This document shows, in pieces, positions 1 to 64,000 of a stretch of DNA of 64,000 bases. The notes under the pieces were generated by a model. It had not been told where the DNA came from. It did not search any database and saw only the letters and a program-made list of their open reading frames with translations. The translations under genes were made by a program, and so were the position numbers. Origin of the DNA: a bacterium (GTDB lineage: Bacteria; UBA8248); the NCBI GenBank assembly GCA_965199855.1, contig OZ241326.1, forward strand, positions 128,001 through 192,000, in the 5' to 3' direction. The number at the start of each line of letters is the position of its first letter. Within the stretch, counting starts at the first letter, position 1.

Positions 1-241
1 GGCGCCGCCCCGAAGGCGGACGGAAAATCGAACCGGGCGCGCGCGCCCGAAAGCGAGATTAACACCCGAAGCGTCCCGCGTTCAAGAGAGGCGCGGGACG
101 CCGCGATTTCTCCCGCGGCCTTTGACTTTTCGGACGGGCGGACTATGCTTTCCGCGCGGCGAAACCGCCGACCGAACGGCCCGGCCTTCGGCGCGCGCCG
201 AAGGAGCGGCCGGGGCGAACGCTTCCCGGGGAGAGGCTTCC

Positions 242-595
242 ATGACGACGCGGACGAGAAAGGCGCGGCTCATCCGGCCGGAGGAGCGCGAATCGGAGGG
301 CATGGCGGGCGGGGCGAGCCACAGGGCCATCGTATCGAAGGCGGCCGACGGGGTGGACCTCACCGTCTATTATTCGCGCATCCAGCCGGGGCAGACGCAC
401 GACTGGCACCATCACGAGGAGGACGAGGTCATCTTCTGCGTGAGCGGAACGGGGAGATACGACCTGGAGGACGGCGAGATCAGCTACGGCGCCGGGGAGT
501 TCATCTTCATGCCCCGGGGGACGCGCCACTGCAACAACTGCGTGGGCGAGGAAGACGTGATGCTGGTGGCCATCTTCCAGCCGGGCCGCGCCTGA
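242..595 (+). CDS. Cupin-domain protein
   Basis: Cupin metal motifs HDWHHHEEDE and PRGTRH; ATG at 242 after GGAGAGG. Confidence 0.85.
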   Translation: MTTRTRKARLIRPEERESEGMAGGASHRAIVSKAADGVDLTVYYSRIQPGQTHDWHHHEEDEVIFCVSGTGRYDLEDGEISYGAGEFIFMPRGTRHCNNCVGEEDVMLVAIFQPGRA

Positions 596-613
596 GCGCG
601 CCGGGAGACGAAG

Positions 614-2047
614 ATGGACGCCATGCGCAGCGTCATCCGGCACTACGCGAGCCTCCGGTATGAGGATCTGCCGGCGGAGGCCGTCCAGGCGGCGAAGAGC
701 CTCGTTCTCGACGCGCTCGCCTGCGCCCTGGCCGGCTCCTCCGCCCCCCTGAACCCCGAAATCGTGGAGCGCCACGCCCGCTGGGGCGGCGCGCCCGAAG
801 CCTCCGTTCTCGCCTTCGGCCGCCGCCTGCCCGCGCCGACGGCGGCTTGGCTGAACGCCGCCATGATTCACGCGAACGACTTCGACGACACCGAGGACGC
901 GACCCAGAACCACGTGTTCGTGACGATTCTCCCCGCCTTCCTGGCGGCCGCCGAGAGCCGCGGGCGCGCCGTGACGGGGCGCGAGGCCATCGCGGCGCTG
1001 GCGGGGGCGGCGGACGCCGCCCTGAGGCTGAACGCCGTCGTCCACCGCAGCATCCACCCGGGCTGGCTGCCCACGACGGTGTTCGGCGCGATCTCCTCCG
1101 CCATGGCCGCCGCCCGCGCCCTGGGGCTGGACGAGGAGGGCGTCGCCGACGCGGCCGGGCTCGGCTACGCCCAGTCGCACGGAAACCGCCAGGCGCTGCT
1201 CGACGGCTCCCTCGCCAAGCGCCTTCAGCCCGCCTTCAGCGCGCGGGCGGGCGCGCACGCGGCGGCGCTCGCCGAGGCCGGCGTCACCGGCCCCAGGCGC
1301 ATCGTCGAAGGGGCGGACGGCCTCATCGCCCTCTACGGCGGCGGCGAGGGAGACCCGGACGCCCTCACGAGGGGCCTCGGCGAGGAGTGCCTCGTCTCCC
1401 GCGTCGGCGTGAAGCCCTACCCGAGCTGCCGGGCTTCGCATCCCCACATCAGCGCGGCGCTCGAGGCGCGCGGGCGGCTCGGCCGCTTCGGGGCGGAGGA
1501 CGTGGAAAGCGCGGAGGTCTGGGCCACGCCCGTCGGCCATTCGATGATAGGCCAGCCCTTCCGAATCAGACGAAACCCCCAGGTGGACGCGCAGTTCAGC
1601 GCGCAGTGGACGACCGCCCTCGCCCTGCTGCGGGGAACGCCGCGCCTGGAGCGCTTCGCGCCCGAGGCCGTCGTCTCGGACGAGGAGGTGGCCGGGCTCG
1701 CGCGGAGAATAAAGGTGTCCGTCTGGGAGGAGGGCAGCCTGCTGCTCGCGCCCGTGCGCCTCTCGGTCGCGCTGAAGGACGGACGGCGCGCCGACGTGAC
1801 GCACGCGAGAATCAAGGGCTCTCCCGAATGGCCCATGACGGAGGAGGAGCGGCGGGACAAATTCTCCTCCTGCGCCGGGGCGGCGGCGCGCCCGCTCGAC
1901 CCCGAAGCCCTCGAGCGCGCCTTCGGGGCGCTCTCCGCGCTCGAGGACTGCGGCGACCTCCGGCCGGTTCTCGCCGACCTCTCGGCAACGAAGCGTTCCG
2001 TCCCCGCGCGGAGCCTCGCGCCGGCCCCAGCCGCCCCCCGCCCATGA
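614..2047 (+). CDS. MmgE/PrpD family protein
   Basis: HANDFDDT, KPYPSCRASH, AQFS and KGSPEWPM motifs typical of MmgE/PrpD. Confidence 0.9.
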   Translation: MDAMRSVIRHYASLRYEDLPAEAVQAAKSLVLDALACALAGSSAPLNPEIVERHARWGGAPEASVLAFGRRLPAPTAAWLNAAMIHANDFDDTEDATQNHVFVTILPAFLAAAESRGRAVTGREAIAALAGAADAALRLNAVVHRSIHPGWLPTTVFGAISSAMAAARALGLDEEGVADAAGLGYAQSHGNRQALLDGSLAKRLQPAFSARAGAHAAALAEAGVTGPRRIVEGADGLIALYGGGEGDPDALTRGLGEECLVSRVGVKPYPSCRASHPHISAALEARGRLGRFGAEDVESAEVWATPVGHSMIGQPFRIRRNPQVDAQFSAQWTTALALLRGTPRLERFAPEAVVSDEEVAGLARRIKVSVWEEGSLLLAPVRLSVALKDGRRADVTHARIKGSPEWPMTEEERRDKFSSCAGAAARPLDPEALERAFGALSALEDCGDLRPVLADLSATKRSVPARSLAPAPAAPRP

Positions 2048-3627
2048 GCCGCGAGAGCCCGCCGGCCATCGACCCGGGCGGGGACGTCGCCTGGGCGGCG
2101 GCCAGATACGCACGGCGCGAGGCGGTGGTGGACGGCGATCGCCGCCTGAGCTTCGCCGACGTATACGAGCGCGGCAAGCGGGGGGCGAACGCGCTCCTCG
2201 CGGGCGGCCTGGCGCCGGGGGATCGCGTCGCCAAGCTGATGCGCAACCGCGCGGAGCTCATCGAGCTGGGCTTCGCCGCCGCGATGGCCGGGGGCTGCTC
2301 CATGAACCTGCACGGACGAAACACGCTCGAAGATCACGTCCACATGCTGAACGACTCGGGCGCCGCCTTCCTCTTCCTGGACGAGAACCACAAGGAGCAC
2401 GCCGAGGCCCTCGGCCGCGAGTGCCCGGGGCTGCGCCGCATTTTCGCCGTGGGGTGGGAGGGCGGCGCCTGCCCCCCCTACGAGGAGTGGCTGAGGAAGG
2501 GCGCGGCCTCGGCGCCCAGGGTGGTCGTCGAGCCCGATTCCCTCTTCCATCTGCACTACACCTCGGGCACGACCGGCCGGGCCAAGGCGGTCGTCAACAC
2601 CCACCGGACGCACCGCGCGTGGCTGGCGAAATTCTTCCGAAACCTCGACTACCGGCTGGGCGCGGAGGACTCCATGCTCCACGCCGGCCCGATGACCCAC
2701 GCGTCGTTCAACTTCATCGAGACCACCTTCCTGCGCGGGGCGCGAAACCTCGTCATGCCCCGGTTCGAGCCCGATCTCTTCTTCGACCTGACGAAGCGCG
2801 AGCGGGCGACGACCACCCACGTCGTTCCCACAGTGGTGCGGAGGCTGCTCGAGAGCGAAAAATTCGCGGAGGCGGACCTCTCCAGCCTGCACACCATCAC
2901 CTACGGCACGGCGCCCATCTCGGAGGACCTCCTGCGGGAGGCCGTCGAGCGCATCGGCCCCGTATTCCGGCAGACCTACGGGCTGACGGAGGCGCGCCAG
3001 CCCATCGCCATTCTCGATTCCCGGGATCACGCCGCGGACGGAACGCCCGCGCAGCGCCGCCGCCTCGCCTCGTGCGGGCGGGTCGCCGCGGGCGTCGAAC
3101 TCGCGCTTCTCGACGACGCGGATCGGCCCGCCGCCCCGGGCGAGCCGGGGGAAATCTGCGTCCGGGGGGACTACGCCATGGCGCGCTACTGGAAGAACCC
3201 CGAAGCGACGGCGGAGACGATGCGGGGCGGCTGGGTCCGCACCGGGGACGTCGCCTTCGCCGACGAGGAGGGGTATCTCTACATCATGGATCGCAAGAAT
3301 GACCTGATCATCACGGGCGGGTTCAACGTGTATCCCTCGGAGGTGGAGCGCGTCCTCTGCCTCCACCCCGACGTCCGGGAGGCCGTGGTGATCGGCGCGC
3401 CCGACGAGCAGTGGGGCGAGGCCGTCCACGCGATGGTCGTCCCCCGCCCCGGGGCGTCTCCCGCCCCCGCGGACATCATCGCCTTCGCGCACGGGCGCAT
3501 CGCCGGCTACAAGAAGCCGAAGCGCGTCGAATTCCTGAGCGAAATTCCCAGGAACTCGCGGGGGAAGGCGCTCAGGCGCAAGATTCGGGAACAGCGCCGG
3601 GAGGACGGAGCGCCCGGCGCGAACTGA
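2044..3627 (+). CDS. AMP-dependent acyl-CoA synthetase
   Basis: YTSGTTG, TYGLTE, RTGD, DRKNDLIITGGFNVYP; ATGA overlap with upstream stop. Confidence 0.92.
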   Translation: MSRESPPAIDPGGDVAWAAARYARREAVVDGDRRLSFADVYERGKRGANALLAGGLAPGDRVAKLMRNRAELIELGFAAAMAGGCSMNLHGRNTLEDHVHMLNDSGAAFLFLDENHKEHAEALGRECPGLRRIFAVGWEGGACPPYEEWLRKGAASAPRVVVEPDSLFHLHYTSGTTGRAKAVVNTHRTHRAWLAKFFRNLDYRLGAEDSMLHAGPMTHASFNFIETTFLRGARNLVMPRFEPDLFFDLTKRERATTTHVVPTVVRRLLESEKFAEADLSSLHTITYGTAPISEDLLREAVERIGPVFRQTYGLTEARQPIAILDSRDHAADGTPAQRRRLASCGRVAAGVELALLDDADRPAAPGEPGEICVRGDYAMARYWKNPEATAETMRGGWVRTGDVAFADEEGYLYIMDRKNDLIITGGFNVYPSEVERVLCLHPDVREAVVIGAPDEQWGEAVHAMVVPRPGASPAPADIIAFAHGRIAGYKKPKRVEFLSEIPRNSRGKALRRKIREQRREDGAPGAN

Positions 3628-3696
3628 CGGAGCGGGGCCGCATCCTTCCCGATCGCCCCGGGCGATCGTCCACCACCTCCACGCGGGAGAGGAGAC

Positions 3697-4478
3697 ATGG
3701 ACCTCACGCGGGAGTTCGGACTGGAGACCGTGAAATACCGGAAGGAGAACCGCATCGCCTACGTCACCCTGAACCGGCCCGACAAGCCGAACCCGCTCAG
3801 CTACGCCACGGTGAGCGAGCTGCTCAAATGCTGGGAGGACGTGCACGGCGACCCGGAGGCGTGGGCGGCGATCCTCGCGGGCGAGGGGAAGTCCTTCTGC
3901 TCCGGGTGGGATCAGAACCTCGAAGAGGACGAGCTCAAAAAGGCGCCGTCCGCCCCTAGGGCATCCTCTAGTGCGACCTGGACTGGGTGAGGAAGCCCGT
4001 CATCTGCGCGGCGCAGGGCTACGCCACCGGCGGCGGCATGAGCCTCTTTCTCGGCGCGGACGTCCGCGTGGTCTCCGAGAACGCCAAGATCGGATACTCC
4101 CAGCCGAAAATCGGCATCAGCAGCATCGGGAGCGCCATGCGCCTCCCCGCGGCCATTCCCGGACTCGCCAGATGGTATATGCTGTCGGGCGAGCTGATGG
4201 ACGCGCGGGAGGTCTATCGTCTGGGCCTCGGGGTGAAAATCGCCAGGAACGGGGAGCTCCTCGACGCGGCGACCGCCACGGCGAACCAGATCATCGAATG
4301 CTCGCCGATGTCGGCGCAGCACACCAAGGAGGAGCTCGCCGTCGCCGCCAACGTGTCCATGTACGAGGGCTACAGGCTCTGCCGGCCCATTATGAACCGC
4401 TTCTACCAGACGGAAGACTGCCGGGAGGGCAAGACCGCCTTCATGGAGAAGCGAAAGCCCGAGTGGAAGAACTGCTGA
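3697..4478 (+). pseudogene. Enoyl-CoA hydratase/isomerase, disrupted (frameshift near 3940 plus TAGs at 3957 and 3969)
   Basis: N-terminal half (TLNRPDKPN, FCSGWD) and C-terminal half (KPVICAAQGYATGGG) lie in different frames; could be sequencing error. Confidence 0.75.
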
Positions 4479-4541
4479 GCCGCGCCCCGCGGCGGGCGGG
4501 AGAGGGCGCGCGCCTCTCCTTCCGGGGCCGGGGGAGGGCGC

Positions 4542-5783
4542 ATGGAGGATAGGCCGCGCCCGCCGTCCTCGCGCCGGGGAGGGCGCGCGGGCTCCGGGGC
4601 GAGCGAGGCCGGGGGCGGCGTCATCCGGCGGGGGGCGCCCGTCATCCTCGCCTGCTTTCTCGCCATATTCATCGCCTACACCTCGGCCTTCATCCTGGGG
4701 CCGATGCTGGACGCCATGGGCCGCGAGATGGGCCTCTCCATCACGGCCATGGGGCAGCTGACGGCCATCACCTTCATCCCCTGGGGGCTGACCGCGCCCC
4801 TGCTGGGCCCCCTCTCGGATCGCTGGGGGCGAAAGCCCGTCGTTCTCGTCGGGCTGCTGGGCATCTCCCTCTCGAACGCCGCCCTCTCGTTCGCGGACGG
4901 CTACGCGGCGGTGGCCGTCTGCCGCTTCGCCACCGGACTGGGCGGGGCGCTGGTTCCGCCCACGGCGGTCGCCGCCATCGGGGACAATTTCTCGGGCCGC
5001 CACCGCGGGCTGGCGCTCGGCCTCGCCACCTCGGGCGTGGCCGTGGGGCTGCTCGTCGGGTTGCCGGGCGTCGCCTTTCTCACGGACTGGCTCGGCTGGC
5101 GCGGCGCGCTCAGAATCGCCGGCGCCCTGGGCCTGCTCGTCTGCCTCTGCGCGGGCCGCGCCCTGCCCGCCCGGAGGCGCGGCGAGCCCCCGGTCTCCTG
5201 GCTCGCGAGCTTCGGGTGGACGCGCCGGCGGGTCGCCTGGCTGCTGATGAGCGGCAACGTCATCGAGCGGGTCATGACCGCCGTCTTTCTCACCTACGTG
5301 TCCGTCTTCCTGCTGCGCCGCTTCGGCCTCTCGCTCTCCTCCGTGGGGAGCCTGATTACGGCGATGTCCGTGGGGGCGCTCATCGGGGGTCTTCTGGGGG
5401 GCGCGCTCGCGGGCCTGAAGGCGCGCTTTCTCGTCATCACCGCCCTGACCGCGGCGCAGGGGGCGCTCCTGACGGCTCACTTCTCCTGGGCGCCCCTCCT
5501 CGCCGCCGCCGTCGCGGCGGGCTTCCTCTTCTCGCTCCTGAGCCAGCTGAGCCGCGCGGCCGTGATGGACCGCCTCATCTCGCTCGCCCCGCAGTCGCGC
5601 GGCGCCGTCATCGGCACCTACGCGGCGAGCAACCAGGTCGGCCTGTTTCTGGGCGCCGCCCTGGGCGGGTTCGCCATACGCTGGGGCGGCTTCGAGGCGC
5701 TCGGCTGGCTCGCCCTCGCCGCGGCGGCCGCGGGCGGGGCGTTCTACGGCTCGGGGGCGTGGCTGATTCGGAGGGAGGGCTAG
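4542..5783 (+). CDS. MFS transporter
   Basis: Motif A GPLSDRWGRKP; about 12 hydrophobic segments. Confidence 0.9.
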   Translation: MEDRPRPPSSRRGGRAGSGASEAGGGVIRRGAPVILACFLAIFIAYTSAFILGPMLDAMGREMGLSITAMGQLTAITFIPWGLTAPLLGPLSDRWGRKPVVLVGLLGISLSNAALSFADGYAAVAVCRFATGLGGALVPPTAVAAIGDNFSGRHRGLALGLATSGVAVGLLVGLPGVAFLTDWLGWRGALRIAGALGLLVCLCAGRALPARRRGEPPVSWLASFGWTRRRVAWLLMSGNVIERVMTAVFLTYVSVFLLRRFGLSLSSVGSLITAMSVGALIGGLLGGALAGLKARFLVITALTAAQGALLTAHFSWAPLLAAAVAAGFLFSLLSQLSRAAVMDRLISLAPQSRGAVIGTYAASNQVGLFLGAALGGFAIRWGGFEALGWLALAAAAAGGAFYGSGAWLIRREG

Positions 5784-5798
5784 CCCCGCTCCGGGAGG

Positions 5799-7460
5799 CT
5801 ATTTCTTCACCGCGTCCTTGCGGCGGGGCTCGGGGAAGACGTCCGGATCGATCAGCACGTCCACGACGGCGGGGCCTTCCTCCTTCAGCGCCTGGGCGTA
5901 GGCGTCCTCCAGGTCCGCGGGATCCTCCACCCGATAGCCCGCCGCGCCGAACACGCGGGCGTATTCGTCGAAGCGCGGGTTGCCGATGGCGTCCGCGATG
6001 TAGCGCCCCTCGTAGAAGTGCTTCTGGTAGGCGCGCTCGGAGCCCAGGTTGAAGTTGTTGAGGACGACGCAGACGGTGGGCAGGTTCTCGCGCGCCGCGG
6101 TTTCGAGCTCCGCCCCGTTGCACAAGAACGCGCCGTCTCCGCTGATGGTGACGACCTTCTGGCGCGGGCGCGCCAGCTTGGCGCCCAGCCCCAGGGGGTA
6201 GCCCACCCCGATGGCCGCCAGATCCTGCGGCGCGACCAGATTCCGCGCCCTGTCGAATCGCTGATACTCGTAGATGTAGCCGGCGGCGCTTCCCGCGTCG
6301 TTCGTGAGGATGGCGTTTTCGGGCAGAACCCGCGCGAGCGCCATGTGCGCGCGCCGGGGGTCGATGGGCTTTCCGCCGTATTCGAGGGCGTGCTCGCGGT
6401 GCCTCTCACGCGCCGCGCGAACCGCCTCCGCCGCCTCGCGCCACGCGGGACGCCGCGCGCCCTCGTCCAGCGCGCCAAGCACGGCGCGGAGGGCGGGGCC
6501 CGCCTCCGCGTTCATCCCCACCTCCGCCGCGAAGTTTCGCCCGATGCTCCTGGGGTCGACGGCCGCGTGGATGAGCTTGGCGCCCTTGAAGAAATCCGGC
6601 CGCAGGAACGTGGTGGAATGCGCGAGCCTCGTGCCGACGGCGAAGACGACGTCCGCCCTCTCGAAGAGCGCCCGCGCCTCGGGAATCGTCCCCCGGCCGA
6701 TCGACCCCAGAAACAGAGGGTGCCGGTTCGGGACCAGGTCGTCCCTTCCGGTGGAGGCCATGACGGGCGCGTCGAGCGCCTCCGCCAGGGCGAGCAAATC
6801 CCCGCTCGCCTCGTCCCAGAGCACGCCGCCGCCGCCCAGGAGCAGGGGCCGCTCGGCGGCCTTCAGAAGCGCCGCCGCCCGCGCCGCCGCCTCGGGGTCC
6901 GGCGCGAGCCGCGTCCGCCGCAGGGGGGCGAGGCCGTCCTCCGGATAGTCCGCCCTTTCGTTCAGCACGTCGCGCGGCAGATCGACGTGCACGGGGCCCG
7001 GCACCCCGGAGAGCGCCACGTGGCACGCCTCCCGAATCGCCTCGGCGGCGCGCTCGGGCTTTCGAGCCTGCATCGACCACTTCACCATCGGGCGGAACAT
7101 GGCGACCTGATCGAGCTCCTGGGTGGAATCCCGAAAGGCGTCCTTCATCATGGGCGCGCCGGTGATGACCAGCACCGGGCTCTGCGCCATCATGGCGTGC
7201 GCCACGCCGGTGACGAGGTTCGTCGCGCCGGGGCCGTTCGTCGCCATGCAGACGCCCACCTTCCCGCTGAGGCGCGCGAAGGCGTCCGCCATGACGGCGG
7301 CGCTCTGCTCGTGGCGCACCGTGAGGAAGGAGATGTCGTCTCGGCCATACATGCCGTCGAGTATCTCGATCATGCACGAGCCCGCCATGCCGATGACGCG
7401 CCCAACCCCCAGCTTCGCCAGCGCGTCCGCCACCGCGTGCCCGGCCGTCATGGTCGCCAT
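5799..7460 (-). CDS. Thiamine-diphosphate-dependent enzyme (sulfoacetaldehyde acetyltransferase/acetolactate synthase-like)
   Basis: VRHEQ, NGPGATN, GDG...NN ThDP motif; start MATMTAG at 7460. Confidence 0.9.
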   Translation of the reverse strand: MATMTAGHAVADALAKLGVGRVIGMAGSCMIEILDGMYGRDDISFLTVRHEQSAAVMADAFARLSGKVGVCMATNGPGATNLVTGVAHAMMAQSPVLVITGAPMMKDAFRDSTQELDQVAMFRPMVKWSMQARKPERAAEAIREACHVALSGVPGPVHVDLPRDVLNERADYPEDGLAPLRRTRLAPDPEAAARAAALLKAAERPLLLGGGGVLWDEASGDLLALAEALDAPVMASTGRDDLVPNRHPLFLGSIGRGTIPEARALFERADVVFAVGTRLAHSTTFLRPDFFKGAKLIHAAVDPRSIGRNFAAEVGMNAEAGPALRAVLGALDEGARRPAWREAAEAVRAARERHREHALEYGGKPIDPRRAHMALARVLPENAILTNDAGSAAGYIYEYQRFDRARNLVAPQDLAAIGVGYPLGLGAKLARPRQKVVTISGDGAFLCNGAELETAARENLPTVCVVLNNFNLGSERAYQKHFYEGRYIADAIGNPRFDEYARVFGAAGYRVEDPADLEDAYAQALKEEGPAVVDVLIDPDVFPEPRRKDAVKK

Positions 7461-7561
7461 CTCTCGTCTCTCCCCGCAAAGCAACGAGGCGGACGCGCGC
7501 TCCCGCGCCCGTCTCCTCCCGGAACGCCCCCGAAGCGCCCAGACGCGATCGCCCCGCGCCG

Positions 7562-8281
7562 CTAGCCCACGTCTCCCTTGGCGTGAATCGCGTTGGCTAT
7601 CGCGTTGACCGCGTGATCCGCGCTCGCCTCCGGCCTTGCGGTCTCGGCGAAGCGGTAGAAACTCTTGGTCGCCCGCAGGCAGTCTCCGCCCAGGGCGGCG
7701 AGCTCCCGGCACAGGCGCGCCGCCTCCGAATCGAGGTCGGCGTCCGGGACCACGCGGTTCACCATGCCGACGCGCCTGCCCTCCTCCGCGTCGATCTCGC
7801 GGCCGGTGATGACCATCTCGAAGCCGCGCCGCCGCTCCAGCCTTCTCGCCAGATGGCTGATGACCACCGTGGGCGGGAACCCCTCCCGGATTTCGGGAAA
7901 GGCGATGCGCGCGGAATCGGAGGCCAGCGCCAGGTCCGCGCGGCTGACGAGCCCGGCGCCCGGCCCGAAGGCGCGCCCCCTGAGCGCGACCACCGTCACG
8001 GCGGGCGAGAACTCCAGGGCGTCGTTCATGCGGACGATTTCGCGGAAGCGCTCGCGTATCACGTTCACCGGCGGCAGGCCGCCGCCGCGAACGCTCTCGC
8101 GTCCGGCGCAGAAATCCTCCCCCTCCCCGGCGAGCAGAATCACGTCGCACTCCTCGCCCGCCCGCAGGAGCGCCCCCGCGAGCTCCTCCATCATCCCGAA
8201 GGTGAGCCGGTTCGCCTCCTCCGCGCGCGCGAGCGTGACGCGGCCGAGCGCGCCTTCCTTCTCATACCGGACGTGGGCCAT
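7562..8281 (-). CDS. Enoyl-CoA hydratase/isomerase family protein
   Basis: FCAG, FPEIREG, TGREIDAEE crotonase motifs. Confidence 0.88.
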   Translation of the reverse strand: MAHVRYEKEGALGRVTLARAEEANRLTFGMMEELAGALLRAGEECDVILLAGEGEDFCAGRESVRGGGLPPVNVIRERFREIVRMNDALEFSPAVTVVALRGRAFGPGAGLVSRADLALASDSARIAFPEIREGFPPTVVISHLARRLERRRGFEMVITGREIDAEEGRRVGMVNRVVPDADLDSEAARLCRELAALGGDCLRATKSFYRFAETARPEASADHAVNAIANAIHAKGDVG

Positions 8282-8404
8282 CTTCATTCCCCTGAAAACG
8301 AAAGCCGGACGCTTCCCGAAAGCGCGGGCGCCGATCAAAACGGATGGATTCGCTCCGACGCTCCCGGATTATGGCAAAACCTCCCGCGAAGGAAAACCCG
8401 AAAA

Positions 8405-8480
8405 GAGAGCTTGCAAAATCATTCGCAGTTTGTTTGTATTAAGAATGTATTATTTTCGTGAAGATTCCGTTTTCGGGAGG
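8405..8480 (+). promoter_or_regulatory. AT-rich lexA promoter/operator region
   Basis: TTGCAA at 8411 and an AT-rich tract in GC-rich DNA, between divergent genes. Confidence 0.5.
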
Positions 8481-8626
8481 CTTGCGGCGTGCCCGTCCTC
8501 ACCCCGCATCGAAGCGAGGCCGCGAGCGGCGAAGCACGAAGCGCCGCCCGGCCGCGAACGCCCGCGCCGCGCATTCCCGACGACGCTTCCGCCTCCGCCC
8601 CATTGGTCTGAAAAGGGGGTTTCTTC

Positions 8627-9244
8627 ATGTTTCTCACGCGCAGGCAGCGGGAAATCTACGAGTTCATCAAGGAGTTCATCGACGCGAACGGCTACGCGCC
8701 CTCCATCGTGGAGATCGGGGAGCGCTTCCAGCTCACCTCGCCCGCCACGGTGCACAAGCACCTCCTGAACCTCGAGCAGAAGGGCCTCATCAAGAGAAGC
8801 TGGAACCGGAGCCGGGCGATAGAGCTCGTCCCCGGTTCGGACTCCATCGGCCCGGCCGCCGCCGGAGCCCCGGCGGAGCTTCCCCTCCGCGGCATGATCG
8901 CGGCGGGGATGCCGCTCGAGGCGATAGAGGACACGGAGACCATCCCGCTGCCCTGGTCCTCGGGAGACGGCAACCTCTACGTCCTGCGGGTGAAGGGCGA
9001 CTCGATGATCGAGGATCACATCCAGGACGGGGACTACGTCATCGTCGAGGGCCGCGAGAGCGCCGAGAACGGCGAGACCGTGGTCGCCCTCGTCGAGGGC
9101 GAGTCCGCCACCCTCAAGCGCTTCTACCGGGAAGGGGCGCAGGTTCGCCTCCAGCCCGCCAACGCGGCGATGGCGCCCATCATGGCGCGCGAGGAGGACC
9201 TGCGGATTCAGGGCGTCGTCGTGGGCGTGCTCCGCAAGTATTGA
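8627..9244 (+). CDS. lexA: SOS repressor LexA
   Basis: LTRRQREIYEFI winged HTH, IAAG cleavage site, GDSM catalytic Ser, TLKR catalytic Lys. Confidence 0.96.
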   Translation: MFLTRRQREIYEFIKEFIDANGYAPSIVEIGERFQLTSPATVHKHLLNLEQKGLIKRSWNRSRAIELVPGSDSIGPAAAGAPAELPLRGMIAAGMPLEAIEDTETIPLPWSSGDGNLYVLRVKGDSMIEDHIQDGDYVIVEGRESAENGETVVALVEGESATLKRFYREGAQVRLQPANAAMAPIMAREEDLRIQGVVVGVLRKY

Positions 9245-9273
9245 CGCGGACGGCGCGCCGGGGAGGAGCCCGC

Positions 9274-10494
9274 ATGAAGCCGCGCACGGACGAGGAGGCG
9301 GGCGGGCCGCGCGCGGAGCGGCTCATCGCCCACGTGGACATGGACGCCTTCTTCGTGTCCGTGGAGCGCATGGACGACCCCGCGCTCGAGGACAGGCCGG
9401 TGGTCGTGGGCGGAAGCCTGGGGCCGCGCGGGGTGGTGTCGGCGGCCTCCTACGAGGCGCGGGCGTTCGGCGTCCACTCGGCCATGCCCATGGCGCGGGC
9501 GCGGGCGCTCTGCCCGCAGGCGGCATACATCCAGGCGAACCACCGCAAATACGCCGCCGCCTCGAGGCGGGTGATGGAGACGCTCGGAAGCTTCACGCCC
9601 GCCGTCCAGGCCGTCTCCGTAGATGAGGCGTATCTGGACCTGAGCGGAACCGGGCGCCTGCACGGCCCCCCGCTCCGGACGGCCGCCCGCATCCGGGAGG
9701 CGGTCTGGCGCGAGACCCGCTGCTCGGCGTCCATCGGGGTGGCGTCGAGCCGCCTGGTGTCGAAAATCGCCTCCGCCCTCTCGAAGCCCGCGGGCGTCCT
9801 GCGCGTCCTGCCGGGCCGGGAGGAGGCTTTTCTGCGTCCTTTGGCCGTGAGCCGGATTCCCGGCGCGGGCAGGGTGACGACAGAGAAGATGAAGCGTCTG
9901 GGAATCCGCACCATCGGCGATCTCGCCCGCCAGTCCCTGCCCTTTCTGGAGGATAGGTTCGGGAGCGCGGGGGGCGAGCTCCACCGCAAGGCGCGGGGGC
10001 TGGACGATTCCGAGATCGCCCCGGAGAGCCGGCCCAAGAGCATCGGCAGGGAAACCACCTTCGCCGAGGACATCTCCGACCCCGCCGCGCTGGAGGCCGT
10101 CCTTTCGGGCCTGGCCGAGGAGGCGTGCGGGCGCGCGCGCCGCCTGGGGCTTCGCGCGAGGCAGGTGGTCCTCAAAATCCGCTTTCCCGACTTCGCCACC
10201 CTCACGCGCTCGCTCACGCTCGAGAAGCCCACGCATCTCGACGGAGAAGTCATCGAACCCGCGCTCGGGCTCCTGCGGAGGGCGCGCCGCAAGGAGGCCA
10301 GAGGCCGGAAAATCCGCCTGCTGGGCGTCTATCTCTCCGGCCTCGACGCGGCCGCTCCCCAGCCGCTCCTGATCGAGGACGAGGAGCGGCGCAGGGAGGA
10401 GCGCCTCGTGGAAAGCCTGGATCGGATCAGGGAGCGCTTCGGCAGGGAAGCCGTCCTCGCGCGGAAGGACGTGGAGCGCATCCGCGGCGGCTGA
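9274..10494 (+). CDS. dinB: DNA polymerase IV
   Basis: HVDMDAFFVSVE, SYEARAFGV, SVDEAYLD; GGAGG before ATG 9274. Confidence 0.95.
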   Translation: MKPRTDEEAGGPRAERLIAHVDMDAFFVSVERMDDPALEDRPVVVGGSLGPRGVVSAASYEARAFGVHSAMPMARARALCPQAAYIQANHRKYAAASRRVMETLGSFTPAVQAVSVDEAYLDLSGTGRLHGPPLRTAARIREAVWRETRCSASIGVASSRLVSKIASALSKPAGVLRVLPGREEAFLRPLAVSRIPGAGRVTTEKMKRLGIRTIGDLARQSLPFLEDRFGSAGGELHRKARGLDDSEIAPESRPKSIGRETTFAEDISDPAALEAVLSGLAEEACGRARRLGLRARQVVLKIRFPDFATLTRSLTLEKPTHLDGEVIEPALGLLRRARRKEARGRKIRLLGVYLSGLDAAAPQPLLIEDEERRREERLVESLDRIRERFGREAVLARKDVERIRGG

Positions 10495-10496
10495 GG

Positions 10497-11411
10497 TCAG
10501 CCCGCCAGAATCAGGATCGTCCCCGCCACCGCCGTCGCCGCGCCCAGCGCGAGCCTGCCCGTCACGTTCTCCGTCTCCCGCAGGAACAGGTGGGAGCCCA
10601 GAATCACCAGAAGCGGCTGCGCCGAGGTGATGGCGGCGACGTTCACCGCCCAGGTGCGCGCCAGGGCGCTGCTGTAGGAGGGGATGGCTATCGTCTGGCA
10701 GAGGGCGGCGGCGAGCATCCACTTCCAGCTCGCCCGGGGGATTCTTCCGCCCCGCTCTCCCCCGGCGCCGAAGGCGAACGACAGCGCCCAGGCGAAGCCG
10801 CAGCCGATCCAGATCACCATGGCCGAGGCGGCGAGCGGGTGCACGTCGAGGGCGATGGTCTTCAGCATGACGCCCGAGGCGCTCCAGTTCAGCGTGGTGA
10901 GGCCGGCTGATACGTAGCCCCGGACGACGTCCCTTCGCGCGGGGCCCGCCGCCGCGCTCGGCTGCGCCGGGGCGGCGCGCACCACGGCGGTGATGCCCGC
11001 CGTCAGGCACAGCAATCCCAAGGCGACGGGAAGCGTGAACGGCTCGTCCAGAAAGATCGCCGCCAGCAGCGCGGTGACGGCGGGCGTGCTCGCAGCGACG
11101 GGAATCGTGCGGCTGGGGCCGATGCGCCGGATGGCGTAGTAGTAGGTGAGCCTCGATATGGCGATCATGAAGAAGCCGGTGATCGGCAACAGCGCCCAGG
11201 TTCTCGCCAGCTTCGGCGCGAAGGCGGAGGCCGGAAGCGCGAAGAAGACCAGCGCGACGGCGAACGCGCCGTTCAGGGTGGAGGTGGCCGCCGTCGTCCT
11301 GAGCAGCGGGGCGTTCTTCATCGCCAGACGGATGAAGAAGGAGAGGCTCGCCCAGCTCAGAAGCGCCGAGAGGGCGAACAGCAGGCCCGCGGCGTGGGCG
11401 GAGACGTCCAT
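10497..11411 (-). CDS. DMT/EamA family transporter
   Basis: About 10 TM segments in two EamA-like repeats. Confidence 0.85.
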   Translation of the reverse strand: MDVSAHAAGLLFALSALLSWASLSFFIRLAMKNAPLLRTTAATSTLNGAFAVALVFFALPASAFAPKLARTWALLPITGFFMIAISRLTYYYAIRRIGPSRTIPVAASTPAVTALLAAIFLDEPFTLPVALGLLCLTAGITAVVRAAPAQPSAAAGPARRDVVRGYVSAGLTTLNWSASGVMLKTIALDVHPLAASAMVIWIGCGFAWALSFAFGAGGERGGRIPRASWKWMLAAALCQTIAIPSYSSALARTWAVNVAAITSAQPLLVILGSHLFLRETENVTGRLALGAATAVAGTILILAG

Positions 11412-11556
11412 CAGCGGCTTCCAGGGTCCACGCGGACGGCGTCGAGAGCGTCTCTTTCGTCCACGATCCGCGTCCCTCCGAAAGCGAAAAGAAGCCGCCG
11501 CGAAGCCTACTACGCCGCCTTTCCCTCCGCCACGCGGCGCGCGAGGGCGGGCGGCC

Positions 11557-12723
11557 TCAAGTCTCCATCGCGCTCAGGACGGCGGAGACGAACCCCAGGA
11601 GCCGCAGCCCCTCCCGGATTCTCCGAAAAGAGAGGGCGCCTTGCCCGATTCCCACGTGGCGAAAGCCCTCCAGGACGAGGAGGGAGACGGGCTTCTCCGA
11701 GGTCTCGCCCGCCCGCTTCGCCAGCCGAACGCTCTCCGACGCCGGAACGAAGGGATCGCCGCGCCCGTGCAGAAAAAACATCGGCGCCGCAACCCTGGGC
11801 ACGACGTCGCGCATCCCCCACCGCCGCAGGCGCGCGCGCAGCTCCGCGTCCTGCCGCGCGTAGAGGGCCTCGAAGCGCCCGGGCGAGCGGTTCTCCATCA
11901 GCGCGACGAGGGCGCGGGCGCGCTCCGGCAGGCCCTCCAGCAGGCCGCTCACGTCCGCCGCCTCGTCCGCGCGCTTTCTCGAGACGATCTCCTCGATGCG
12001 GCGCCGATGCGCCTCCAGCCCCAGAAGCCTCGCGTTGTAGCGCAGGAAGAGCCACTTTCCGAGCCGGATGGGCGGGCCGCCCGCAAAGGCGGGCCGCTCC
12101 TGCCCGCCGCCCGTGGTGAGGTGCGCGAGCACGCTTTTCAGGTCGTAATAGGCGCCCACGCCGACGAAGGCGGACACCCGCGCCCCCGCTCCGGCCGCGG
12201 CGCGAAGGGCGGGCCCGGCGGCGAAGGAGAACGCCAGAAGCCCGCACTTCCCGAAAGCGCCCGCGCCGCCGCGCGTCATCCACCGCAGGATTTTTCCGAT
12301 GCGCGCGGCGTCCGCCTCCTCCGGGCGGAACCTCCTCATGCCGGGCAGGTCGGGGACGGCGACCGTGAAGCCCAGCCGCGCCAGGGCGCGCGCGAAGGCG
12401 GCGAGCCGGCTGTCCCGCCTGCCCGCCGTCGTCATGCCGTGAACGAGCGCGACGCAGCCCCTCGGGGGGGCATCGGCCGCCGAATACAGGTCCGCCTTAA
12501 TCCCTTCGGGGGCGATTCCGACCCTTCGCGGCGCCTTCGTCAGCGCGTCGAGCCAGCCGCCTTCGTCCGAGAGCGCCGCCTGCGCGAGCAGGAGGGCGCC
12601 CACGGGGTGGCGAAGCCGGGGCGAATGCGCCCGCGCGATGAAAGCCGCGAGCGCTACAAGCGCAACGAGCGCGGCGAGAAGAAGAGCGCTTCGGCGAACC
12701 GCGGGGCGCCGGAGGATGATCAG
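11557..12723 (-). CDS. Membrane-anchored or secreted alpha/beta hydrolase-like protein (start uncertain)
   Basis: N-terminal hydrophobic helix, LVHG, AFSFAAG nucleophile elbow, HGRGDPFVP, FRH. Confidence 0.7.
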   Translation of the reverse strand: MIILRRPAVRRSALLLAALVALVALAAFIARAHSPRLRHPVGALLLAQAALSDEGGWLDALTKAPRRVGIAPEGIKADLYSAADAPPRGCVALVHGMTTAGRRDSRLAAFARALARLGFTVAVPDLPGMRRFRPEEADAARIGKILRWMTRGGAGAFGKCGLLAFSFAAGPALRAAAGAGARVSAFVGVGAYYDLKSVLAHLTTGGGQERPAFAGGPPIRLGKWLFLRYNARLLGLEAHRRRIEEIVSRKRADEAADVSGLLEGLPERARALVALMENRSPGRFEALYARQDAELRARLRRWGMRDVVPRVAAPMFFLHGRGDPFVPASESVRLAKRAGETSEKPVSLLVLEGFRHVGIGQGALSFRRIREGLRLLGFVSAVLSAMET

Positions 12724-15611
12724 CCCGCCTTCGCCCCGTCGAGGCGCGCCCTGAGAAAGGCGCCCGTGTGCGAGCGGGGGCTTCGCGCCACCTCCTCGGG
12801 CGTCCCCTCGGCGACGATGCGGCCGCCCGCCTCCCCGCCCTCGGGGCCCAAGTCGATCACCCAGTCCGCCGCGCGAATCACGTCCAGATTGTGCTCGACG
12901 ACGACCACCGTGTTCCCCATTCCCACCAGGCGCGTCAGCACGTTCAGCAGCCGCTCCACGTCCTGAAAGTGCAACCCCGTCGTGGGTTCGTCCATGAGAT
13001 ACATCACCCCCCGGGGGGGGCGGGCGGCGAGCTGGCCCGCTATCTTGAGCCGCTGCGCCTCCCCGCCCGAGAGCGTGCTCACGGGCTGGCCGACGCGCAG
13101 ATAGTTCAGCCCCACGTCGCGCAGGATGAGCAGCTTGTTCAGCACCGGGGGGACGTGGCCGAAGAAGAGCATGGCCTCGTCCACCGTGAGGTTCAGCGCC
13201 TCGTGAACGTTCTTTCCCTTGTATTCGATCTCCATCGTCTGCGGCTTGAAGCGCCTGCCCTCGCAGTCCGGACAGCGGATGAACAGATCCGCCATGAAGT
13301 GCATCTCGATCTTGCGGATGCCGCTTCCCGCGCAGGATTCGCACCGCCCGCCGGGGGCGTTGAAGGAGAAGTGGCCGGGGCCATAGCCCATGCTCCGCGC
13401 CCGGGGCGTTCCGGCGAAGAGGCGGCGAACCGCGTCGTAGGCCTTCAGATAGGTGAGGGGGTTGCTGCGGGGGCTTTTCCCGATGGGGCTCTGATCGAGC
13501 AGGGCGACGGAGGCGAGCGCCTCGAATCCCTCGATGCGGCGGAAGCGGCCGATGGGGCCCTTCCCCTCGTGGAGAATCCGCGCCAGCGCCGGGTAGAGGG
13601 TGCCGCGTATGAGCGTGCTCTTGCCGGAGCCGGAGACGCCCGTGACCGCCGTCAGACGCCCCAGGGGAACGCGGAGGTTCACCCCCTTCAGGTTGTTCTC
13701 CCGCGCCCCCAGCAGGCGGAGGCGGGCGCCGTTGGCCTCCGCCTTCCTCCGCGCCCTCCTCGGGGCGACTTCGCGCTCGCCTCTCAGGAATTTCGCCGTC
13801 GCCGACCTCGCGCACCCGGCCAGCGCCTCCCGGGGCCCCGAGAAGACCACCTCGCCGCCGCGCTCGCCCGCGCCGGGCCCCAGGTCCACGACGTGATCCG
13901 CCTCGTTGATGATGTCGCGGTCGTGCTCGACCACGAGCAGGGTGTTGCCCCGCTCCACCAGCTCCTTGAGGATGCCCGCCAGCCGCGCGTTGTCCCTCGG
14001 ATGCAGCCCGATGGTCGGCTCGTCCAGGATGTAGAGCGTGCCCGTGAGGTGCGCGCCCAGCTGGTTCGCCAGGTTGATGCGCTGGTGCTCGCCGCCGGAG
14101 AGGGTTCTCGTCTCCCGATCCAGGGTGAGGTACTCCAGTCCCGCCTTGTGGAGAAAATCGAGGCGGTCGCGCACCTGCCGCGCGACGTCGCCCGCGCGCG
14201 CGTCCTGCTCCGGCGTCAGCGGCGGGGCGCGGAAATACTCCCGGAGCGCCTTGACCGGCATGGCGCAGATCTCGGAGATGGAGCGTCCCCCCAGCCTGAT
14301 CCGCAGCGCCTCGGGCCGCAGGCGCGCCCCCTTGCAGGCGGGGCAGACCTGCTGGCTCTGGTAGCGCCGGATGAGGACGCGCACCCACACCTTGTATTTC
14401 CTTCTCTTGAGCCGCTCGAAGAACGGACAGACCCCCAGGAGCTCCTCCGAACCCTCGAACACCATCTTCTTCTGGCGGGGCGGCATCTTCTCCCAGGGGA
14501 CGTGGATGTCGAGGCCCTCGCGGGCGGCGGCCTGCTGCAGCTGCCGGCCGAAGTGCCGGCGGTAGCGCGGCCGCGTCCACGGCTCCACCGCGCCCTGGGC
14601 GAGCGTCTTTCCGGGGTCGGGGATGATGAGGGACTCGTCGAGGCTGAGCGTCTTCCCGAACCCGCCGCACTCCGGACACGCCCCGTTCGGGTTGTTGAAG
14701 CTGAAGGTGTGCGGAACGGGCGGCTCGAACGCATGGCCGCAGCATTCGAGCTTCCGGCTGAACCGCAACCGGGGGCCGTCCACGAGCTGGACCTCGGCGA
14801 CGCCGCCTCCCTCCCGGAAGGCCGTCTCCAGCGACTCGCCCAGGCGCGCGCGGTTCCGGGGCGAGATTTTCAGGCGATCCGCCACGACGCGGATCGCGCG
14901 ATGGTTCCGCGTCCCCGCCGCCTTCCGCGCGGGCCTCCCCCGGCGCGGGCGGCCGCGCTTTGCGGCCGGGGGCGGCGCGCACCCCCCGAGCCGCTCGACG
15001 AGGGCGGGGCCGATTTCGAGAATCTCCTCGTCCGCCATGACGCGGACGAAGCCCCGCGCCATCAGCGATCTCAGCTCCTCCTCCAGGCTCTCCGCCTCGC
15101 CCTCGTCCGGCGGCAGGGGGAACAGGATGAAGCCCCGCGCGTCCGCGTAGGCGTCCAGCAGAAGCGAGACCACGCCGTCCACCGTGGCGGGGGCGACCTC
15201 GCCGCCGCAGTCGGGGCAGTGAATCTTCCCGGCCCTGGCGAAGAGCAGGCGGAGGTAGTCGTAAATCTCGGAAGCCGTGCCCACCGTGGAGCGCGAGTGG
15301 TTCACCGGATTGTATTGCTCGATGGCGATGGCGGGGCTGATGCCCTCGATGCAGTCCACGTCGGGCTTGTCCACCCGCTCCAGGAACTGCCGCGCGTAGG
15401 TGGAGAGGCTCTCCACGTAGCGGCGGTGGCCCTCCGCGTAGATGGTGTCGAACGCCAGGGAGGATTTTCCCGATCCGCTCGGCCCGGTGACGACGATGAA
15501 CCGCTCCCTCGGCAGGCGCAGGGAGACGTCCTTGAGGTTGTGCTCCCTTGCGCCCTCGACGCGGATGTCCTCCATGAAGGAGGCGGCGGGGGCGGAATCC
15601 TGCGCGCTCAT
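12720..15611 (-). CDS. uvrA: Excinuclease ABC subunit A
   Basis: [22 protein letters not shown], two LSGGE ABC signatures, Zn-finger CxxC pairs. Confidence 0.95.
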
Positions 15612-15702
15612 GGCTTCCCAGGGCTGAAGGGGACGGCGCGGGCGGCGAAGAAATCAAGCCCGCCAGTATGAGCCGCGTCGAGAGGCGCGTCAACGGGGGG
15701 CG

Positions 15703-16489
15703 TCAAATCCCCCGCAGCCGCCCGCCGTCCACGGCGAACGCCCCGCCCGATACGTAGCTCGCCTCGGGCGAGGCCAGAAACGCCACCATCGCGCCGAACT
15801 CCTCGGGCGCGCCCAGGCGGCCGAGCGGCGCCTCCCGCCCGGCGCGCGCCGCGGCCTCCTCGAAGGAAATCCCCAGCCGCCGGGCGGCGGCCGCGATTCC
15901 CTCGCGCGCGCGCTCCGTATCGATGACGCCGGGAAGCACGGCGTTGACCAGGATGTTCTCCGGCCCCAGGGCGCAGGAGAGCGACTTCGCCAGGCCGGCC
16001 GCGGCCGGCCGCATGACGTTCGAGAGCAGGAGATCGTCGATGGGCTCGCGCGCCGAGCTCGACAGGATGAACACGATTCTCCCGCCGCCGCGCGCCCGCA
16101 TGTGGGGCAGCGCCTCTCGGACGAGCCGCACCGCGCTCATCACGCCGAAGCTCGAACGCGGCGCGCCAGTCATCGTCGCCGAAATCCTCGAACCTCCCCC
16201 GGGGCGGGCCGCCCGCGTTGGCGACCAGAACGTCCGCGCCGCCGAAGCGGGAGGCGGCCCCGCGCACGAACTTCCGCGCCCCCGCCGCCTCGCTCACGTC
16301 CGCCGCGCAATGCCAGGTCTCCACGCCGGCGCGCGCGGCTATTTCCGCCGCGGCCGCGGCGCAGGCGGCCTCGTCCCGCGAGCAGACGGCCACGCGCGCC
16401 CCCCGCATCGCCAGCCTGAGCGCCGAGGCGCGCCCCAGCCCCCGGCTCGCGGCCGCCACCAGGGCGATTTTTCCCTCCATGTCCCGCAT
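15703..16489 (-). pseudogene. SDR family oxidoreductase with a single-base frameshift near 16149
   Basis: AASRGLG/NAGG half and VMSAVRL...GRLGAPEE...VDGG half are offset by one extra base (TTC GAG CTT C GGC GTG ATG). Confidence 0.75.
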
Positions 16490-16619
16490 CGGGCTTCCTC
16501 CCTGCCGCTCCCGTCATCGCGCCCGGGACGGCGAAGAAGCGGCGGGCCGCCGCCGCCGCGCTCCCGGCGAATTTCTCCGCCATGACCGCATTCAAGGGCA
16601 TCGGCCGCGCGAGGGCAAG

Positions 16620-16820
16620 CGGGCGGTTCCTTCTCAGAGGTCCCCGCGGGGCCAAGCGTGGTTCGCCTTCGCAGGGGCGACCCCTCCCCAAGGCCGCCCG
16701 TTTCGGATGCTCGCGCGTCGGCGGGAGGCGAACCCGGCGAAGGACAACCCGGGGGGTTGTCCCTGCGACCCGCGGCGTCCCCGTAGAGCCACGCATCGCC
16801 CCCCCTGCGGAACCAGCCCG
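16620..16820 (-). ncRNA. Candidate long rod-shaped structured RNA (6S-like size, family unassigned)
   Basis: Nested helices GGTTCC/GGAACC, CAGGGG/CCTCTG, GCGTGG/CCACGC, TCGCAGGG/CCCTGCGA, GGGTTGTCC/GGGCGGCCT in a gene-free gap. Confidence 0.5.
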
Positions 16821-16872
16821 TCCGTCCCCGCGAACGAAACGGGCGGGGGGCGACGCTCATCCCCCGCGCCCG

Positions 16873-18540
16873 TCACGCCCCGGCGGCGCGCTCCCGCTCC
16901 CGCAGGGCGCCGCGCCGTATCTTCCCCGTGGGCGTGAGGGGCAGGCTCTCGATGAACTCCACGGCGCGGGGCCGCTTGTAGGGGGCGATTTGCTCCTTCA
17001 CGAACTCCTGGAGCTCCCGCGCGAGCGCCGCGAGCGCCGCGAGCGCCGCCGGGGCGTCGGCCGCGTCCGCCTCCGCCGGAACGACGAACGCCTTGACGAT
17101 CTCGCCGCGCTCGGGGTTCGGCGAGCCGACCACCGCGCAGGCGCGCACCGCCGGGTGCTCCAGCAGGACGGCCTCCACCTCGAGGCCCGAGACGCCGTAG
17201 CCGCCGGTGTTGATCATGTCGTCGGCGCGCGCCTCGAAGGAGACGCGGCCCTCCCCATCCATGCGGCAGAGGTCTCCCGTGAGGTTCCAGCCGTCGCGCA
17301 CGTAGTTCCTCTGCCGCTCCGCGTCGTCGAGATAGCGGCACCCGGTGGGGCCCTTCACGATGAGCTGCCCCGTCTCGCCGGGGGGCAGGTCGCGCATCGC
17401 CTCGTCCACGACGCGCACCCGGTAGCCCGGCACGGCGCGGCCGATGCTGCCGGGGCGCGCCTCCTCCGCCCCCGCCGAGACGAAGATGTGGAGCAGCTCG
17501 GAGACGCCCAGGCCGTTGATGATCGAAACCCCCGTCCGCTCGCGCCATTCGCGCAGCACGGCGGGGGCGAGCGGCTCCCCTCCCGCGACGCAGGCGCGCA
17601 GGCTGCCCAGGTCGCGCGCCTCGGGGACGTCGAGCATCTGCCGGTAGCCCGAGGGCGTGCTGAAGCACACCGTCGCCCGGTATCGCTCGATGGCCGCCAG
17701 CAGCTCCCGGGGCGTTCCCCGCTCCAGCAGAACCATGGAGCTCCCGAAGCGCAGGGCGTCCGTGACGAAGGCGCAGAACCCGTAGAGAAAGGCGATCTGC
17801 GGACTGCCGCAGACGATATCGTCGGGCCCCAGGCCGAAGAGGCGGCCGGGAAACGCATCCGCGACGGCGAGCAGGTCCCGGTGAAAGTGCATCGTGCCCT
17901 TGGGCGTCCCCGTGGAGCCGGAGGTGAAGCCGATGAGGGCGACGTCGTCCGCCGCCGTGTCCGCGGCCCGGTATTCGGGCGGCGCCTGCGCCATGAGCGC
18001 CTCGAGGCCGTCGGCGCCGCCCCCGCCGAAGCGGACGACGCTCCCGAGGAAGCGGGAGGACTTCGCCGCGGCGAGCAGATCCGCCTCCAGCCGCGCGTCG
18101 CAGATCGCGAACCCGACCCGCGCCTTCTCCGCCACGTAGGCCAGCTCGCGCGCGCGCATGACAGGCATGGTCGGCACCAGGACGCCGCCCGCCTTCAGCA
18201 CGCCCAGGCAGGCGGCCACGAGCATCGGGTGGTTCGAGGCGCGAAGCAGCACGCGGCCCCCGGGCGGGAGGCCCAGCCGATCGGTCATCACCCGGGCGAT
18301 GCGGTCGGCGTTCTCCCGCAGCGCGCGGTAGCTCCAGAGGGTCTCGCCGAAGTATACGGCGGGCCGCTCCCCCCGCGCGCCTTCCGCCATCGCGTCGATG
18401 AGCGCGGCGCCCGCGTTCAGCCGGGGCGGATAGGCCGCCAGCTCCGGCAGGACGCCGTAGTCCATCTCCGGCCACAAGCGTTCGGGCGGAAGGTTCTCCC
18501 GCGCGAAGGCGTCCTCGTGGCCGCTCGGCTCAGCCGGCAT
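16873..18540 (-). CDS. 2-aminobenzoate/benzoate-CoA ligase-like AMP-binding protein
   Basis: N-terminal HEDAFARENLPP, FTSGSTGTPKGTMHFH, KGPTGCRYL, TGKIRR. Confidence 0.88.
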   Translation of the reverse strand: MPAEPSGHEDAFARENLPPERLWPEMDYGVLPELAAYPPRLNAGAALIDAMAEGARGERPAVYFGETLWSYRALRENADRIARVMTDRLGLPPGGRVLLRASNHPMLVAACLGVLKAGGVLVPTMPVMRARELAYVAEKARVGFAICDARLEADLLAAAKSSRFLGSVVRFGGGGADGLEALMAQAPPEYRAADTAADDVALIGFTSGSTGTPKGTMHFHRDLLAVADAFPGRLFGLGPDDIVCGSPQIAFLYGFCAFVTDALRFGSSMVLLERGTPRELLAAIERYRATVCFSTPSGYRQMLDVPEARDLGSLRACVAGGEPLAPAVLREWRERTGVSIINGLGVSELLHIFVSAGAEEARPGSIGRAVPGYRVRVVDEAMRDLPPGETGQLIVKGPTGCRYLDDAERQRNYVRDGWNLTGDLCRMDGEGRVSFEARADDMINTGGYGVSGLEVEAVLLEHPAVRACAVVGSPNPERGEIVKAFVVPAEADAADAPAALAALAALARELQEFVKEQIAPYKRPRAVEFIESLPLTPTGKIRRGALRERERAAGA

Positions 18541-19480
18541 TTCGCCTCACCTCCGGCAGGAGCTCCTCCGCCAGCCTCCGCATCTGCGCCTCCTCCGCTT
18601 CCGCGGGCGCCGCCGCCTTGAAGATGACGTGCCGCGCCCCCGCCTCGCCGAACGCGCGCAGCGTCTCCGCGCACCGCTCGACGGAGCCTCGCAGCAGATA
18701 CTTCCGCGCCGCCTCGCCCATGTCCATCCCGTAGCGCGCCGAGAGATTCTCCGCCCCCTCCGAGAGGGCGCGGCGCTCATCGGCGCGCAGGTTGAAGAAC
18801 AGATGAAGCGCGGGCGTCCAGGGCCTTCCCGAATCGCCCGGCGCGCGCCCCTCCCCGGCGGCGAGGCGGCGGATTTCCTCCAGCCCCCGCCGGTAGCGCG
18901 CGGGAGAGAACAGATAGGGAACCCAGCCGTCCCCCAGGAGGGCGGCGCGCCTCCGCGCGGCGGCGCTTCTGCCGCCCACCCATATCGGCGGGCCGCCCGC
19001 GCTCGGGGGCGGGGGGCTCTGCCGCGCCTCCCGGAAGCGGAAGAAGCGCCCCCGGTGGCTCACGGCCTCCCCCGACCACAGCTTGCGCAGAACCTCGACG
19101 GCCTCGTCCGTCCGCGCGCCGCGCTCGGCGCGGGGAACGCCGCAGAGGTCGAACTCCTCCGGCGCCTCGCCGCCGACCCCGATTCCCAGGACGAAGCGCC
19201 CGCCCCCGCTCAGGTAGTCCACGGCGGCCGCGGCCTTGGCGGCGACGGCCGGCCGCCGCAGGGGCAGGAGATAGACCAGGCTGCCCAGGGTGACGCGCGC
19301 GGTGCGGGCCGCGGCGGCGAGGGCGGCCAGGCTCTCCAGATACGCCCCGCGAAACGCCAGATGATCGTCCAGCCAGAAGGAGTCGAAGCCCGCCCGCTCG
19401 ACCTTCTCGGCGAAGGCGAGGAAATCCGCGGGCGAGGGCGCGCCGCCCGGCTGCATTCCGTGGCCGTAGCCGCATTTCAT
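18530..19480 (-). CDS. LLM-class flavin-dependent oxidoreductase
   Basis: GFDSFWLDDH, GRFVLGIGVG, PPIWVGG. Confidence 0.9.
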   Translation of the reverse strand: MKCGYGHGMQPGGAPSPADFLAFAEKVERAGFDSFWLDDHLAFRGAYLESLAALAAAARTARVTLGSLVYLLPLRRPAVAAKAAAAVDYLSGGGRFVLGIGVGGEAPEEFDLCGVPRAERGARTDEAVEVLRKLWSGEAVSHRGRFFRFREARQSPPPPSAGGPPIWVGGRSAAARRRAALLGDGWVPYLFSPARYRRGLEEIRRLAAGEGRAPGDSGRPWTPALHLFFNLRADERRALSEGAENLSARYGMDMGEAARKYLLRGSVERCAETLRAFGEAGARHVIFKAAAPAEAEEAQMRRLAEELLPEVRRNAG

Positions 19481-19506
19481 CCCCTCCGTCACGGCCCCCT
19501 CCCGAA

Positions 19507-21531
19507 TCAGCCCGAGGCGCGCAGGTGAAGATGCCCCAGGGCGCCGCGCCGCGCCGTCCAGCCGGGCGGGACGAGGGTGACGGCGCCGTATTCCTCGATG
19601 ACGGCGGGGCCGGGCATATCCAGGTCGATGGGCAGGGCGTCCCGCCGATAGACCGGGCAATCGACGGCGCCCTCCCCGAAGACGACCCCGCGCCTCTCCG
19701 CCAGCGCGCCCTCGAGCCCCCCCGCCGGCGCCTTCGCCCGCGTCCACTCCAGCTTGTCCGCCACGCCCGAGGCGCGCGTCCGCAGGCTGACGATCTCGAT
19801 CGGCTCCCCGGGGTGGGAATGCCCGTAGCGCCGCTCGTAGCGGGCGTGAAAATCCTCAGCCAGCGCGTCCAGCCAGTCCGCGTCCTCCCGCGCCGGAATC
19901 GTCAGCTCGAACGCCTGCCCGACGTAGCGGACGTCCGCGAAGCGCAGGGTCTGAATCTCGTCCAGGCCGGCCGCGCGCAGACGGCGCTCGCAGGGGGCGG
20001 CCAGCCTCTCGAAGGCGCGCTCCAGGGCGCGCGCGTCCGCGTCCGCAAGCGGGGTGAAATGCGTCCCCACGCTCTCCTGAACGGCGTCCGCCATGAGGAG
20101 GCCCACGGCCGAGAAATTCCCCGGAAGCCTCGGCACGACGACGCTCGGGACGCCCAGCTCCTCCGCGACGAGGGCGGCGTGCAGCGGCCCCGCCCCCCCG
20201 TAGGCGAGCAGGGCGTGCTCCCTCGGGTCGAAGCCGCGCTCGATGGAAATCTCGCGGATGGAGCTCACCATCCTCATTACGGCGACCTCGACGACTCCCC
20301 GCGCCATCGCGGCCGCGCCGCCCACGCCCATCTCCTCCGCCAGCGACGCGAGGGCGCGGCGCGCCCTGTCGGGATGAAGCGCGAGCCCCCCGGCCAGGAG
20401 CGCGCGGGGGCCGATGCGGGAGAGGACGACGTTCGCGTCCGTCACCGTCGGCGCCTCGCCGCCGAAGCCGTAGCACGCGGGGCCCGGGCGCGCCCCCGCG
20501 CTCCTGGGGCCGACGCGGAGCGCGCCGTCCGCGTCCCGCCAGGCGACGCTCCCCCCGCCCGCGCCCACGGTGCTGATCTGGAGATGGGGCGTCCTGAGAG
20601 GATAGGAGGCGACCGCGCCGTCCCGGGCGATGACGGGCCGGCGATCCCGGACGAGGCACACGTCCGTGCTGGTGCCGCCCATGTCGCAGGTGATGAGATG
20701 GTCGATGCCCAGCGCCCCGGCGAGGGCGACGCCGCCCACGACGCCGCCCGCGGGCCCCGAGAGGATGGTCTGCACGGGAAGGCGCGCGGCGCGCTCCGCG
20801 TCCAGCATTCCGCCGTTCGAGGCCATGACGAACAGGGGGGCGCGGACGCCCCTCGCCCGAAGCGCCGCCTCCAGGCGGCTCAGGTAGTTCCGCACCCCGG
20901 GCCCGATGTAGGCGTTGAGCGCCGTCGTCGAGAAGCGCTCGAACTCGCGATGCTCGGGCGCGACCTCGTGCGAGAGGGAGAGATAGGCTTCCGGCCAGAT
21001 TTTCCGCAGGCGCGCCGCCGTCCGCCTCTCGTTCTCCCCGTTCGCGTAGGCGTGCAGATAGCAGACGGCGACGGCCTCGACGCCCAGACGCTTCAGGCGC
21101 GCGGCCTGCGCCTCGACCTCCGCCTCCTCCGCGCGAGCCTCCACGCGCCCGTCCGCCAGGACGCGCTCGCCGATCTCGAAGCGCATCTCGCGGGGGACGA
21201 TCGGCCCGGGCCGGACGAACTTCGCGTCGAACAGGCTGTGGGGGACGAGGCGCTGCGTCCGCCCGATTTCCAGAACGTCGCGGAAGCCGCGCGTCGTCAG
21301 GAGGGCGGCGCGCGCCCCCGCGCCCTCCAGAATCGCGTTGGCGCCGACGGTGGTGCCGTGCGTGATCCGGCCGATCGGGGAGGCGTCCAGACGCGCCAGC
21401 GCCTCGAGGAAGACCTCGTCCTCCCTTCCCCGAATCGTGGGAACCTTGAAGGCTTCCGTCCGCCCCGCGTCCTCATCGTAGAAAACGAGGTCGGTGAAGG
21501 TTCCTCCGGTGTCTATCCCGACGAGACCCAA
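19507..21531 (-). CDS. Hydantoinase/oxoprolinase subunit A
   Basis: GIDTGGTFTD, HGTTVGANA, SGPAGG, DMGGTSTD, GAGGGS; TTG start inferred. Confidence 0.92.
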   Translation of the reverse strand: MGLVGIDTGGTFTDLVFYDEDAGRTEAFKVPTIRGREDEVFLEALARLDASPIGRITHGTTVGANAILEGAGARAALLTTRGFRDVLEIGRTQRLVPHSLFDAKFVRPGPIVPREMRFEIGERVLADGRVEARAEEAEVEAQAARLKRLGVEAVAVCYLHAYANGENERRTAARLRKIWPEAYLSLSHEVAPEHREFERFSTTALNAYIGPGVRNYLSRLEAALRARGVRAPLFVMASNGGMLDAERAARLPVQTILSGPAGGVVGGVALAGALGIDHLITCDMGGTSTDVCLVRDRRPVIARDGAVASYPLRTPHLQISTVGAGGGSVAWRDADGALRVGPRSAGARPGPACYGFGGEAPTVTDANVVLSRIGPRALLAGGLALHPDRARRALASLAEEMGVGGAAAMARGVVEVAVMRMVSSIREISIERGFDPREHALLAYGGAGPLHAALVAEELGVPSVVVPRLPGNFSAVGLLMADAVQESVGTHFTPLADADARALERAFERLAAPCERRLRAAGLDEIQTLRFADVRYVGQAFELTIPAREDADWLDALAEDFHARYERRYGHSHPGEPIEIVSLRTRASGVADKLEWTRAKAPAGGLEGALAERRGVVFGEGAVDCPVYRRDALPIDLDMPGPAVIEEYGAVTLVPPGWTARRGALGHLHLRASG

Positions 21532-21610
21532 CGCGCTGGCCGCCCCCCTGGAACGTCTCTCACGGACGAAAAGCGGCGCGGCGGCCCGGCGGCCGCCCTC
21601 CGGAAAACGC

Positions 21611-23632
21611 TCACGCCCCGATCGCGCAGAGGAGGATTCGCTCCCCCTCCCTCGCGGCGAGCATGGCCATGGCGTCCGCCCCGAGGCCCACGGCGTCCTC
21701 CGGCAGCGCCTCGTCCGGCTCCGCCCACGCGCGCAGGGGCGCCCCCCGCCCGCCGCGCAGCTCGACCAGCGCGCCGCTCTCAAGGCCCCACGCCGCGAGC
21801 GTCGCCGGGTGCGCCCGGCACCGGCGGCGGGAATCTTCCCGATCCTCCCCGCCCCCGCGAACGACGCGCGGCGAAAGCCTCTCCTCGCGGGCGGCGCGCC
21901 GGCGCGCGGCCGTCTCCTCCGCGTTCACGGCGCCCCGACGGACGACGACGGCGTAGTCCTCCCGCGCGCCCGCCTCCGTCACGTAGCCCGCCTCCACGTC
22001 GGCGAGAACCGCCGCGTCCGCGCGATCGAGCGGATCCCCGAAGCCGCCGCCGCCCGAAGTCTCCATGACGAGAACGTCGCCCCGGCGAAGCGGGAAGCCC
22101 GCCGCCTTGCCGGGCGTCGTCGAGGGCGCGAGAATCTCCCCGCCCCGCTCCACGAAAAAGCGGTTGGGCTTTCCCGGCGCGCCGCCGAATATCCCGAACG
22201 GGGGGATGAGGTTCTTGTCCGAGGAGATCGACAGGAGCGCCTCCTCCGCCAGCACCTCCACCTCGCGCCTGAGGCCCAGCCCGCCCCGACGCGCCCCCGC
22301 CCCCCCCGAGTCCGCGCGCAGCGAGAGGCTCCTGACGCGCAGGGGCTGGCTCCGCTCGACCACCTCGACCGACTGGATCGAGGCGAAATCCCCCTCCGTG
22401 AAGTTCCGCGTGGCGCTGTTGCCGTCGCCCTCCCCGAACCCTCCCGTGCCGCCCGCCGGAAACTCGTAGAACAGGAAGGGCGCGCCGCCGCGCGCGCCGC
22501 TCCCGCCGACGCAGACGTGGTTCGACGTCCCCTTCAGGTCGCCCGTCACGGCGTCGGGCGAGAGCGGGGCGAGAGCGCCGATGAGGGCGGAGACCACCGC
22601 GTGGCTCACCTCCATCGAGCCCGCGCAGCTCGCCGGATAGCGCGCCGAGAGCAGGGAGCCCGGCTCCGCCCTGATGACGAGCGGACGAAACGCCCCCTGG
22701 TTGATCGCCCCCCTAGGGTCCAGGAGCGCCTTGACGACGCTGAAGGCCGCGGAGGGGGCCATGGCCGGCCCGACGTTGTAGGCACCCCTCGTCTGCGGGT
22801 CGGTGCCGTGAAAGTCGATGATCAGATCGTCGCCCGATTTCTCCACCCGCGCCCGGACGCGCAGCGGCGCGAGCGAGCGCCCGTCGTGATCCATGAAGTG
22901 CTCATAGACGGACGCCCCCTCGGGCAGGGCGGCGATTCCGCGCCGCATGGCCGCCTCGGCGCGCGCCAGCAGAAGATCCTTCGCGGCGAGCAGCCCCGGC
23001 CAGCCGCGCTTCGCCGCCAGCTCCCCCAGCCGCCTGTGCGCCGTATGGCACGTGGCCAGCATGGCGAAGAAGTCCCCCCGCCGCTCCTCGGGAACGCGCA
23101 CGTTGTGGAGGAGGAGGTCGAAGGCCGCCTGGTTGAGCTCCCCCTTCTCGATGATTCTCAGGATGGGGATGCGCACCCCGTCGTGGAGAATCTCCGTGTT
23201 CTTCCCCGAGATGCTCCCCGGCGTCGTTCCGCCCACGTCGCCCCAGTGGGCGCGGACGACCGGGTGGATGACCGGCTCCGCGCCGTGGAACAGGGGGGCG
23301 ATCATCGCCACGTCGTTCAGGTGCGTCCCCCCGGTGTAGGGGTCGTTGTGGAGGAACACGTCGCCCGGATGGACGTCCTCCCCGAAGCGCTCGCGCATCT
23401 GGGCGACCTCCATCGGCACGGGGAAGATGTGGACGGGGTTGTCCTCCGCCATGGCGACGAGCTGCCCCGCGCCGTCCACGAGCACGCAGGAGAAGTCGCG
23501 CCCCTCGTAGATGATGGAGGAATACGCCGCGCGCGCCATGTTCGCCCGCATCTCGCGGACGACGGCCACGAAGGATTCGTTGATCACCTCGAGGGAGACG
23601 GGGTCTATCTCCGGGACGGGTTCGCGGCTCAT
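21611..23632 (-). CDS. Hydantoinase B/oxoprolinase subunit with C-terminal extension
   Basis: NDPYTGGTHLND, HWGDVGG, GGGGFGDP. Confidence 0.92.
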   Translation of the reverse strand: MSREPVPEIDPVSLEVINESFVAVVREMRANMARAAYSSIIYEGRDFSCVLVDGAGQLVAMAEDNPVHIFPVPMEVAQMRERFGEDVHPGDVFLHNDPYTGGTHLNDVAMIAPLFHGAEPVIHPVVRAHWGDVGGTTPGSISGKNTEILHDGVRIPILRIIEKGELNQAAFDLLLHNVRVPEERRGDFFAMLATCHTAHRRLGELAAKRGWPGLLAAKDLLLARAEAAMRRGIAALPEGASVYEHFMDHDGRSLAPLRVRARVEKSGDDLIIDFHGTDPQTRGAYNVGPAMAPSAAFSVVKALLDPRGAINQGAFRPLVIRAEPGSLLSARYPASCAGSMEVSHAVVSALIGALAPLSPDAVTGDLKGTSNHVCVGGSGARGGAPFLFYEFPAGGTGGFGEGDGNSATRNFTEGDFASIQSVEVVERSQPLRVRSLSLRADSGGAGARRGGLGLRREVEVLAEEALLSISSDKNLIPPFGIFGGAPGKPNRFFVERGGEILAPSTTPGKAAGFPLRRGDVLVMETSGGGGFGDPLDRADAAVLADVEAGYVTEAGAREDYAVVVRRGAVNAEETAARRRAAREERLSPRVVRGGGEDREDSRRRCRAHPATLAAWGLESGALVELRGGRGAPLRAWAEPDEALPEDAVGLGADAMAMLAAREGERILLCAIGA

Positions 23633-23820
23633 GGATTCCCCGTTCGAGAGAAGGCTGCGGGCGACGGCGCCATTCTAGCCCGAATCCGGGGCCTTCTTCA
23701 TCCCGCGCCCGGAGAAGCCCGCCGCATCCCGCGCAAGGAATCGCCGCGCGTCCCCCCGCGAGGACGCGGGGTTCATGCCTTCGCAGGGGCGGTTCGGGAA
23801 CCGCCCGTTTTGGGGGGAGG

Positions 23821-24255
23821 CTAGAAGAAGAACTTGAGGAGGCCGAAGGTGAGGGTGACGTTCAGCCCCACGATCCCCAGCGCCATGCCGAACATGAACC
23901 TTTGCGTCCGCGCCTCGAGCCGCGCGATGGAGGTCTCCATCTCGCCCCGAAGCCCCGCGATGGACGCCTCCATCTCGCCCCGAAGCCCCGCGATGGACGC
24001 CTCCACCTCGCCCCGAAGTCCCGCGATGGACGCCTCCACGTCGCTCCGAAGGCTCGCGATGGACGCCTCCAGCCCCGTCCTCACCTCCTGTATCTCGGCC
24101 TGGAGCTCGGCCTTGACCTCCTGGAGGTCGGCTTTCGTGGCGACGCTGCCGGCGACGGCGTCCTTGAAGGTATCCACGACCGCGCGCGCCTGGGACTCCT
24201 CGAAGCCCGAATCCCGGAGCGACTCCATCGCCCGGAGCGTGTCGAAGCCGATCAT
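23821..24255 (-). CDS. DUF1640/CCDC90-like coiled-coil membrane-anchored protein
   Basis: FDT..LRDSGFEESQARA head, VATKADL neck, 11-residue repeats, C-terminal TM helix. Confidence 0.85.
   Translation of the reverse strand: MIGFDTLRAMESLRDSGFEESQARAVVDTFKDAVAGSVATKADLQEVKAELQAEIQEVRTGLEASIASLRSDVEASIAGLRGEVEASIAGLRGEMEASIAGLRGEMETSIARLEARTQRFMFGMALGIVGLNVTLTFGLLKFFF
23936..24071. repeat. 33-bp tandem repeat (about 4 copies) encoding EASIAGLRGE(V/M)
   Basis: CGCGATGGACGCCTCCA recurs every 33 bp. Confidence 0.9.
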
Positions 24256-24543
24256 CGCCCGCCTCCTCTCCGAAAGCTTTCACGCGAGGAAAGCATACCA
24301 CGCCCCGCGCCGGACGCGAAAGCGAAAAAGAGGATGCCCCCGGACGGGTTTTGTCTCCGTAGGGGCGGCCTCTGTGGCCGCTCTCGCCTCCGCCGAGGAT
24401 TCGGGAATGCGGGCGGTTCCCGAACCGCCCCTGCGGGATTATCGCGCCCCGGCGGGCCGGGGCGTCGGAGGCGGGGGCTCCCCTGCATTTTTTCCCGGAA
24501 GCGATTATACTGCCCCCCCACTTCGCTTCCCCGGAAGGAGGAC

Positions 24544-25032
24544 ATGGTGAAAGCGAGATCATCGGACAAGCCGAAACCGGGCGGGCGGACGCGGGCCGCC
24601 GCGTGGCTCGCCGCCCTCGCCCTCGCGCTTCCGGCGTCGGCGGGGGCGCTCCCCCCCGTCTTCTCCACCCCTTCGGGAGGCGCCATCCGCGGCTACGACC
24701 CGGTGGCCTATTTCACGGAGAAGCGCCCCGTGAAGGGCGAGATGGCCTTTTCGCACGAATGGAAGGGCGCGGTCTGGCGCTTCTCGAGCGCGCGGAACCT
24801 CGCGCTGTTCCGCGCCGCGCCCGGGAAATACGCCCCGCGATACGGGGGCTACTGCGCCTACGCCGTGAGCCGGGGCTACACCGCGAGCATCGACCCCGAC
24901 GCCTGGAGAATCGTGGAGGGGAAGCTCTATCTGAACTACAGCCCGGGCGTTCAGCGGCTCTGGGAGGCGGACGTCCCCGGAAACGTCAGGCGCGCCGACC
25001 GGAACTGGCCCGGGCTCCTCGGGAAGAGGTAG
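24544..25032 (+). CDS. Secreted YHS-domain protein
   Basis: Signal peptide; AIRGYDPVAYF, PRYGGYCAYAV, GKLYLNY, ADRNWP. Confidence 0.9.
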   Translation: MVKARSSDKPKPGGRTRAAAWLAALALALPASAGALPPVFSTPSGGAIRGYDPVAYFTEKRPVKGEMAFSHEWKGAVWRFSSARNLALFRAAPGKYAPRYGGYCAYAVSRGYTASIDPDAWRIVEGKLYLNYSPGVQRLWEADVPGNVRRADRNWPGLLGKR

Positions 25033-25069
25033 CCCGCGGGCCGCGGGCGGATTCGGCGAGGCCGCGGGG

Positions 25070-25765
25070 TCACTGCGGGGACGACTCGGGGCCGCGCCTC
25101 GGGTTGCGGCCCTCCACCATGAAGATCACCGCCTCGGCGATGTTCGTCGCGTGGTCGGCGATTCGCTCCATGTATTTCGAGATGAACGTCAGGCGGGTGC
25201 TCCGGCTGATGTTGCGCGGGTTGTCGAGCATGTAGGTGAGCAGCTCGCGGAAGAGCTCCTCGTTCATGTCGTCCACCTCGTCGTCGCTCGTGATGACCCT
25301 GCGCGCCAGCCCCACGTCCTCCCTGATGAAGCTGTCCAGGCACTCGCGCAGCATCCGGCTGGCGGAGGCGGCCATGCGGGGCAGCTCGACGTAGGGCTTC
25401 AGGGGAGGCTCCTCGTTGAGCTCCAGGGCGCGCTCGCACACGTTGACGGCCAGGTCGCCCACCCGCTCGAGGTCGGAGGCGATTTTGAGGCCCGTCGTGA
25501 TGAAGCGCAGATCCCCCGCCGTCGGCTGCCGCAGCGCCATCATCTGCATGCAGAGCTCGTTCACGTCCACCTCGAGCTGGTTGACCCGCGCGTCCTCCTC
25601 GATGACGGAGCGCGCGAGGTCGGAGTCGCGCCGGGTGAGGCTCTCGATGCTCTTCGCCGTCATCATCTCCGCCTTGGCGCTCATCTCCAGAATGAGGCGG
25701 CGCAGCTCCAGAAGCTCGCTCTCGTATTCGGAGCTCGTGTGGGTTTTTCCGCTCGTGAGGGCCAA
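25070..25765 (-). CDS. phoU: Phosphate signalling protein PhoU
   Basis: QPTAGDLR, DLERVGD, ERIADHATNIAE; GAGGAGG before TTG. Confidence 0.95.
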   Translation of the reverse strand: MALTSGKTHTSSEYESELLELRRLILEMSAKAEMMTAKSIESLTRRDSDLARSVIEEDARVNQLEVDVNELCMQMMALRQPTAGDLRFITTGLKIASDLERVGDLAVNVCERALELNEEPPLKPYVELPRMAASASRMLRECLDSFIREDVGLARRVITSDDEVDDMNEELFRELLTYMLDNPRNISRSTRLTFISKYMERIADHATNIAEAVIFMVEGRNPRRGPESSPQ

Positions 25766-25785
25766 TGCCGTCCTCCTCGCCGCGC

Positions 25786-26619
25786 CTAGCCGAACCTGCC
25801 GGTGATGTAGTCGGAGGTGCGGACGCGCATGGGATTCATGAAAATCTTCCTCGTCTCCCCGTACTCGATGAGCCGCCCCAGAAACATGAAGGCCGTGTTG
25901 TCCGAAACGCGGGCGGCCTGCTGCATGTTGTGCGTCACGATGACGATGGAGAAGTGCTCCTTGAGCTGGGCGATGAGATCCTCGATGCGCGCCGTGGCGA
26001 TGGGGTCGAGCGCCGAGCAGGGCTCGTCCATCAGGATGATTTCGGGCTCGGCCGCGATCGCGCGCGCGATGCACAGGCGCTGCTGCTGGCCGCCGGAGAG
26101 GCCGAGCGCGTTGTCCTGGAGGCGGTCGGACACCTCGTCCCAGAGCGCGGCGTCGCGCAGGGAGCGCTCGCAGGTCTCCTCCAGCAGGCGCCTGTCGCGC
26201 ACGCCGTCCACCCGCAGGGGATAGACGACGTTCTCGAAGACGGACATCGGGAAGGGGTTGGGCTTCTGGAACACCATGCCGAGGCGCTTGCGGAGCTCGA
26301 TGACCTCGACGCGCGGGTCGTGAATCTCGCTGCCGTCGATGAGGATGGATCCCTCGCGGCGGACGCCGTCGATGAGGTCGTTCATCCGGTTGAGCGCGCG
26401 CAGAAGGGTGGACTTCCCGCAGCCCGAGGGGCCGATGAGGGCGGTGACGAGCTCCTTCTGTATCTTCAGGCTGGCGCCGAACAGGGCCTGCTTCCCGCCG
26501 TACCAGAGGCTGAAGTCCTCGATGTCGATGACGCTCCCCCGCTCGCTCTCGACGGGATGATACGCCGTGGGCTCGAACCCGGCCTGCTGATCGGGGGCAG
26601 GCGCAGCGGTGACGGACAT
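25786..26619 (-). CDS. pstB: Phosphate ABC transporter ATPase
   Basis: [38 protein letters not shown]. Confidence 0.96.
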
Positions 26620-26635
26620 TTCAGGGCGTCTCCAT

Positions 26636-28462
26636 TCAGAATTGGCCTTCCACGAACTTCCGGCGAAGGCGGTTGCGCACCATGATGGCGAAGGCGTTCA
26701 TCAGGGCGATGATGGCGATGAGCAGAAGCGTCGTGACGAAGACCATGGGCTTTCCCGCCTCGGAGTTTCGGGACTGGAAGCCCACGTCGTAGATGTGGAA
26801 GCCCAGGTGCATGAAGCTCCGCTCCAGGTGCAGGAACGGAAAGAAGCCGTCGAAGGGGAGCTCGGGCGCCAGCTTCACCACCCCCACGAGCATGAGCGGG
26901 GCGACCTCGCCCGCCCCGCGCGCCATCGCCAGGATGAGGCCGGTCATGACGCCCGGCATGGCCTGGGGCAGGACGATGTTGCGGATGGTCTGCCACTTCG
27001 AGGCGCCGCAGGCCAGCGAGCCCTCCCGCATGGAGCGGGGAACGGCGGCGAGCGCCTCCTCGGTCGCCACGATGACGACGGGAACGGTGAGGAGCGCCAG
27101 CGTCAGCGACGCCCACAGGAGGCCGCCCGTCCCGAACGTCGGGCTGGGCAGCCGCTCGGGATAGAACAGCTGGTCGATGCGCGCGCCCACGGTGTAGGCG
27201 AAGAACCCGAGTCCGAACACGCCATAGACGATGGAGGGCACCCCCGCCAGGTTGTTCACGCAGATGCGCACGATGGAGACGAGCGTCCCCTGCCTGGCGT
27301 ATTCGCGCAGATACAGCGCCGTGACGACGCCGAAGGGCGCGACGAAGACGACCATGAGCAGGGTCATCATCACGGTGCCGAATATCGCCGGCAGGACGCC
27401 GCCCTCGGTGTTCGCCTCCCGGGGGTCGTCCGTCAGGAACTCCGTCCATCGGGAGAAATAGACGCCGAGCCTGCCCCCGACCGAGAGGCGGTTCGCCGGG
27501 TAGAGGCGCACCACCTCGGAGAGCCGCAGGGTCTTCTCGCGCCCGCCGATCTCCCGCAGGGTGATGGTGAACCGCGCGTCCTCCCCGTTGATCGAGGTGA
27601 TTTTTTTCTTGAGCGCGGCGAAGCCCCCGCGCATCGCCCGCGTCCGCCGCTCGAACCTCTCCTTCCCGGCGCGATGCGCCGCGCTGCCCGCGCCGTGTTC
27701 GAGCGCGGCGCGGCGCAGGGCGAGCCGCTCCTTCTCGATGTAGTAGTTGACGGCGCCTATCTCGTCCACCTCGATGGCGCGAACCGCGCGCCGGCGGGCG
27801 AGCGCCCGAGCGTGGGCGGCGTATAGTTCGTCCAGCGAGAGGCGCCCGCCCTCGACGCGGCGCGCGCCCAGCCTCAGCTCCTTGACGAAGCCGATGAAGG
27901 GGCCCCACTCCGCGCGCTCGACGAAGAAGACGTCGGGCGGCTCCTCGACGCCGGCGACCTCGTGATCCGCCGCCCATCTGAAGTCCTCGTTGTAGAGGTC
28001 GAAGTTTCCGATGCGGTAGAGGGTGCGGCCGGCGAACCCATCCGCCTCGGCGACGGCGCGGCGCGAGGCGGCGTCGAGCGCCTTCAGCTGCGCTTCGGAG
28101 GGGCGGAAGCGCTCGGAGCGAAACGGCTCGCCGGCGATGCGCCCGCCGCTCTTGAGCGTCACCACCCGCACCGGGCCCGGGTAGAACGTCACGATGCCGT
28201 TCCACAGGACGAGGGCGAGGAAGCCCGCGATCATCAGGACGCCCAGGGCGAGCGCGCCGCCCATGATCCAGACGAACGGCTCGCCCCTGGCCTTGAAGTC
28301 CATCCCCGAGCGAAGCCCGCCCCGGGAGGAGCCCTCCCTCGCCTCCGCGCTCCTCTCCCCCTCGGAAGAGGGCGGCGGCGCGCCGCTTTCGGCCCGGGGC
28401 GCCGGCGGGGGCGTCCCCGCCCCCGCGCCGCTCTTCGGCTTCTTCGGCTCTTTCGTCCTCAT
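26636..28462 (-). CDS. pstA: Phosphate ABC permease PstA (long form)
   Basis: [32 protein letters not shown]. Confidence 0.94.
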
Positions 28463-28469
28463 CCCGCCC

Positions 28470-31097
28470 TCACAGCTGCGACGCGCGCTTGCGGAAGCGG
28501 AGCCGGACGACCTCCGCGATCGTGTTGACGACGAACGTCATCGAGAACAGAACGAGCGCCGCGAGGAACAGCACCCGGTAGAGCGTTCCGTCCTTGACGG
28601 CTTCGGGAAGCTCGACGGCGATGTTCGCCGAGAGCGCCCGGAGCCCCGAGAAGACGTTCCAGTCCAGCACCGGGGTGTTGCCCGCCGCCATGACGACGAT
28701 CATGGTCTCGCCCACCGCGCGGCCCATGCCGATCATGACGGCGGCGAAAATTCCGCTGGCCGCGGTGGGCAGGATGACCCAGAGCGCCGTCTGCCAGGGC
28801 GTCGCTCCGCAGGCGAGGCTCGCCGCCCGGAGGTGGCCCGGCACGGAGTCGAGCGCGTCCTCGGCGATGGTGTAGATGATCGGAATGACGGCGAAGCCCA
28901 TCGCGAAGCCCACGACGAGGGCGTTGCGCTGGACGTAGGTGTCGATGACGCCGCCGCGGGCGTCAAGGCCCAGGGCGGCGAGCGCGAGCGCCGCGGCCCA
29001 GCCCAGCAGGGCGGCGGCGGCGAGCGTCCCCGTCCAGCGGAGGAGCTCGAGCGAGGCGGCGCGCGCGTGCGGCATCCGCCTGAGCTTCCGCCTCCACGCG
29101 AAGCCCAGGAGCCGCTCGGCGCAGAAGGCGGCGGCGAGAAAGGAGACGGGCAGGAAGATGAGGAACAGCATCGGCGTCGCCAGCCCCACGTTCCCGTTCG
29201 CCCACGCCTTGAAGTCGCCGCCGAAGAAGAGGCCCTCGAAGCCCGGCGCGAGCAGGCGGCCCAGCGCGCCGCCCAGAACGATGACGAGGAACAACAGGCC
29301 GATTTTCGGAAACCCCGACAGCGGAAGGGCGGCGCGGGGCGGCATCAGCTGCCAGAGATAGGCCGAGAGCAGAAGGAGAAGCGGAATCAGCGCGAAGGCG
29401 AGGAGCACCGCGGCGATCCACGTCTCCACGACGGGCGCGAGAATCAGGGCGGCCACGAAGCCGAGCACCACCGAGGGGAGCGAGGCCATCATCTCCATCG
29501 CGGGCTTCACGACGGAGCGGATTTCGGGGCCGATGAACTCGGAGGTGAAAATCGCGCCCAGCACCGCGATGGGAATGGCGAATATCAGGGAATAGACCGT
29601 CCCCTTGATGGTTCCGAAGATCAAAGGAATGAGCGATATCTTCTCCTCGAAGGCGTCGTCTCCCGAGGAGGACTGCCAGGTGTATTCGGGTTCGGGATAC
29701 CCCTCGTACCAGACTTTTCCGAACAAGGTCTGAAAGGTCGTCTCGGGGTGCTCGGCCGAGAATCTCCAGAAGTTCACCGCGCCGCTCTGATCCGCCAGGA
29801 GGATCGCGTCGTCCCGCGGCGAGAGGCGGATGAAGCGGCGACCGCCCGCCATGCCCTTCGCGCGCAGGCGCAGGAGCGTCGCCTCGCTCGTGGAATGGCG
29901 CAGCCAAACGGCGCCTCCCTCGTCCATGGTGACGAACATCCGGCTTCTCGCGGAGGCGGAGAAGCCCGAAACGGCCGCGGCGTGCCCCTCCAGTTCGTGG
30001 GCGCGCGCCATCGCCAGCCCGTCCGGCGCCGCCGCCCCGGGCCTGCGGACGCGGAAAAAGACGTTCAGGGAGCCTCGCGAGCCTCCCGCGACGACGGCCT
30101 CCTCGCCGATGAGAAAGTGGAACGCCGTCAGCTTCTCGCCGGGGGGCAGGAGGTCCCGCTTCTCCACGAGGGAGACGGCGCCGAAGTTCCTCGCGTCGTA
30201 GCGGAAGAGCGTCCCCCTCTCGGAGCCGATATAGACCGCGTCGGCCTTCTCCGTGAGGAGGACGCCCAGGATGCGCGCCCGGCGGGGCAGGTCGGGCAGA
30301 ACCACGCTCTCCACGGACGAGGTGGAGAGGCCCGTGAGGAGGTTCACCCGCGTCTGCGTGAGGCTCAGGCGCGCCACGCCCCCGGCGTCCACCGTGGCGA
30401 AGGAGATGCTCGGGCGCTCGGGCGTCCCGCCCACCTTGTAGTCCAGCCTGAGGATGGGCGTCCCCGGCGGCGCCGCCTGCTGCGGCGCGCCCAGATCCGC
30501 CTCCACCCAGACCCTGCGCATCTGATCGCCGGGAATCCTCGAGAAGACGGAGCGGCCGTCGCTCAGGTCGCGATCGTCGATTCCGGCGAGGCCCGCGGGC
30601 GCCCGCCCGGCGGGCAGGACTTTCGAGCGGAACCGGATTTTGCCGAAGCGGACCGTTCCGTCCGCGAAGCCGAAGGCCGCGTTGCCGCCCTTGAGCGTAC
30701 GCGCGAAGGCGGTCGCCCGCGTCCCCCCGAAGTCGAGTTTGAGCGGCTTGAGCGGCCTTCCCGTCGACGCGTGCGCGGGCGTCAGGGTACCGTCCGCCGA
30801 GACGAGGACGGCCACGCTGTTGTAGTCGTCCACCTCGACGCTCAGGAGGGGGCTTTTCGGAGGCGCGACCCGGAAGGAGGCCGAGCCGGTCAGCGACTCG
30901 CCGGCGAACAGGGGAAGGGCCACGGCGACCAGAAACACCATGATGCCCAGGACGGCCAGAATGACGAACAGCCCGCCGACGGCGATGACGCGGCCGGCGA
31001 GCCTGTCGATGACGCGGACGGAGCGCCTCGCGCCCGGGTCGCGGCGGCGCCCGCCCCGTCCCTCGCCGTCCCCCCGTGAGGCCCGCCGCTCGCTCAT
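28470..31097 (-). CDS. pstC: Phosphate ABC permease PstC with a large periplasmic (beta-propeller-like) domain
   Basis: KVWYEGYPEPEYTWQS, MASLPSVVLG, GRAVGETM. Confidence 0.92.
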   Translation of the reverse strand: MSERRASRGDGEGRGGRRRDPGARRSVRVIDRLAGRVIAVGGLFVILAVLGIMVFLVAVALPLFAGESLTGSASFRVAPPKSPLLSVEVDDYNSVAVLVSADGTLTPAHASTGRPLKPLKLDFGGTRATAFARTLKGGNAAFGFADGTVRFGKIRFRSKVLPAGRAPAGLAGIDDRDLSDGRSVFSRIPGDQMRRVWVEADLGAPQQAAPPGTPILRLDYKVGGTPERPSISFATVDAGGVARLSLTQTRVNLLTGLSTSSVESVVLPDLPRRARILGVLLTEKADAVYIGSERGTLFRYDARNFGAVSLVEKRDLLPPGEKLTAFHFLIGEEAVVAGGSRGSLNVFFRVRRPGAAAPDGLAMARAHELEGHAAAVSGFSASARSRMFVTMDEGGAVWLRHSTSEATLLRLRAKGMAGGRRFIRLSPRDDAILLADQSGAVNFWRFSAEHPETTFQTLFGKVWYEGYPEPEYTWQSSSGDDAFEEKISLIPLIFGTIKGTVYSLIFAIPIAVLGAIFTSEFIGPEIRSVVKPAMEMMASLPSVVLGFVAALILAPVVETWIAAVLLAFALIPLLLLLSAYLWQLMPPRAALPLSGFPKIGLLFLVIVLGGALGRLLAPGFEGLFFGGDFKAWANGNVGLATPMLFLIFLPVSFLAAAFCAERLLGFAWRRKLRRMPHARAASLELLRWTGTLAAAALLGWAAALALAALGLDARGGVIDTYVQRNALVVGFAMGFAVIPIIYTIAEDALDSVPGHLRAASLACGATPWQTALWVILPTAASGIFAAVMIGMGRAVGETMIVVMAAGNTPVLDWNVFSGLRALSANIAVELPEAVKDGTLYRVLFLAALVLFSMTFVVNTIAEVVRLRFRKRASQL

Positions 31098-31133
31098 GTC
31101 TCCCGCTTTCGGCGCGCCGGAACGGAAGCGGCT

Positions 31134-32144
31134 CTAGTTGCTGCCCAGCCCGAGGGAGAGCGCCCCCAGGTCCTGCTGGGCGATGGCCGCGTTCACCGGG
31201 AAGAAGCCCGCCTTGATGACCGCCTGCTGGCCGGCCTTCGAGAAAATGTACTTGATGAACTCGGCCCGCAGGGGATCGAGGGCGCGGTTCGGGTTCTTGT
31301 TGACGTAGACGTAGAGGAAGCGCGCGATCGGGTAGTTGCCGGCGTAGGCTTCCTTCGCGCCGGGCTCGTAGCAGGTCGCGCCCGCCTTCTTGGAGATCGG
31401 CAGCGCGATGACGTCCGCCGTCTTGTAGCCGATGCCGGAGTAGCCGATGGCGAACTTGTCGGACGCCACGCCCTGCACCACGGCCGAGGAGCCGGGCTGC
31501 TCCTTCACGGAGTCCTTGTAGTCGCCCTTGAAGAGCGCCACCTTCTTGAAGTAGCCGTAGGTGCCCGAGGCCGAGTTGCGGCCATAGACGGAAATCGGCT
31601 TGCTCGCCCACGCGCCGGAGAGGCCGGTCCGCCCCCAGGCGTCGATGCTCGTCCTCATGCCGCCCTTGCGGGTCTTGGAGAAAATCGCGTCCACCTGCTG
31701 GAGGCTCAGGCACTTGAGGGGGTTGTCCTTGTTCGTGAAGACGGCCAGGGCGTCCACGGCGACGCGGATGCGGTCGGGCTTGTAGCCGAACCGCTTCTCG
31801 AAGGCGTCCGTCTCCTTGGACTTCATGGCGCGCGACATCGGCCCGAAGTTCGAGGTTCCGGCGATGAGGGCGGGCGGGGCGGTGGAGGAGCCCTTGCCCT
31901 CGATCTCGATCTTCACGTCCGGATAGGCGCGCTTGAAGCCCTCGGCCCAGAGCGTCATCAGGTTGTTCAGCGTGTCCGAGCCCACGGACTTCACGTTGCC
32001 CGAAACGCCGCTGGTCGCCTTGTAGGCGGGCAGCTTCGTGTCCACCGTCAGGGCGGCGTCGCCGGGCGCTGCGGCGAGGGCGAGGCATACGGCGGCGAGG
32101 GCGGCCAGCCCCCGGACTTTCACAACTCTTCTCGTTGCCGACAT
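31134..32144 (-). CDS. pstS: Phosphate-binding protein PstS
   Basis: Signal peptide; SVGSDTL, GSSTAPPAL, RNSASGTY. Confidence 0.95.
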   Translation of the reverse strand: MSATRRVVKVRGLAALAAVCLALAAAPGDAALTVDTKLPAYKATSGVSGNVKSVGSDTLNNLMTLWAEGFKRAYPDVKIEIEGKGSSTAPPALIAGTSNFGPMSRAMKSKETDAFEKRFGYKPDRIRVAVDALAVFTNKDNPLKCLSLQQVDAIFSKTRKGGMRTSIDAWGRTGLSGAWASKPISVYGRNSASGTYGYFKKVALFKGDYKDSVKEQPGSSAVVQGVASDKFAIGYSGIGYKTADVIALPISKKAGATCYEPGAKEAYAGNYPIARFLYVYVNKNPNRALDPLRAEFIKYIFSKAGQQAVIKAGFFPVNAAIAQQDLGALSLGLGSN

Positions 32145-32200
32145 TCTCTTTTCTCCTTTCGTCGAACGGGTTGAAACTACGGGAAAAAACGAGAGACTTT

Positions 32201-32229
32201 GTTGCGTTTCCATGACAGAACGGTGAATT
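32201..32229 (-). promoter_or_regulatory. Pho box array (proximal to pstS)
   Basis: Minus strand ATTCAC-CGTT-CTGTCAT-GGAA-ACGCAAC, 11-bp period, includes the consensus CTGTCAT. Confidence 0.75.
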
Positions 32230-32418
32230 TCCCGCGACATCGACGCTCCCCCCTCCCCCGAGACGGGGAACCGACCCTCCCGTCGCTGCGGCGCGAACAC
32301 CGGAGCGTCCGGGAGCGGCGTCGCCTTTTCACATCGGCCATCAGCCGCGAGCGAAGGCGCTCTCTCCCGCGATGCGCTCCCAAGACGGGAGGAATATAGA
32401 AAATTACGGAGCCGGAAA

Positions 32419-32447
32419 GTTGCGAAAAGGTGACGATTGGGTGATTT
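32419..32447 (-). promoter_or_regulatory. Pho box array (distal)
   Basis: Minus strand AATCAC-CCAA-TCGTCAC-CTTT-TCGCAAC, 11-bp period. Confidence 0.65.
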
Positions 32448-32529
32448 TTCGGACAAATTGAATGTATCGGCGCGCGGGCTTCCGCGAAGCGTGCGCGAAG
32501 CGTCCCGAAAAGGCGGGCGCCCTCCCCGC

Positions 32530-34299
32530 TCAGGGCGTCGGCGTGGTGAAGCGGAAGGTGGAGCCCCGGCCCGGCGCGCTCTCGACCCACACGTCTCCGC
32601 CCATCTCCTGAACGAGGTGCTTCACGATGGAAAGCCCCAGGCCGGTGCCTCCGTTCTCGCGCGAGCGGGCGGAATCCACCCGATAGAAGCGCTCGAATAT
32701 CCGGGGCAGGTGCTCGGGGGGGATTCCCTCGCCCCGATCCGCCACGGAAACCTCGACGAAGCCGTCCTCGCGCAGGCGCCCGGAGACGGCGACCTCGCCT
32801 CCCTCGGCGCTGTAGTTCGCGCCGTTCTCGACCAGGTTGATCAGAATCCGCTCGAGCGCCGCCGGGTCCGCCCAGACCCGGTCGGCCTCCCCGGGAACCT
32901 CCGCCGCCAGGCGGACGCCCCTTTTCTCGACGACGGGCGCCAGGGCGTGGGCGGCCGCGTCCATCGCGCCCCGCAGGGAGGCACTCTCGGGGCGGACGTG
33001 CTCCTCCCCGGACTCTATCCTGCCCAGCTCGAGCAGATCCTCGACCAGGGCCGAGAGCCGCCGGGCGTGGCGGGTGATGGTCGAGGCGAAGCGCCGCGTC
33101 GCGTCGGGGTCCGAGCGCGCGGTCATCTGGAGCGTCTCGGACGCCCACTGTATCGCCGTCAGGGGCGTGCGCAGCTCATGGGAGACGTTGGCGGTGAACT
33201 CCCGCCGGATTCCCGCGAGCCGCTTGATCTCGGTGACGTCGTGAAACACGAGGACGAGGCCCGCGTCCTCCCCCGCGCCCCGCCGCTTCGCGTGGAGCGC
33301 CAGGGCGCGGGCGGGGAGAACCTCCACCTCGCGCTCCACGCGGGGGACGGAGCGGGCGAGCATCTCCCGCACCGTCTCCTGCACCTCGGTGGAGCGCACG
33401 GTCTCCAGAGGAATCGGCGATCCGTTCCCGAAGGCCGGAAGCGAGGGGAAGAAATCCCTCAGCGCGGAGTTCGCGAGGAGGATGTCCCCCGAGGCGTCCG
33501 TGACCATGACGCCCTCGGTCATTCCCTCGAGAATCGCCTCCAGGCGATCCCGCTCGCGGCGCAGCTCGTCGAAGCGGCCCTCCACCTCGGAGGCGAGCCT
33601 GTTCATCGCGCGGGCGAGTTCGCCCAGCTCGTCTTTTCGCCGGGAGGCGGCGCGGCGGCTGAAGTCGCCCCGGGAGACGCGCTCCACGGCGTCGTGGACG
33701 TCGGAAAGCCCCCGCCGCGCGATGACGCCCGCCCAGCAGCTCACCGCGGCGGCGAGCAGGAGCGCGAACGCCCCGGCCGCGAGGAGGAGGCTCCGCGTTC
33801 CGCCTATCGTCTCCTCGACTTCCTGAAGGCTCATGGCCAGGCGGAGCGCGCCGCCGGCCAGGGGGCCCGCCTCTATCGGAAGCGCCAGATAGAGCGCGTC
33901 CCCGTCGGGCGTCCGGACGCGCCGCGCGCCCATCCCCTTCTCGCGGGCCGCGGCGACTTCGGGCCAGGCGGGGCGGTGCCCGGCCGCCTCGGCGCCATCG
34001 AGAGCGAGGTCGGAGTCCGCGAGGGGGCGGCCCGCGGGAGAGAGTATCGTCACCCGGACGCCGAGGGCGCGTCCGATCTCATCGGCGAGCTCATCCAGCC
34101 GGGGGGCGGCGGCGCCCGCGGCGGGCAGGGAGGCCAGCTGGCGCCGGGCGAGGCGCGCGCCGCGGGCGAGGCTCTCCTCCGCCTGCTTCACCAGCCGGGC
34201 GGAGAGGCCGAAATGGACGTAGATCAGCCCCGCCCCGAACGCCGCGGCGACGACCGCCAGACAGCCCGCCGTCAGCTTCCCGTAGAAGGATCTCCGCAT
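32530..34299 (-). CDS. phoR: Sensor histidine kinase PhoR
   Basis: HAMP, PAS, ANVSHELRTPL, FERFYRVD, GTGLGLSIVKH; pst context. Confidence 0.92.
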   Translation of the reverse strand: MRRSFYGKLTAGCLAVVAAAFGAGLIYVHFGLSARLVKQAEESLARGARLARRQLASLPAAGAAAPRLDELADEIGRALGVRVTILSPAGRPLADSDLALDGAEAAGHRPAWPEVAAAREKGMGARRVRTPDGDALYLALPIEAGPLAGGALRLAMSLQEVEETIGGTRSLLLAAGAFALLLAAAVSCWAGVIARRGLSDVHDAVERVSRGDFSRRAASRRKDELGELARAMNRLASEVEGRFDELRRERDRLEAILEGMTEGVMVTDASGDILLANSALRDFFPSLPAFGNGSPIPLETVRSTEVQETVREMLARSVPRVEREVEVLPARALALHAKRRGAGEDAGLVLVFHDVTEIKRLAGIRREFTANVSHELRTPLTAIQWASETLQMTARSDPDATRRFASTITRHARRLSALVEDLLELGRIESGEEHVRPESASLRGAMDAAAHALAPVVEKRGVRLAAEVPGEADRVWADPAALERILINLVENGANYSAEGGEVAVSGRLREDGFVEVSVADRGEGIPPEHLPRIFERFYRVDSARSRENGGTGLGLSIVKHLVQEMGGDVWVESAPGRGSTFRFTTPTP

Positions 34300-34330
34300 A
34301 CCCAGGCTTCTCCCCGAGCGTCAAGCGGGT

Positions 34331-35029
34331 CTATTCTCCGGACGTCCTCTGAAACCGGTAGCCCACGCCCCGAAGCGTCTGGATCATCTCCTCCCCCGCC
34401 GGGCCGAGCTTCTCCCGGAGGCGGCGGATGTAGGTGTCCACGGTGCGCGGGGTGACGAACTTGTCCTCTCCCCAGATCACGTCGAGCAGCTCGTCGCGGC
34501 TGCGGGCGCGGCCGGGGTGGGCCGCCAGGTGATGCAGAAGGCGGAATTCCGTCGCCGTCAGCGCGAGCGGGCGTCCGTCCAGCGCCGCCTCGTGCTGGCC
34601 GGGGTCGATGGCGAGCGCCCCGCGCCGGAGCGTCCCGCCCGCCTCTTCCGCCGCCGTCCTCGAGCGCGCCAGCACGGCCTTCACCCGGAGGATCACCTCC
34701 CGGATGTTGAAGGGCTTGGTCACGTAGTCGTCCGCGCCCAGCTCGAAGCCGACGATGCGGTCCACCTCCTCGCCCTTGGCCGTCAGCATGATGACGGGAA
34801 GCCGGGCGAGGGAGGAATCGCGCCGGATGAAGCGGCAGACCTCGAGGCCCGAGACGTCGGGAAGCATGAGGTCGAGAATGACCAGCTGAACCGGCCCGGC
34901 CCCGAGCGCCTGGAAGGCTTCCTCGCCGCTCGCCGCCCCGCGCGCGTCGAACCCCTCCGCCTCCAGGTTGTAGATCAGAAGCTCCCGAATGTCGGCTTCG
35001 TCTTCCACGATGAGAATTTTCCTGGCCAT
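34331..35029 (-). CDS. phoB: Response regulator PhoB/PhoP
   Basis: LDLMLP, GADDYVTKPF, RTVDTYIRRLREKL; pst context. Confidence 0.9.
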   Translation of the reverse strand: MARKILIVEDEADIRELLIYNLEAEGFDARGAASGEEAFQALGAGPVQLVILDLMLPDVSGLEVCRFIRRDSSLARLPVIMLTAKGEEVDRIVGFELGADDYVTKPFNIREVILRVKAVLARSRTAAEEAGGTLRRGALAIDPGQHEAALDGRPLALTATEFRLLHHLAAHPGRARSRDELLDVIWGEDKFVTPRTVDTYIRRLREKLGPAGEEMIQTLRGVGYRFQRTSGE

Positions 35030-35228
35030 CCTCGCCCCTCCGCCGGCGAGCCGGGGCGTCCGCCCATCCGGATCGCGCCCCTGTTCTGATAATCAATCGC
35101 CGGGAGAAATTCAACCGGGCGCCTCCGCCCCTCCCGCCGCGCGCGGAAGGATTCGGCGTTTCCCTCGCGATTCCCCTCCCGCCGGACTCGGGAGGCGTCC
35201 GCGCGCGGCGGGAGGGGCGGAAATATAT

Positions 35229-35278
35229 TTCGCGCGAAACGTTTGACGTTTGAAAATTACGGCGAAACCGTGCATAAT
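35229..35278 (+). promoter_or_regulatory. Sigma70-like promoter of the sugar ABC operon with an adjacent palindrome
   Basis: TTGAAA(35250)-N17-CATAAT(35273); TTTCGCGCGAAA and GAAACGTTT just upstream. Confidence 0.6.
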
Positions 35279-35362
35279 GGAAGGCACTGGACGAAAATTC
35301 CGGCCGCGGCGTTCCATCGGGCTTCGGGCCGCCGCGCATCCGACGGCGAGGGGAGTAGCGCG

Positions 35363-36436
35363 TTGGCCTCCATCACGCTCAAGAACCTGGTCAAGAAATT
35401 CGGCGAGACGGTCACCGCCGTCGCGGGCGTCGATCTCGAAGTGGTGGACGGGGAGTTCATGGTGGTGGTCGGGCCCTCGGGCTGCGGAAAAACCACCACG
35501 CTCAACATGATATCGGGCTTCGAGGAGCCCACGAGCGGCACCATGCTCATCGGGGATCGCGTGGTGAACCACCTCGACCCCGGGGATCGGGGGCTCGGCA
35601 TGGTGTTTCAGGACCTCGCCCTGTTCCCCCACATGAGCGTCTTCGAGAACATCGCCTTCGGCCTGCGGGTGGGCAGGACGCCGGAGGCGGAGGCGCGCGA
35701 GCGGGTCGGGAAGGTCGCCCGCACCATGAAGATCTCCCACCTCCTCTCCAAGAAGCCCGCCCAGTGCTCGGGCGGCGAGGCCCAGCGCGTCGCCCTGGCG
35801 CGCACGATCGTGACCGAGCCGGAAGTCCTGCTCATGGACGAGCCGCTCTCCAGCCTGGACGCCAAGCTGCGCATCGAGATGCGCACGGAGCTCAAGCGGC
35901 TCCACGAGGCGCTCCAGTCCACCTTCGTCTATGTCACCCACGACCAGGCCGAGGCCATGACGATGGCCGACCGCATCATGGTCATGGAAGGCGGGCACGT
36001 GCAGCAGATCGACACCCCCCTGGGAATCTACCGCAAGCCCAAAAACCAGTTCGTCGCCACCTTCTTCGGCCAGCCGACGATGAACGTCATTCCGGGGCGC
36101 GTCGAAAACGGCGGCGCGCCGAGGTTCGCGTCCGAGCATTTCGAGGTATCCCTCGCCCCGGACGCCGTCCCCGCCTCCGCCGGCGGCCGGACGGTCAACC
36201 TGGGGGCGCGCTCCGAGAACGTGACCATCGGGGAGGAGGGCGTCCCCGGCGAGGTGCGGCTCATCGAGCCGATGGGCGACGAGACGCTCGTCTTCTTCTC
36301 CTGCGGGAGCGAGGAATACCTCGTGGCCAAGGTGGACGCCGAGCGCGAGTTCAGCCCCGGCGAGAGCATCCGCTTCGGCTTCCAGCCGGGCGGGCTGCAC
36401 TTCTTCGACGCGCAGAGCGGGCTGCGGCTGGAATGA
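35363..36436 (+). CDS. Carbohydrate ABC transporter ATPase (MalK-like)
   Basis: GPSGCGKTT, YVTHDQAEAMTMADRI, TOBE-like C-terminus. Confidence 0.93.
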   Translation: MASITLKNLVKKFGETVTAVAGVDLEVVDGEFMVVVGPSGCGKTTTLNMISGFEEPTSGTMLIGDRVVNHLDPGDRGLGMVFQDLALFPHMSVFENIAFGLRVGRTPEAEARERVGKVARTMKISHLLSKKPAQCSGGEAQRVALARTIVTEPEVLLMDEPLSSLDAKLRIEMRTELKRLHEALQSTFVYVTHDQAEAMTMADRIMVMEGGHVQQIDTPLGIYRKPKNQFVATFFGQPTMNVIPGRVENGGAPRFASEHFEVSLAPDAVPASAGGRTVNLGARSENVTIGEEGVPGEVRLIEPMGDETLVFFSCGSEEYLVAKVDAEREFSPGESIRFGFQPGGLHFFDAQSGLRLE

Positions 36437-36575
36437 GGCCCGCGGGGGAGCGGAAAAAAGGAGCGGCGCCGCGCGGCGCGAACGGAGACGAAGCTTGCGC
36501 GAGGATGCTCGCGTTCAACCCCGGCGATTCGAGCGCCGGTCATCGCCTTTCTTTCACGCAGAGGGAGGAGTCAAG

Positions 36576-38045
36576 ATGAAACGATTCGTTTTCGCAGCGC
36601 TGATGCTCACGGGCCTGGCGGGCTTCGCCGCCTCGGCGGCCGTCGCCCAGGTTCTCCCGGGGGCGACGCCCGAGGAGCGCGCCGTCAACGGGGCGAAGGC
36701 CTACATCAAGAAGCATGGACTCAAGAACCCGACCCAGACCATGCTCCTGATCTCGCTCTTCAAGAACGCCCAGCCGAAATACCTCAGGCAGTGGGAGAAG
36801 CTCACCGGCGTCAAGATGAAGACCATCCAGTACGGCTACACCGACATTCCGGCCAAAATCATGGCCGAGGCGGTGGCGAAGACGGGGCAGTACGACGTCA
36901 TCAACCACTTCCCCTACGTCATCCCCGACGCCGTGGGCGCGGGCGTTCTTCAGCCGCTCGACGCCTTCATGGCCAAGGGCAAGCCCGACTTCTCGGGCAT
37001 CGACCCCGGCCTGCTGGCGCAGCAGACCTACAACGGGAAGCACTACTGGTTCATCCTGGACGGCGACCACATCGCCCTGTTCCTGCGCTCGGACATCATG
37101 AAGCTGGGCGCGGCCGAATACAAGGCGAAGTTCGGCAAGGCGCCCGGATGCCCGGACACGATGGCCGAATGGGAGCAGATGGCCAAGTTCTTCCACACGA
37201 AGAAGGGCGCGACCCGCTGGGGCAAAAAATTCGACCAGCCGCTCTACGGCGCCCAGGCCTACCGGAGCATCAACTTCTCCTACCGCCACTTCCCGGCGTA
37301 TCTGGGCACGCTGCTGTTCGACAAGAACATGAAGCCCGCCATCAACACCCCGAACGGCATCCGGGCGATCAAGGAATTCTCCTCGATCGTCAAATACATG
37401 CCGCCCGACGTGCAGGGCTGGGGCACGCCGCAGCTGTATCCCCACTGGGGAAGCGGCCAGGCCTTCTCCTTCATGTCCTTCCCCTCGGCGATGGGCTACG
37501 CCAACCGCAGCCCGAAGAGCAAGATCAGCGGCCATCAGCTCGCCTGCCCGGTTCCGGCGGTGAGCGTGGGCGGCAAGATGGTGCGCCGCGCGCCCCAGGC
37601 GGCCGGCACCGGCTACATGGTGAACCGCCACGGCAAGCACCCCGAGCTCGCCTACTACTTCATCCAGTGGTTCACGGGCCCGACCAAGGGCGACGAGGCC
37701 ATCGCCGACCCCAAGGGCTTCTGGGATCCGATGCGCGCCTCGAACCTCACGAACAAGGCCGTGCTCGACAAGCACACCGAGCCCTTCGTCAAGATGACGA
37801 TGAAGAACGCGAAAAACGCCATTTCGCTCCTCATGATCCCGGGCAACTACGAGTACTTCAACGTGCTCGACAAGAACCTCGCCCAGGTCATGCAGGGCAA
37901 CGCGAGCGCCGCGCAGGCGGCCAAGAACATCGAGAAGGGCTGGGACCGCATCACCGACGACATCGGCCGCAAGGAGCAGATCGCGGCCTGGAGAAAGAGC
38001 GTCGCCAGCGGCGCCTACATCGACAAGTTCGCGCCGGTGAACTAG
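36576..38045 (+). CDS. Carbohydrate ABC substrate-binding protein
   Basis: Signal peptide, strong RBS GGAGGAG, operon context. Confidence 0.88.
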   Translation: MKRFVFAALMLTGLAGFAASAAVAQVLPGATPEERAVNGAKAYIKKHGLKNPTQTMLLISLFKNAQPKYLRQWEKLTGVKMKTIQYGYTDIPAKIMAEAVAKTGQYDVINHFPYVIPDAVGAGVLQPLDAFMAKGKPDFSGIDPGLLAQQTYNGKHYWFILDGDHIALFLRSDIMKLGAAEYKAKFGKAPGCPDTMAEWEQMAKFFHTKKGATRWGKKFDQPLYGAQAYRSINFSYRHFPAYLGTLLFDKNMKPAINTPNGIRAIKEFSSIVKYMPPDVQGWGTPQLYPHWGSGQAFSFMSFPSAMGYANRSPKSKISGHQLACPVPAVSVGGKMVRRAPQAAGTGYMVNRHGKHPELAYYFIQWFTGPTKGDEAIADPKGFWDPMRASNLTNKAVLDKHTEPFVKMTMKNAKNAISLLMIPGNYEYFNVLDKNLAQVMQGNASAAQAAKNIEKGWDRITDDIGRKEQIAAWRKSVASGAYIDKFAPVN

Positions 38046-38060
38046 GAGCCGCGTCCGAGA

Positions 38061-38089
38061 CCGCCCGCCCCGGCCCGCCGGGGCGGGCG
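38061..38089 (+). terminator. GC hairpin after the substrate-binding protein gene (stabiliser/attenuator)
   Basis: CGCCCGCCCCGG...CCGGGGCGGGCG inverted repeat. Confidence 0.55.
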
Positions 38090-38126
38090 CCTCGCGGCGG
38101 CGAAACGGGATAAAGACGAAAACGCG

Positions 38127-39080
38127 ATGGCACGCGCCTCGAGGAGAACGCAGCGAAAGGGCCTCGCCGCCTGGCTGGGGCAGGAGAGGGTGTTCCGCCT
38201 GATTCCGTTCATCATGGTGGAGGCGACCTTCCTTCTCCTGCTCGCCGTGCCCTTCATCCTCACCATTTACATCAGCCTGCTCAAGTGGCGCGCCAACCGC
38301 CCCTTCGAGATGGCCTATTTCCACGGCTTCCTGAACTACGTCCGCGTCCTCACCGACGAGGATTTCTGGTGGGCGCTCGGGCGGACGTTCTACTTCGCGG
38401 GAACGGCGGTCGTCCTCGAGCTGATCCTGGGCTTCCTGCTCGCCATGCTGGCCTACAGGCAGTTCCGGGGCAGGCGGCTCTACATCACCATCTTCCTGAT
38501 TCCCATGATGGTGGTCCCTGTCGTCGGGGGCTACAACTTCTCGATGATCTACATCGATTCGGGGCCGCTCAACCAGATTCTCGCTCCGCTCACGGAGGCG
38601 CTGGGCGTCAACCCCCGCATCCGCTGGCTCTCCCACCCCATCGCCGCGCAGTGGGCGATCATCCTCGCCGACGTGTGGCAGTGGACCTCGCTCACGTTCC
38701 TGATCTTCCTGTCGGGCTTCACCGCGCTTCCCCAGCAGATCACCAACGCCGCCCGCGTTCTGGGGGCGAGCCGGTGGCAGATCTTCTGGCGAATCCACCT
38801 GCCGCTGCTCAAGCCCGCCATCATGATCGCCGTCATCATCCGCTCGATGGAGGCGCTCAAGCTCTTCGACCTCTCCGTGCTGCTCACCTTCGGCGGCCCG
38901 GGCACCTCGACGGAGACCATCGCGTTCTTCCTCTGGCGCCAGGTGTGGCAGTTCAACAAATACAGCTTCGGCGCGGCCGCCTCGGTGCTGCTGCTCTTCA
39001 TGTTCGGGGGACTCATCTTCTACGGCATTCACCTGCTCGTGCGCGAGCGCTCCATCGTCGAGGAGGAGCGGATGCGATGA
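38127..39080 (+). CDS. Carbohydrate ABC permease
   Basis: DVWQWT, AARVLGAS EAA-like loop, GGPG. Confidence 0.92.
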   Translation: MARASRRTQRKGLAAWLGQERVFRLIPFIMVEATFLLLLAVPFILTIYISLLKWRANRPFEMAYFHGFLNYVRVLTDEDFWWALGRTFYFAGTAVVLELILGFLLAMLAYRQFRGRRLYITIFLIPMMVVPVVGGYNFSMIYIDSGPLNQILAPLTEALGVNPRIRWLSHPIAAQWAIILADVWQWTSLTFLIFLSGFTALPQQITNAARVLGASRWQIFWRIHLPLLKPAIMIAVIIRSMEALKLFDLSVLLTFGGPGTSTETIAFFLWRQVWQFNKYSFGAAASVLLLFMFGGLIFYGIHLLVRERSIVEEERMR

Positions 39081-40048
39081 AAGACGGCGCGCGGGCCGGG
39101 CGGGCGGAGATGTCCTTCGCCAAGCGCTACGGCCTCTTCTTCTGGTTCCGTCACGCCGCGCTGCTGGGCTGGGCGGTGATGATCATGTTCCCGATCTTCT
39201 GGATGATCTCGACCTCCTTCAAGGACGCGGGCGACTGGGTGGCCTGGCCGCCCAACTGGCTCCCCGCCTTCCTGGGCGGAGGCTACGAGCCCACCCTGCT
39301 GAACTACCGGCAGATTTTCACCCTCGCCGGGCACGGCGAGAGCCTGAGCCGAGAGGCCACCGATCAGGCCTACACCATCTGGGGGGCGGTGCGCGACTCC
39401 ATGCTCATCTCCGCCGTCAGCTCCCTGGTCGCGCTTCTCATGGGGACGTTTCTGGCCTATTCGATATCGCGGTTCAACGTGGGCGGCAAGTATTTCCGCT
39501 ACGTGATCCTCACCATCCGGATGGTGCCGCCCATCGTCATCGCGATTCCCATCGTCATGTATTACGCCATCCTCATTCCGTTCGCCACGCAGTCGGTTCT
39601 CGGGTTCCGCGTCAGCATGATCGACACCTACATCGGCCTCGGCCTCCTCTACACGGCCACCACCCTGCCCTTCGTCATCTGGATGATGCTGAACTTCATC
39701 GAGGAGGTGCCCTTCACCATCGAGCACGCCGCCCAGATCATGGGGGCGAGCCGCATCTACACCATGCGCCGGGTGGTCGTCCCCCTGGTCGCCCCGGGCA
39801 TGGTGGTGACCTTCCTGTTCATCTTCATTCTGAACTGGAGCGAGTTCCTGCTCGCGCTGACGCTCACCCAGCCGAACGTCATCACGCTTCCCGTGCTGCT
39901 CAACAAGTTCCAGAGCGCCGTGGAGGGCAGGCTCTACGGCCCCCAGGCGGCCATCGGCACCGTCATCACCATTCCCGTCGTCATCCTCGGCGTCTTCATC
40001 CAGAAGCACCTCATCACGGGCTTCAGCTTCGGCACCATCCGCAAGTAG
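39077..40048 (+). CDS. Carbohydrate ABC permease
   Basis: EHAAQIMGAS, WSEFLLA; ATGA overlap with upstream stop. Confidence 0.92.
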   Translation: MKDGARAGRAEMSFAKRYGLFFWFRHAALLGWAVMIMFPIFWMISTSFKDAGDWVAWPPNWLPAFLGGGYEPTLLNYRQIFTLAGHGESLSREATDQAYTIWGAVRDSMLISAVSSLVALLMGTFLAYSISRFNVGGKYFRYVILTIRMVPPIVIAIPIVMYYAILIPFATQSVLGFRVSMIDTYIGLGLLYTATTLPFVIWMMLNFIEEVPFTIEHAAQIMGASRIYTMRRVVVPLVAPGMVVTFLFIFILNWSEFLLALTLTQPNVITLPVLLNKFQSAVEGRLYGPQAAIGTVITIPVVILGVFIQKHLITGFSFGTIRK

Positions 40049-40161
40049 GGGCGGGGGCGCAAGCCTTTCAGCAGGCGAAAATCCTGTTCTCCCGGTCCGT
40101 CAGGAGAACGGGACGCGCCCGACCAAGGACAAAATCCAATCGCGGAACCCGTCATGCGGAG

Positions 40162-40566
40162 CTACAACAAACGGCGCTTCCGAACGCGGATATAGTTTTC
40201 GAGCGCCTCTACGGCCTTTTTCCCCGAAGCCAGATATTCATCGATAATTTCCTGAAGACCTTTCATATAGGCGCGCTGTCTGTCTCTCGACAATTCCATG
40301 AAATCATCCGATCCCACCCGATTCAAAGATATTGAAACAAAGCGGTCGAGCTTGTGGCAGCGTATCAACTCTTCTATGAGATGAGGTTCAAGGAGATATA
40401 ATTCGCGCTGAACGTTATCAAACGTAGAAGGCGCGTCGAGTTCAATGATTACAAACAGCTTTTTATCTTCTGAAAGAAGTTGATTTACCTTGTCAGCCCA
40501 GCCTTCCAAACTGCTTTTGGCGCTCTCCAGGCTCACCTTCACTTCCACCATCAAAGCTTGGGCCAA
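40162..40566 (-). CDS. Hypothetical low-GC protein, probably N-terminally degraded
   Basis: AT-rich ORF; the frame extends upstream through a hydrophobic helix to a stop near 40668. Confidence 0.45.
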   Translation of the reverse strand: MAQALMVEVKVSLESAKSSLEGWADKVNQLLSEDKKLFVIIELDAPSTFDNVQRELYLLEPHLIEELIRCHKLDRFVSISLNRVGSDDFMELSRDRQRAYMKGLQEIIDEYLASGKKAVEALENYIRVRKRRLL

Positions 40567-41044
40567 CCCGATTTGACGATGGCGCCGATCTCGATAGTAA
40601 GCGCAAACAGCCGTCAGAGTGGCCAGAAGCGCCGAAGCGAGAATCGCGCAGGTTGAAGGAATTCTTTATCGAAAGTCGGGAAGGAACTCACAAGGAAAGA
40701 GAAGTCGGATCGTTATTCCGAAATCCTAATGCCCGGAATCTTGGCGCATCTCATATCTTTATCCAAAAGGGCACTGCGAGAAATTACAGAAATGCGCCTA
40801 CACTAGCAAAATGGGTCCATAACTCATGTTGGAATTCCTCCTCGTCAACATAGTTGGAGACCAGACAGCCGCCAACCAAACCCTCCGTTGAGAATCTCGC
40901 GCATGAGAAACCGCTTGTCAAGGCGGCTTGATCGGTTTTTCATCCGTAGAGTCTGAAGCAGGCCAGCCGCTGAACGCCCCGGGAAATCGCCGCGCAAGCG
41001 GCCGCGGGAAAGTCGGGCGTCCGCCGGGCTCGCCCGCATCAAAC

Positions 41045-41136
41045 TGGCGGAGAGGGAGGGATTCGAACCCCCGGTGCGGTCGCCCGCACAACAGATTTCG
41101 AGTCTGCCGCCTTAAACCGGACTCGGCCACCTCTCC
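41045..41136 (-). tRNA. tRNA-Ser(CGA)
   Basis: GGAGAGG acceptor stem, anticodon arm GCAGA-CT-CGA-AA-TCTGT, long variable arm, GGTTCGAATCC, encoded CCA. Confidence 0.96.
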
Positions 41137-41149
41137 GGAGCGAAAGTCC

Positions 41150-41653
41150 TCAGCGCGCGGCCCGCCTCGCCTCCCGGGCGAGGCGGCGGCGCTCCTCGAA
41201 GAAGGCGCGGAGCATCGCGCTGCTCTCCTCCGCCATCACGCCCGAGGTCGTCGGCACGCGGTGGTTCAGGCGCGGGTCGGAGGGAATGTCGAACAGCGAG
41301 CCGCAGGCGCCGCCCTTGGGGTCCGCGGCGCCGAAAACGAGCCTGGCGATTCTCGCGTTGATCAGCGCACCCGCGCACATGGGGCAGGGCTCGAGCGTCA
41401 CATACAGGGTGGCGCCGTCGAGCCGCCATATCCCGTCCGTCTCGGCCGCCTCCCGGAGCGCGAGCACCTCGGCGTGCGCGGTGGGGTCGCAGGCGGCCTC
41501 GCGCCTGTTGAACCCGCGGCCCAGCACCCGTCCCCCGCGCACCACAAGGGCGCCCACGGGCACGTCGCCCGTCTCCTCGGCCATCCTGGCCAGCGCCAGC
41601 GCCTCCTCCATCCACCGCCGATCCTCGCGCGCCCGCGCCGCCGCACCCGCCAT
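41150..41653 (-). CDS. tadA: tRNA adenosine(34) deaminase
   Basis: DVPVGA, DPTAHAE, TLEPCPMCAGA, DPKGGA. Confidence 0.95.
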   Translation of the reverse strand: MAGAAARAREDRRWMEEALALARMAEETGDVPVGALVVRGGRVLGRGFNRREAACDPTAHAEVLALREAAETDGIWRLDGATLYVTLEPCPMCAGALINARIARLVFGAADPKGGACGSLFDIPSDPRLNHRVPTTSGVMAEESSAMLRAFFEERRRLAREARRAAR

Positions 41654-41808
41654 CCTCTCCTCCGTTCGCTCTCCCTCGCGGCGTCTAAAAGACCACGAAT
41701 CGAAGCCTCTGGCAAGGCGAAGGGACGCGGCCGCGCTTGTCCGACGCGCAAAAACCTGAGAGGCTTGGGGCCGCATCCATCTCTCACACTTCTTTCGAGG
41801 ACGCCCCT

Positions 41809-42570
41809 ATGCTTTGGGAAGAGCTGAGCTGGCCGCAACACAAGAGAATGGCGCAGGAGGGGGCCGTGGTCGTCGTTCCCTTCGCGTCGATGGAGCAGCA
41901 CGGCCCCCACAGCCCCGTCGTGGTGGACACCCTGCTGTGCGAGAGCGTCTGCCGAAAGGCGACCGAGGGACTCGAGGGCGCGCTCCTCACCCGCGCGATG
42001 TGGGCGGGCGCGTCCCATCACCATTTCGAGTATCCGGGCACCATCTCGCTCAGGCTGGAGACCTACGTCGCCCTCGTCAAGGACATCATCCGCTCGGTCG
42101 CCCACCACGGCTACGGAAAGATATTCGTCGTGAACGGCCACGGCGGAAACGTCCAGCCCCTTCAGGCCACGCTGAACGACGTCGGCTACGAGCTCGACGT
42201 CGCCATCTGGATGGTCACCTACTTCCACCTGGGAGACGAAATCGCCGGCCGCGTCAGAAAAAGCGAGGTCGGCGGCATGGCCCACAGCGGCGAATTCGAG
42301 ACCGCCATGATGCTGCACCTGCGCCCCGACCTGGTGAACATGGACGAGGCGGTGGATCAGCCCAGCCAGAGCGCGCACCCCCTGATGACGAAGGACATGC
42401 ACCGCCGCGGGATGCTCTTCCGCCCCGTGGACTTCAACCGGCACCGCGCGCCCTCGGGCGTGTCGGGGACGCCGAGCGCGGCGACGGCGGAAAACGGGGA
42501 GAAATACTTCGAGGCCGTATCCGCCCGGCTGCGGGGCCTGATAGAGGACATGGCCGCTCTCGAGGTCTAG
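41809..42570 (+). CDS. Creatininase family amidohydrolase
   Basis: EQHGPH..D, NGHGGN, HSGEFETA. Confidence 0.92.
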   Translation: MLWEELSWPQHKRMAQEGAVVVVPFASMEQHGPHSPVVVDTLLCESVCRKATEGLEGALLTRAMWAGASHHHFEYPGTISLRLETYVALVKDIIRSVAHHGYGKIFVVNGHGGNVQPLQATLNDVGYELDVAIWMVTYFHLGDEIAGRVRKSEVGGMAHSGEFETAMMLHLRPDLVNMDEAVDQPSQSAHPLMTKDMHRRGMLFRPVDFNRHRAPSGVSGTPSAATAENGEKYFEAVSARLRGLIEDMAALEV

Positions 42571-42742
42571 CGCCGCGCCGCCGAAAGCCTGACCTGATAG
42601 GGCCGACCCTTCGCCCCGGCGCGGGCGTCGGGCCGGAAAACGGAGATTCCGATGGACGGAACGAGCGCGAAAAAATTCATCAAGAGCGCCGCCCGCGCCC
42701 TCCCGCGCGGGGCGCGCCGCCCGGCCGTCGGGAATTGACGCC

Positions 42743-43624
42743 GTGCCGCGCCTCGCCCGCGAATCCTCCCGCGCGGCCCGATACGTCAACATCAGCCGCC
42801 CCGGCGCGGACGACCCCGTCATCCTCTGCTATGAGGACGCGGGCGACGGCCCGCCGGTCGTGTGCGTCCCGGGGCTGGGAGACACGAACCGGGTGTGGCG
42901 CAAAATCATCCCCGCCTTCTCGGGGACGCACCGCGTCCTCGCCGTGGAGCCGCGCGGGCACGGCCGCTCCTCGAGCCCCCGCGGAAAATACGCGCTCTCC
43001 GACATGGCGGGCGACCTTGCGGAGGCCGCCGCCCGCCTGGGCGTGGAGCGGCCCGTCCTCATCGGAGACGGCCTGGGAGCGCGGACGGCGCTTCTGCTGG
43101 CGATGGAGCGGCCCGGCTGGCCGGCCGCGCTCGTCCTCATCGGCGCGGGCGCGGCGCCCGCCAGCAGGCGCGCGCGCAGAGGGGTCGCCGAGCGCGTTCA
43201 CCTGGCCGAGGCGGGAGACATGCGCGAAGCCTACAGGAACAGAAAAAGCGAGGGACGCGAGCCCAGGGGCATGACCCCGCGCGAGCGCGCGGAGCGTCAC
43301 CGCCTTTTCCTGCGAAACGACCCTGCGGGCTACGCCTCGGCCGGATACGCGGAGCTGCTCGCGCCCGACCTGACGGATCGCCTGGGCGAGGTGGCCTGCC
43401 CCGTTCTCGCGCTCGCTGGCGCGGACGACGAGGAGTGCCGCGAGGACGCCCGGGCGCTCGCCGCCGGAATCCCCCGGTGCGAATCCGTGCTGATAGAGGG
43501 GGCGGGGCGCTGCGTTCAGCTCGATCAGGCGGAGGCGGCCCTCGCCATCATCCGCGACTTTTTCAGGAAGCACATTCTCTCGGTCGTCAAGACAGCGGAG
43601 GACAGCGATGGCCCGGCTCATTGA
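42743..43624 (+). CDS. Alpha/beta hydrolase fold protein with degenerate catalytic motifs
   Basis: RGHGRS motif present, but GDGLG replaces GxSxG and AGR replaces AGH. Confidence 0.8.
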   Translation: MPRLARESSRAARYVNISRPGADDPVILCYEDAGDGPPVVCVPGLGDTNRVWRKIIPAFSGTHRVLAVEPRGHGRSSSPRGKYALSDMAGDLAEAAARLGVERPVLIGDGLGARTALLLAMERPGWPAALVLIGAGAAPASRRARRGVAERVHLAEAGDMREAYRNRKSEGREPRGMTPRERAERHRLFLRNDPAGYASAGYAELLAPDLTDRLGEVACPVLALAGADDEECREDARALAAGIPRCESVLIEGAGRCVQLDQAEAALAIIRDFFRKHILSVVKTAEDSDGPAH

Positions 43625-44288
43625 CCTCACCGCGCCCCTGGGACACCCGGCGCTCTGCCAGGTTCCGACGTTTCCCCCGGTGGAATACTGGCGCTTCCAC
43701 GAGCACGCCTCCCACGGCCGCCAGAACAGCGCGGTGAAAATGGCGATCCACCAGGGAACGCACCTCGACGCGCCCAGACACTTCTACGAGGACGGCGCGA
43801 CGATTGACGAGATGCCGCTCGACACCTTCTGCGGCCGCGCCGTGAAGATCGACCTGAGAGGAATCGCGCGGGAGGCGCGTCCCGTCACCCGGGAGATGAT
43901 CGAATCCGCCCCCGGGTTCGACCCCGCGCGCCTGGAGGGCGCCATCGCCGTCACCTGGACGGGCTGGTCGAAGGAGAAAATCTTCACGCCCGACTACTTC
44001 GGCCCCAACCCCCATCTCGACAGGGAGGCGTGCCTCTTCCTGTGCGGCTGCGGCATGAAGGCGCTCTGCATGGACCACGCGATCGACCCGGGCCTTCGGC
44101 CGGATTCCGTCGTCCACGGCGAGGATTCCCCCGGCCACCGGGCGGTGCTGGGCCGGGGCGTTCCGCTCATCGAGCACGTCGTCAACCTGGACGCGTTCGA
44201 CGAGGCCGAATTCGAGATGTTCGCGTTTCCCCTGAAGCTCTACGGAATCGAGGGCGCGCCCGCCCGCGTGGTGGCGCGGCTCCCCTGA
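43608..44288 (+). CDS. Cyclase/kynurenine formamidase family protein
   Basis: HQGTHLDAPRH, IEH, EGAPARVVA. Confidence 0.92.
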   Translation: MARLIDLTAPLGHPALCQVPTFPPVEYWRFHEHASHGRQNSAVKMAIHQGTHLDAPRHFYEDGATIDEMPLDTFCGRAVKIDLRGIAREARPVTREMIESAPGFDPARLEGAIAVTWTGWSKEKIFTPDYFGPNPHLDREACLFLCGCGMKALCMDHAIDPGLRPDSVVHGEDSPGHRAVLGRGVPLIEHVVNLDAFDEAEFEMFAFPLKLYGIEGAPARVVARLP

Positions 44289-44307
44289 AAACGAGGAGGC
44301 GGGAAAG

Positions 44308-45111
44308 TTGCCATTCTACAGAATCTCCGAAATGGAGGCGCAGTTCGTCGATATGGGAAAGGCCCGGATGCGGAGCGCGGCCGGGGAGCTCATGAAGGCG
44401 GGCGTGATCACCTACCCCGAGGACGGCGGCCCGCCGCCTCACTTTCACCCGAACGAGGAGCAGTTTCTTCTGGTGACGGAGGGAGAAGCGAACGTGATTC
44501 TGGGGGAGGAGACGCGCGTCGTCCGCCCCGGCGATTTGGTCCACATCCCCCGGAACGAGCGGCACGGGCTTCGCATCCTGGAGGGGCCGTTCTCCTTCTT
44601 CACCGTGAAGAGCCCCGCGGGCGACGGCGACCTCTACCAGGACTACAACAGGGCCGCGGACGCCGAGGAGGCGCGAAAAAAACTGGAATCCGTCCCGCCT
44701 TCCCCGGAAAGGAAAGTCCGGACGCCCTTTTACAGAATGGAAGACCTGCCGCAGGGCCGCTCGAAAGTAGGCCCTGCCGTCAGCCACGCGACCGCCGGCG
44801 AGTTGATGAAGGTGGGCTGGGTCATCTACCCGCAGGGGGAGGGGCCGCCGGCGCACTTTCATCCCAACGAAGAGCAATACATCCTGATGCTCGAGGGGAG
44901 GATGAACATGATCTGCGGGGAGGAGACGCGCGAAATCGGCCCCGGCGACCTCGTCCACATCCCCAGAAACACGCGCCACGGCATCCACATCACCCAGGGG
45001 CCGGCGAAATTCTTCGCCGCCAAGAGCCCGGCGGGCGACGGAACGCTGGATCAGGACTACAACAGGGCGGCCGACGCGGACGAGGTGAGGGAGCGTCTGG
45101 CGAATTCGTAA
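44308..45111 (+). CDS. Tandem double-cupin protein
   Basis: Two closely similar halves, each with HFHPNEEQ and HIPRNxRH; TTG start after GAGGAGG. Confidence 0.88.
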   Translation: MPFYRISEMEAQFVDMGKARMRSAAGELMKAGVITYPEDGGPPPHFHPNEEQFLLVTEGEANVILGEETRVVRPGDLVHIPRNERHGLRILEGPFSFFTVKSPAGDGDLYQDYNRAADAEEARKKLESVPPSPERKVRTPFYRMEDLPQGRSKVGPAVSHATAGELMKVGWVIYPQGEGPPAHFHPNEEQYILMLEGRMNMICGEETREIGPGDLVHIPRNTRHGIHITQGPAKFFAAKSPAGDGTLDQDYNRAADADEVRERLANS

Positions 45112-45163
45112 GCGGCGAATCCGGCCAGGCCGGCGGAGACGGCCCTGCCGGCTCCCCTCCTCC

Positions 45164-45691
45164 TCACCGCCGCCGGGACTGCGCCGCCATGCGTTTTTTG
45201 CGGAACCGCACGGCCTGGATGACGTCCTGCCAGACGAGACGGCCCAGGGGGCCCGAACTATAGACGGCGATGTTCACCTTCCCGTCCGGGGAGAGCAGGA
45301 AGTTGGTCGAATGCAGATAGGGCCTCGGCTTCTCGCCGGCTTCCGGGGCGTAGTAGGCGCCGAGCGCCTCGGAGACGCGCGCGGGGTCCAGGCTGTGGCC
45401 CACCGGAAAGTTCACCTTGCTCGCCTCGATGGATCGCAGGGCCTCCTCTTCAGGATCCGTGGACGCCGCGACGACCTTGACGCCCTCCGCTTCCAGCCTT
45501 TCTCCCGCCCGGGAGAATCCCGCCAGCTGGGCGAGTCAGTAGGGTCACCAGTGGCTTCGGTAGAACAGCGCGACGCCCCAGGAGCCGCGCAAATCGTCGG
45601 GAAGCGCGATTTCCCCGCCGCCCGCCTTCGGGACGCGGAGGCTCGGAAAGTCATCCCCGGTATCGAGAAAGAAGTCGTTCGCCTTCGGCAT
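45164..45691 (-). CDS. AhpC/TSA (thioredoxin-fold) selenoprotein with a UxxU motif
   Basis: ATG 45691 reads FYRSHW-TGA-PY-TGA-LAQL and continues in frame into ORF 45164..45415; TGAs at 45545-47 and 45536-38; colinear with the adjacent paralog. Confidence 0.85.
45500..45517 (-). promoter_or_regulatory. SECIS-like hairpin
   Basis: TTCTCCC-GGGC-GGGAGAA; loop begins 34 nt after the first UGA and 25 nt after the second. Confidence 0.65.
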
Positions 45692-45760
45692 GACGCGCTC
45701 CCCTTGCTCAAAAAAACGAATGCGCCCGCCTCATCCGCCCGGGATGCGGGCACGCGCGCA

Positions 45761-45801
45761 AAAAGCCGCCCTCCCGAATCCGGCCGTCGGAAGGGCGGCT
45801 T
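45761..45801 (-). terminator. Intrinsic terminator between the two selenoprotein genes
   Basis: AAGCCGCCCTTCCGA...TCGGGAGGGCGGCTT followed by a T tract on the minus strand. Confidence 0.7.
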
Positions 45802-45816
45802 CGGGAATGCCCGCGC

Positions 45817-46314
45817 CTAGTTCTGCGCCGCCATCTTCTTGAAAAACTGAACCATCCCCAGGACGTCCTGCCACACGAGCCGTCCGATGGGCCCGGTGCT
45901 GTAGACGGCCACGGCGACCGTTCCATCGGGCTTCAGGACGTAGCCCGTGCCGTGAAGAATCTGGCGCCTCTCCTCGTAGAAGCAGCCGGTGAGCTCGGAA
46001 ATCCGCTTGTTGTCGAGGCCGTAGCCCACGGGAAAGTTCAGCCCGCATTCATCGATCGTTCCCCTGGCCTGCTCTTCCGTGTCCACGGAAGCCGCAACAA
46101 CCTTGACGCCCTCCTCCCGGAGCTTCGCCGCCCGGTCGAAGGCCGTCAGCTGCTGCTTGCAGTAGGGTCACCAGTGGCCTCGATACAGCAGAACCACCCC
46201 CCAGTCGCCCGCGAGATCGCCGGGCAGGGAGATTTTCCCTCCGCCCACCCGATCCGCCTCGACGTCCGGAAAGGGATCGCCCGAATCGATCATCCTGTCC
46301 GTCATGCGCGGCAT
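45817..46314 (-). CDS. AhpC/TSA (thioredoxin-fold) selenoprotein with a UxxC motif
   Basis: GGAGG before ATG 46314; LYRGHW-TGA(46168-70)-PYCKQQL continues in frame into ORF 45817..46086. Confidence 0.9.
46123..46141 (-). promoter_or_regulatory. SECIS-like hairpin
   Basis: CTTCG-A-CC-GGGC-GG-CGAAG; same GGGC loop 34 nt after UGA as in the paralog. Confidence 0.6.
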
Positions 46315-46505
46315 CAATGCGTCCTCCGAAAATGAATGAAGCGAAAGCGGGCCCCGAAGCGGCGAGGCCCCAGCCCGTTCATTTATACCCGCGCGCCGCG
46401 GAGATTTCAAACCGCGCCGATGGCGCCGGGGCTTCTCACCGAGTCGCCCTTGACATCGAGAGGGCGGCTTCCTAGCATGGGGCCGGTTCTTCGGGAGAAT
46501 AGCGA

Positions 46506-46784
46506 ATGAGCGACGCCATCGCCTGCGAATGCGGGAATCTGAATCTGCAGGGCGCATACGAGAAAGCCTCCGAAGCCTGCCATCGGGAGGTTCATCTCTC
46601 CACGGAGGACGCGGAGCGCTATCTTCCGCGGGACGAATCCCAGCAAAACCAGATCATCTCGAAGCAGTGCCGGATTCCCCCCCTCACCAGCGTCATCCGG
46701 TATGGGCCGGACTACTACGTGCTCAAAAAGGGCCGGGTCATGCGGGAGGGGTTCCGCAGGACGCTTCCCGAATACAGGCAGTAG
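46506..46784 (+). CDS. Small Cys-containing hypothetical protein
   Basis: TTGACA-N17-TAGCAT promoter at about 46450, GGGAG RBS, protein-like composition. Confidence 0.6.
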   Translation: MSDAIACECGNLNLQGAYEKASEACHREVHLSTEDAERYLPRDESQQNQIISKQCRIPPLTSVIRYGPDYYVLKKGRVMREGFRRTLPEYRQ

Positions 46785-46984
46785 GCGCGCCTCCCCCGCC
46801 CCGCCCGAAAAAGGGCGCGCCCGGACGTCCTCCCTTTCGCCTCCACCCGCTTCTTCCCCCGGCTTCGATGCAGCTGATAGCGCCTCTCGCAAGCCGCGTC
46901 CTCATCGCCCACGGGCGCTTTTTGATGCTAGGATAGCGTCTCCATCGAATTCGCCTCGAAACCTCCAGCCTCGGGAGATGAGCC

Positions 46985-47347
46985 ATGCGCGCCAGAAAAT
47001 ACAGCTGGGACGAGATGCCCGAAGAGGCCGTGACCGATTCGTTTTCGAGAAAAATGGTGGTGGGCGAAAAGGAGATGCTCTGCTGGCTCAAGCTCAAGCC
47101 CGGCTGCCTGGTGCCGACGCACAACCACGAGCACGAGCAGATATCCCACGTCATCAAGGGGAGGCTCAGGTTCCTCATCGACGACGAGGCCGTTGAGATC
47201 GGCCCCGGCGAGACGCTCCTCATCCCGCCGCACGTCCCCCATTCCGCCGAAGTCGTGGGAGACGAGACGGTGATAGACTACGACATATTCAGCCCCATCC
47301 GGGAAGACTGGCTCGACGGAAGCGACTCTTATCTGAGAGACAAGTAG
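46985..47347 (+). CDS. Cupin-domain protein
   Basis: PTHNHEHEQ, IPPHVPHSA, DIFSPIREDW. Confidence 0.9.
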   Translation: MRARKYSWDEMPEEAVTDSFSRKMVVGEKEMLCWLKLKPGCLVPTHNHEHEQISHVIKGRLRFLIDDEAVEIGPGETLLIPPHVPHSAEVVGDETVIDYDIFSPIREDWLDGSDSYLRDK

Positions 47348-47519
47348 CGGGATTTTCCACCCGGGCGCCCCCCTTGCGGTGAAAGGAGCCGCGCGCCTCC
47401 GGCGGCGTTCGCCCCGCTCGCTCCCGTCCGGCGGCGTCCCGCCCCGGAAAAGATGCTCGCCCGCGCGAAACCGCCCCTTCCCCGAAAAGCGGCTGAAAGA
47501 GCGCGGGCTTCCCCATCCA

Positions 47520-47688
47520 GCGCGAAATGTTGTATCCACAACCCATCGAAACCCTACATATAGATTCCATCCAAGCATTTGCTTTTTATGCGCCAATCCG
47601 TTTTCCCCGGTCTGGATAAACTGTGCGTAAATCGCCGCTTTGACTCCACATATTGCGCGGCGAGAAAAAAACTTCCTACATTCTGTAT
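47520..47688. promoter_or_regulatory. Cluster of NrdR-like and DnaA-like boxes
   Basis: NrdR-like 16-mers at 47520, 47551, 47643, 47673; DnaA-like 9-mers at 47532, 47611, 47622. Confidence 0.55.
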
Positions 47689-47712
47689 GTTGAACGATAT
47701 TTCACTTCTCAT

Positions 47713-47740
47713 CGTCATTGCGGCGAAAGCCGCAATCCAG
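47713..47740. repeat. REP-like palindrome
   Basis: CGTC-ATTGCGGC-GAAA-GCCGCAAT-CCAG. Confidence 0.55.
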
Positions 47741-47806
47741 GACCGACGGGAAAACAAGGGATTCCGCAATCCCTCCGCCTTGTCGGGAGTGCCGCGCGTC
47801 AAGGAA

Positions 47807-47843
47807 AAGCGCCCCCCTCGACGAGGGGGGCGCTTCGTTTTTT
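47807..47843. terminator. Bidirectional intrinsic terminator downstream of hflC
   Basis: AAGCGCCCCCCTCG-A-CGAGGGGGGCGCTT flanked by A and T tracts. Confidence 0.8.
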
Positions 47844-47854
47844 CGGGGAGCCCG

Positions 47855-48763
47855 CTATTCGGACTTTTTCGGCTCCCTGCTCTCGGAGCCTTGCAGGAAT
47901 CTGAGGAAATCGCTGCTCGCGGGCAGCACGAGCGTCGTCTTGTCCTTCAGGGAGCGCTCATACACCTCCAGGCTTTTCAGGAAGGCGTAGAACTCCTCGT
48001 CCTGCCCGAACGCCCCGGCGTTGATCTCGATGCTTTTGGCGTCCCCCTCGCCCTTGATGGTCTGCTCCTTCTCGTAGGCTTCCGCCAGAAGCACGTCGCG
48101 CTCGCGGTTGGTCTCCGCCCGGATCTTCTCGGCCTGCTCCTTTCCCTCGGAGCGGTATTGGCGGGCGATCCTCTGCCGCTCGGCCTGCATCCGGCCGTAA
48201 ATCGCCTTGAGGTTCTCCGCCGGCAGATCGGCGCGCTTGAGGCGAACGTCCACGATTTTGATGCCGTATTCGCGGGCCTTCCGGTCGCTCGCCTTCGTGA
48301 CCTTCGCCATCAGCTGGGCGCGGTCCTTCGCCACGATGTCGATCAGGTCCTTGCGGCCGAGCTCCAGGCGCAACTCGCTGTAGATGATGTCGTCGAGCCT
48401 CGCCTGCGCCCCCGTCTCGTTGCGGACGGTGCGCAGAAACTGGAGGGGATCGATGATGCGCCAGCGCGAGAAATTGTCCACCACGAGGGTCTTCTTGTCC
48501 TGCGTGATGATCTCCGTCGGGTTCGAGTCGTATTCGAGCAGGCGGCGGTCGAAGAAGGAGAGCTGCTCCACGAACGGGAGCCGGTAGTGAAGCCCCGCGT
48601 CTCGCAGAACCCGCACGGGCTTGCCGAAGCGGGTGACGACCACCTGCCTGTCCTCGCGGACCGTGAACAGGAACGAATTGAGGGCGACGATGGCGAGCAC
48701 GACCAGGACGAACAGGGCGATGGTCTTCTTCGGCAGTCTGACGGCGGATCCCTCGGCGCTCAT
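47855..48763 (-). CDS. hflC: FtsH modulator HflC
   Basis: SPFH domain, DVRLKRADLP, RMQAERQRIA, FYAFLKSLEVY. Confidence 0.95.
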   Translation of the reverse strand: MSAEGSAVRLPKKTIALFVLVVLAIVALNSFLFTVREDRQVVVTRFGKPVRVLRDAGLHYRLPFVEQLSFFDRRLLEYDSNPTEIITQDKKTLVVDNFSRWRIIDPLQFLRTVRNETGAQARLDDIIYSELRLELGRKDLIDIVAKDRAQLMAKVTKASDRKAREYGIKIVDVRLKRADLPAENLKAIYGRMQAERQRIARQYRSEGKEQAEKIRAETNRERDVLLAEAYEKEQTIKGEGDAKSIEINAGAFGQDEEFYAFLKSLEVYERSLKDKTTLVLPASSDFLRFLQGSESREPKKSE

Positions 48764-49797
48764 CGCTTCGTGATTCCTTCGATTCCGTTGCCCCGCAGCG
48801 GGAGGATGGGCAGGACGCCGGACTTGCCCTGATCCAGGATGACCTTGTCCACCGTCGGCATCACCTCCTTCATCATTTCGAGATAGAGGCGCTCGCGCGT
48901 AATCGCCGGCGCCTTCCGATATTCCTGCAGGGTGGCGACGAAGCGGTTCGCGTCGCCGCGCGCGTGGCGAATCTTGGTCTCCCTGTAGGCTTCCGCCTTC
49001 CGGAGGACGGCGGCCACCTTGCCGCGCGTCTCGGGGATCACCTGGTTCTGGTAGCCCTGCGCCTCGTTCACGAGGCGGTTTCTGTCCTCGCGCGCGCTGG
49101 CCACGTCCTTGAAGGCGTGAATGACCTCCTTGGGCGGCGTCACGTCCTGAAGCTGCACCGCCGCCACGCGCAGGCCGGTTTCGTAGAGATCCAGTATCTT
49201 CTGCATCTCCAGCAGCGTCTCCTGCTGGATGGCGCCCTTGCCGGTGGTGAGCGCCTCGTCAATGGGCTTGCTGCCCACCACCTGGCGAATGGCGGCCTCC
49301 GCGGCGTGCACGACCGTCTCCCGGGGGTTGCGCACCTTGAAGAGATACTTGTCCGCCTCCACGATGCGGTATTGGACGATCATGTCGACGTCCACCATGT
49401 TCTCGTCGCCGGTCAGCATCCTCGATTCATGGGGCTTGTCCGAATACCGCGCGGGAGGGCCCGGGTCGATGGTGCGGAAGCCGATCTCCACGCGCTTCAC
49501 TTCGGTCACCTTCGGCGTGTAGGCGGTCTCCATCGGGAAGGGGAGGTGATAGTTGAGGCCCGAGGACACGACCCGATCGATGCGCCCGAACCGAAGAACG
49601 ATGCCCTGCTCGTCCGGCCCCACGCTGAAAACGCCGGAAGCCAGCCAGAGCAGAGCCACTGCCACGAAGATGACCGCGGAGGGCAGCTTGAAGGCGGGCA
49701 TACGGAACTGGGGCAGCTTGATCTGCGGCGGCATCCCCCCTCCTCCTCCGCCACCGCCCTGCCTTTTCGACTTGAACTCATCCCAGTCCATCGGCAT
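48760..49797 (-). CDS. hflK: FtsH modulator HflK
   Basis: MLTGDENMVDV, AFKDVASARED, TRERLYLE. Confidence 0.95.
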   Translation of the reverse strand: MPMDWDEFKSKRQGGGGGGGGMPPQIKLPQFRMPAFKLPSAVIFVAVALLWLASGVFSVGPDEQGIVLRFGRIDRVVSSGLNYHLPFPMETAYTPKVTEVKRVEIGFRTIDPGPPARYSDKPHESRMLTGDENMVDVDMIVQYRIVEADKYLFKVRNPRETVVHAAEAAIRQVVGSKPIDEALTTGKGAIQQETLLEMQKILDLYETGLRVAAVQLQDVTPPKEVIHAFKDVASAREDRNRLVNEAQGYQNQVIPETRGKVAAVLRKAEAYRETKIRHARGDANRFVATLQEYRKAPAITRERLYLEMMKEVMPTVDKVILDQGKSGVLPILPLRGNGIEGITKR

Positions 49798-49898
49798 GAG
49801 CGCATCTCCCTATCGGCGAGGTGACATGATCGTCCGGGGCGAGGCTTCGCCCATCCCGCGCCTCCGCCTATGAACCCTATGCGGGTTCCGGCTGGAAG

Positions 49899-50864
49899 TC
49901 AACCGGCCCGAATCCGTTTTTGGCGCACCATGCTTCGCATCTTCAGAATCCCCCGACGCGAGGGCAGACCCTCCTGCGCGCCGCGCCTTCTCACGGAGCA
50001 GGCCCCCGCGGCGACGGCGAAGCGAACGGCCTCGCCCATCTCCGCGCCCTCCGCCAGCCTGGCCGCCAGCGCGCCGCAAAAAGCGTCCCCGGCGCCGGTC
50101 GCGTCCGCCGCCTTCACCCCGGCGGGGGGGCGCGTCCAGCAAGCCCCGCTTCCGTCGAGGAGAAAAGCGCCCCTTCTCCCCGCCGTGATGACGACGCGCG
50201 AAGGCCCGAGCGCCCGCAGGGCGCGGGCGGCGCGAAGGAACTCCGCGTCGCTTGCGGGCGCCCCGTCGAGTCCGGCGAGCTCCGCCGCCTCCGTTTCGTT
50301 CGGCGCCAGCACGTCGGCCAGCCGGAACAATTCCTTCGGCGAGTCGCCCGCCGCCGGCGCGGGGTTCAGGACGTTGCGGGCGCCGCGCCTTCTCCCCGCG
50401 CGGAACGCGGCCGCCACGGACGAGGCCGGAACCTCGAGTTGCGCCAGGACGACGGCGCCGAAATCCAGAAGTCCCGGCTTCCTCCTCATGCGTCCGGGCG
50501 TGAGGAGCGCGTTCGCGCCGGGGACCACGGCGATCTGGTTCTCGCCCTCATCGTCCACCAGAATCAGCGCGGCGCCCGTGGGCGACTCGCAGCGCAGAAC
50601 GCCTTCGGGCGGCAGGCCGCTCTCGGTCAGACGGCGCAGATAGGCGTCGCCCGCCGGGTCGCCGCCCAGCATGGTGACGAAGCGCACCTCCGCGCCCGCG
50701 CGCCTGGCCGCCAGCGCCTGGTTGGCGCCTTTTCCGCCCCAATGCTCCCGCCGGCCCTCTCCCAGGACGGTCTCGCCCGGGCGGGGCAGGCTCTCAACGC
50801 GAACCACCACGTCAACGTTCGAGCTCCCCAGCACCAGAACGGCGCTTTTCTCAGCTCCCATCAC
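49899..50864 (-). CDS. rbsK: Ribokinase
   Basis: GSSNVD, GGKGANQA, PNETEA, DATGAGDAF. Confidence 0.9.
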   Translation of the reverse strand: MMGAEKSAVLVLGSSNVDVVVRVESLPRPGETVLGEGRREHWGGKGANQALAARRAGAEVRFVTMLGGDPAGDAYLRRLTESGLPPEGVLRCESPTGAALILVDDEGENQIAVVPGANALLTPGRMRRKPGLLDFGAVVLAQLEVPASSVAAAFRAGRRRGARNVLNPAPAAGDSPKELFRLADVLAPNETEAAELAGLDGAPASDAEFLRAARALRALGPSRVVITAGRRGAFLLDGSGACWTRPPAGVKAADATGAGDAFCGALAARLAEGAEMGEAVRFAVAAGACSVRRRGAQEGLPSRRGILKMRSMVRQKRIRAG

Positions 50865-51877
50865 TTCTCATCGGCGTCCCAGCCGCGATATTCGCGCAGA
50901 CGCGACAGGAAGAACGACAGGAAGCCCTTCGCGTCCACTTCCAGCGCCACGTCCACCGGACGCTCGACGCGCCGCCCCGCGCTTTCCCTCAAGTCCACCA
51001 GCGTCATTCCGCGCGCGAGGCCCCTGCCGGCGTCCACGTCCACGCGGCAGGGTCTGGTCTCCACGAAGTCCGGCCTCATCGCGACGGCGAGGGCCAGCGG
51101 GTCGTGCAGGGTGATGTCGTCCGCCCCTCTCGTTCGCCTGGCGAACCGCGCATACGTCCGGACGAGATCCCGAAGCGCCGCCCGAAACGACCCGCCTCCC
51201 TCCAGCTCATCGACGCGAAGACGGGCGCGCCTCGTGACGTCGAGGCCCACCATGGTGACGGGCAGGCCCGATGAGAACACTTCGGCGGCGGCGCGCGGGT
51301 CGCAGTAGATGTTGAACTCGGCCGCGGGCGTCACGTTCCCGGGCATTCTCGCGGCGCCCCCCATGACGACGATTCGCCGCGCGCGGGCGAGCGCCCCGGG
51401 CGCGCGCCGCAGCGCCAGCGCCAGATTCGTCAGCGGCCCCAAGGTGATGATGGTCAGCGCCGGGCCCCGCTCGCGCGCCTGCTCGACGATCACCTCCCAG
51501 GCGGGCCTTGCGCTCCCCCCGCCCAGGGGAGGCGGGCGGCGCCTCTTCCCGAACAGTGCTCCCAGGCCGTCCGCCCCGTGAATCATGCGCGCCCCGCCAC
51601 GGTTCAGCCGGCTTCCGTCCAGGGCCAGCGCCGCGCCCCGACAGACGGGAGCCTCCGGGCCGGGGCGTTCGAGGCGCTCCCGAAGGAACGCCGTGAGCCT
51701 TCTCGCGTTCCGGTAGGCCAGACGCGTGGAAACGTTGCCGTGAGAGGTCGTTACCGCGGCGTATTGAAAAAAGGAGGAGGCGAAGCCCATCGCCAGCGCC
51801 AGGGCGTCGTCCACGCCCGGGTCGCAATCCACCAGGGCGTATCGCGGGACGGATTCCCTCTTCTCTCTTGTCGGCAA
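50861..51877 (-). CDS. Nucleoside hydrolase (IU-NH family)
   Basis: DCDPGVDD, LGPLTNLA, GNVTPAAEFN, LHDP; GAGGAGG before TTG. Confidence 0.92.
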   Translation of the reverse strand: MPTREKRESVPRYALVDCDPGVDDALALAMGFASSFFQYAAVTTSHGNVSTRLAYRNARRLTAFLRERLERPGPEAPVCRGAALALDGSRLNRGGARMIHGADGLGALFGKRRRPPPLGGGSARPAWEVIVEQARERGPALTIITLGPLTNLALALRRAPGALARARRIVVMGGAARMPGNVTPAAEFNIYCDPRAAAEVFSSGLPVTMVGLDVTRRARLRVDELEGGGSFRAALRDLVRTYARFARRTRGADDITLHDPLALAVAMRPDFVETRPCRVDVDAGRGLARGMTLVDLRESAGRRVERPVDVALEVDAKGFLSFFLSRLREYRGWDADEK

Positions 51878-52027
51878 GGCGCGTCCTCCTCTCGCATCCG
51901 GAGAATATACATCATATCGCGCGGACGCTCCGCTTCGCCTCCGCGAACGATGATATGCCGCCCGGCGACGCGAGAGCCGCGCCGCACGCGCGGAATCCGG
52001 GACAATGCGGTTCGGCAAAGACAAGCA

Positions 52028-52176
52028 TATCAATGCGTTAGCCTGAAAATCCCCCGAAATTCCATTATTTTCATTACCGCCTCCCGCTCCCGCGATTCAT
52101 TCAACTCATTAAAAATCAATCCGTTGAAGCGCATCCATCCGCGCGGGAATTGACAAAGCGCGTGTTTTCATATACT
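52028..52176 (+). promoter_or_regulatory. AT-rich divergent promoter region with two IHF-consensus sites
   Basis: TATCAATGCGTTA (52028) and AATCAATCCGTTG (52114) match WATCAANNNNTTR; TTGACA at 52150. Confidence 0.55.
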
Positions 52177-52279
52177 TATATCCCGCTTTCAGAATTTGCG
52201 TTGCATGGAGCCACCCTGAGCGCATGGTGATTCGCTAATCCCGTCTTCCCCGCTTCAGAGGGCTGTCCACAACTCCCAA

Positions 52280-54379
52280 ATGGCCAAATCCGCTTCGTCC
52301 TCCACGTCAAGAAAGCGAATCGTCGCCGCCATCGACATCGGGGGCACGTTCACCGACATCGCGATTTACAGCCCCTCGAACGGCAGAACGGCCGTGGGCA
52401 AATACCTCACGACCCCGAACGACCCCTCCATCGGCGCGCTCGCGGGTCTGCGGACGCTGCTTGACGAGGAGAAGCTGCGCTTCCGCGACCTGGGCCAGGC
52501 GATTCATGCCACCACCCTCGCCACCAACGCCATCATCGAGAAGAAGGGAGCGACCACGGGCCTTCTCGCCACCAAGGGGTTCGCCGACATTCTCCTGATG
52601 GGCCGCGAATCGAGATACGACATCTACGACATCGTGCCCGAATTTCCGGAGCCTCTGGTGCCCGGCCCCTTCCGGCGCGAGCTGACCGAGAGAATCTCCG
52701 CGGCCGGCGACATTCTCCAGCCGCTGAGCGCCCAGGAGGTGAAGGTAACGATTCAGGAGCTCGTCGAGAAGGGGGCGGAATCCATCGCGGTCTGCCTCCT
52801 GCATTCCTACGCCAACCCGGCGCACGAGGACGAAGTCGGCGAGGCGATAGCCCAGTCGTTCCCCGGCGTGAGCTTCAGCCTCTCCTCCCAGGTGTGCCCG
52901 GAGATCAGGGAATACGAGCGCACCTCCACCACGGTGGCCAACGCCTACATTCAGCCCATCGTCTCGAAATACCTCGAAGACCTCGAAGCGAACCTCGAGA
53001 ACGTCTCGCTCTACATCATGCTCTCGAACGGCGGCGTCGCCACGGCGCAGTCCGCCGGGCGGAGTCCGATACGGATGTTCGAGTCGGGGCCCGCGGCGGG
53101 GGCACTCTCCTCGGCCTACTTCGGCAAGCTCGGCGGGTTCGAGAATCTCGTCGCCTTCGACATGGGCGGCACCACCGCCAAGTCGTGCATCATCGAGAAC
53201 GGCGAGCCGCACCTCTCCGTCCAGTTCGAGATCGCCCGCGTCAGGCGCTTCACCAGGGGCAGCGGAATGCCCATCCAGGCGCCGTGCATCGACCTCATCG
53301 AGGTGGGTGCCGGCGGAGGGAGCATCGCGCGAATCGACGACCTGGGCCTGCTGAAGGTCGGGCCCGAAAGCCAGGGGGCGTTCCCCGGGCCGGCCTGCTA
53401 CGGGCTGGGCGGCGAGGAGCCCACGGTGACCGACGCCGACCTGCTGCTCGGCTACATCAACCCGGAATACTTCCTCGGCGGCGAGATGCCCGTCTCCCCC
53501 GAAGCCGCCTCCGAGGCCATCCGAACGAAGATCGCCGAGCCCCTGAAGATGGAGGAGATCGAGGCGGCCTGGGGCGTTCACGAGCTGGTGAACGAGACCA
53601 TGGCCGCCGCCGCGCGCATCAAGCTCTCCGAGCGCGGCAAGGACCCGCGCAACTTCACCCTCATGGCCACCGGCGGCGCCGGCCCCGTCCACGCCTTCCG
53701 GCTCGCGCGCAAGGTGGGGCTGAAGCGCATCGTCTGCCCGCCGGGGGCGGGCGTGGCCTCCAGCCTGGGGCTGCACACCGTCCCCTTCAAGGTGGACGCC
53801 GTGGACAGCCGGGTGATGCCGCTCGAGGAGGTGAACCTCCCCCGGCTGAACGACACGCTCAACCGGCGGGAGAAGCGGATCCGCGAGGTGCTCATCGACG
53901 CGGGCGCGAAGGAGCGCGACATCCGCATCCAGCGCATGGCCGACATCAGCTTCGAGGGACAGGGCTTCCCGCTCACCATTCCCATCCCCGGCGGACGCCT
54001 GAAGAAGAGCCACTTCGGGGTGATCAGCGACACCTACCGGGAGCACTACGCCTCCGCCCACGGGCGCGCCATCAAGGAGGTGCCGCTCCAGGTGTTCGGC
54101 TGGCGCATCTTCGGCATGGGGCCGGAGCCCGGCGTGACCTTCCGCTTCTCGAACCTGCGGGAGAAGGGCGTGAAGACCGCCCAGAAGGGCAGCCGGCGCA
54201 TCTACATGCCGGAGAACAAGGGCTTCCGCAAGGTCAACGTATTCGACCGCTATCTGCTGAAGCCGGGCCAGAGGCTCAAGGGCCCCGCGCTCATAGAGGA
54301 GCGGATGACGACGACGGTCGTCGGGCCGCGCTCGAACTTCCAGGTCGATAAATTCCAGAACCTGATCATCGAACTCTAG
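52280..54379 (+). CDS. Hydantoinase/oxoprolinase subunit A
   Basis: IDIGGTFTD, HATTLATNA, ESGPAAG, DMGGTTAK. Confidence 0.93.
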   Translation: MAKSASSSTSRKRIVAAIDIGGTFTDIAIYSPSNGRTAVGKYLTTPNDPSIGALAGLRTLLDEEKLRFRDLGQAIHATTLATNAIIEKKGATTGLLATKGFADILLMGRESRYDIYDIVPEFPEPLVPGPFRRELTERISAAGDILQPLSAQEVKVTIQELVEKGAESIAVCLLHSYANPAHEDEVGEAIAQSFPGVSFSLSSQVCPEIREYERTSTTVANAYIQPIVSKYLEDLEANLENVSLYIMLSNGGVATAQSAGRSPIRMFESGPAAGALSSAYFGKLGGFENLVAFDMGGTTAKSCIIENGEPHLSVQFEIARVRRFTRGSGMPIQAPCIDLIEVGAGGGSIARIDDLGLLKVGPESQGAFPGPACYGLGGEEPTVTDADLLLGYINPEYFLGGEMPVSPEAASEAIRTKIAEPLKMEEIEAAWGVHELVNETMAAAARIKLSERGKDPRNFTLMATGGAGPVHAFRLARKVGLKRIVCPPGAGVASSLGLHTVPFKVDAVDSRVMPLEEVNLPRLNDTLNRREKRIREVLIDAGAKERDIRIQRMADISFEGQGFPLTIPIPGGRLKKSHFGVISDTYREHYASAHGRAIKEVPLQVFGWRIFGMGPEPGVTFRFSNLREKGVKTAQKGSRRIYMPENKGFRKVNVFDRYLLKPGQRLKGPALIEERMTTTVVGPRSNFQVDKFQNLIIEL

Positions 54380-54392
54380 GGGAGGCGCGGAC

Positions 54393-56054
54393 ATGGCCCG
54401 CAAGGGCATTGATTCGATCACGCTGGAGGTTCTCTGGAACCGGCTCATCGCCATCGCCGAGGAGGCGGCCACCGAAATCGTGCGCACCGCCTTCTCCACG
54501 ACGATACGCGAATCGAGAAACTTCGCCGTCCTCATCCTGAACCCGGCCGGGCAGTCCATCGCCCAGGCGCGCTCCACCATGCCCAGCTTCGTGGGTGCGC
54601 TGCCCATCACGGCGAAAAAGCTGCTCGAGATGTTCCCGCCCGAAACGCTCGCCCCCGACGACCTCATCCTCACGAACGACCCCTGGATGGGAACCGGCCA
54701 CCTGCAGGACCTCGCCTCCCTCACGCCCGTGTTCTACAGGAAGCGGCTGGTCGCCCTCATCGGCATCACCACCCAGGTGACGGACATGGGCGGCAAGCTG
54801 CGCTCCCCGGAGGTGCGGGAGATATACGAGGAGGGCCTCCAGCTCCCCCCCTGCAAATACATGTCGGCGGGCCACGTCAACGAGGACATCCTGCGCATCA
54901 TCCGCCACAACGTGCGCGTGCCGAACCAGGTGGAGGGCGACCTGATCTCCCACATGTCCGCCGGGCGGCTCGCCGCCAGGCGCATCGGCGAGATGCTCGG
55001 GGAATACAGGCTCGCCGACCTCGAGGCGCCGGCCGCCACCATCTTCCAGCGCTCGGAAAACGCCATGCGCGAGGCCGTCAAGAAGGTGAAGGACGGCGAA
55101 TACCGCTTCCAGGTGTCCACCGACGGCTACGACGAGCCGCTGGTCATCCGCGTGGAGGTCCGGGTGCGGGGCAGCAGCATCCTGGTGGACTACACGGGCT
55201 CCTCCCCGCAGGTGGACCGCGGCCTCAACTGCGTCCTCAACTACGTCTATTCCTATTCCGCCTACTCCCTCAAATGCCTGTTCTGCCCCCAGGTTCCCAA
55301 CAACGAGGGCAACTTCCGCCCCGTGACGGTCTCGGCGCCCGAGGGCAGCATCCTGAACCCGCGCTATCCCGCGCCCGTGAACGGCCGCTCCATGGTCGGG
55401 CACTTCATTCCCTCGGCGATCTTCGGCGCGCTGTGCAAGGCGGTTCCCGGCCTCGCGCAGGCGGCCAGCGGCAGCCCCACCTGGGCCATCAACGCGGCGG
55501 GCGTCGCGAAGGAGAGCCGCCGCTTCGCCGGCAACTTCTTCCTGCACGGCGGACAGGGCGCGGCGGACGGGAGCGACGGGCGCGTGTGCCTCGACTTCCC
55601 CTCGAACACCTCGAACACGCCCATCGAAATCCTCGAGCACCTCGTCCCCCTGCTCGTGGAGAGAAAGGCGTCCATCCGCGACAGCGGCGGGGCGGGCAAA
55701 TACGCCGGCGGAAACGGCCAGCAGGTCATCGTGAAGTCGCTCTCCGACGGCCCGATTCTCCTCACCTTCATGAGCGAGCGCACCCGCTACCCCGCCTACG
55801 GGCTTTTCGGCGGGAAGAACGGGCGCGTCGGCAAGGTGACCCTGAACGGACGCCCCATCAACCCCAAGCGCCAGTGGATGATGAACCAGAGCGACCGCCT
55901 CGTCCTGGAGGTTCCGAGCGGGGGCGGCTACGGCGACCCGAAGGATCGCCCCCCGGACGCCGTCGAGCACGACCTGAAGGAGGGCCTGCTCTCCGTCCAG
56001 AAGGCCAGGGCCGAATACAACTACGACGGCGACTTCACCGCCGCCGACGCCTAG
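54393..56054 (+). CDS. Hydantoinase B/oxoprolinase subunit
   Basis: NDPWMGTGHLQD, DSGGAGKYAGG, GGGYGDP. Confidence 0.93.
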   Translation: MARKGIDSITLEVLWNRLIAIAEEAATEIVRTAFSTTIRESRNFAVLILNPAGQSIAQARSTMPSFVGALPITAKKLLEMFPPETLAPDDLILTNDPWMGTGHLQDLASLTPVFYRKRLVALIGITTQVTDMGGKLRSPEVREIYEEGLQLPPCKYMSAGHVNEDILRIIRHNVRVPNQVEGDLISHMSAGRLAARRIGEMLGEYRLADLEAPAATIFQRSENAMREAVKKVKDGEYRFQVSTDGYDEPLVIRVEVRVRGSSILVDYTGSSPQVDRGLNCVLNYVYSYSAYSLKCLFCPQVPNNEGNFRPVTVSAPEGSILNPRYPAPVNGRSMVGHFIPSAIFGALCKAVPGLAQAASGSPTWAINAAGVAKESRRFAGNFFLHGGQGAADGSDGRVCLDFPSNTSNTPIEILEHLVPLLVERKASIRDSGGAGKYAGGNGQQVIVKSLSDGPILLTFMSERTRYPAYGLFGGKNGRVGKVTLNGRPINPKRQWMMNQSDRLVLEVPSGGGYGDPKDRPPDAVEHDLKEGLLSVQKARAEYNYDGDFTAADA

Positions 56055-56062
56055 GCGCCTCC

Positions 56063-57070
56063 GTGCCCCCCCGAAAGCCGTGGGTGGCCGTCGCCTCCAC
56101 GCCCGACCTGCCCGTCGCCATGCCGCCCGTCAGGAAGGCGCTGGCGGGGGTCGCGCCCGTCCGCGCCGTGGCGCTCCCCTTCCGGCCGCTCGGCGAGAAG
56201 GAGGAGGCCGCCTTCGCGCGGGAGCTCGCGGGGGCGGCGGGCGTCCTCCTGCGGTCCGGCCGCCTCACCGCCTCCCTGCTCGCGAGGCTTCCCGACCTCC
56301 GCGTGGCGGCCGTGCACGGCGCGGGGGTGGATCAGGTGGACCTGGAGGCGTGCGCGGCGCGCGGCGTGCGCGTCACCAACGCGCCGGGGGCGAACGCGAA
56401 CGCGGTCGCCGAGATGACGCTGGGCCTCATGCTCTCGCTCGCCAGGCGCATCCCGCAGGCGGCGGCGCGCGTGGGCGGCGAGCGCGTCTGGGGAGAGGCG
56501 CGCCACGCGGGCGTCGAGCTCCGGGGAAGGACGCTGGGGCTCGTGGGCCTGGGGCAGGTGGGGAGCCGGCTGGCGAAGCTGGCGGGCGCGATGGGGATGA
56601 AAGTCCTCGCCCGCGATCCGGGCCTCGCCCGCGAGGAAATCCGGGCGCGCGGGGCGCGGCCCGCCGGGTTCGACGCCCTGCTGCGCCGGGCGGACTTCCT
56701 CTCCCTTCACGCGCCCCTCGCGCCCGGGACGCGCCGCCTCATCGACGCGCGCGCCCTCGCGCGGATGAAGAAGGGCGCGTTCCTCGTCAACGCCGCCCGC
56801 GGCCCGCTGGTGGACGAGCGGGCGCTCGCGCGCGCCCTCCGGAGCGGACGACTCGCCGGCGCCGCGCTCGACGTGCTGGAAGGCGAGCCGCCCGACCCCC
56901 GAAGCCCCATCTTCGACGCGCCGGGCCTCATCCTCACCCCGCACATGGCGGGCTCCACGCGGGAGTGCCTGGAGGCCGTCGCCGCCCGCGCGGGCGCGGA
57001 CATCGCGCGCGTCCTCACGGGCCGAAGACCCAGACACCCCGTGAGCGCGCCCGAGCGAAAGCCCGCCTGA
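56063..57070 (+). CDS. D-isomer-specific 2-hydroxyacid dehydrogenase (SerA-like)
   Basis: GAGVDQVD, GLGQVG, NAARG, LDVLEGEP, TPHMAG. Confidence 0.9.
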   Translation: MPPRKPWVAVASTPDLPVAMPPVRKALAGVAPVRAVALPFRPLGEKEEAAFARELAGAAGVLLRSGRLTASLLARLPDLRVAAVHGAGVDQVDLEACAARGVRVTNAPGANANAVAEMTLGLMLSLARRIPQAAARVGGERVWGEARHAGVELRGRTLGLVGLGQVGSRLAKLAGAMGMKVLARDPGLAREEIRARGARPAGFDALLRRADFLSLHAPLAPGTRRLIDARALARMKKGAFLVNAARGPLVDERALARALRSGRLAGAALDVLEGEPPDPRSPIFDAPGLILTPHMAGSTRECLEAVAARAGADIARVLTGRRPRHPVSAPERKPA

Positions 57071-57213
57071 GCCGCCCGGCCGCCGGATGAGCGGCGCCGC
57101 CTCCGAAAGCGCTCCCGATTCGCCCGAAATCGCCCCCTGCCGTCGCCGCCGATTTTCTCAACCTATTGTAAATGCTTCGGTTTCGCTTATGCGCCGCGCC
57201 CCGAAGGGGGCGT

Positions 57214-57297
57214 GAATTTGTCGAAAAAGGTCGTGAATTTGCGGGATAAAGCTTTGAATTTGCGGAAAAAGGCCAGGAATTTGTCGAAAAAGCCCGT
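57214..57297. repeat. 4 x 21-bp degenerate tandem repeat (GAATTTG core)
   Basis: GAATTTG starts at 57214, 57235, 57256, 57277, each followed by an A tract. Confidence 0.85.
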
Positions 57298-57756
57298 CCA
57301 TGCGCTCGCCATCGCCCGCTTCCGCAAAGCGCGCGGCGGGGGGTCGGGAAGCCCCCGAAGCGGCGGCGGGAGAAGCGCGAAGGCGGACGCCGCCTTCCCG
57401 GGCGATGGGCGGGGGCCTCGCCCGCCTGCGCGGGCTGCGGCGCCGGCCTCCGTCGCCCCGCCCGCCTTCCGTCGCTCCGGGAGCCGCTCGCTTCCCGGCC
57501 TCGGGTCCGCGGGGTCGCGCGCCGGGCGGCCGTCTCCGGCGCGCGCGCATTCTGGCGCGGACGGAAGCGAACCCGAAACGCGCAAATGCGGGCAAATGCG
57601 CGCGAAGGGGGGAATTGTCTTTCCCGCGCGCTTGTTTTAGAATGGCGACAGCGCATTTGACGCGCGCTGAGCATGTCATCGCCCTTACAGGAAAGAGAAA
57701 TGCGCCCTTGACGCGCCGCCTCCGGCGCTTCGCCCTCGCAGGCAGCGGATGAAAGA

Positions 57757-59106
57757 ATGACGGATCGGGCGATTCTCGATATCCCGGCGATGGAGGCTTC
57801 GCGGGAACTCCGCGCCCCGCAGGCGGCGGCGCCCGATTCCCTTCATCCCTTCCGATACGAACACCCCGACCACGAGAGCCTCCCGCACGTCGTGAAGTTC
57901 TCCGGCGGCCGGACGAGCGGGATGCTGCTGCTCCTTCTTCTCGAGGCGAGCCTCCTGAAGGCGGAGCGCGGCGACGTGGTCGTCTTCAACAACACCTCGG
58001 CGGAGCATCCCAAAACCTATGAATTCGCCCGCCGCTGCAAGGAGTTCGCCGAGCGGAAGCACGGCCTCCCCTTCTTCTGGCTGGAATACCAGACCTACGA
58101 GGACGCCAGGGGCGGCGAATATACGCGCCTTCCGTCCTGGCGCCTCGTGAACGCCGAGCCCCGCTCGGAGTCGAACCCGGAAGGCTATCACTGGCGGGGA
58201 GAGGTGTATGAGGAGCTGCTGTCGTGGACGGGCTTCGTCCCCAATCTCTTTCAGCGCACCTGCACGCAAAGCCTGAAGCTGGAGACGACCCGCGCCTTCC
58301 TCAAGGAATGGTTCGCCGACAGGCCCGGAACCGAGCGCCTGGGGCATTTCGGGAAGGCGAGCCGTCTGGAGGACGACGAACTGTATGAGCGCCATCTGCG
58401 CAGCGGCGGCGGCGTGCCCAGGGAGATATTTCTGGAGAAGAAGCGGTTCGCCCGGGAGCGGCCATTTCACAGGCCGGCGCAGCTTTACGCCGATTTTTCC
58501 TCCCCGGCGCGCGGCTTCCAAAGCCCGTATCTGGCCGAAAGCGTCCCGGGAGAGAGCGTCGTCTTCGGAGAGGAGGGGGTGGAGTATCTGAGCTTCGTCG
58601 GTCTGCGGGGCGACGAGCCGCACCGGGTCGCCAGGGTGCGCCGGCGCAACGGCGGCGGGCCGGAATCCGCGGGCTACCGGGGCGAGCGCGCCCGTATGCC
58701 GCTTTTCGACAGGGGCGTCACAAGGGAGGACGTCGAGGATTTCTGGCGAAGGCGGAGCTGGAATCTCGACCTGGATTCCGAAGCCGGCCTTTCCAACTGC
58801 GCCTTCTGCTTTCTGAAGGGCGTCGGCGCGCTTCAGAACGCCCGCGCCGCCCTCGGCGCCGAAGCGGAGGAGGAGCTCAGGGATACGCCCTGCGATTTGA
58901 ACTGGTGGGTGGCGCTGGAGCGAAAATACGGGCGGGATCTGAAAGCCGAAAAGCGGACGACCGCGCGGGAGATTCCCGACGACTTCATCGGATTCTTCGG
59001 CGCGTCGAGCGGATTTTCCTACCGACGGCTGGCGGAGGCGCCGATGACGAAGGGCGCCCTCGCCGAATTCGCGGAAAGCGTCCTGCCCTGTGACTGCACG
59101 GATTGA
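57757..59106 (+). CDS. PAPS-reductase-like/PP-loop (adenine nucleotide alpha hydrolase) protein with Cys clusters
   Basis: FSGGRTS PP-loop, NTSAEHPKTYEF, RTCTQSLK, VGLRGDE, PL, SNCAFCFLK, C-terminal CDCTD. Confidence 0.8.
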   Translation: MTDRAILDIPAMEASRELRAPQAAAPDSLHPFRYEHPDHESLPHVVKFSGGRTSGMLLLLLLEASLLKAERGDVVVFNNTSAEHPKTYEFARRCKEFAERKHGLPFFWLEYQTYEDARGGEYTRLPSWRLVNAEPRSESNPEGYHWRGEVYEELLSWTGFVPNLFQRTCTQSLKLETTRAFLKEWFADRPGTERLGHFGKASRLEDDELYERHLRSGGGVPREIFLEKKRFARERPFHRPAQLYADFSSPARGFQSPYLAESVPGESVVFGEEGVEYLSFVGLRGDEPHRVARVRRRNGGGPESAGYRGERARMPLFDRGVTREDVEDFWRRRSWNLDLDSEAGLSNCAFCFLKGVGALQNARAALGAEAEEELRDTPCDLNWWVALERKYGRDLKAEKRTTAREIPDDFIGFFGASSGFSYRRLAEAPMTKGALAEFAESVLPCDCTD

Positions 59107-59145
59107 GGCCCGCTCGCGCGACAGGCGGCAAGGAGACCCTATTCA

Positions 59146-61164
59146 ATGAAAAAGCGAAGCCGGAGGAAAGGCGGAAAAGCGAAGCGGCCCAATCTACAGC
59201 GGCCCGACCTCCGGTTTGGGCCCGGGGACTTGTCCGGCTTCACCGCCGCGGGAGTCGCCGGGTTTCACGAGCTCAACCCGGCGACGGTCGTCAGGGAACT
59301 TCTGCAGAACTCCCTTGACGCGGCGCGCGAGGCGGGACGAGACGTCGCCCGCATCCGCTTCGAGGTCGAAAAGCGCGCCCTCGATTCGGTTCCCGGCATC
59401 GAGTCTTATCGATCGGCATTCAGGCGAGCGATAGAAGACCAGGAAAAACTCCTGGGCGGAAAGCTGCAGGATACGGCGACGGGAATCGCGCGCGCCATGG
59501 AAGACTGCCTGAAGTCCGGCGAATGCGAGACGCTTTTCGTGCTGGACAACGGCATCGGCCTGGATGAGAGCAGAATGCGAGGCTTGCTCGGCGACGGCCT
59601 GAGCGTCAAGGGCGACGCGGGAACCGGCGCTCTCGGCAACGGACATCTGACGGTCGTGCCGGCGTCCGACCTGCGCTACGTTCTCTACGGCGGACGGACG
59701 GAGGACGGAGAGATCATCGGAGCGGGCCACGCGGTTCTGGCTTCCCACCAGCGAGAGGGCAAGCGCAAAAGCAAGGACGGATTCTACGTCAAGGCTATCC
59801 GCGAAGATTTTTTCGAGCCTTACGTGTTTCCCCGAAACGGCGAGGTTCCCGACTACGTAAAAGCGAAGCTGGAATGGATCGCGGCGAACTGGGAGCCGGG
59901 CGCGGGCGCCGTGGTGGCCGTTCCCGGCTTCAACCGCTTCCGCGCGGAGGAAGACTCGCTGTGGGACATGGCGTCGAAGGCCGCCGCGTGCAACTTCTTC
60001 GCCGCGTTCGCAAAGGGAGAACTGCGCGTCGAGCTTCGGGAAAACGGCGAGGAAAAATCGCTGGACAAGTCGAACATAGGCGAGACTTTGGAGAAATTCA
60101 GCGACGAGAAGCGAACGCGCGGCGGCTTTCTGAGCGGATCAAGAGCGCTCGCCGCCTTCGAGACGATAGAAAAAGGCGAAGACGTTTCGGTCGACGCCGG
60201 GACCGGGCGAATTTCCATGCGCTGGCGCGAACCGCCCCAGGGCGGCCTTTCCAGAGTCGAACTCTGTCGAAACGGCATGTATATCACCGACGATTTGCCC
60301 AGGCTCCAAAGGGCCCGATTTGCGGATTTCAAGCCGTTTCATTGCGTGATTCTGCTGGACTCGAACGATGGCGAGATTCATCGACTCGTACGCAAGGCGG
60401 AAGGCCCGCTGCACAATCGCCTGGAAGCCAGAAAATGGCTCTTCAAGGAGGAAAAAGCCGCGCTGGACAAAGCGATGAAAGCCGTTTTTTCCAAGCTGCG
60501 AGAAATCCTTCCGAGACACGACGCGGAAGAATTCGAGATAGCGGACGTGATGGCGATTGACGCAAGCGGCATCTCCTCCGGCGGACGCCGGCCGCGCATG
60601 GTCGGGCGTTTCGGAGAGGTGCGGAGGCGGCCGCGCTTTCCAAAGGAAACGGACGAGGGAGAGGAAAGGGAGGTCGGCCCCGGGCCCGTCGACGATCCGA
60701 AAGGCGCGGGCAAGGGCGGAGGGGTCAATCCCGGCCGGCGGGGACGCGGGACTTTCCGCCGCTCGGGCAGCGCCATTCCGTTCAGCGCGCTTGCGATCCC
60801 CGTCGGGAAGCGCTCCTGCCGCGTCGATCTTCGCCCCGGCGAGAAGACCGCCGGAAGCGAGGCGCGGTTCGCCCTCGACGAGAGCCTGGACGAGAGCTGC
60901 GGCGCTTTCGGGTCGGAAGAATTCGCGGAGATCAGGAACGTGAGAATAGACGGCGCGCCCGCGTCCGAAGCCATGCTGACGCTTGACGAGGAAGGCCGGG
61001 CGCTCGGCGTCCGGCTCGGCGCGCTCGACCCGGAAAAGGAGATCCGGATCGAATTCGACTACGCACCGCCCGCGAGCCTTCATCTGGCGGACGACATGCC
61101 GGTTGTCCTGAATACGCAGCTGATTCGCCGGAAAGCGGCTTCTGAAAAGCGGGAGTCCCCGTGA
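59146..61164 (+). CDS. GHKL (HATPase/MORC-like) ATPase-domain protein
   Basis: N-box RELLQNSLDA, G1 DNGIGL, G2 GTGALGNG; AAGGAG RBS. Confidence 0.75.
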   Translation: MKKRSRRKGGKAKRPNLQRPDLRFGPGDLSGFTAAGVAGFHELNPATVVRELLQNSLDAAREAGRDVARIRFEVEKRALDSVPGIESYRSAFRRAIEDQEKLLGGKLQDTATGIARAMEDCLKSGECETLFVLDNGIGLDESRMRGLLGDGLSVKGDAGTGALGNGHLTVVPASDLRYVLYGGRTEDGEIIGAGHAVLASHQREGKRKSKDGFYVKAIREDFFEPYVFPRNGEVPDYVKAKLEWIAANWEPGAGAVVAVPGFNRFRAEEDSLWDMASKAAACNFFAAFAKGELRVELRENGEEKSLDKSNIGETLEKFSDEKRTRGGFLSGSRALAAFETIEKGEDVSVDAGTGRISMRWREPPQGGLSRVELCRNGMYITDDLPRLQRARFADFKPFHCVILLDSNDGEIHRLVRKAEGPLHNRLEARKWLFKEEKAALDKAMKAVFSKLREILPRHDAEEFEIADVMAIDASGISSGGRRPRMVGRFGEVRRRPRFPKETDEGEEREVGPGPVDDPKGAGKGGGVNPGRRGRGTFRRSGSAIPFSALAIPVGKRSCRVDLRPGEKTAGSEARFALDESLDESCGAFGSEEFAEIRNVRIDGAPASEAMLTLDEEGRALGVRLGALDPEKEIRIEFDYAPPASLHLADDMPVVLNTQLIRRKAASEKRESP

Positions 61165-62003
61165 TGGCGCGGGTCGGAGAACTCGTCCGCTCCCTTCCCT
61201 ATCCCGCCATCGAGGACGGCAACCTCTCCTTTCCCGAAGGCGAGTATCTGGCCGATGCGACGCCGCAGCGAGGCGAGGCTTCGGCGCTCCTCAGCCACGA
61301 GATAAGGGGCGCGCCTTTTCTCGAGCGCCTGATTTCCGAGGGCGAGGCCAGATACGGCTGCCTGGTTTCCGTGCCGGCGACGGGATACAGAAAACTGCAT
61401 TTGTCGGACGAGGCGCGCCAGCTCGTGGAGTGGGACACGGGCGTGGTGGGCGAGCCGCCCATGCTGCGCCCTCTGGTCGTCGCCGTCGCCGAGATTTCCC
61501 GCGTCCCGGGGCCGGAGGACGGGGTGGCGGAGGCGTGGCGGGGACGGAAGCTCATCATTCCCAAGGGGGCGCGCCTCGCCCTGCATCCCTATTTGCGGCC
61601 GACGGCCTCTCTCCAGCGTCTGCTTCACGCGGTGAAAGACGAGGACTTGCCTGGCGGCTGCTTCGAGGTCAAGCCGTGCGAGGAAAACGGCTTCTACTTC
61701 AAGGTTCACGCGGCGTCCGACCTGTTTCCCTTCCTGCAAAACGCGGGGCGACATCCGCTTCACCGGCGCAGCGTGCTGACGCACGCGGCGAGCAGGTGCC
61801 TCGAGATACTGGCGCGGGATTACGGCGCGGCCGAGGACGGCGAGGACGGCGCGAAATGGGAGCCGTTCCCCAACCTGAAAGCCCTGGCGGATGCGTTCGG
61901 GAAGCGCGGGCTTCAGATGTGGAACGAGGACGGCTTCGCCGCCGACAGGGCGGCGACGCAATGGTATCCCCATCGTCCGCCCGAAGCGGAAGACGGGGAA
62001 TAG
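61164..62003 (+). CDS. Hypothetical protein, translationally coupled to the GHKL gene
   Basis: TGATG stop/start overlap; N-terminal LPYPAI motif; globular composition. Confidence 0.75.
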   Translation: MARVGELVRSLPYPAIEDGNLSFPEGEYLADATPQRGEASALLSHEIRGAPFLERLISEGEARYGCLVSVPATGYRKLHLSDEARQLVEWDTGVVGEPPMLRPLVVAVAEISRVPGPEDGVAEAWRGRKLIIPKGARLALHPYLRPTASLQRLLHAVKDEDLPGGCFEVKPCEENGFYFKVHAASDLFPFLQNAGRHPLHRRSVLTHAASRCLEILARDYGAAEDGEDGAKWEPFPNLKALADAFGKRGLQMWNEDGFAADRAATQWYPHRPPEAEDGE

Positions 62004-62011
62004 GGCGCGCC

Positions 62012-62881
62012 ATGTCCCGCGAACAGTTCGAGGACGCCTCCTATACCGAATTGCGCGGGAATCTGCTCCGGTCGAAAGGCTCCGGGGCGGCGCGGGATTT
62101 TCTGGCCGCCCTGCGCGACAGCGGGGAATTCGCGGAATGGATCGGGGAGCGGGTTCAGGTCGAGCCGGGGGACGGCCTGCCTCTTCTGGAAGACCCGCTC
62201 ACGGAATCGGAGTTCAAGGAGCCGCCCAGAAGCGCGGAAAAATGGATGTTCGACGCCTGGGAATCCATCGCTCCGGCGGACGCCTGCCGGGTTCCGTTCT
62301 GGGGACTCGTGACCCTGCGCCATATCGAGGCGGGGCGGATCGAATCCCGCTATCTGGCCGCGGACGGCGGCGCCTTGTCCGGGGGACGGGAAAGAATCGA
62401 CCGGACGCTGAGGGAAGGAGCCGCAAGCGAGGTTGACGGCGTCGTTCGCGCGGCGTTGCGCCGCATGAGCGGCCTGCCGGAGGCGCGCGGCAGCCGCAGC
62501 GTCTATGTGAACTGCCCGTTCGCGCGCGCATGGTGGCGCGGATATCTGGCGCGCGAGATTTGCGGGGAATCCGGCGCGGAGCCGGGGCGCGTCGCGAAGG
62601 TTCTGAGCGTCTCGCAGTCCTACTGGGAGGAGCTCATCAATCTCGTCGTATCGAGAAATTCCGTCCTGGGCGACGCGAAGGCGCGCACCGCCCTCGTCTG
62701 GGCGCTTTCGGAACTCATCAACGACGAGGACAAAAAGCGCCTGTTCCACGCGAATACGCTGACGCGAATCCAGAGGCTCATCGGGGTTCGCTCCGCGTGG
62801 CAGGAGCTGGGCGTCTTCTCGGTGGGGGAATTGAAGGAGATGATGATCGGCGAGTTCATCGCGGCGATCCGGCCCGGGTAG
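62012..62881 (+). CDS. Hypothetical protein (DUF6339-like, tentative)
   Basis: ATG 8 nt after the upstream stop; FWGLVTL and NCPFARAWWRG motifs. Confidence 0.65.
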   Translation: MSREQFEDASYTELRGNLLRSKGSGAARDFLAALRDSGEFAEWIGERVQVEPGDGLPLLEDPLTESEFKEPPRSAEKWMFDAWESIAPADACRVPFWGLVTLRHIEAGRIESRYLAADGGALSGGRERIDRTLREGAASEVDGVVRAALRRMSGLPEARGSRSVYVNCPFARAWWRGYLAREICGESGAEPGRVAKVLSVSQSYWEELINLVVSRNSVLGDAKARTALVWALSELINDEDKKRLFHANTLTRIQRLIGVRSAWQELGVFSVGELKEMMIGEFIAAIRPG

Positions 62882-62894
62882 CCCTTTCCCCCGC

Positions 62895-64000
62895 TCAGGG
62901 GCCCAGGGTCATCTTCGCGCTCAGGAAGAGGGCGCGTCCCAGGGAGGAGGCGAGGGTCGCGTCCGGGCTCGCGCCGCCGGGGAGGCGCGAGGGGCCGCGG
63001 TCGCCCGCGTTCAGGACGCCGCCCAGCAGCTCCAGCCCCCGCACGCCGAAGGCGCCGCGCCAGCGCAGGGTGAGGTCGTGCCCCGTCCAGCCGCCGTAGC
63101 GGGCGGTTCGCGCGGCGTTCTCGTAGCCCGAGGCGGCGTATACGCTCCAGTTCGCCGTGAAGCGGCCCCGGCTCGCGCGGAGCGAGGCGTGGGCGCGGTC
63201 GCGCGGGTAGGCCGCGGGCCTCTCGCGCCCGGCCGCGCGGGTCTCGCGCTCGCTCACGCGCAGCCAGCGCAGGCTCAGGCGAAAGTCCGCCGCCGCCGTC
63301 TTCCAGGAGGCGCCCGCGCGCGCGTCCAGCCCCCTCAGGTCGATTTCCCCGACGCCGCCCCACGAGCCCTCGATGCGCCTTATCGCCCCGCCCTCGCGCG
63401 CGACGCGCAGGCCGGCGGGCAGGCGTCCCGCCGCGTCGAGATCGACGATCTCCTGCGGGGAGAGCCGCGCGGGCGCCCTGGAGACGCCGACGCGGAACCA
63501 GTCGAGGCTGAACGAGAAGGGCGCCAGGCGCGCCTCGGCGCCCAGGCTCACGCTCTCCGCCTCGTCGGGGGAGAGCCTCGGGTTGCCGCCGTCCACGTGG
63601 AGGGCGCGCGTCCGCTCGCAGCCGCCGCCCGGACGCGGGGCGCAGACGGAAGCCTCGCTCCTCGTCTCATGCTGGCCCATCGCGCGCAGGTCGGGCGCCG
63701 CGCCGCCCGCCCCCCAGGAGGCGCGAAGCGCGAAAGCCTCCGTCGGGCGCCAGCGCGCGGCGACCTCCCGCGAGAGCGTCCCGCCCGCGTCGTCGCGCTC
63801 GTCACGCCGCCCGGCGAGGGAGACCTCCCAGCCCGGGAGCAGGGGGAGGACGACTTCCGCGAACGCGGAGAGGCGCTCGCGCTCGCCGTCCGCCGAGGCG
63901 CCGCTCGCCCCGCGCACGTCGCCCGGGTCGTGGGCGCGGCCGCGCGCGTCGCGGTAGCGGCGGACGTATCGCCACTCCTCGGAGGCGGCCTCGACGCCCC
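62895..64000 (-). CDS. TonB-dependent receptor, C-terminal part (runs off the window)
   Basis: SAFAEVVLP, GGNPRLSPDEAES, GGVLN and a terminal beta-strand pattern. Confidence 0.75.
   Translation of the reverse strand, partial: GVEAASEEWRYVRRYRDARGRAHDPGDVRGASGASADGERERLSAFAEVVLPLLPGWEVSLAGRRDERDDAGGTLSREVAARWRPTEAFALRASWGAGGAAPDLRAMGQHETRSEASVCAPRPGGGCERTRALHVDGGNPRLSPDEAESVSLGAEARLAPFSFSLDWFRVGVSRAPARLSPQEIVDLDAAGRLPAGLRVAREGGAIRRIEGSWGGVGEIDLRGLDARAGASWKTAAADFRLSLRWLRVSERETRAAGRERPAAYPRDRAHASLRASRGRFTANWSVYAASGYENAARTARYGGWTGHDLTLRWRGAFGVRGLELLGGVLNAGDRGPSRLPGGASPDATLASSLGRALFLSAKMTLGP

What the first reader, a model, noticed from the sequence alone, without database searches (positions are those of the whole stretch)
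57757..62881. Candidate new DNA-modification/defence system: PAPS-reductase-like enzyme + GHKL ATPase + unknown + DUF6339-like protein
Seen: four tightly spaced co-directional genes (39-nt gap, TGATG overlap, 8-nt gap), visibly less GC-rich than their flanks and inserted between metabolic genes. Gene 1 has a PP-loop and Cys motifs, gene 2 has GHKL N/G1/G2 boxes, and genes 3-4 have no clear function. Known: PAPS-reductase-fold proteins act in phosphorothioation (DndC, SspD) and BREX type 4 (BrxP), and prokaryotic MORC-type GHKL ATPases associate with restriction-modification loci. No DndB/D/E, SspB/C, BREX core, methyltransferase or cysteine desulfurase gene is in the cassette, so it matches no system I recognise. 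Inference: gene 1 writes a non-methyl DNA mark in place of a methyltransferase, and genes 2-4 form an ATP-driven reader/restriction module.
Basis: partly seen in the sequence, partly recalled or inferred. Interest (0 to 1): 0.88.

Follow-up and report, generated by a model that had tools for sequence, protein, structure and literature searches.

The report
Candidate new DNA phosphorothioation system
Four linked genes that travel together in bacteria of many phyla most likely form an undescribed machine that puts a sulfur mark on the cell's own DNA for anti-virus defence, built around a different kind of ATP motor from the known systems.

Summary
Four intact, tightly spaced genes lie at 57757-62881: g1 is a PP-loop/PAPS-reductase-like protein, g2 a GHKL ATPase, g3 and g4 are unknowns. 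Same-genus genomes have the empty site, so the cassette is an insertion.

The four genes co-occur in 71 of 76 loci anchored on g2 and 34 of 45 anchored on g1, in two gene orders and many phyla.

In relatives the core sits with classic phosphorothioation (PT) genes:
- a DndA/SspA-type cysteine desulfurase (56/76);
- DndB-like DGQHR proteins (6/76);
- either a DUF262/GmrSD-type protein (32/76) or a 'dnd_restrict_1'/PbeA helicase-nuclease block (18/76), never both.

g1 is a distant SspD/BrxP relative. g2-g4 are distant relatives of the untested PADLOC candidate PDC-M33, which on plasmids lacks g1 and sits beside dcm methyltransferases. g3 and g4 fold confidently but match no solved fold. A complex model docks g1 on g4 (0.80; best control 0.00).

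Best reading: a new PT-type DNA-sulfur system in which a GHKL trio replaces the P-loop partners of Dnd, Ssp and BREX-4. This window holds a minimal copy with no desulfurase or nuclease. Chemistry and the trio's role are untested. My searches found no description.

The parts
57615..57643 (+). promoter-like site (TTGTCT-17-TAGAAT) about 115 nt upstream of g1
   Evidence: Consensus scan: 1 site found against 0.6 expected in shuffles. Weak evidence only.
57757..59106 (+). g1: PP-loop / PAPS-reductase-like protein, distant SspD/BrxP/DndC relative; proposed sulfur-inserting writer
   Evidence: Pfam PAPS_reduct E 1.2e-3, 19.4 bits, below the 22.5 cut-off. PADLOC SspD 2.7e-8 and BrxP 2.2e-4. Of 21 family members, 21 hit SspD, 18 BrxP and 4 DndC. 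PP-loop and five invariant Cys. No solved relative by sequence.
59146..61164 (+). g2: GHKL (Bergerat-fold) ATPase, distant relative of PDC-M33A, with a family-specific conserved C-terminal domain (about 541-672)
   Evidence: PADLOC PDC-M33A 9.4e-21. NCBIfam sacsin ATP-binding-like domain 3.3e-7. N, G1 and G2 boxes invariant in 18 sequences. Profile search: 455 cluster representatives at E<=1e-30 and 2447 at E<=1e-3.
61164..62003 (+). g3: unknown protein (beta-rich N-terminal half, helical C-terminal half), distant relative of PDC-M33B
   Evidence: 24 of 24 family members hit PDC-M33B, best 3.6e-13. hhalign against the Arthrobacter M33B: E 1.8e-5, probability 78%. AF2 pLDDT 86. No Foldseek PDB hit at E<=1e-3.
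62012..62881 (+). g4: all-helical unknown protein, DUF6339/PDC-M33C-like; predicted docking partner of g1
   Evidence: Pfam DUF6339 E 0.02, below cut-off. 10 of 22 members hit PDC-M33C, best 1.2e-5. AF2 pLDDT 91, pTM 0.88. No Foldseek PDB hit, best E 1.3. Complex model with g1: ipSAE 0.80 against best control 0.00.

Best explanation
The cassette is a minimal member of a widespread, undescribed DNA-sulfur modification family, most likely phosphorothioation (PT).

Proposed mechanism:
- g1 is the PP-loop enzyme. It activates the target with ATP and inserts sulfur.
- The sulfur comes from a cysteine desulfurase. That gene is in the operon in most relatives. Here it would be supplied in trans by one of the genome's two IscS/NifS-type enzymes.
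- g1 does not work alone. It is docked on the DUF6339-like g4.
- With g3 and the GHKL ATPase g2, it forms one ATP-driven machine that engages DNA and decides where the mark goes. This is the job that the P-loop partners DndD/E, SspB/C and BrxC do in the known systems.
- Cutting of unmarked DNA is done by separate, interchangeable genes: a DUF262/GmrSD-type protein, or an HKD-nuclease/SF2-helicase block with a DndD-like ATPase. Those genes are absent from this genome.
- The copy in this window is therefore a modification-only ('orphan') system or, less likely, a BREX-like system that interferes without a nuclease.

Shown here: gene linkage, homologies, neighbourhoods, the insertion, and the predicted folds.
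Inferred: the chemistry, the DNA substrate, the complex, and the division of labour.
For: Linkage:
- All four genes are present in 71 of 76 genome loci anchored on g2. Four of the five misses are cut by contig ends.
- g2 lies next to g1 in 34 of 45 metagenome loci anchored on g1. Two gene orders occur: g1 first in 23, and g2-g3-g4-g1 in 11. Linkage persists down to about 30% identity.

PT context in the 76 loci:
- Cysteine desulfurase in 56: PADLOC DndA 3.6e-147 and SspA 1.2e-146; NCBIfam IscS/DndA.
- DGQHR/DndB-like in 6: Pfam DndB 9.3e-19; TIGR03187 above its cut-off.
- DUF262/GmrSD_N protein in 32.
- A PbeA / TIGR04095 'dnd_restrict_1' block in 18, with TIGR04096 'dnd_rel_methyl' (1.9e-173) and a DndD-like ABC ATPase.
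- The two nuclease options never occur together (0 of 76).
- In about 20 loci the DUF262 gene lies inside the operon, between the desulfurase and g2.

g1 homology: 21 of 21 members hit SspD, 18 of 21 BrxP, 4 of 21 DndC.

Precedent: DndD and SspC NTPase activity is described as essential for PT synthesis, and BrxC is genetically required (PMC12914056, passages).

Complex model:
- g1 against g3+g4 scores ipSAE 0.80, 0.78-0.81 in 3 runs. The best of 3 controls is 0.00. That mark was reached by 58 of 80 solved complexes and 2 of 110 mismatched pairs. Runs agree in at least 81% of contacts, and the partner's pLDDT is at least 83.
- The interface uses g1 116-122, 196-208 and 262-267, and g4 61-75 and 120-134. 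These include family-invariant residues: g1 D116, G196, H197; g4 T64, E65, R128, L133.
- Neither protein has a solved relative, so a pass from memory is unlikely.
- The g1 contact residues fall in the stretch between its PP-loop match (44-97) and its SspD-like match (272-353), which the known writers' models do not cover.

Other points:
- One locus (L011) has one g1 and three g2-g3-g4 sets. This fits a trio that sets specificity for a shared writer.
- The own genome has two IscS/NifS-like genes, 43% identical to the operon-encoded desulfurase of L004 used as query.
Against: - There is no chemical evidence for any mark.
- g1's similarity to known writers is weak. It is below Pfam's gathering score, and no NCBIfam DndC match appeared.
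- Bona fide PDC-M33 trios live without any PP-loop enzyme, beside autonomous dcm methyltransferases that have their own restriction enzymes. The trio's basic role is therefore not 'helper of a sulfur writer', which favours an effector or sensor role.
- TdpC is a precedent for a writer that needs no partner (PMC12914056 passage).
- 26 of 76 loci, and this window, have no recognised nuclease. That fits either reading.
- The complex result is a model. It used my own unpaired alignments, so its calibration holds only roughly.
- G008 keeps intact g3 and g4 after losing most of g1 and g2. This may be a recent deletion, or a function of g3-g4 on their own.
- The loci are mostly MAGs. They are the best 80 of 152 matches, and related genomes are not independent.
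Confidence: 0.5

Rival explanations
1. g1 is an autonomous writer (like TdpC) that marks self DNA. g2-g4 form the ATP-driven reader/interference module that acts on unmarked DNA. The DUF262 and PbeA-like genes in relatives are extra, stacked defences.
For: - PDC-M33 trios exist without g1, in defence islands next to dcm plus restriction enzyme in 4 of 5 plasmid contexts. This suggests a module that works with whatever mark is present.
- PDC candidates were defined from genes embedded in BREX, DISARM or type I RM systems (preprint 10.1101/2024.01.29.577857, passages).
- tdpC alone suffices for PT synthesis (PMC12914056 passage).
- Other GHKL-type ATPases act in defence. [quoted passage not shown]
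- The minimal four-gene form has no other effector.
Against: - No nuclease motif or fold was recognised in g2-g4.
- Recognised PT-linked nuclease modules are present as mutually exclusive alternatives in 50 of 76 loci. That is the pattern of a conserved writer with swappable restriction partners.
- The model docks g1 on g4 through family-invariant residues.
- L011 has three trios and one g1.
Confidence: 0.27
2. The mark is not a phosphorothioate. g1 makes another sulfur-containing (for example base thiolation) or adenylate-derived DNA modification, using the same desulfurase relay.
For: - g1 is far from DndC, SspD and BrxP (E 1e-4 to 1e-10 only).
- It carries an insertion of roughly 120 aa and a C-terminal C-D-C motif.
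- The PP-loop/PAPS-reductase fold also serves RNA-thiolating enzymes (PMC12914056 passage).
Against: The neighbours are those that NCBIfam and PADLOC name as PT-associated: DndA, DGQHR/DndB, dnd_rel_methyl, dnd_restrict_1/PbeA, DndD-like. No other DNA-sulfur mark is known (recalled).
Confidence: 0.1
3. Two independent systems that merely sit side by side: an orphan PT-type writer and a PDC-M33-like defence trio.
For: - Defence genes cluster in islands.
- PDC-M33 occurs alone.
- One locus (L019) has the trio with no g1 within 8 kb.
Against: - Co-occurrence in 71 of 76 and 34 of 45 loci from two independent anchors.
- Linkage across many phyla, two gene orders, and down to about 30% identity.
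- Overlapping or near-abutting reading frames.
- A predicted g1-g4 interface.
Confidence: 0.03
4. Not a nucleic-acid system at all: a sulfur-assimilation or cofactor/tRNA-thiolation enzyme with an Hsp90-like chaperone.
For: - The flanking genes in the window are metabolic.
- The PAPS-reductase fold and cysteine desulfurases also serve metabolism.
Against: - The cassette is an insertion. It is absent from most same-genus genomes: the g2 query found it in 3 of 22 others. The flanks are contiguous in genomes without it.
- Neighbours in other genomes are nucleases, helicases, DGQHR proteins and transposases, not metabolic genes.
Confidence: 0.04

Closest known systems
SspABCD-SspE phosphorothioation defence
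   Same: A PAPS-reductase-type writer: g1's best PADLOC match is SspD, in 21 of 21 members. An SspA/DndA-type cysteine desulfurase in the operon of most relatives. An ATPase partner. A DUF262-type protein as frequent neighbour (32 of 76), in the position SspE holds.
   Different: No SspB (DUF4007) or SspC P-loop ATPase match in the window's four proteins. The partners are a GHKL ATPase and two unknown folds. The DUF262 proteins did not match a PADLOC SspE model at E<=0.01; they matched HEC-05/BrxU-like models weakly. g1 carries a large insertion.
DndABCDE with DndFGH or PbeABCD (CxC-ABC ATPase systems)
   Same: Relatives carry DndA-like, DndB-like (DGQHR), 'dnd_rel_methyl' (TIGR04096), 'dnd_restrict_1'/PbeA and DndD-like ABC ATPase genes next to the core. 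The writer module is often found without a restriction module, as reported for Dnd (PMC10853773, abstract and passages).
   Different: DndC models match only 4 of 21 g1 members, and not the window's copy. There is no DndD/DndE in the core. The ATPase of the core is Bergerat-fold, not ABC.
BREX type 4 (brxPCZL)
   Same: A PAPS-reductase-type writer takes the place that a methyltransferase holds in sister systems. The writer is tied to a multi-protein ATPase core (PMC12914056 and PMC12839542, passages). g1 weakly matches BrxP (18 of 21). The trio's cousins (PDC-M33) sit by methyltransferases.
   Different: No BrxC, PglZ or BrxL match. BrxP is an SspD-SspB fusion, whereas g1 has no DUF4007.
PADLOC candidate PDC-M33 (three genes; untested)
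   Same: Same three families in the same order: GHKL ATPase, 'B', DUF6339-type 'C'.
   Different: The matches are distant (window: 9.4e-21, 5.9e-5, 3.1e-3). Bona fide PDC-M33 has no PP-loop enzyme or desulfurase, has a 62-76 aa ORF upstream in 4 of 5 contexts, and lies by dcm plus restriction enzyme. g2 has a different C-terminal domain.
Tdp (tdpABC)
   Same: A PT system in which a PAPS-reductase-type writer is paired with non-Dnd, non-Ssp partner proteins (PMC12914056 passage).
   Different: tdpC alone makes PT. No Tdp sequence or model was available to me, so homology is untested.
Prokaryotic MORC / sacsin-like GHKL ATPases (e.g. Tiamat)
   Same: Bergerat-fold ATPase in a defence context. 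g2 hits NCBIfam 'sacsin N-terminal ATP-binding-like' at 3.3e-7.
   Different: No PADLOC Tiamat match at E<=0.1. No fused nuclease. A different middle and C-terminal architecture.

Membership tests
Ssp (SspABCD-SspE) | SspD: PAPS-reductase/PP-loop writer | tested here: inconclusive
   PADLOC SspD E 2.7e-8 for the window protein, with no single stretch significant on its own. 21 of 21 family members match, best 1.7e-10. This is distant homology, not membership.
Ssp (SspABCD-SspE) | SspB (DUF4007) and SspC (P-loop ATPase) partners | tested here: not met
   No SspB or SspC match for g2, g3 or g4 at E<=0.1 in PADLOC. Pfam and NCBIfam give none either.
Ssp (SspABCD-SspE) | SspA cysteine desulfurase and SspE (DUF262+DUF1524) nearby | tested here: not met
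   Neither is in the window's cassette or flanks. In relatives, an SspA/DndA-like gene is present in 56 of 76 loci and a DUF262 protein in 32 of 76, but the latter matches no PADLOC SspE model at E<=0.01.
Dnd (DndABCDE) | DndC writer with DndD (ABC ATPase) and DndE | tested here: not met
   The window's g1 has no DndC match; 4 of 21 members match weakly. No DndD or DndE among g2-g4.
BREX type 4 | brxP with brxC, pglZ (brxZ), brxL | tested here: not met
   BrxP E 2.2e-4 over the PP-loop only. No BrxC, PglZ or BrxL matches in the cassette.
Tdp | TdpC writer with TdpA/TdpB | not testable with these tools
   No Tdp model exists in the PADLOC 2.0.0 library used, and I held no sequence. The PDB profile search with the g1 family found nothing relevant.
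PDC-M33 (PADLOC candidate) | Three adjacent genes matching models M33A, M33B, M33C in that order | tested here: inconclusive
   The window gives A 9.4e-21, B 5.9e-5 and C 3.1e-3, in the same order. For the family, B matches 24 of 24 members and C 10 of 22. A bona fide trio scores 3.5e-82, 6.4e-30 and 1e-31. This is a distant sister group rather than a member.
GHKL/Bergerat ATPases | N box (ExxxNxxD), G1 box (DxGxG), G2 glycine box | tested here: met
   E51, N55, D58; D134, G136, G138; and G161, G164, G166 are invariant in 18 sequences. Pfam HATPase_c scores only E 0.061.
DUF6339 (Pfam PF19866) | Score above Pfam's gathering threshold | tested here: not met
   15.1 bits against a cut-off of 23.2. 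hhalign of the g4 family against an annotated DUF6339 protein gives E 0.0039, probability 8.7%, but is collinear over 183 columns.
PP-loop ATP pyrophosphatases (PAPS_reduct, PF01507) | SGGxDS-type PP-loop and a score above the gathering threshold | tested here: inconclusive
   The motif S49-G-G51-R-T-S54 is present and conserved. The Pfam score is 19.4 bits against a cut-off of 22.5, covering only profile positions 2-50.

The most novel reading that the evidence does not exclude
This is a fifth, independent DNA-sulfur (phosphorothioate) writing machinery. A Bergerat-fold GHKL ATPase and two new folds replace the P-loop NTPase partners so far held to be required. The same trio is a swappable chassis that pairs with cytosine methyltransferases elsewhere (PDC-M33), much as BREX pairs with PglX or BrxP. 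It would then be a BREX-like superfamily of its own, exchanged among bacteria of many phyla.
Probability: 0.42. Interest if true: 0.85.

Novelty: new variant of a known kind. Interest (0 to 1): 0.76.

Why it matters
According to passages of PMC12914056, four PT systems are established: dnd, ssp, tdp and brxPCZL. That study's neighbourhood screen for new ones required a P-loop NTPase next to the writer, so it would miss a GHKL-based system by design.

A family of this size could hold a large unseen share of DNA-sulfur epigenetics in uncultured bacteria. The g2 profile finds 455 representative clusters at E<=1e-30, and the loci carry many different phylum- and class-level labels.

It would also give a function to the untested candidate PDC-M33 and to DUF6339, and add two new protein folds to DNA-modification biology. 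It offers a clean test of whether the ATPase partner or the writer sets the PT target motif.

Tried and rejected
- Solved-structure relatives by sequence profile for g1-g4: none of relevance.
- Foldseek of the g3 and g4 models against the PDB: nothing at E<=1e-3. The weak fibronectin/Ig-type rows for g3 have TM 0.15-0.25 and are not taken as a fold assignment.
- ESM Atlas: g3's nearest clusters are unnamed hypothetical proteins. g4 gave no usable hit.
- g3 and g4 as paralogues: rejected (BLASTP E >= 13). Their merging in my ORF clustering was an artefact of long overlapping ORFs.
- Rfam on 56900-63100: no family.
- Terminator-like sites: 6 found against 7.3 expected, so uninformative.
- Expression: no RNA holder listed.
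- PbeA-like protein in the own genome: not found with this query.
- A distant DUF262 protein lies about 2.6 Mb away, at 24-32% identity. I could not link it to the cassette.

Literature searches (full-text library only; supplements closed, and they may list this family, for example the network data of PMC12914056 or the PDC tables of the Payne preprint):
- 'PDC-M33': 0 papers.
- 'DUF6339': 0 papers.
- phosphorothioate / GHKL / PAPS reductase: 27 papers, 20 listed, none describing such a system.
- phosphorothioat with MORC / HATPase / Hsp90-like / sacsin: 285 papers, 15 listed, none relevant.
- phosphorothioation + sponge + symbionts: 14 papers, none on this family by title or abstract.
- 'histidine kinase-like ATPase' with DndC: 0 occurrences.
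- PMC10853773 and PMC12839542 contain 0 mentions of GHKL or MORC.

I did not build a phylogeny. The claim of horizontal spread rests on patchy distribution in the genus, different insertion sites and high identity across differently labelled lineages.

Full report
**What is there.** The window is GC-rich (0.691). At 57757-62881 it carries four co-directional ORFs:
- g1, 449 aa;
- g2, 672 aa, after a 39-nt gap that holds an AAGGAG Shine-Dalgarno;
- g3, whose ATG at 61164 overlaps the g2 stop as TGATG;
- g4, 289 aa, after an 8-nt gap.

A promoter-like site lies at 57615-57643. To the left are hydantoinase A/B and a 2-hydroxyacid dehydrogenase. To the right, on the other strand, is a TonB-dependent receptor. 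Cassette GC is 0.652, against 0.78 for both immediate neighbours. That is unremarkable for the window as a whole, because 12.7% of equal-sized windows are as low.

**It is an insertion.** The window is positions 128001-192000 of a complete 3.04-Mb genome. With g2 as query, the system was found in 3 of 22 other genomes of the same genus and in 0 of 18 more distant relatives searched.

All 22 genus genomes have the orthologous dehydrogenase. What lies next to it differs:
- In G010 and G019 it sits 62-230 bp from the TonB-receptor gene. In G014 the gap is about 1 kb.
- G001 has the same four genes at the same site.
- G008 has a remnant there: g1 residues 4-86 and g2 residues 625-669, followed by intact g3 and g4.
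- In G016 and G018 the cassette is on other contigs than the dehydrogenase.

**The four genes are one unit.** A scan of one genome per species with a g2 alignment gave 152 relatives. The best 80 were kept, as 76 loci.
- tblastn finds all four genes in 71 of 76 loci.
- L029, L065, L066 and L067 are cut by contig ends.
- L019 has no g1 within 8 kb.

Anchoring independently on g1 in metagenome contigs gave 45 loci, and 34 have g2 beside g1. In 23 the order is g1 first. In 11 it is g2-g3-g4-g1, with identities down to about 30%. Of the 11 misses, six are short or cut contigs, one carries only a g1 fragment, and four are distant 27-29% matches.

Record titles name Gamma- and Alphaproteobacteria, Binatia, several acidobacterial orders, Nitrospinota, Spirochaetia, Latescibacterota, Dehalococcoidia, Longimicrobiales, Entotheonella and others. 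A full profile search with the g2 family finds 455 representative clusters at E<=1e-30, 1586 at E<=1e-10 and 2447 at E<=1e-3. All source names seen are 'hypothetical protein', or for g1 'PAPS reductase/FAD synthetase'.

**What the proteins are.**

*g1.*
- It has a PP-loop (K47-F-S-G-G-x-x-S54) and invariant C169, C348/C351 and C445/C447.
- Matches are weak: Pfam PAPS_reduct is below threshold, PADLOC SspD is 2.7e-8 and BrxP 2.2e-4.
- Across 21 family members, 21 match SspD, 18 BrxP and 4 DndC.

*g2.*
- It has intact Bergerat boxes.
- It matches PDC-M33A (9.4e-21) and a sacsin-type ATP-binding domain (3.3e-7).

*g3 and g4.*
- Both are distant relatives of PDC-M33B and PDC-M33C. B matches 24 of 24 members, and C 10 of 22.
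- Both fold confidently (pLDDT 86 and 91).
- Neither resembles a solved structure.
- They are not paralogues of each other.

**The neighbourhood says sulfur and DNA.** Clustering the ORFs of the 76 loci and annotating the recurrent extras gave the counts below.

| Accessory gene | Loci (of 76) | Support |
|---|---|---|
| Cysteine desulfurase, usually between g1 and g2 | 56 | PADLOC DndA 3.6e-147, SspA 1.2e-146 |
| DUF262/GmrSD_N protein, inside the operon or just after g4 | 32 | Pfam GmrSD_N 3.7e-24 |
| Block with an HTH protein, a PbeA-type helicase-nuclease and a DndD-like ABC ATPase | 18 | PADLOC PbeA 6.2e-151; TIGR04095 'DNA phosphorothioation system restriction enzyme' 4.5e-94; DndD 4.7e-22 |
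| 'DNA phosphorothioation-associated putative methyltransferase' | 11 | TIGR04096, 1.9e-173, above cut-off |
| DGQHR/DndB-like protein upstream of g1 | 6 | Pfam DndB 9.3e-19; TIGR03187 above cut-off |

The DUF262 and PbeA-type options never co-occur (0 of 76). Twenty-six loci have neither. Ten have none of the extras, and these include the closest relatives of the window (L001, L005, L006, L008, L028).

According to PMC10853773 (passages), PbeA is an HKD nuclease fused to an SF2 helicase. That paper also reports that Dnd writer modules are often uncoupled from restriction modules. This is the pattern seen here.

The window's genome has no desulfurase in the cassette, but it has two IscS/NifS-type genes elsewhere.

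**The trio has a life of its own.** Bona fide PDC-M33 trios (PADLOC 3.5e-82, 6.4e-30, 1e-31) occur on plasmids of Arthrobacter, Paenarthrobacter, Deinococcus, Priestia and Lactococcus.
- None has a PP-loop enzyme or desulfurase in the 15-kb views. The PLSDB gene table is incomplete, so this is not proof of absence.
- In 4 of 5 contexts a cytosine methyltransferase with a restriction endonuclease lies within about 3 kb. The Lactococcus trio lies by an AlwI-type RM system.
- PDCs are 145 untested candidates derived from genes embedded in BREX, DISARM or type I RM systems (preprint 10.1101/2024.01.29.577857, passages).

So the trio is a module that recurs beside DNA-modification genes. In the family studied here, a sulfur writer is fixed to it.

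**How it most likely works.** Passages of PMC12914056 state the following:
- DndC and SspD supply the PAPS-reductase/pyrophosphatase step.
- DndD and SspC NTPase activity is essential.
- brxC is required for PT.
- Only tdpC works alone.

By analogy I propose that g1 is the writer and that g2-g4 are its ATP-driven DNA-engaging partners.

A complex model supports a physical link.
- g1 (31-449) against g3+g4 scored ipSAE 0.80 (0.78, 0.81, 0.80). The best of 3 controls scored 0.00.
- That mark was reached by 58 of 80 solved complexes and 2 of 110 mismatched pairs.
- The runs agree in at least 81% of contacts, and the partner's pLDDT is at least 83.
- All confident contacts are with g4.
- The contacts use g1 116-122, 196-208 and 262-267, and g4 61-75 and 120-134. 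These include invariant or near-invariant residues of both families.
- The g1 contact residues lie in the stretch that the SspD and PAPS_reduct models do not cover.
- No like complex is solved.

This is a model, not a measurement, and my alignments differ from those used to calibrate the tool.

Two further observations fit a joint machine. In the alternative gene order, g4 directly precedes g1. Locus L011 has one g1 and three trios.

**What remains open.** Nothing here shows the chemistry or the substrate.
I give that 0.27.
- A BREX-like double role, in which the trio is needed for marking and also blocks unmarked DNA, is compatible with both readings.
- A sulfur mark other than PT gets 0.1.

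**Novelty.** My searches and the passages I read found no description of a PAPS-reductase-type writer with a GHKL ATPase. The published screen for new PT systems required a P-loop NTPase neighbour and so would not have retrieved this family. I rate it a new variant of a known kind: a PT-type modification/defence system with a new, non-homologous partner set.

Noticed in passing
window 57071-57756: The spacer between the dehydrogenase gene and g1 holds a dispersed repeat. About 57192-57290 (four tandem units of about 21 nt) matches at least 18 other places in the genome at 81-86% identity. A second piece (about 57540-57604) recurs 300-400 bp from the first in the same copies. This looks like a MITE-like element of about 400-450 bp. 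At this site in G001 the spacer is only about 115 bp.
   Followed up: partly
L089 (G008:C10:2185000-2198000), about 6416-8484: A decayed copy of the cassette at the same chromosomal site in a same-genus genome. Only g1 residues 4-86 and g2 residues 625-669 remain, followed by full-length g3 (62% identity) and g4 (69%).
   Followed up: partly
L011 (about 658-14015) and L046 (about 5375-17383): L011 carries one g1 and three successive g2-g3-g4-type sets (the first is cut at the locus start). L046 carries two complete g1-g4 sets in tandem.
   Followed up: no
L012 2748-7946: A four-gene block is inserted between the desulfurase and g2: a PLD-like nuclease, an unknown, an SF2 helicase and a second, MORC-type GHKL ATPase (HATPase_c_3, 1.4e-21). 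It may be another restriction module.
   Followed up: no
L120, L123, L124, L127, L128, L131, L134-L136, L138, L148: A more divergent branch of the family has the reversed module order g2-g3-g4-g1(-desulfurase). It sometimes continues into the X14-PbeA-ABC block or a DUF262 gene.
   Followed up: partly
L086, L096, L097, L098 (plasmid PDC-M33 loci): A 62-76 aa ORF directly precedes the GHKL gene in 4 of 5 plasmid contexts. Each of these four also has dcm plus a restriction endonuclease (with vsr in two) within about 3 kb.
   Followed up: no
record titles of L001-L076: Nearly all carriers are metagenome-assembled genomes. Several bear names that I recall as sponge-associated candidate lineages (Entotheonella, Porisulfidus, Porifericomitales, Binatia, Nitrospinota bins). 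A habitat enrichment is possible but was not tested, and I did not trace samples.
   Followed up: no
L063 6739-7995 and L007 6280-7275: ISL3 and IS110 transposase genes are inserted inside the operon, between the accessory genes and g2, in two loci.
   Followed up: no
G000:C1:2796446-2797879 (L081/L082): A distant DUF262-type ORF (556-aa open frame, 24-32% identity to the family's DUF262 partner, with one TAG reported inside the first match) lies about 2.6 Mb from the cassette.
   Followed up: no
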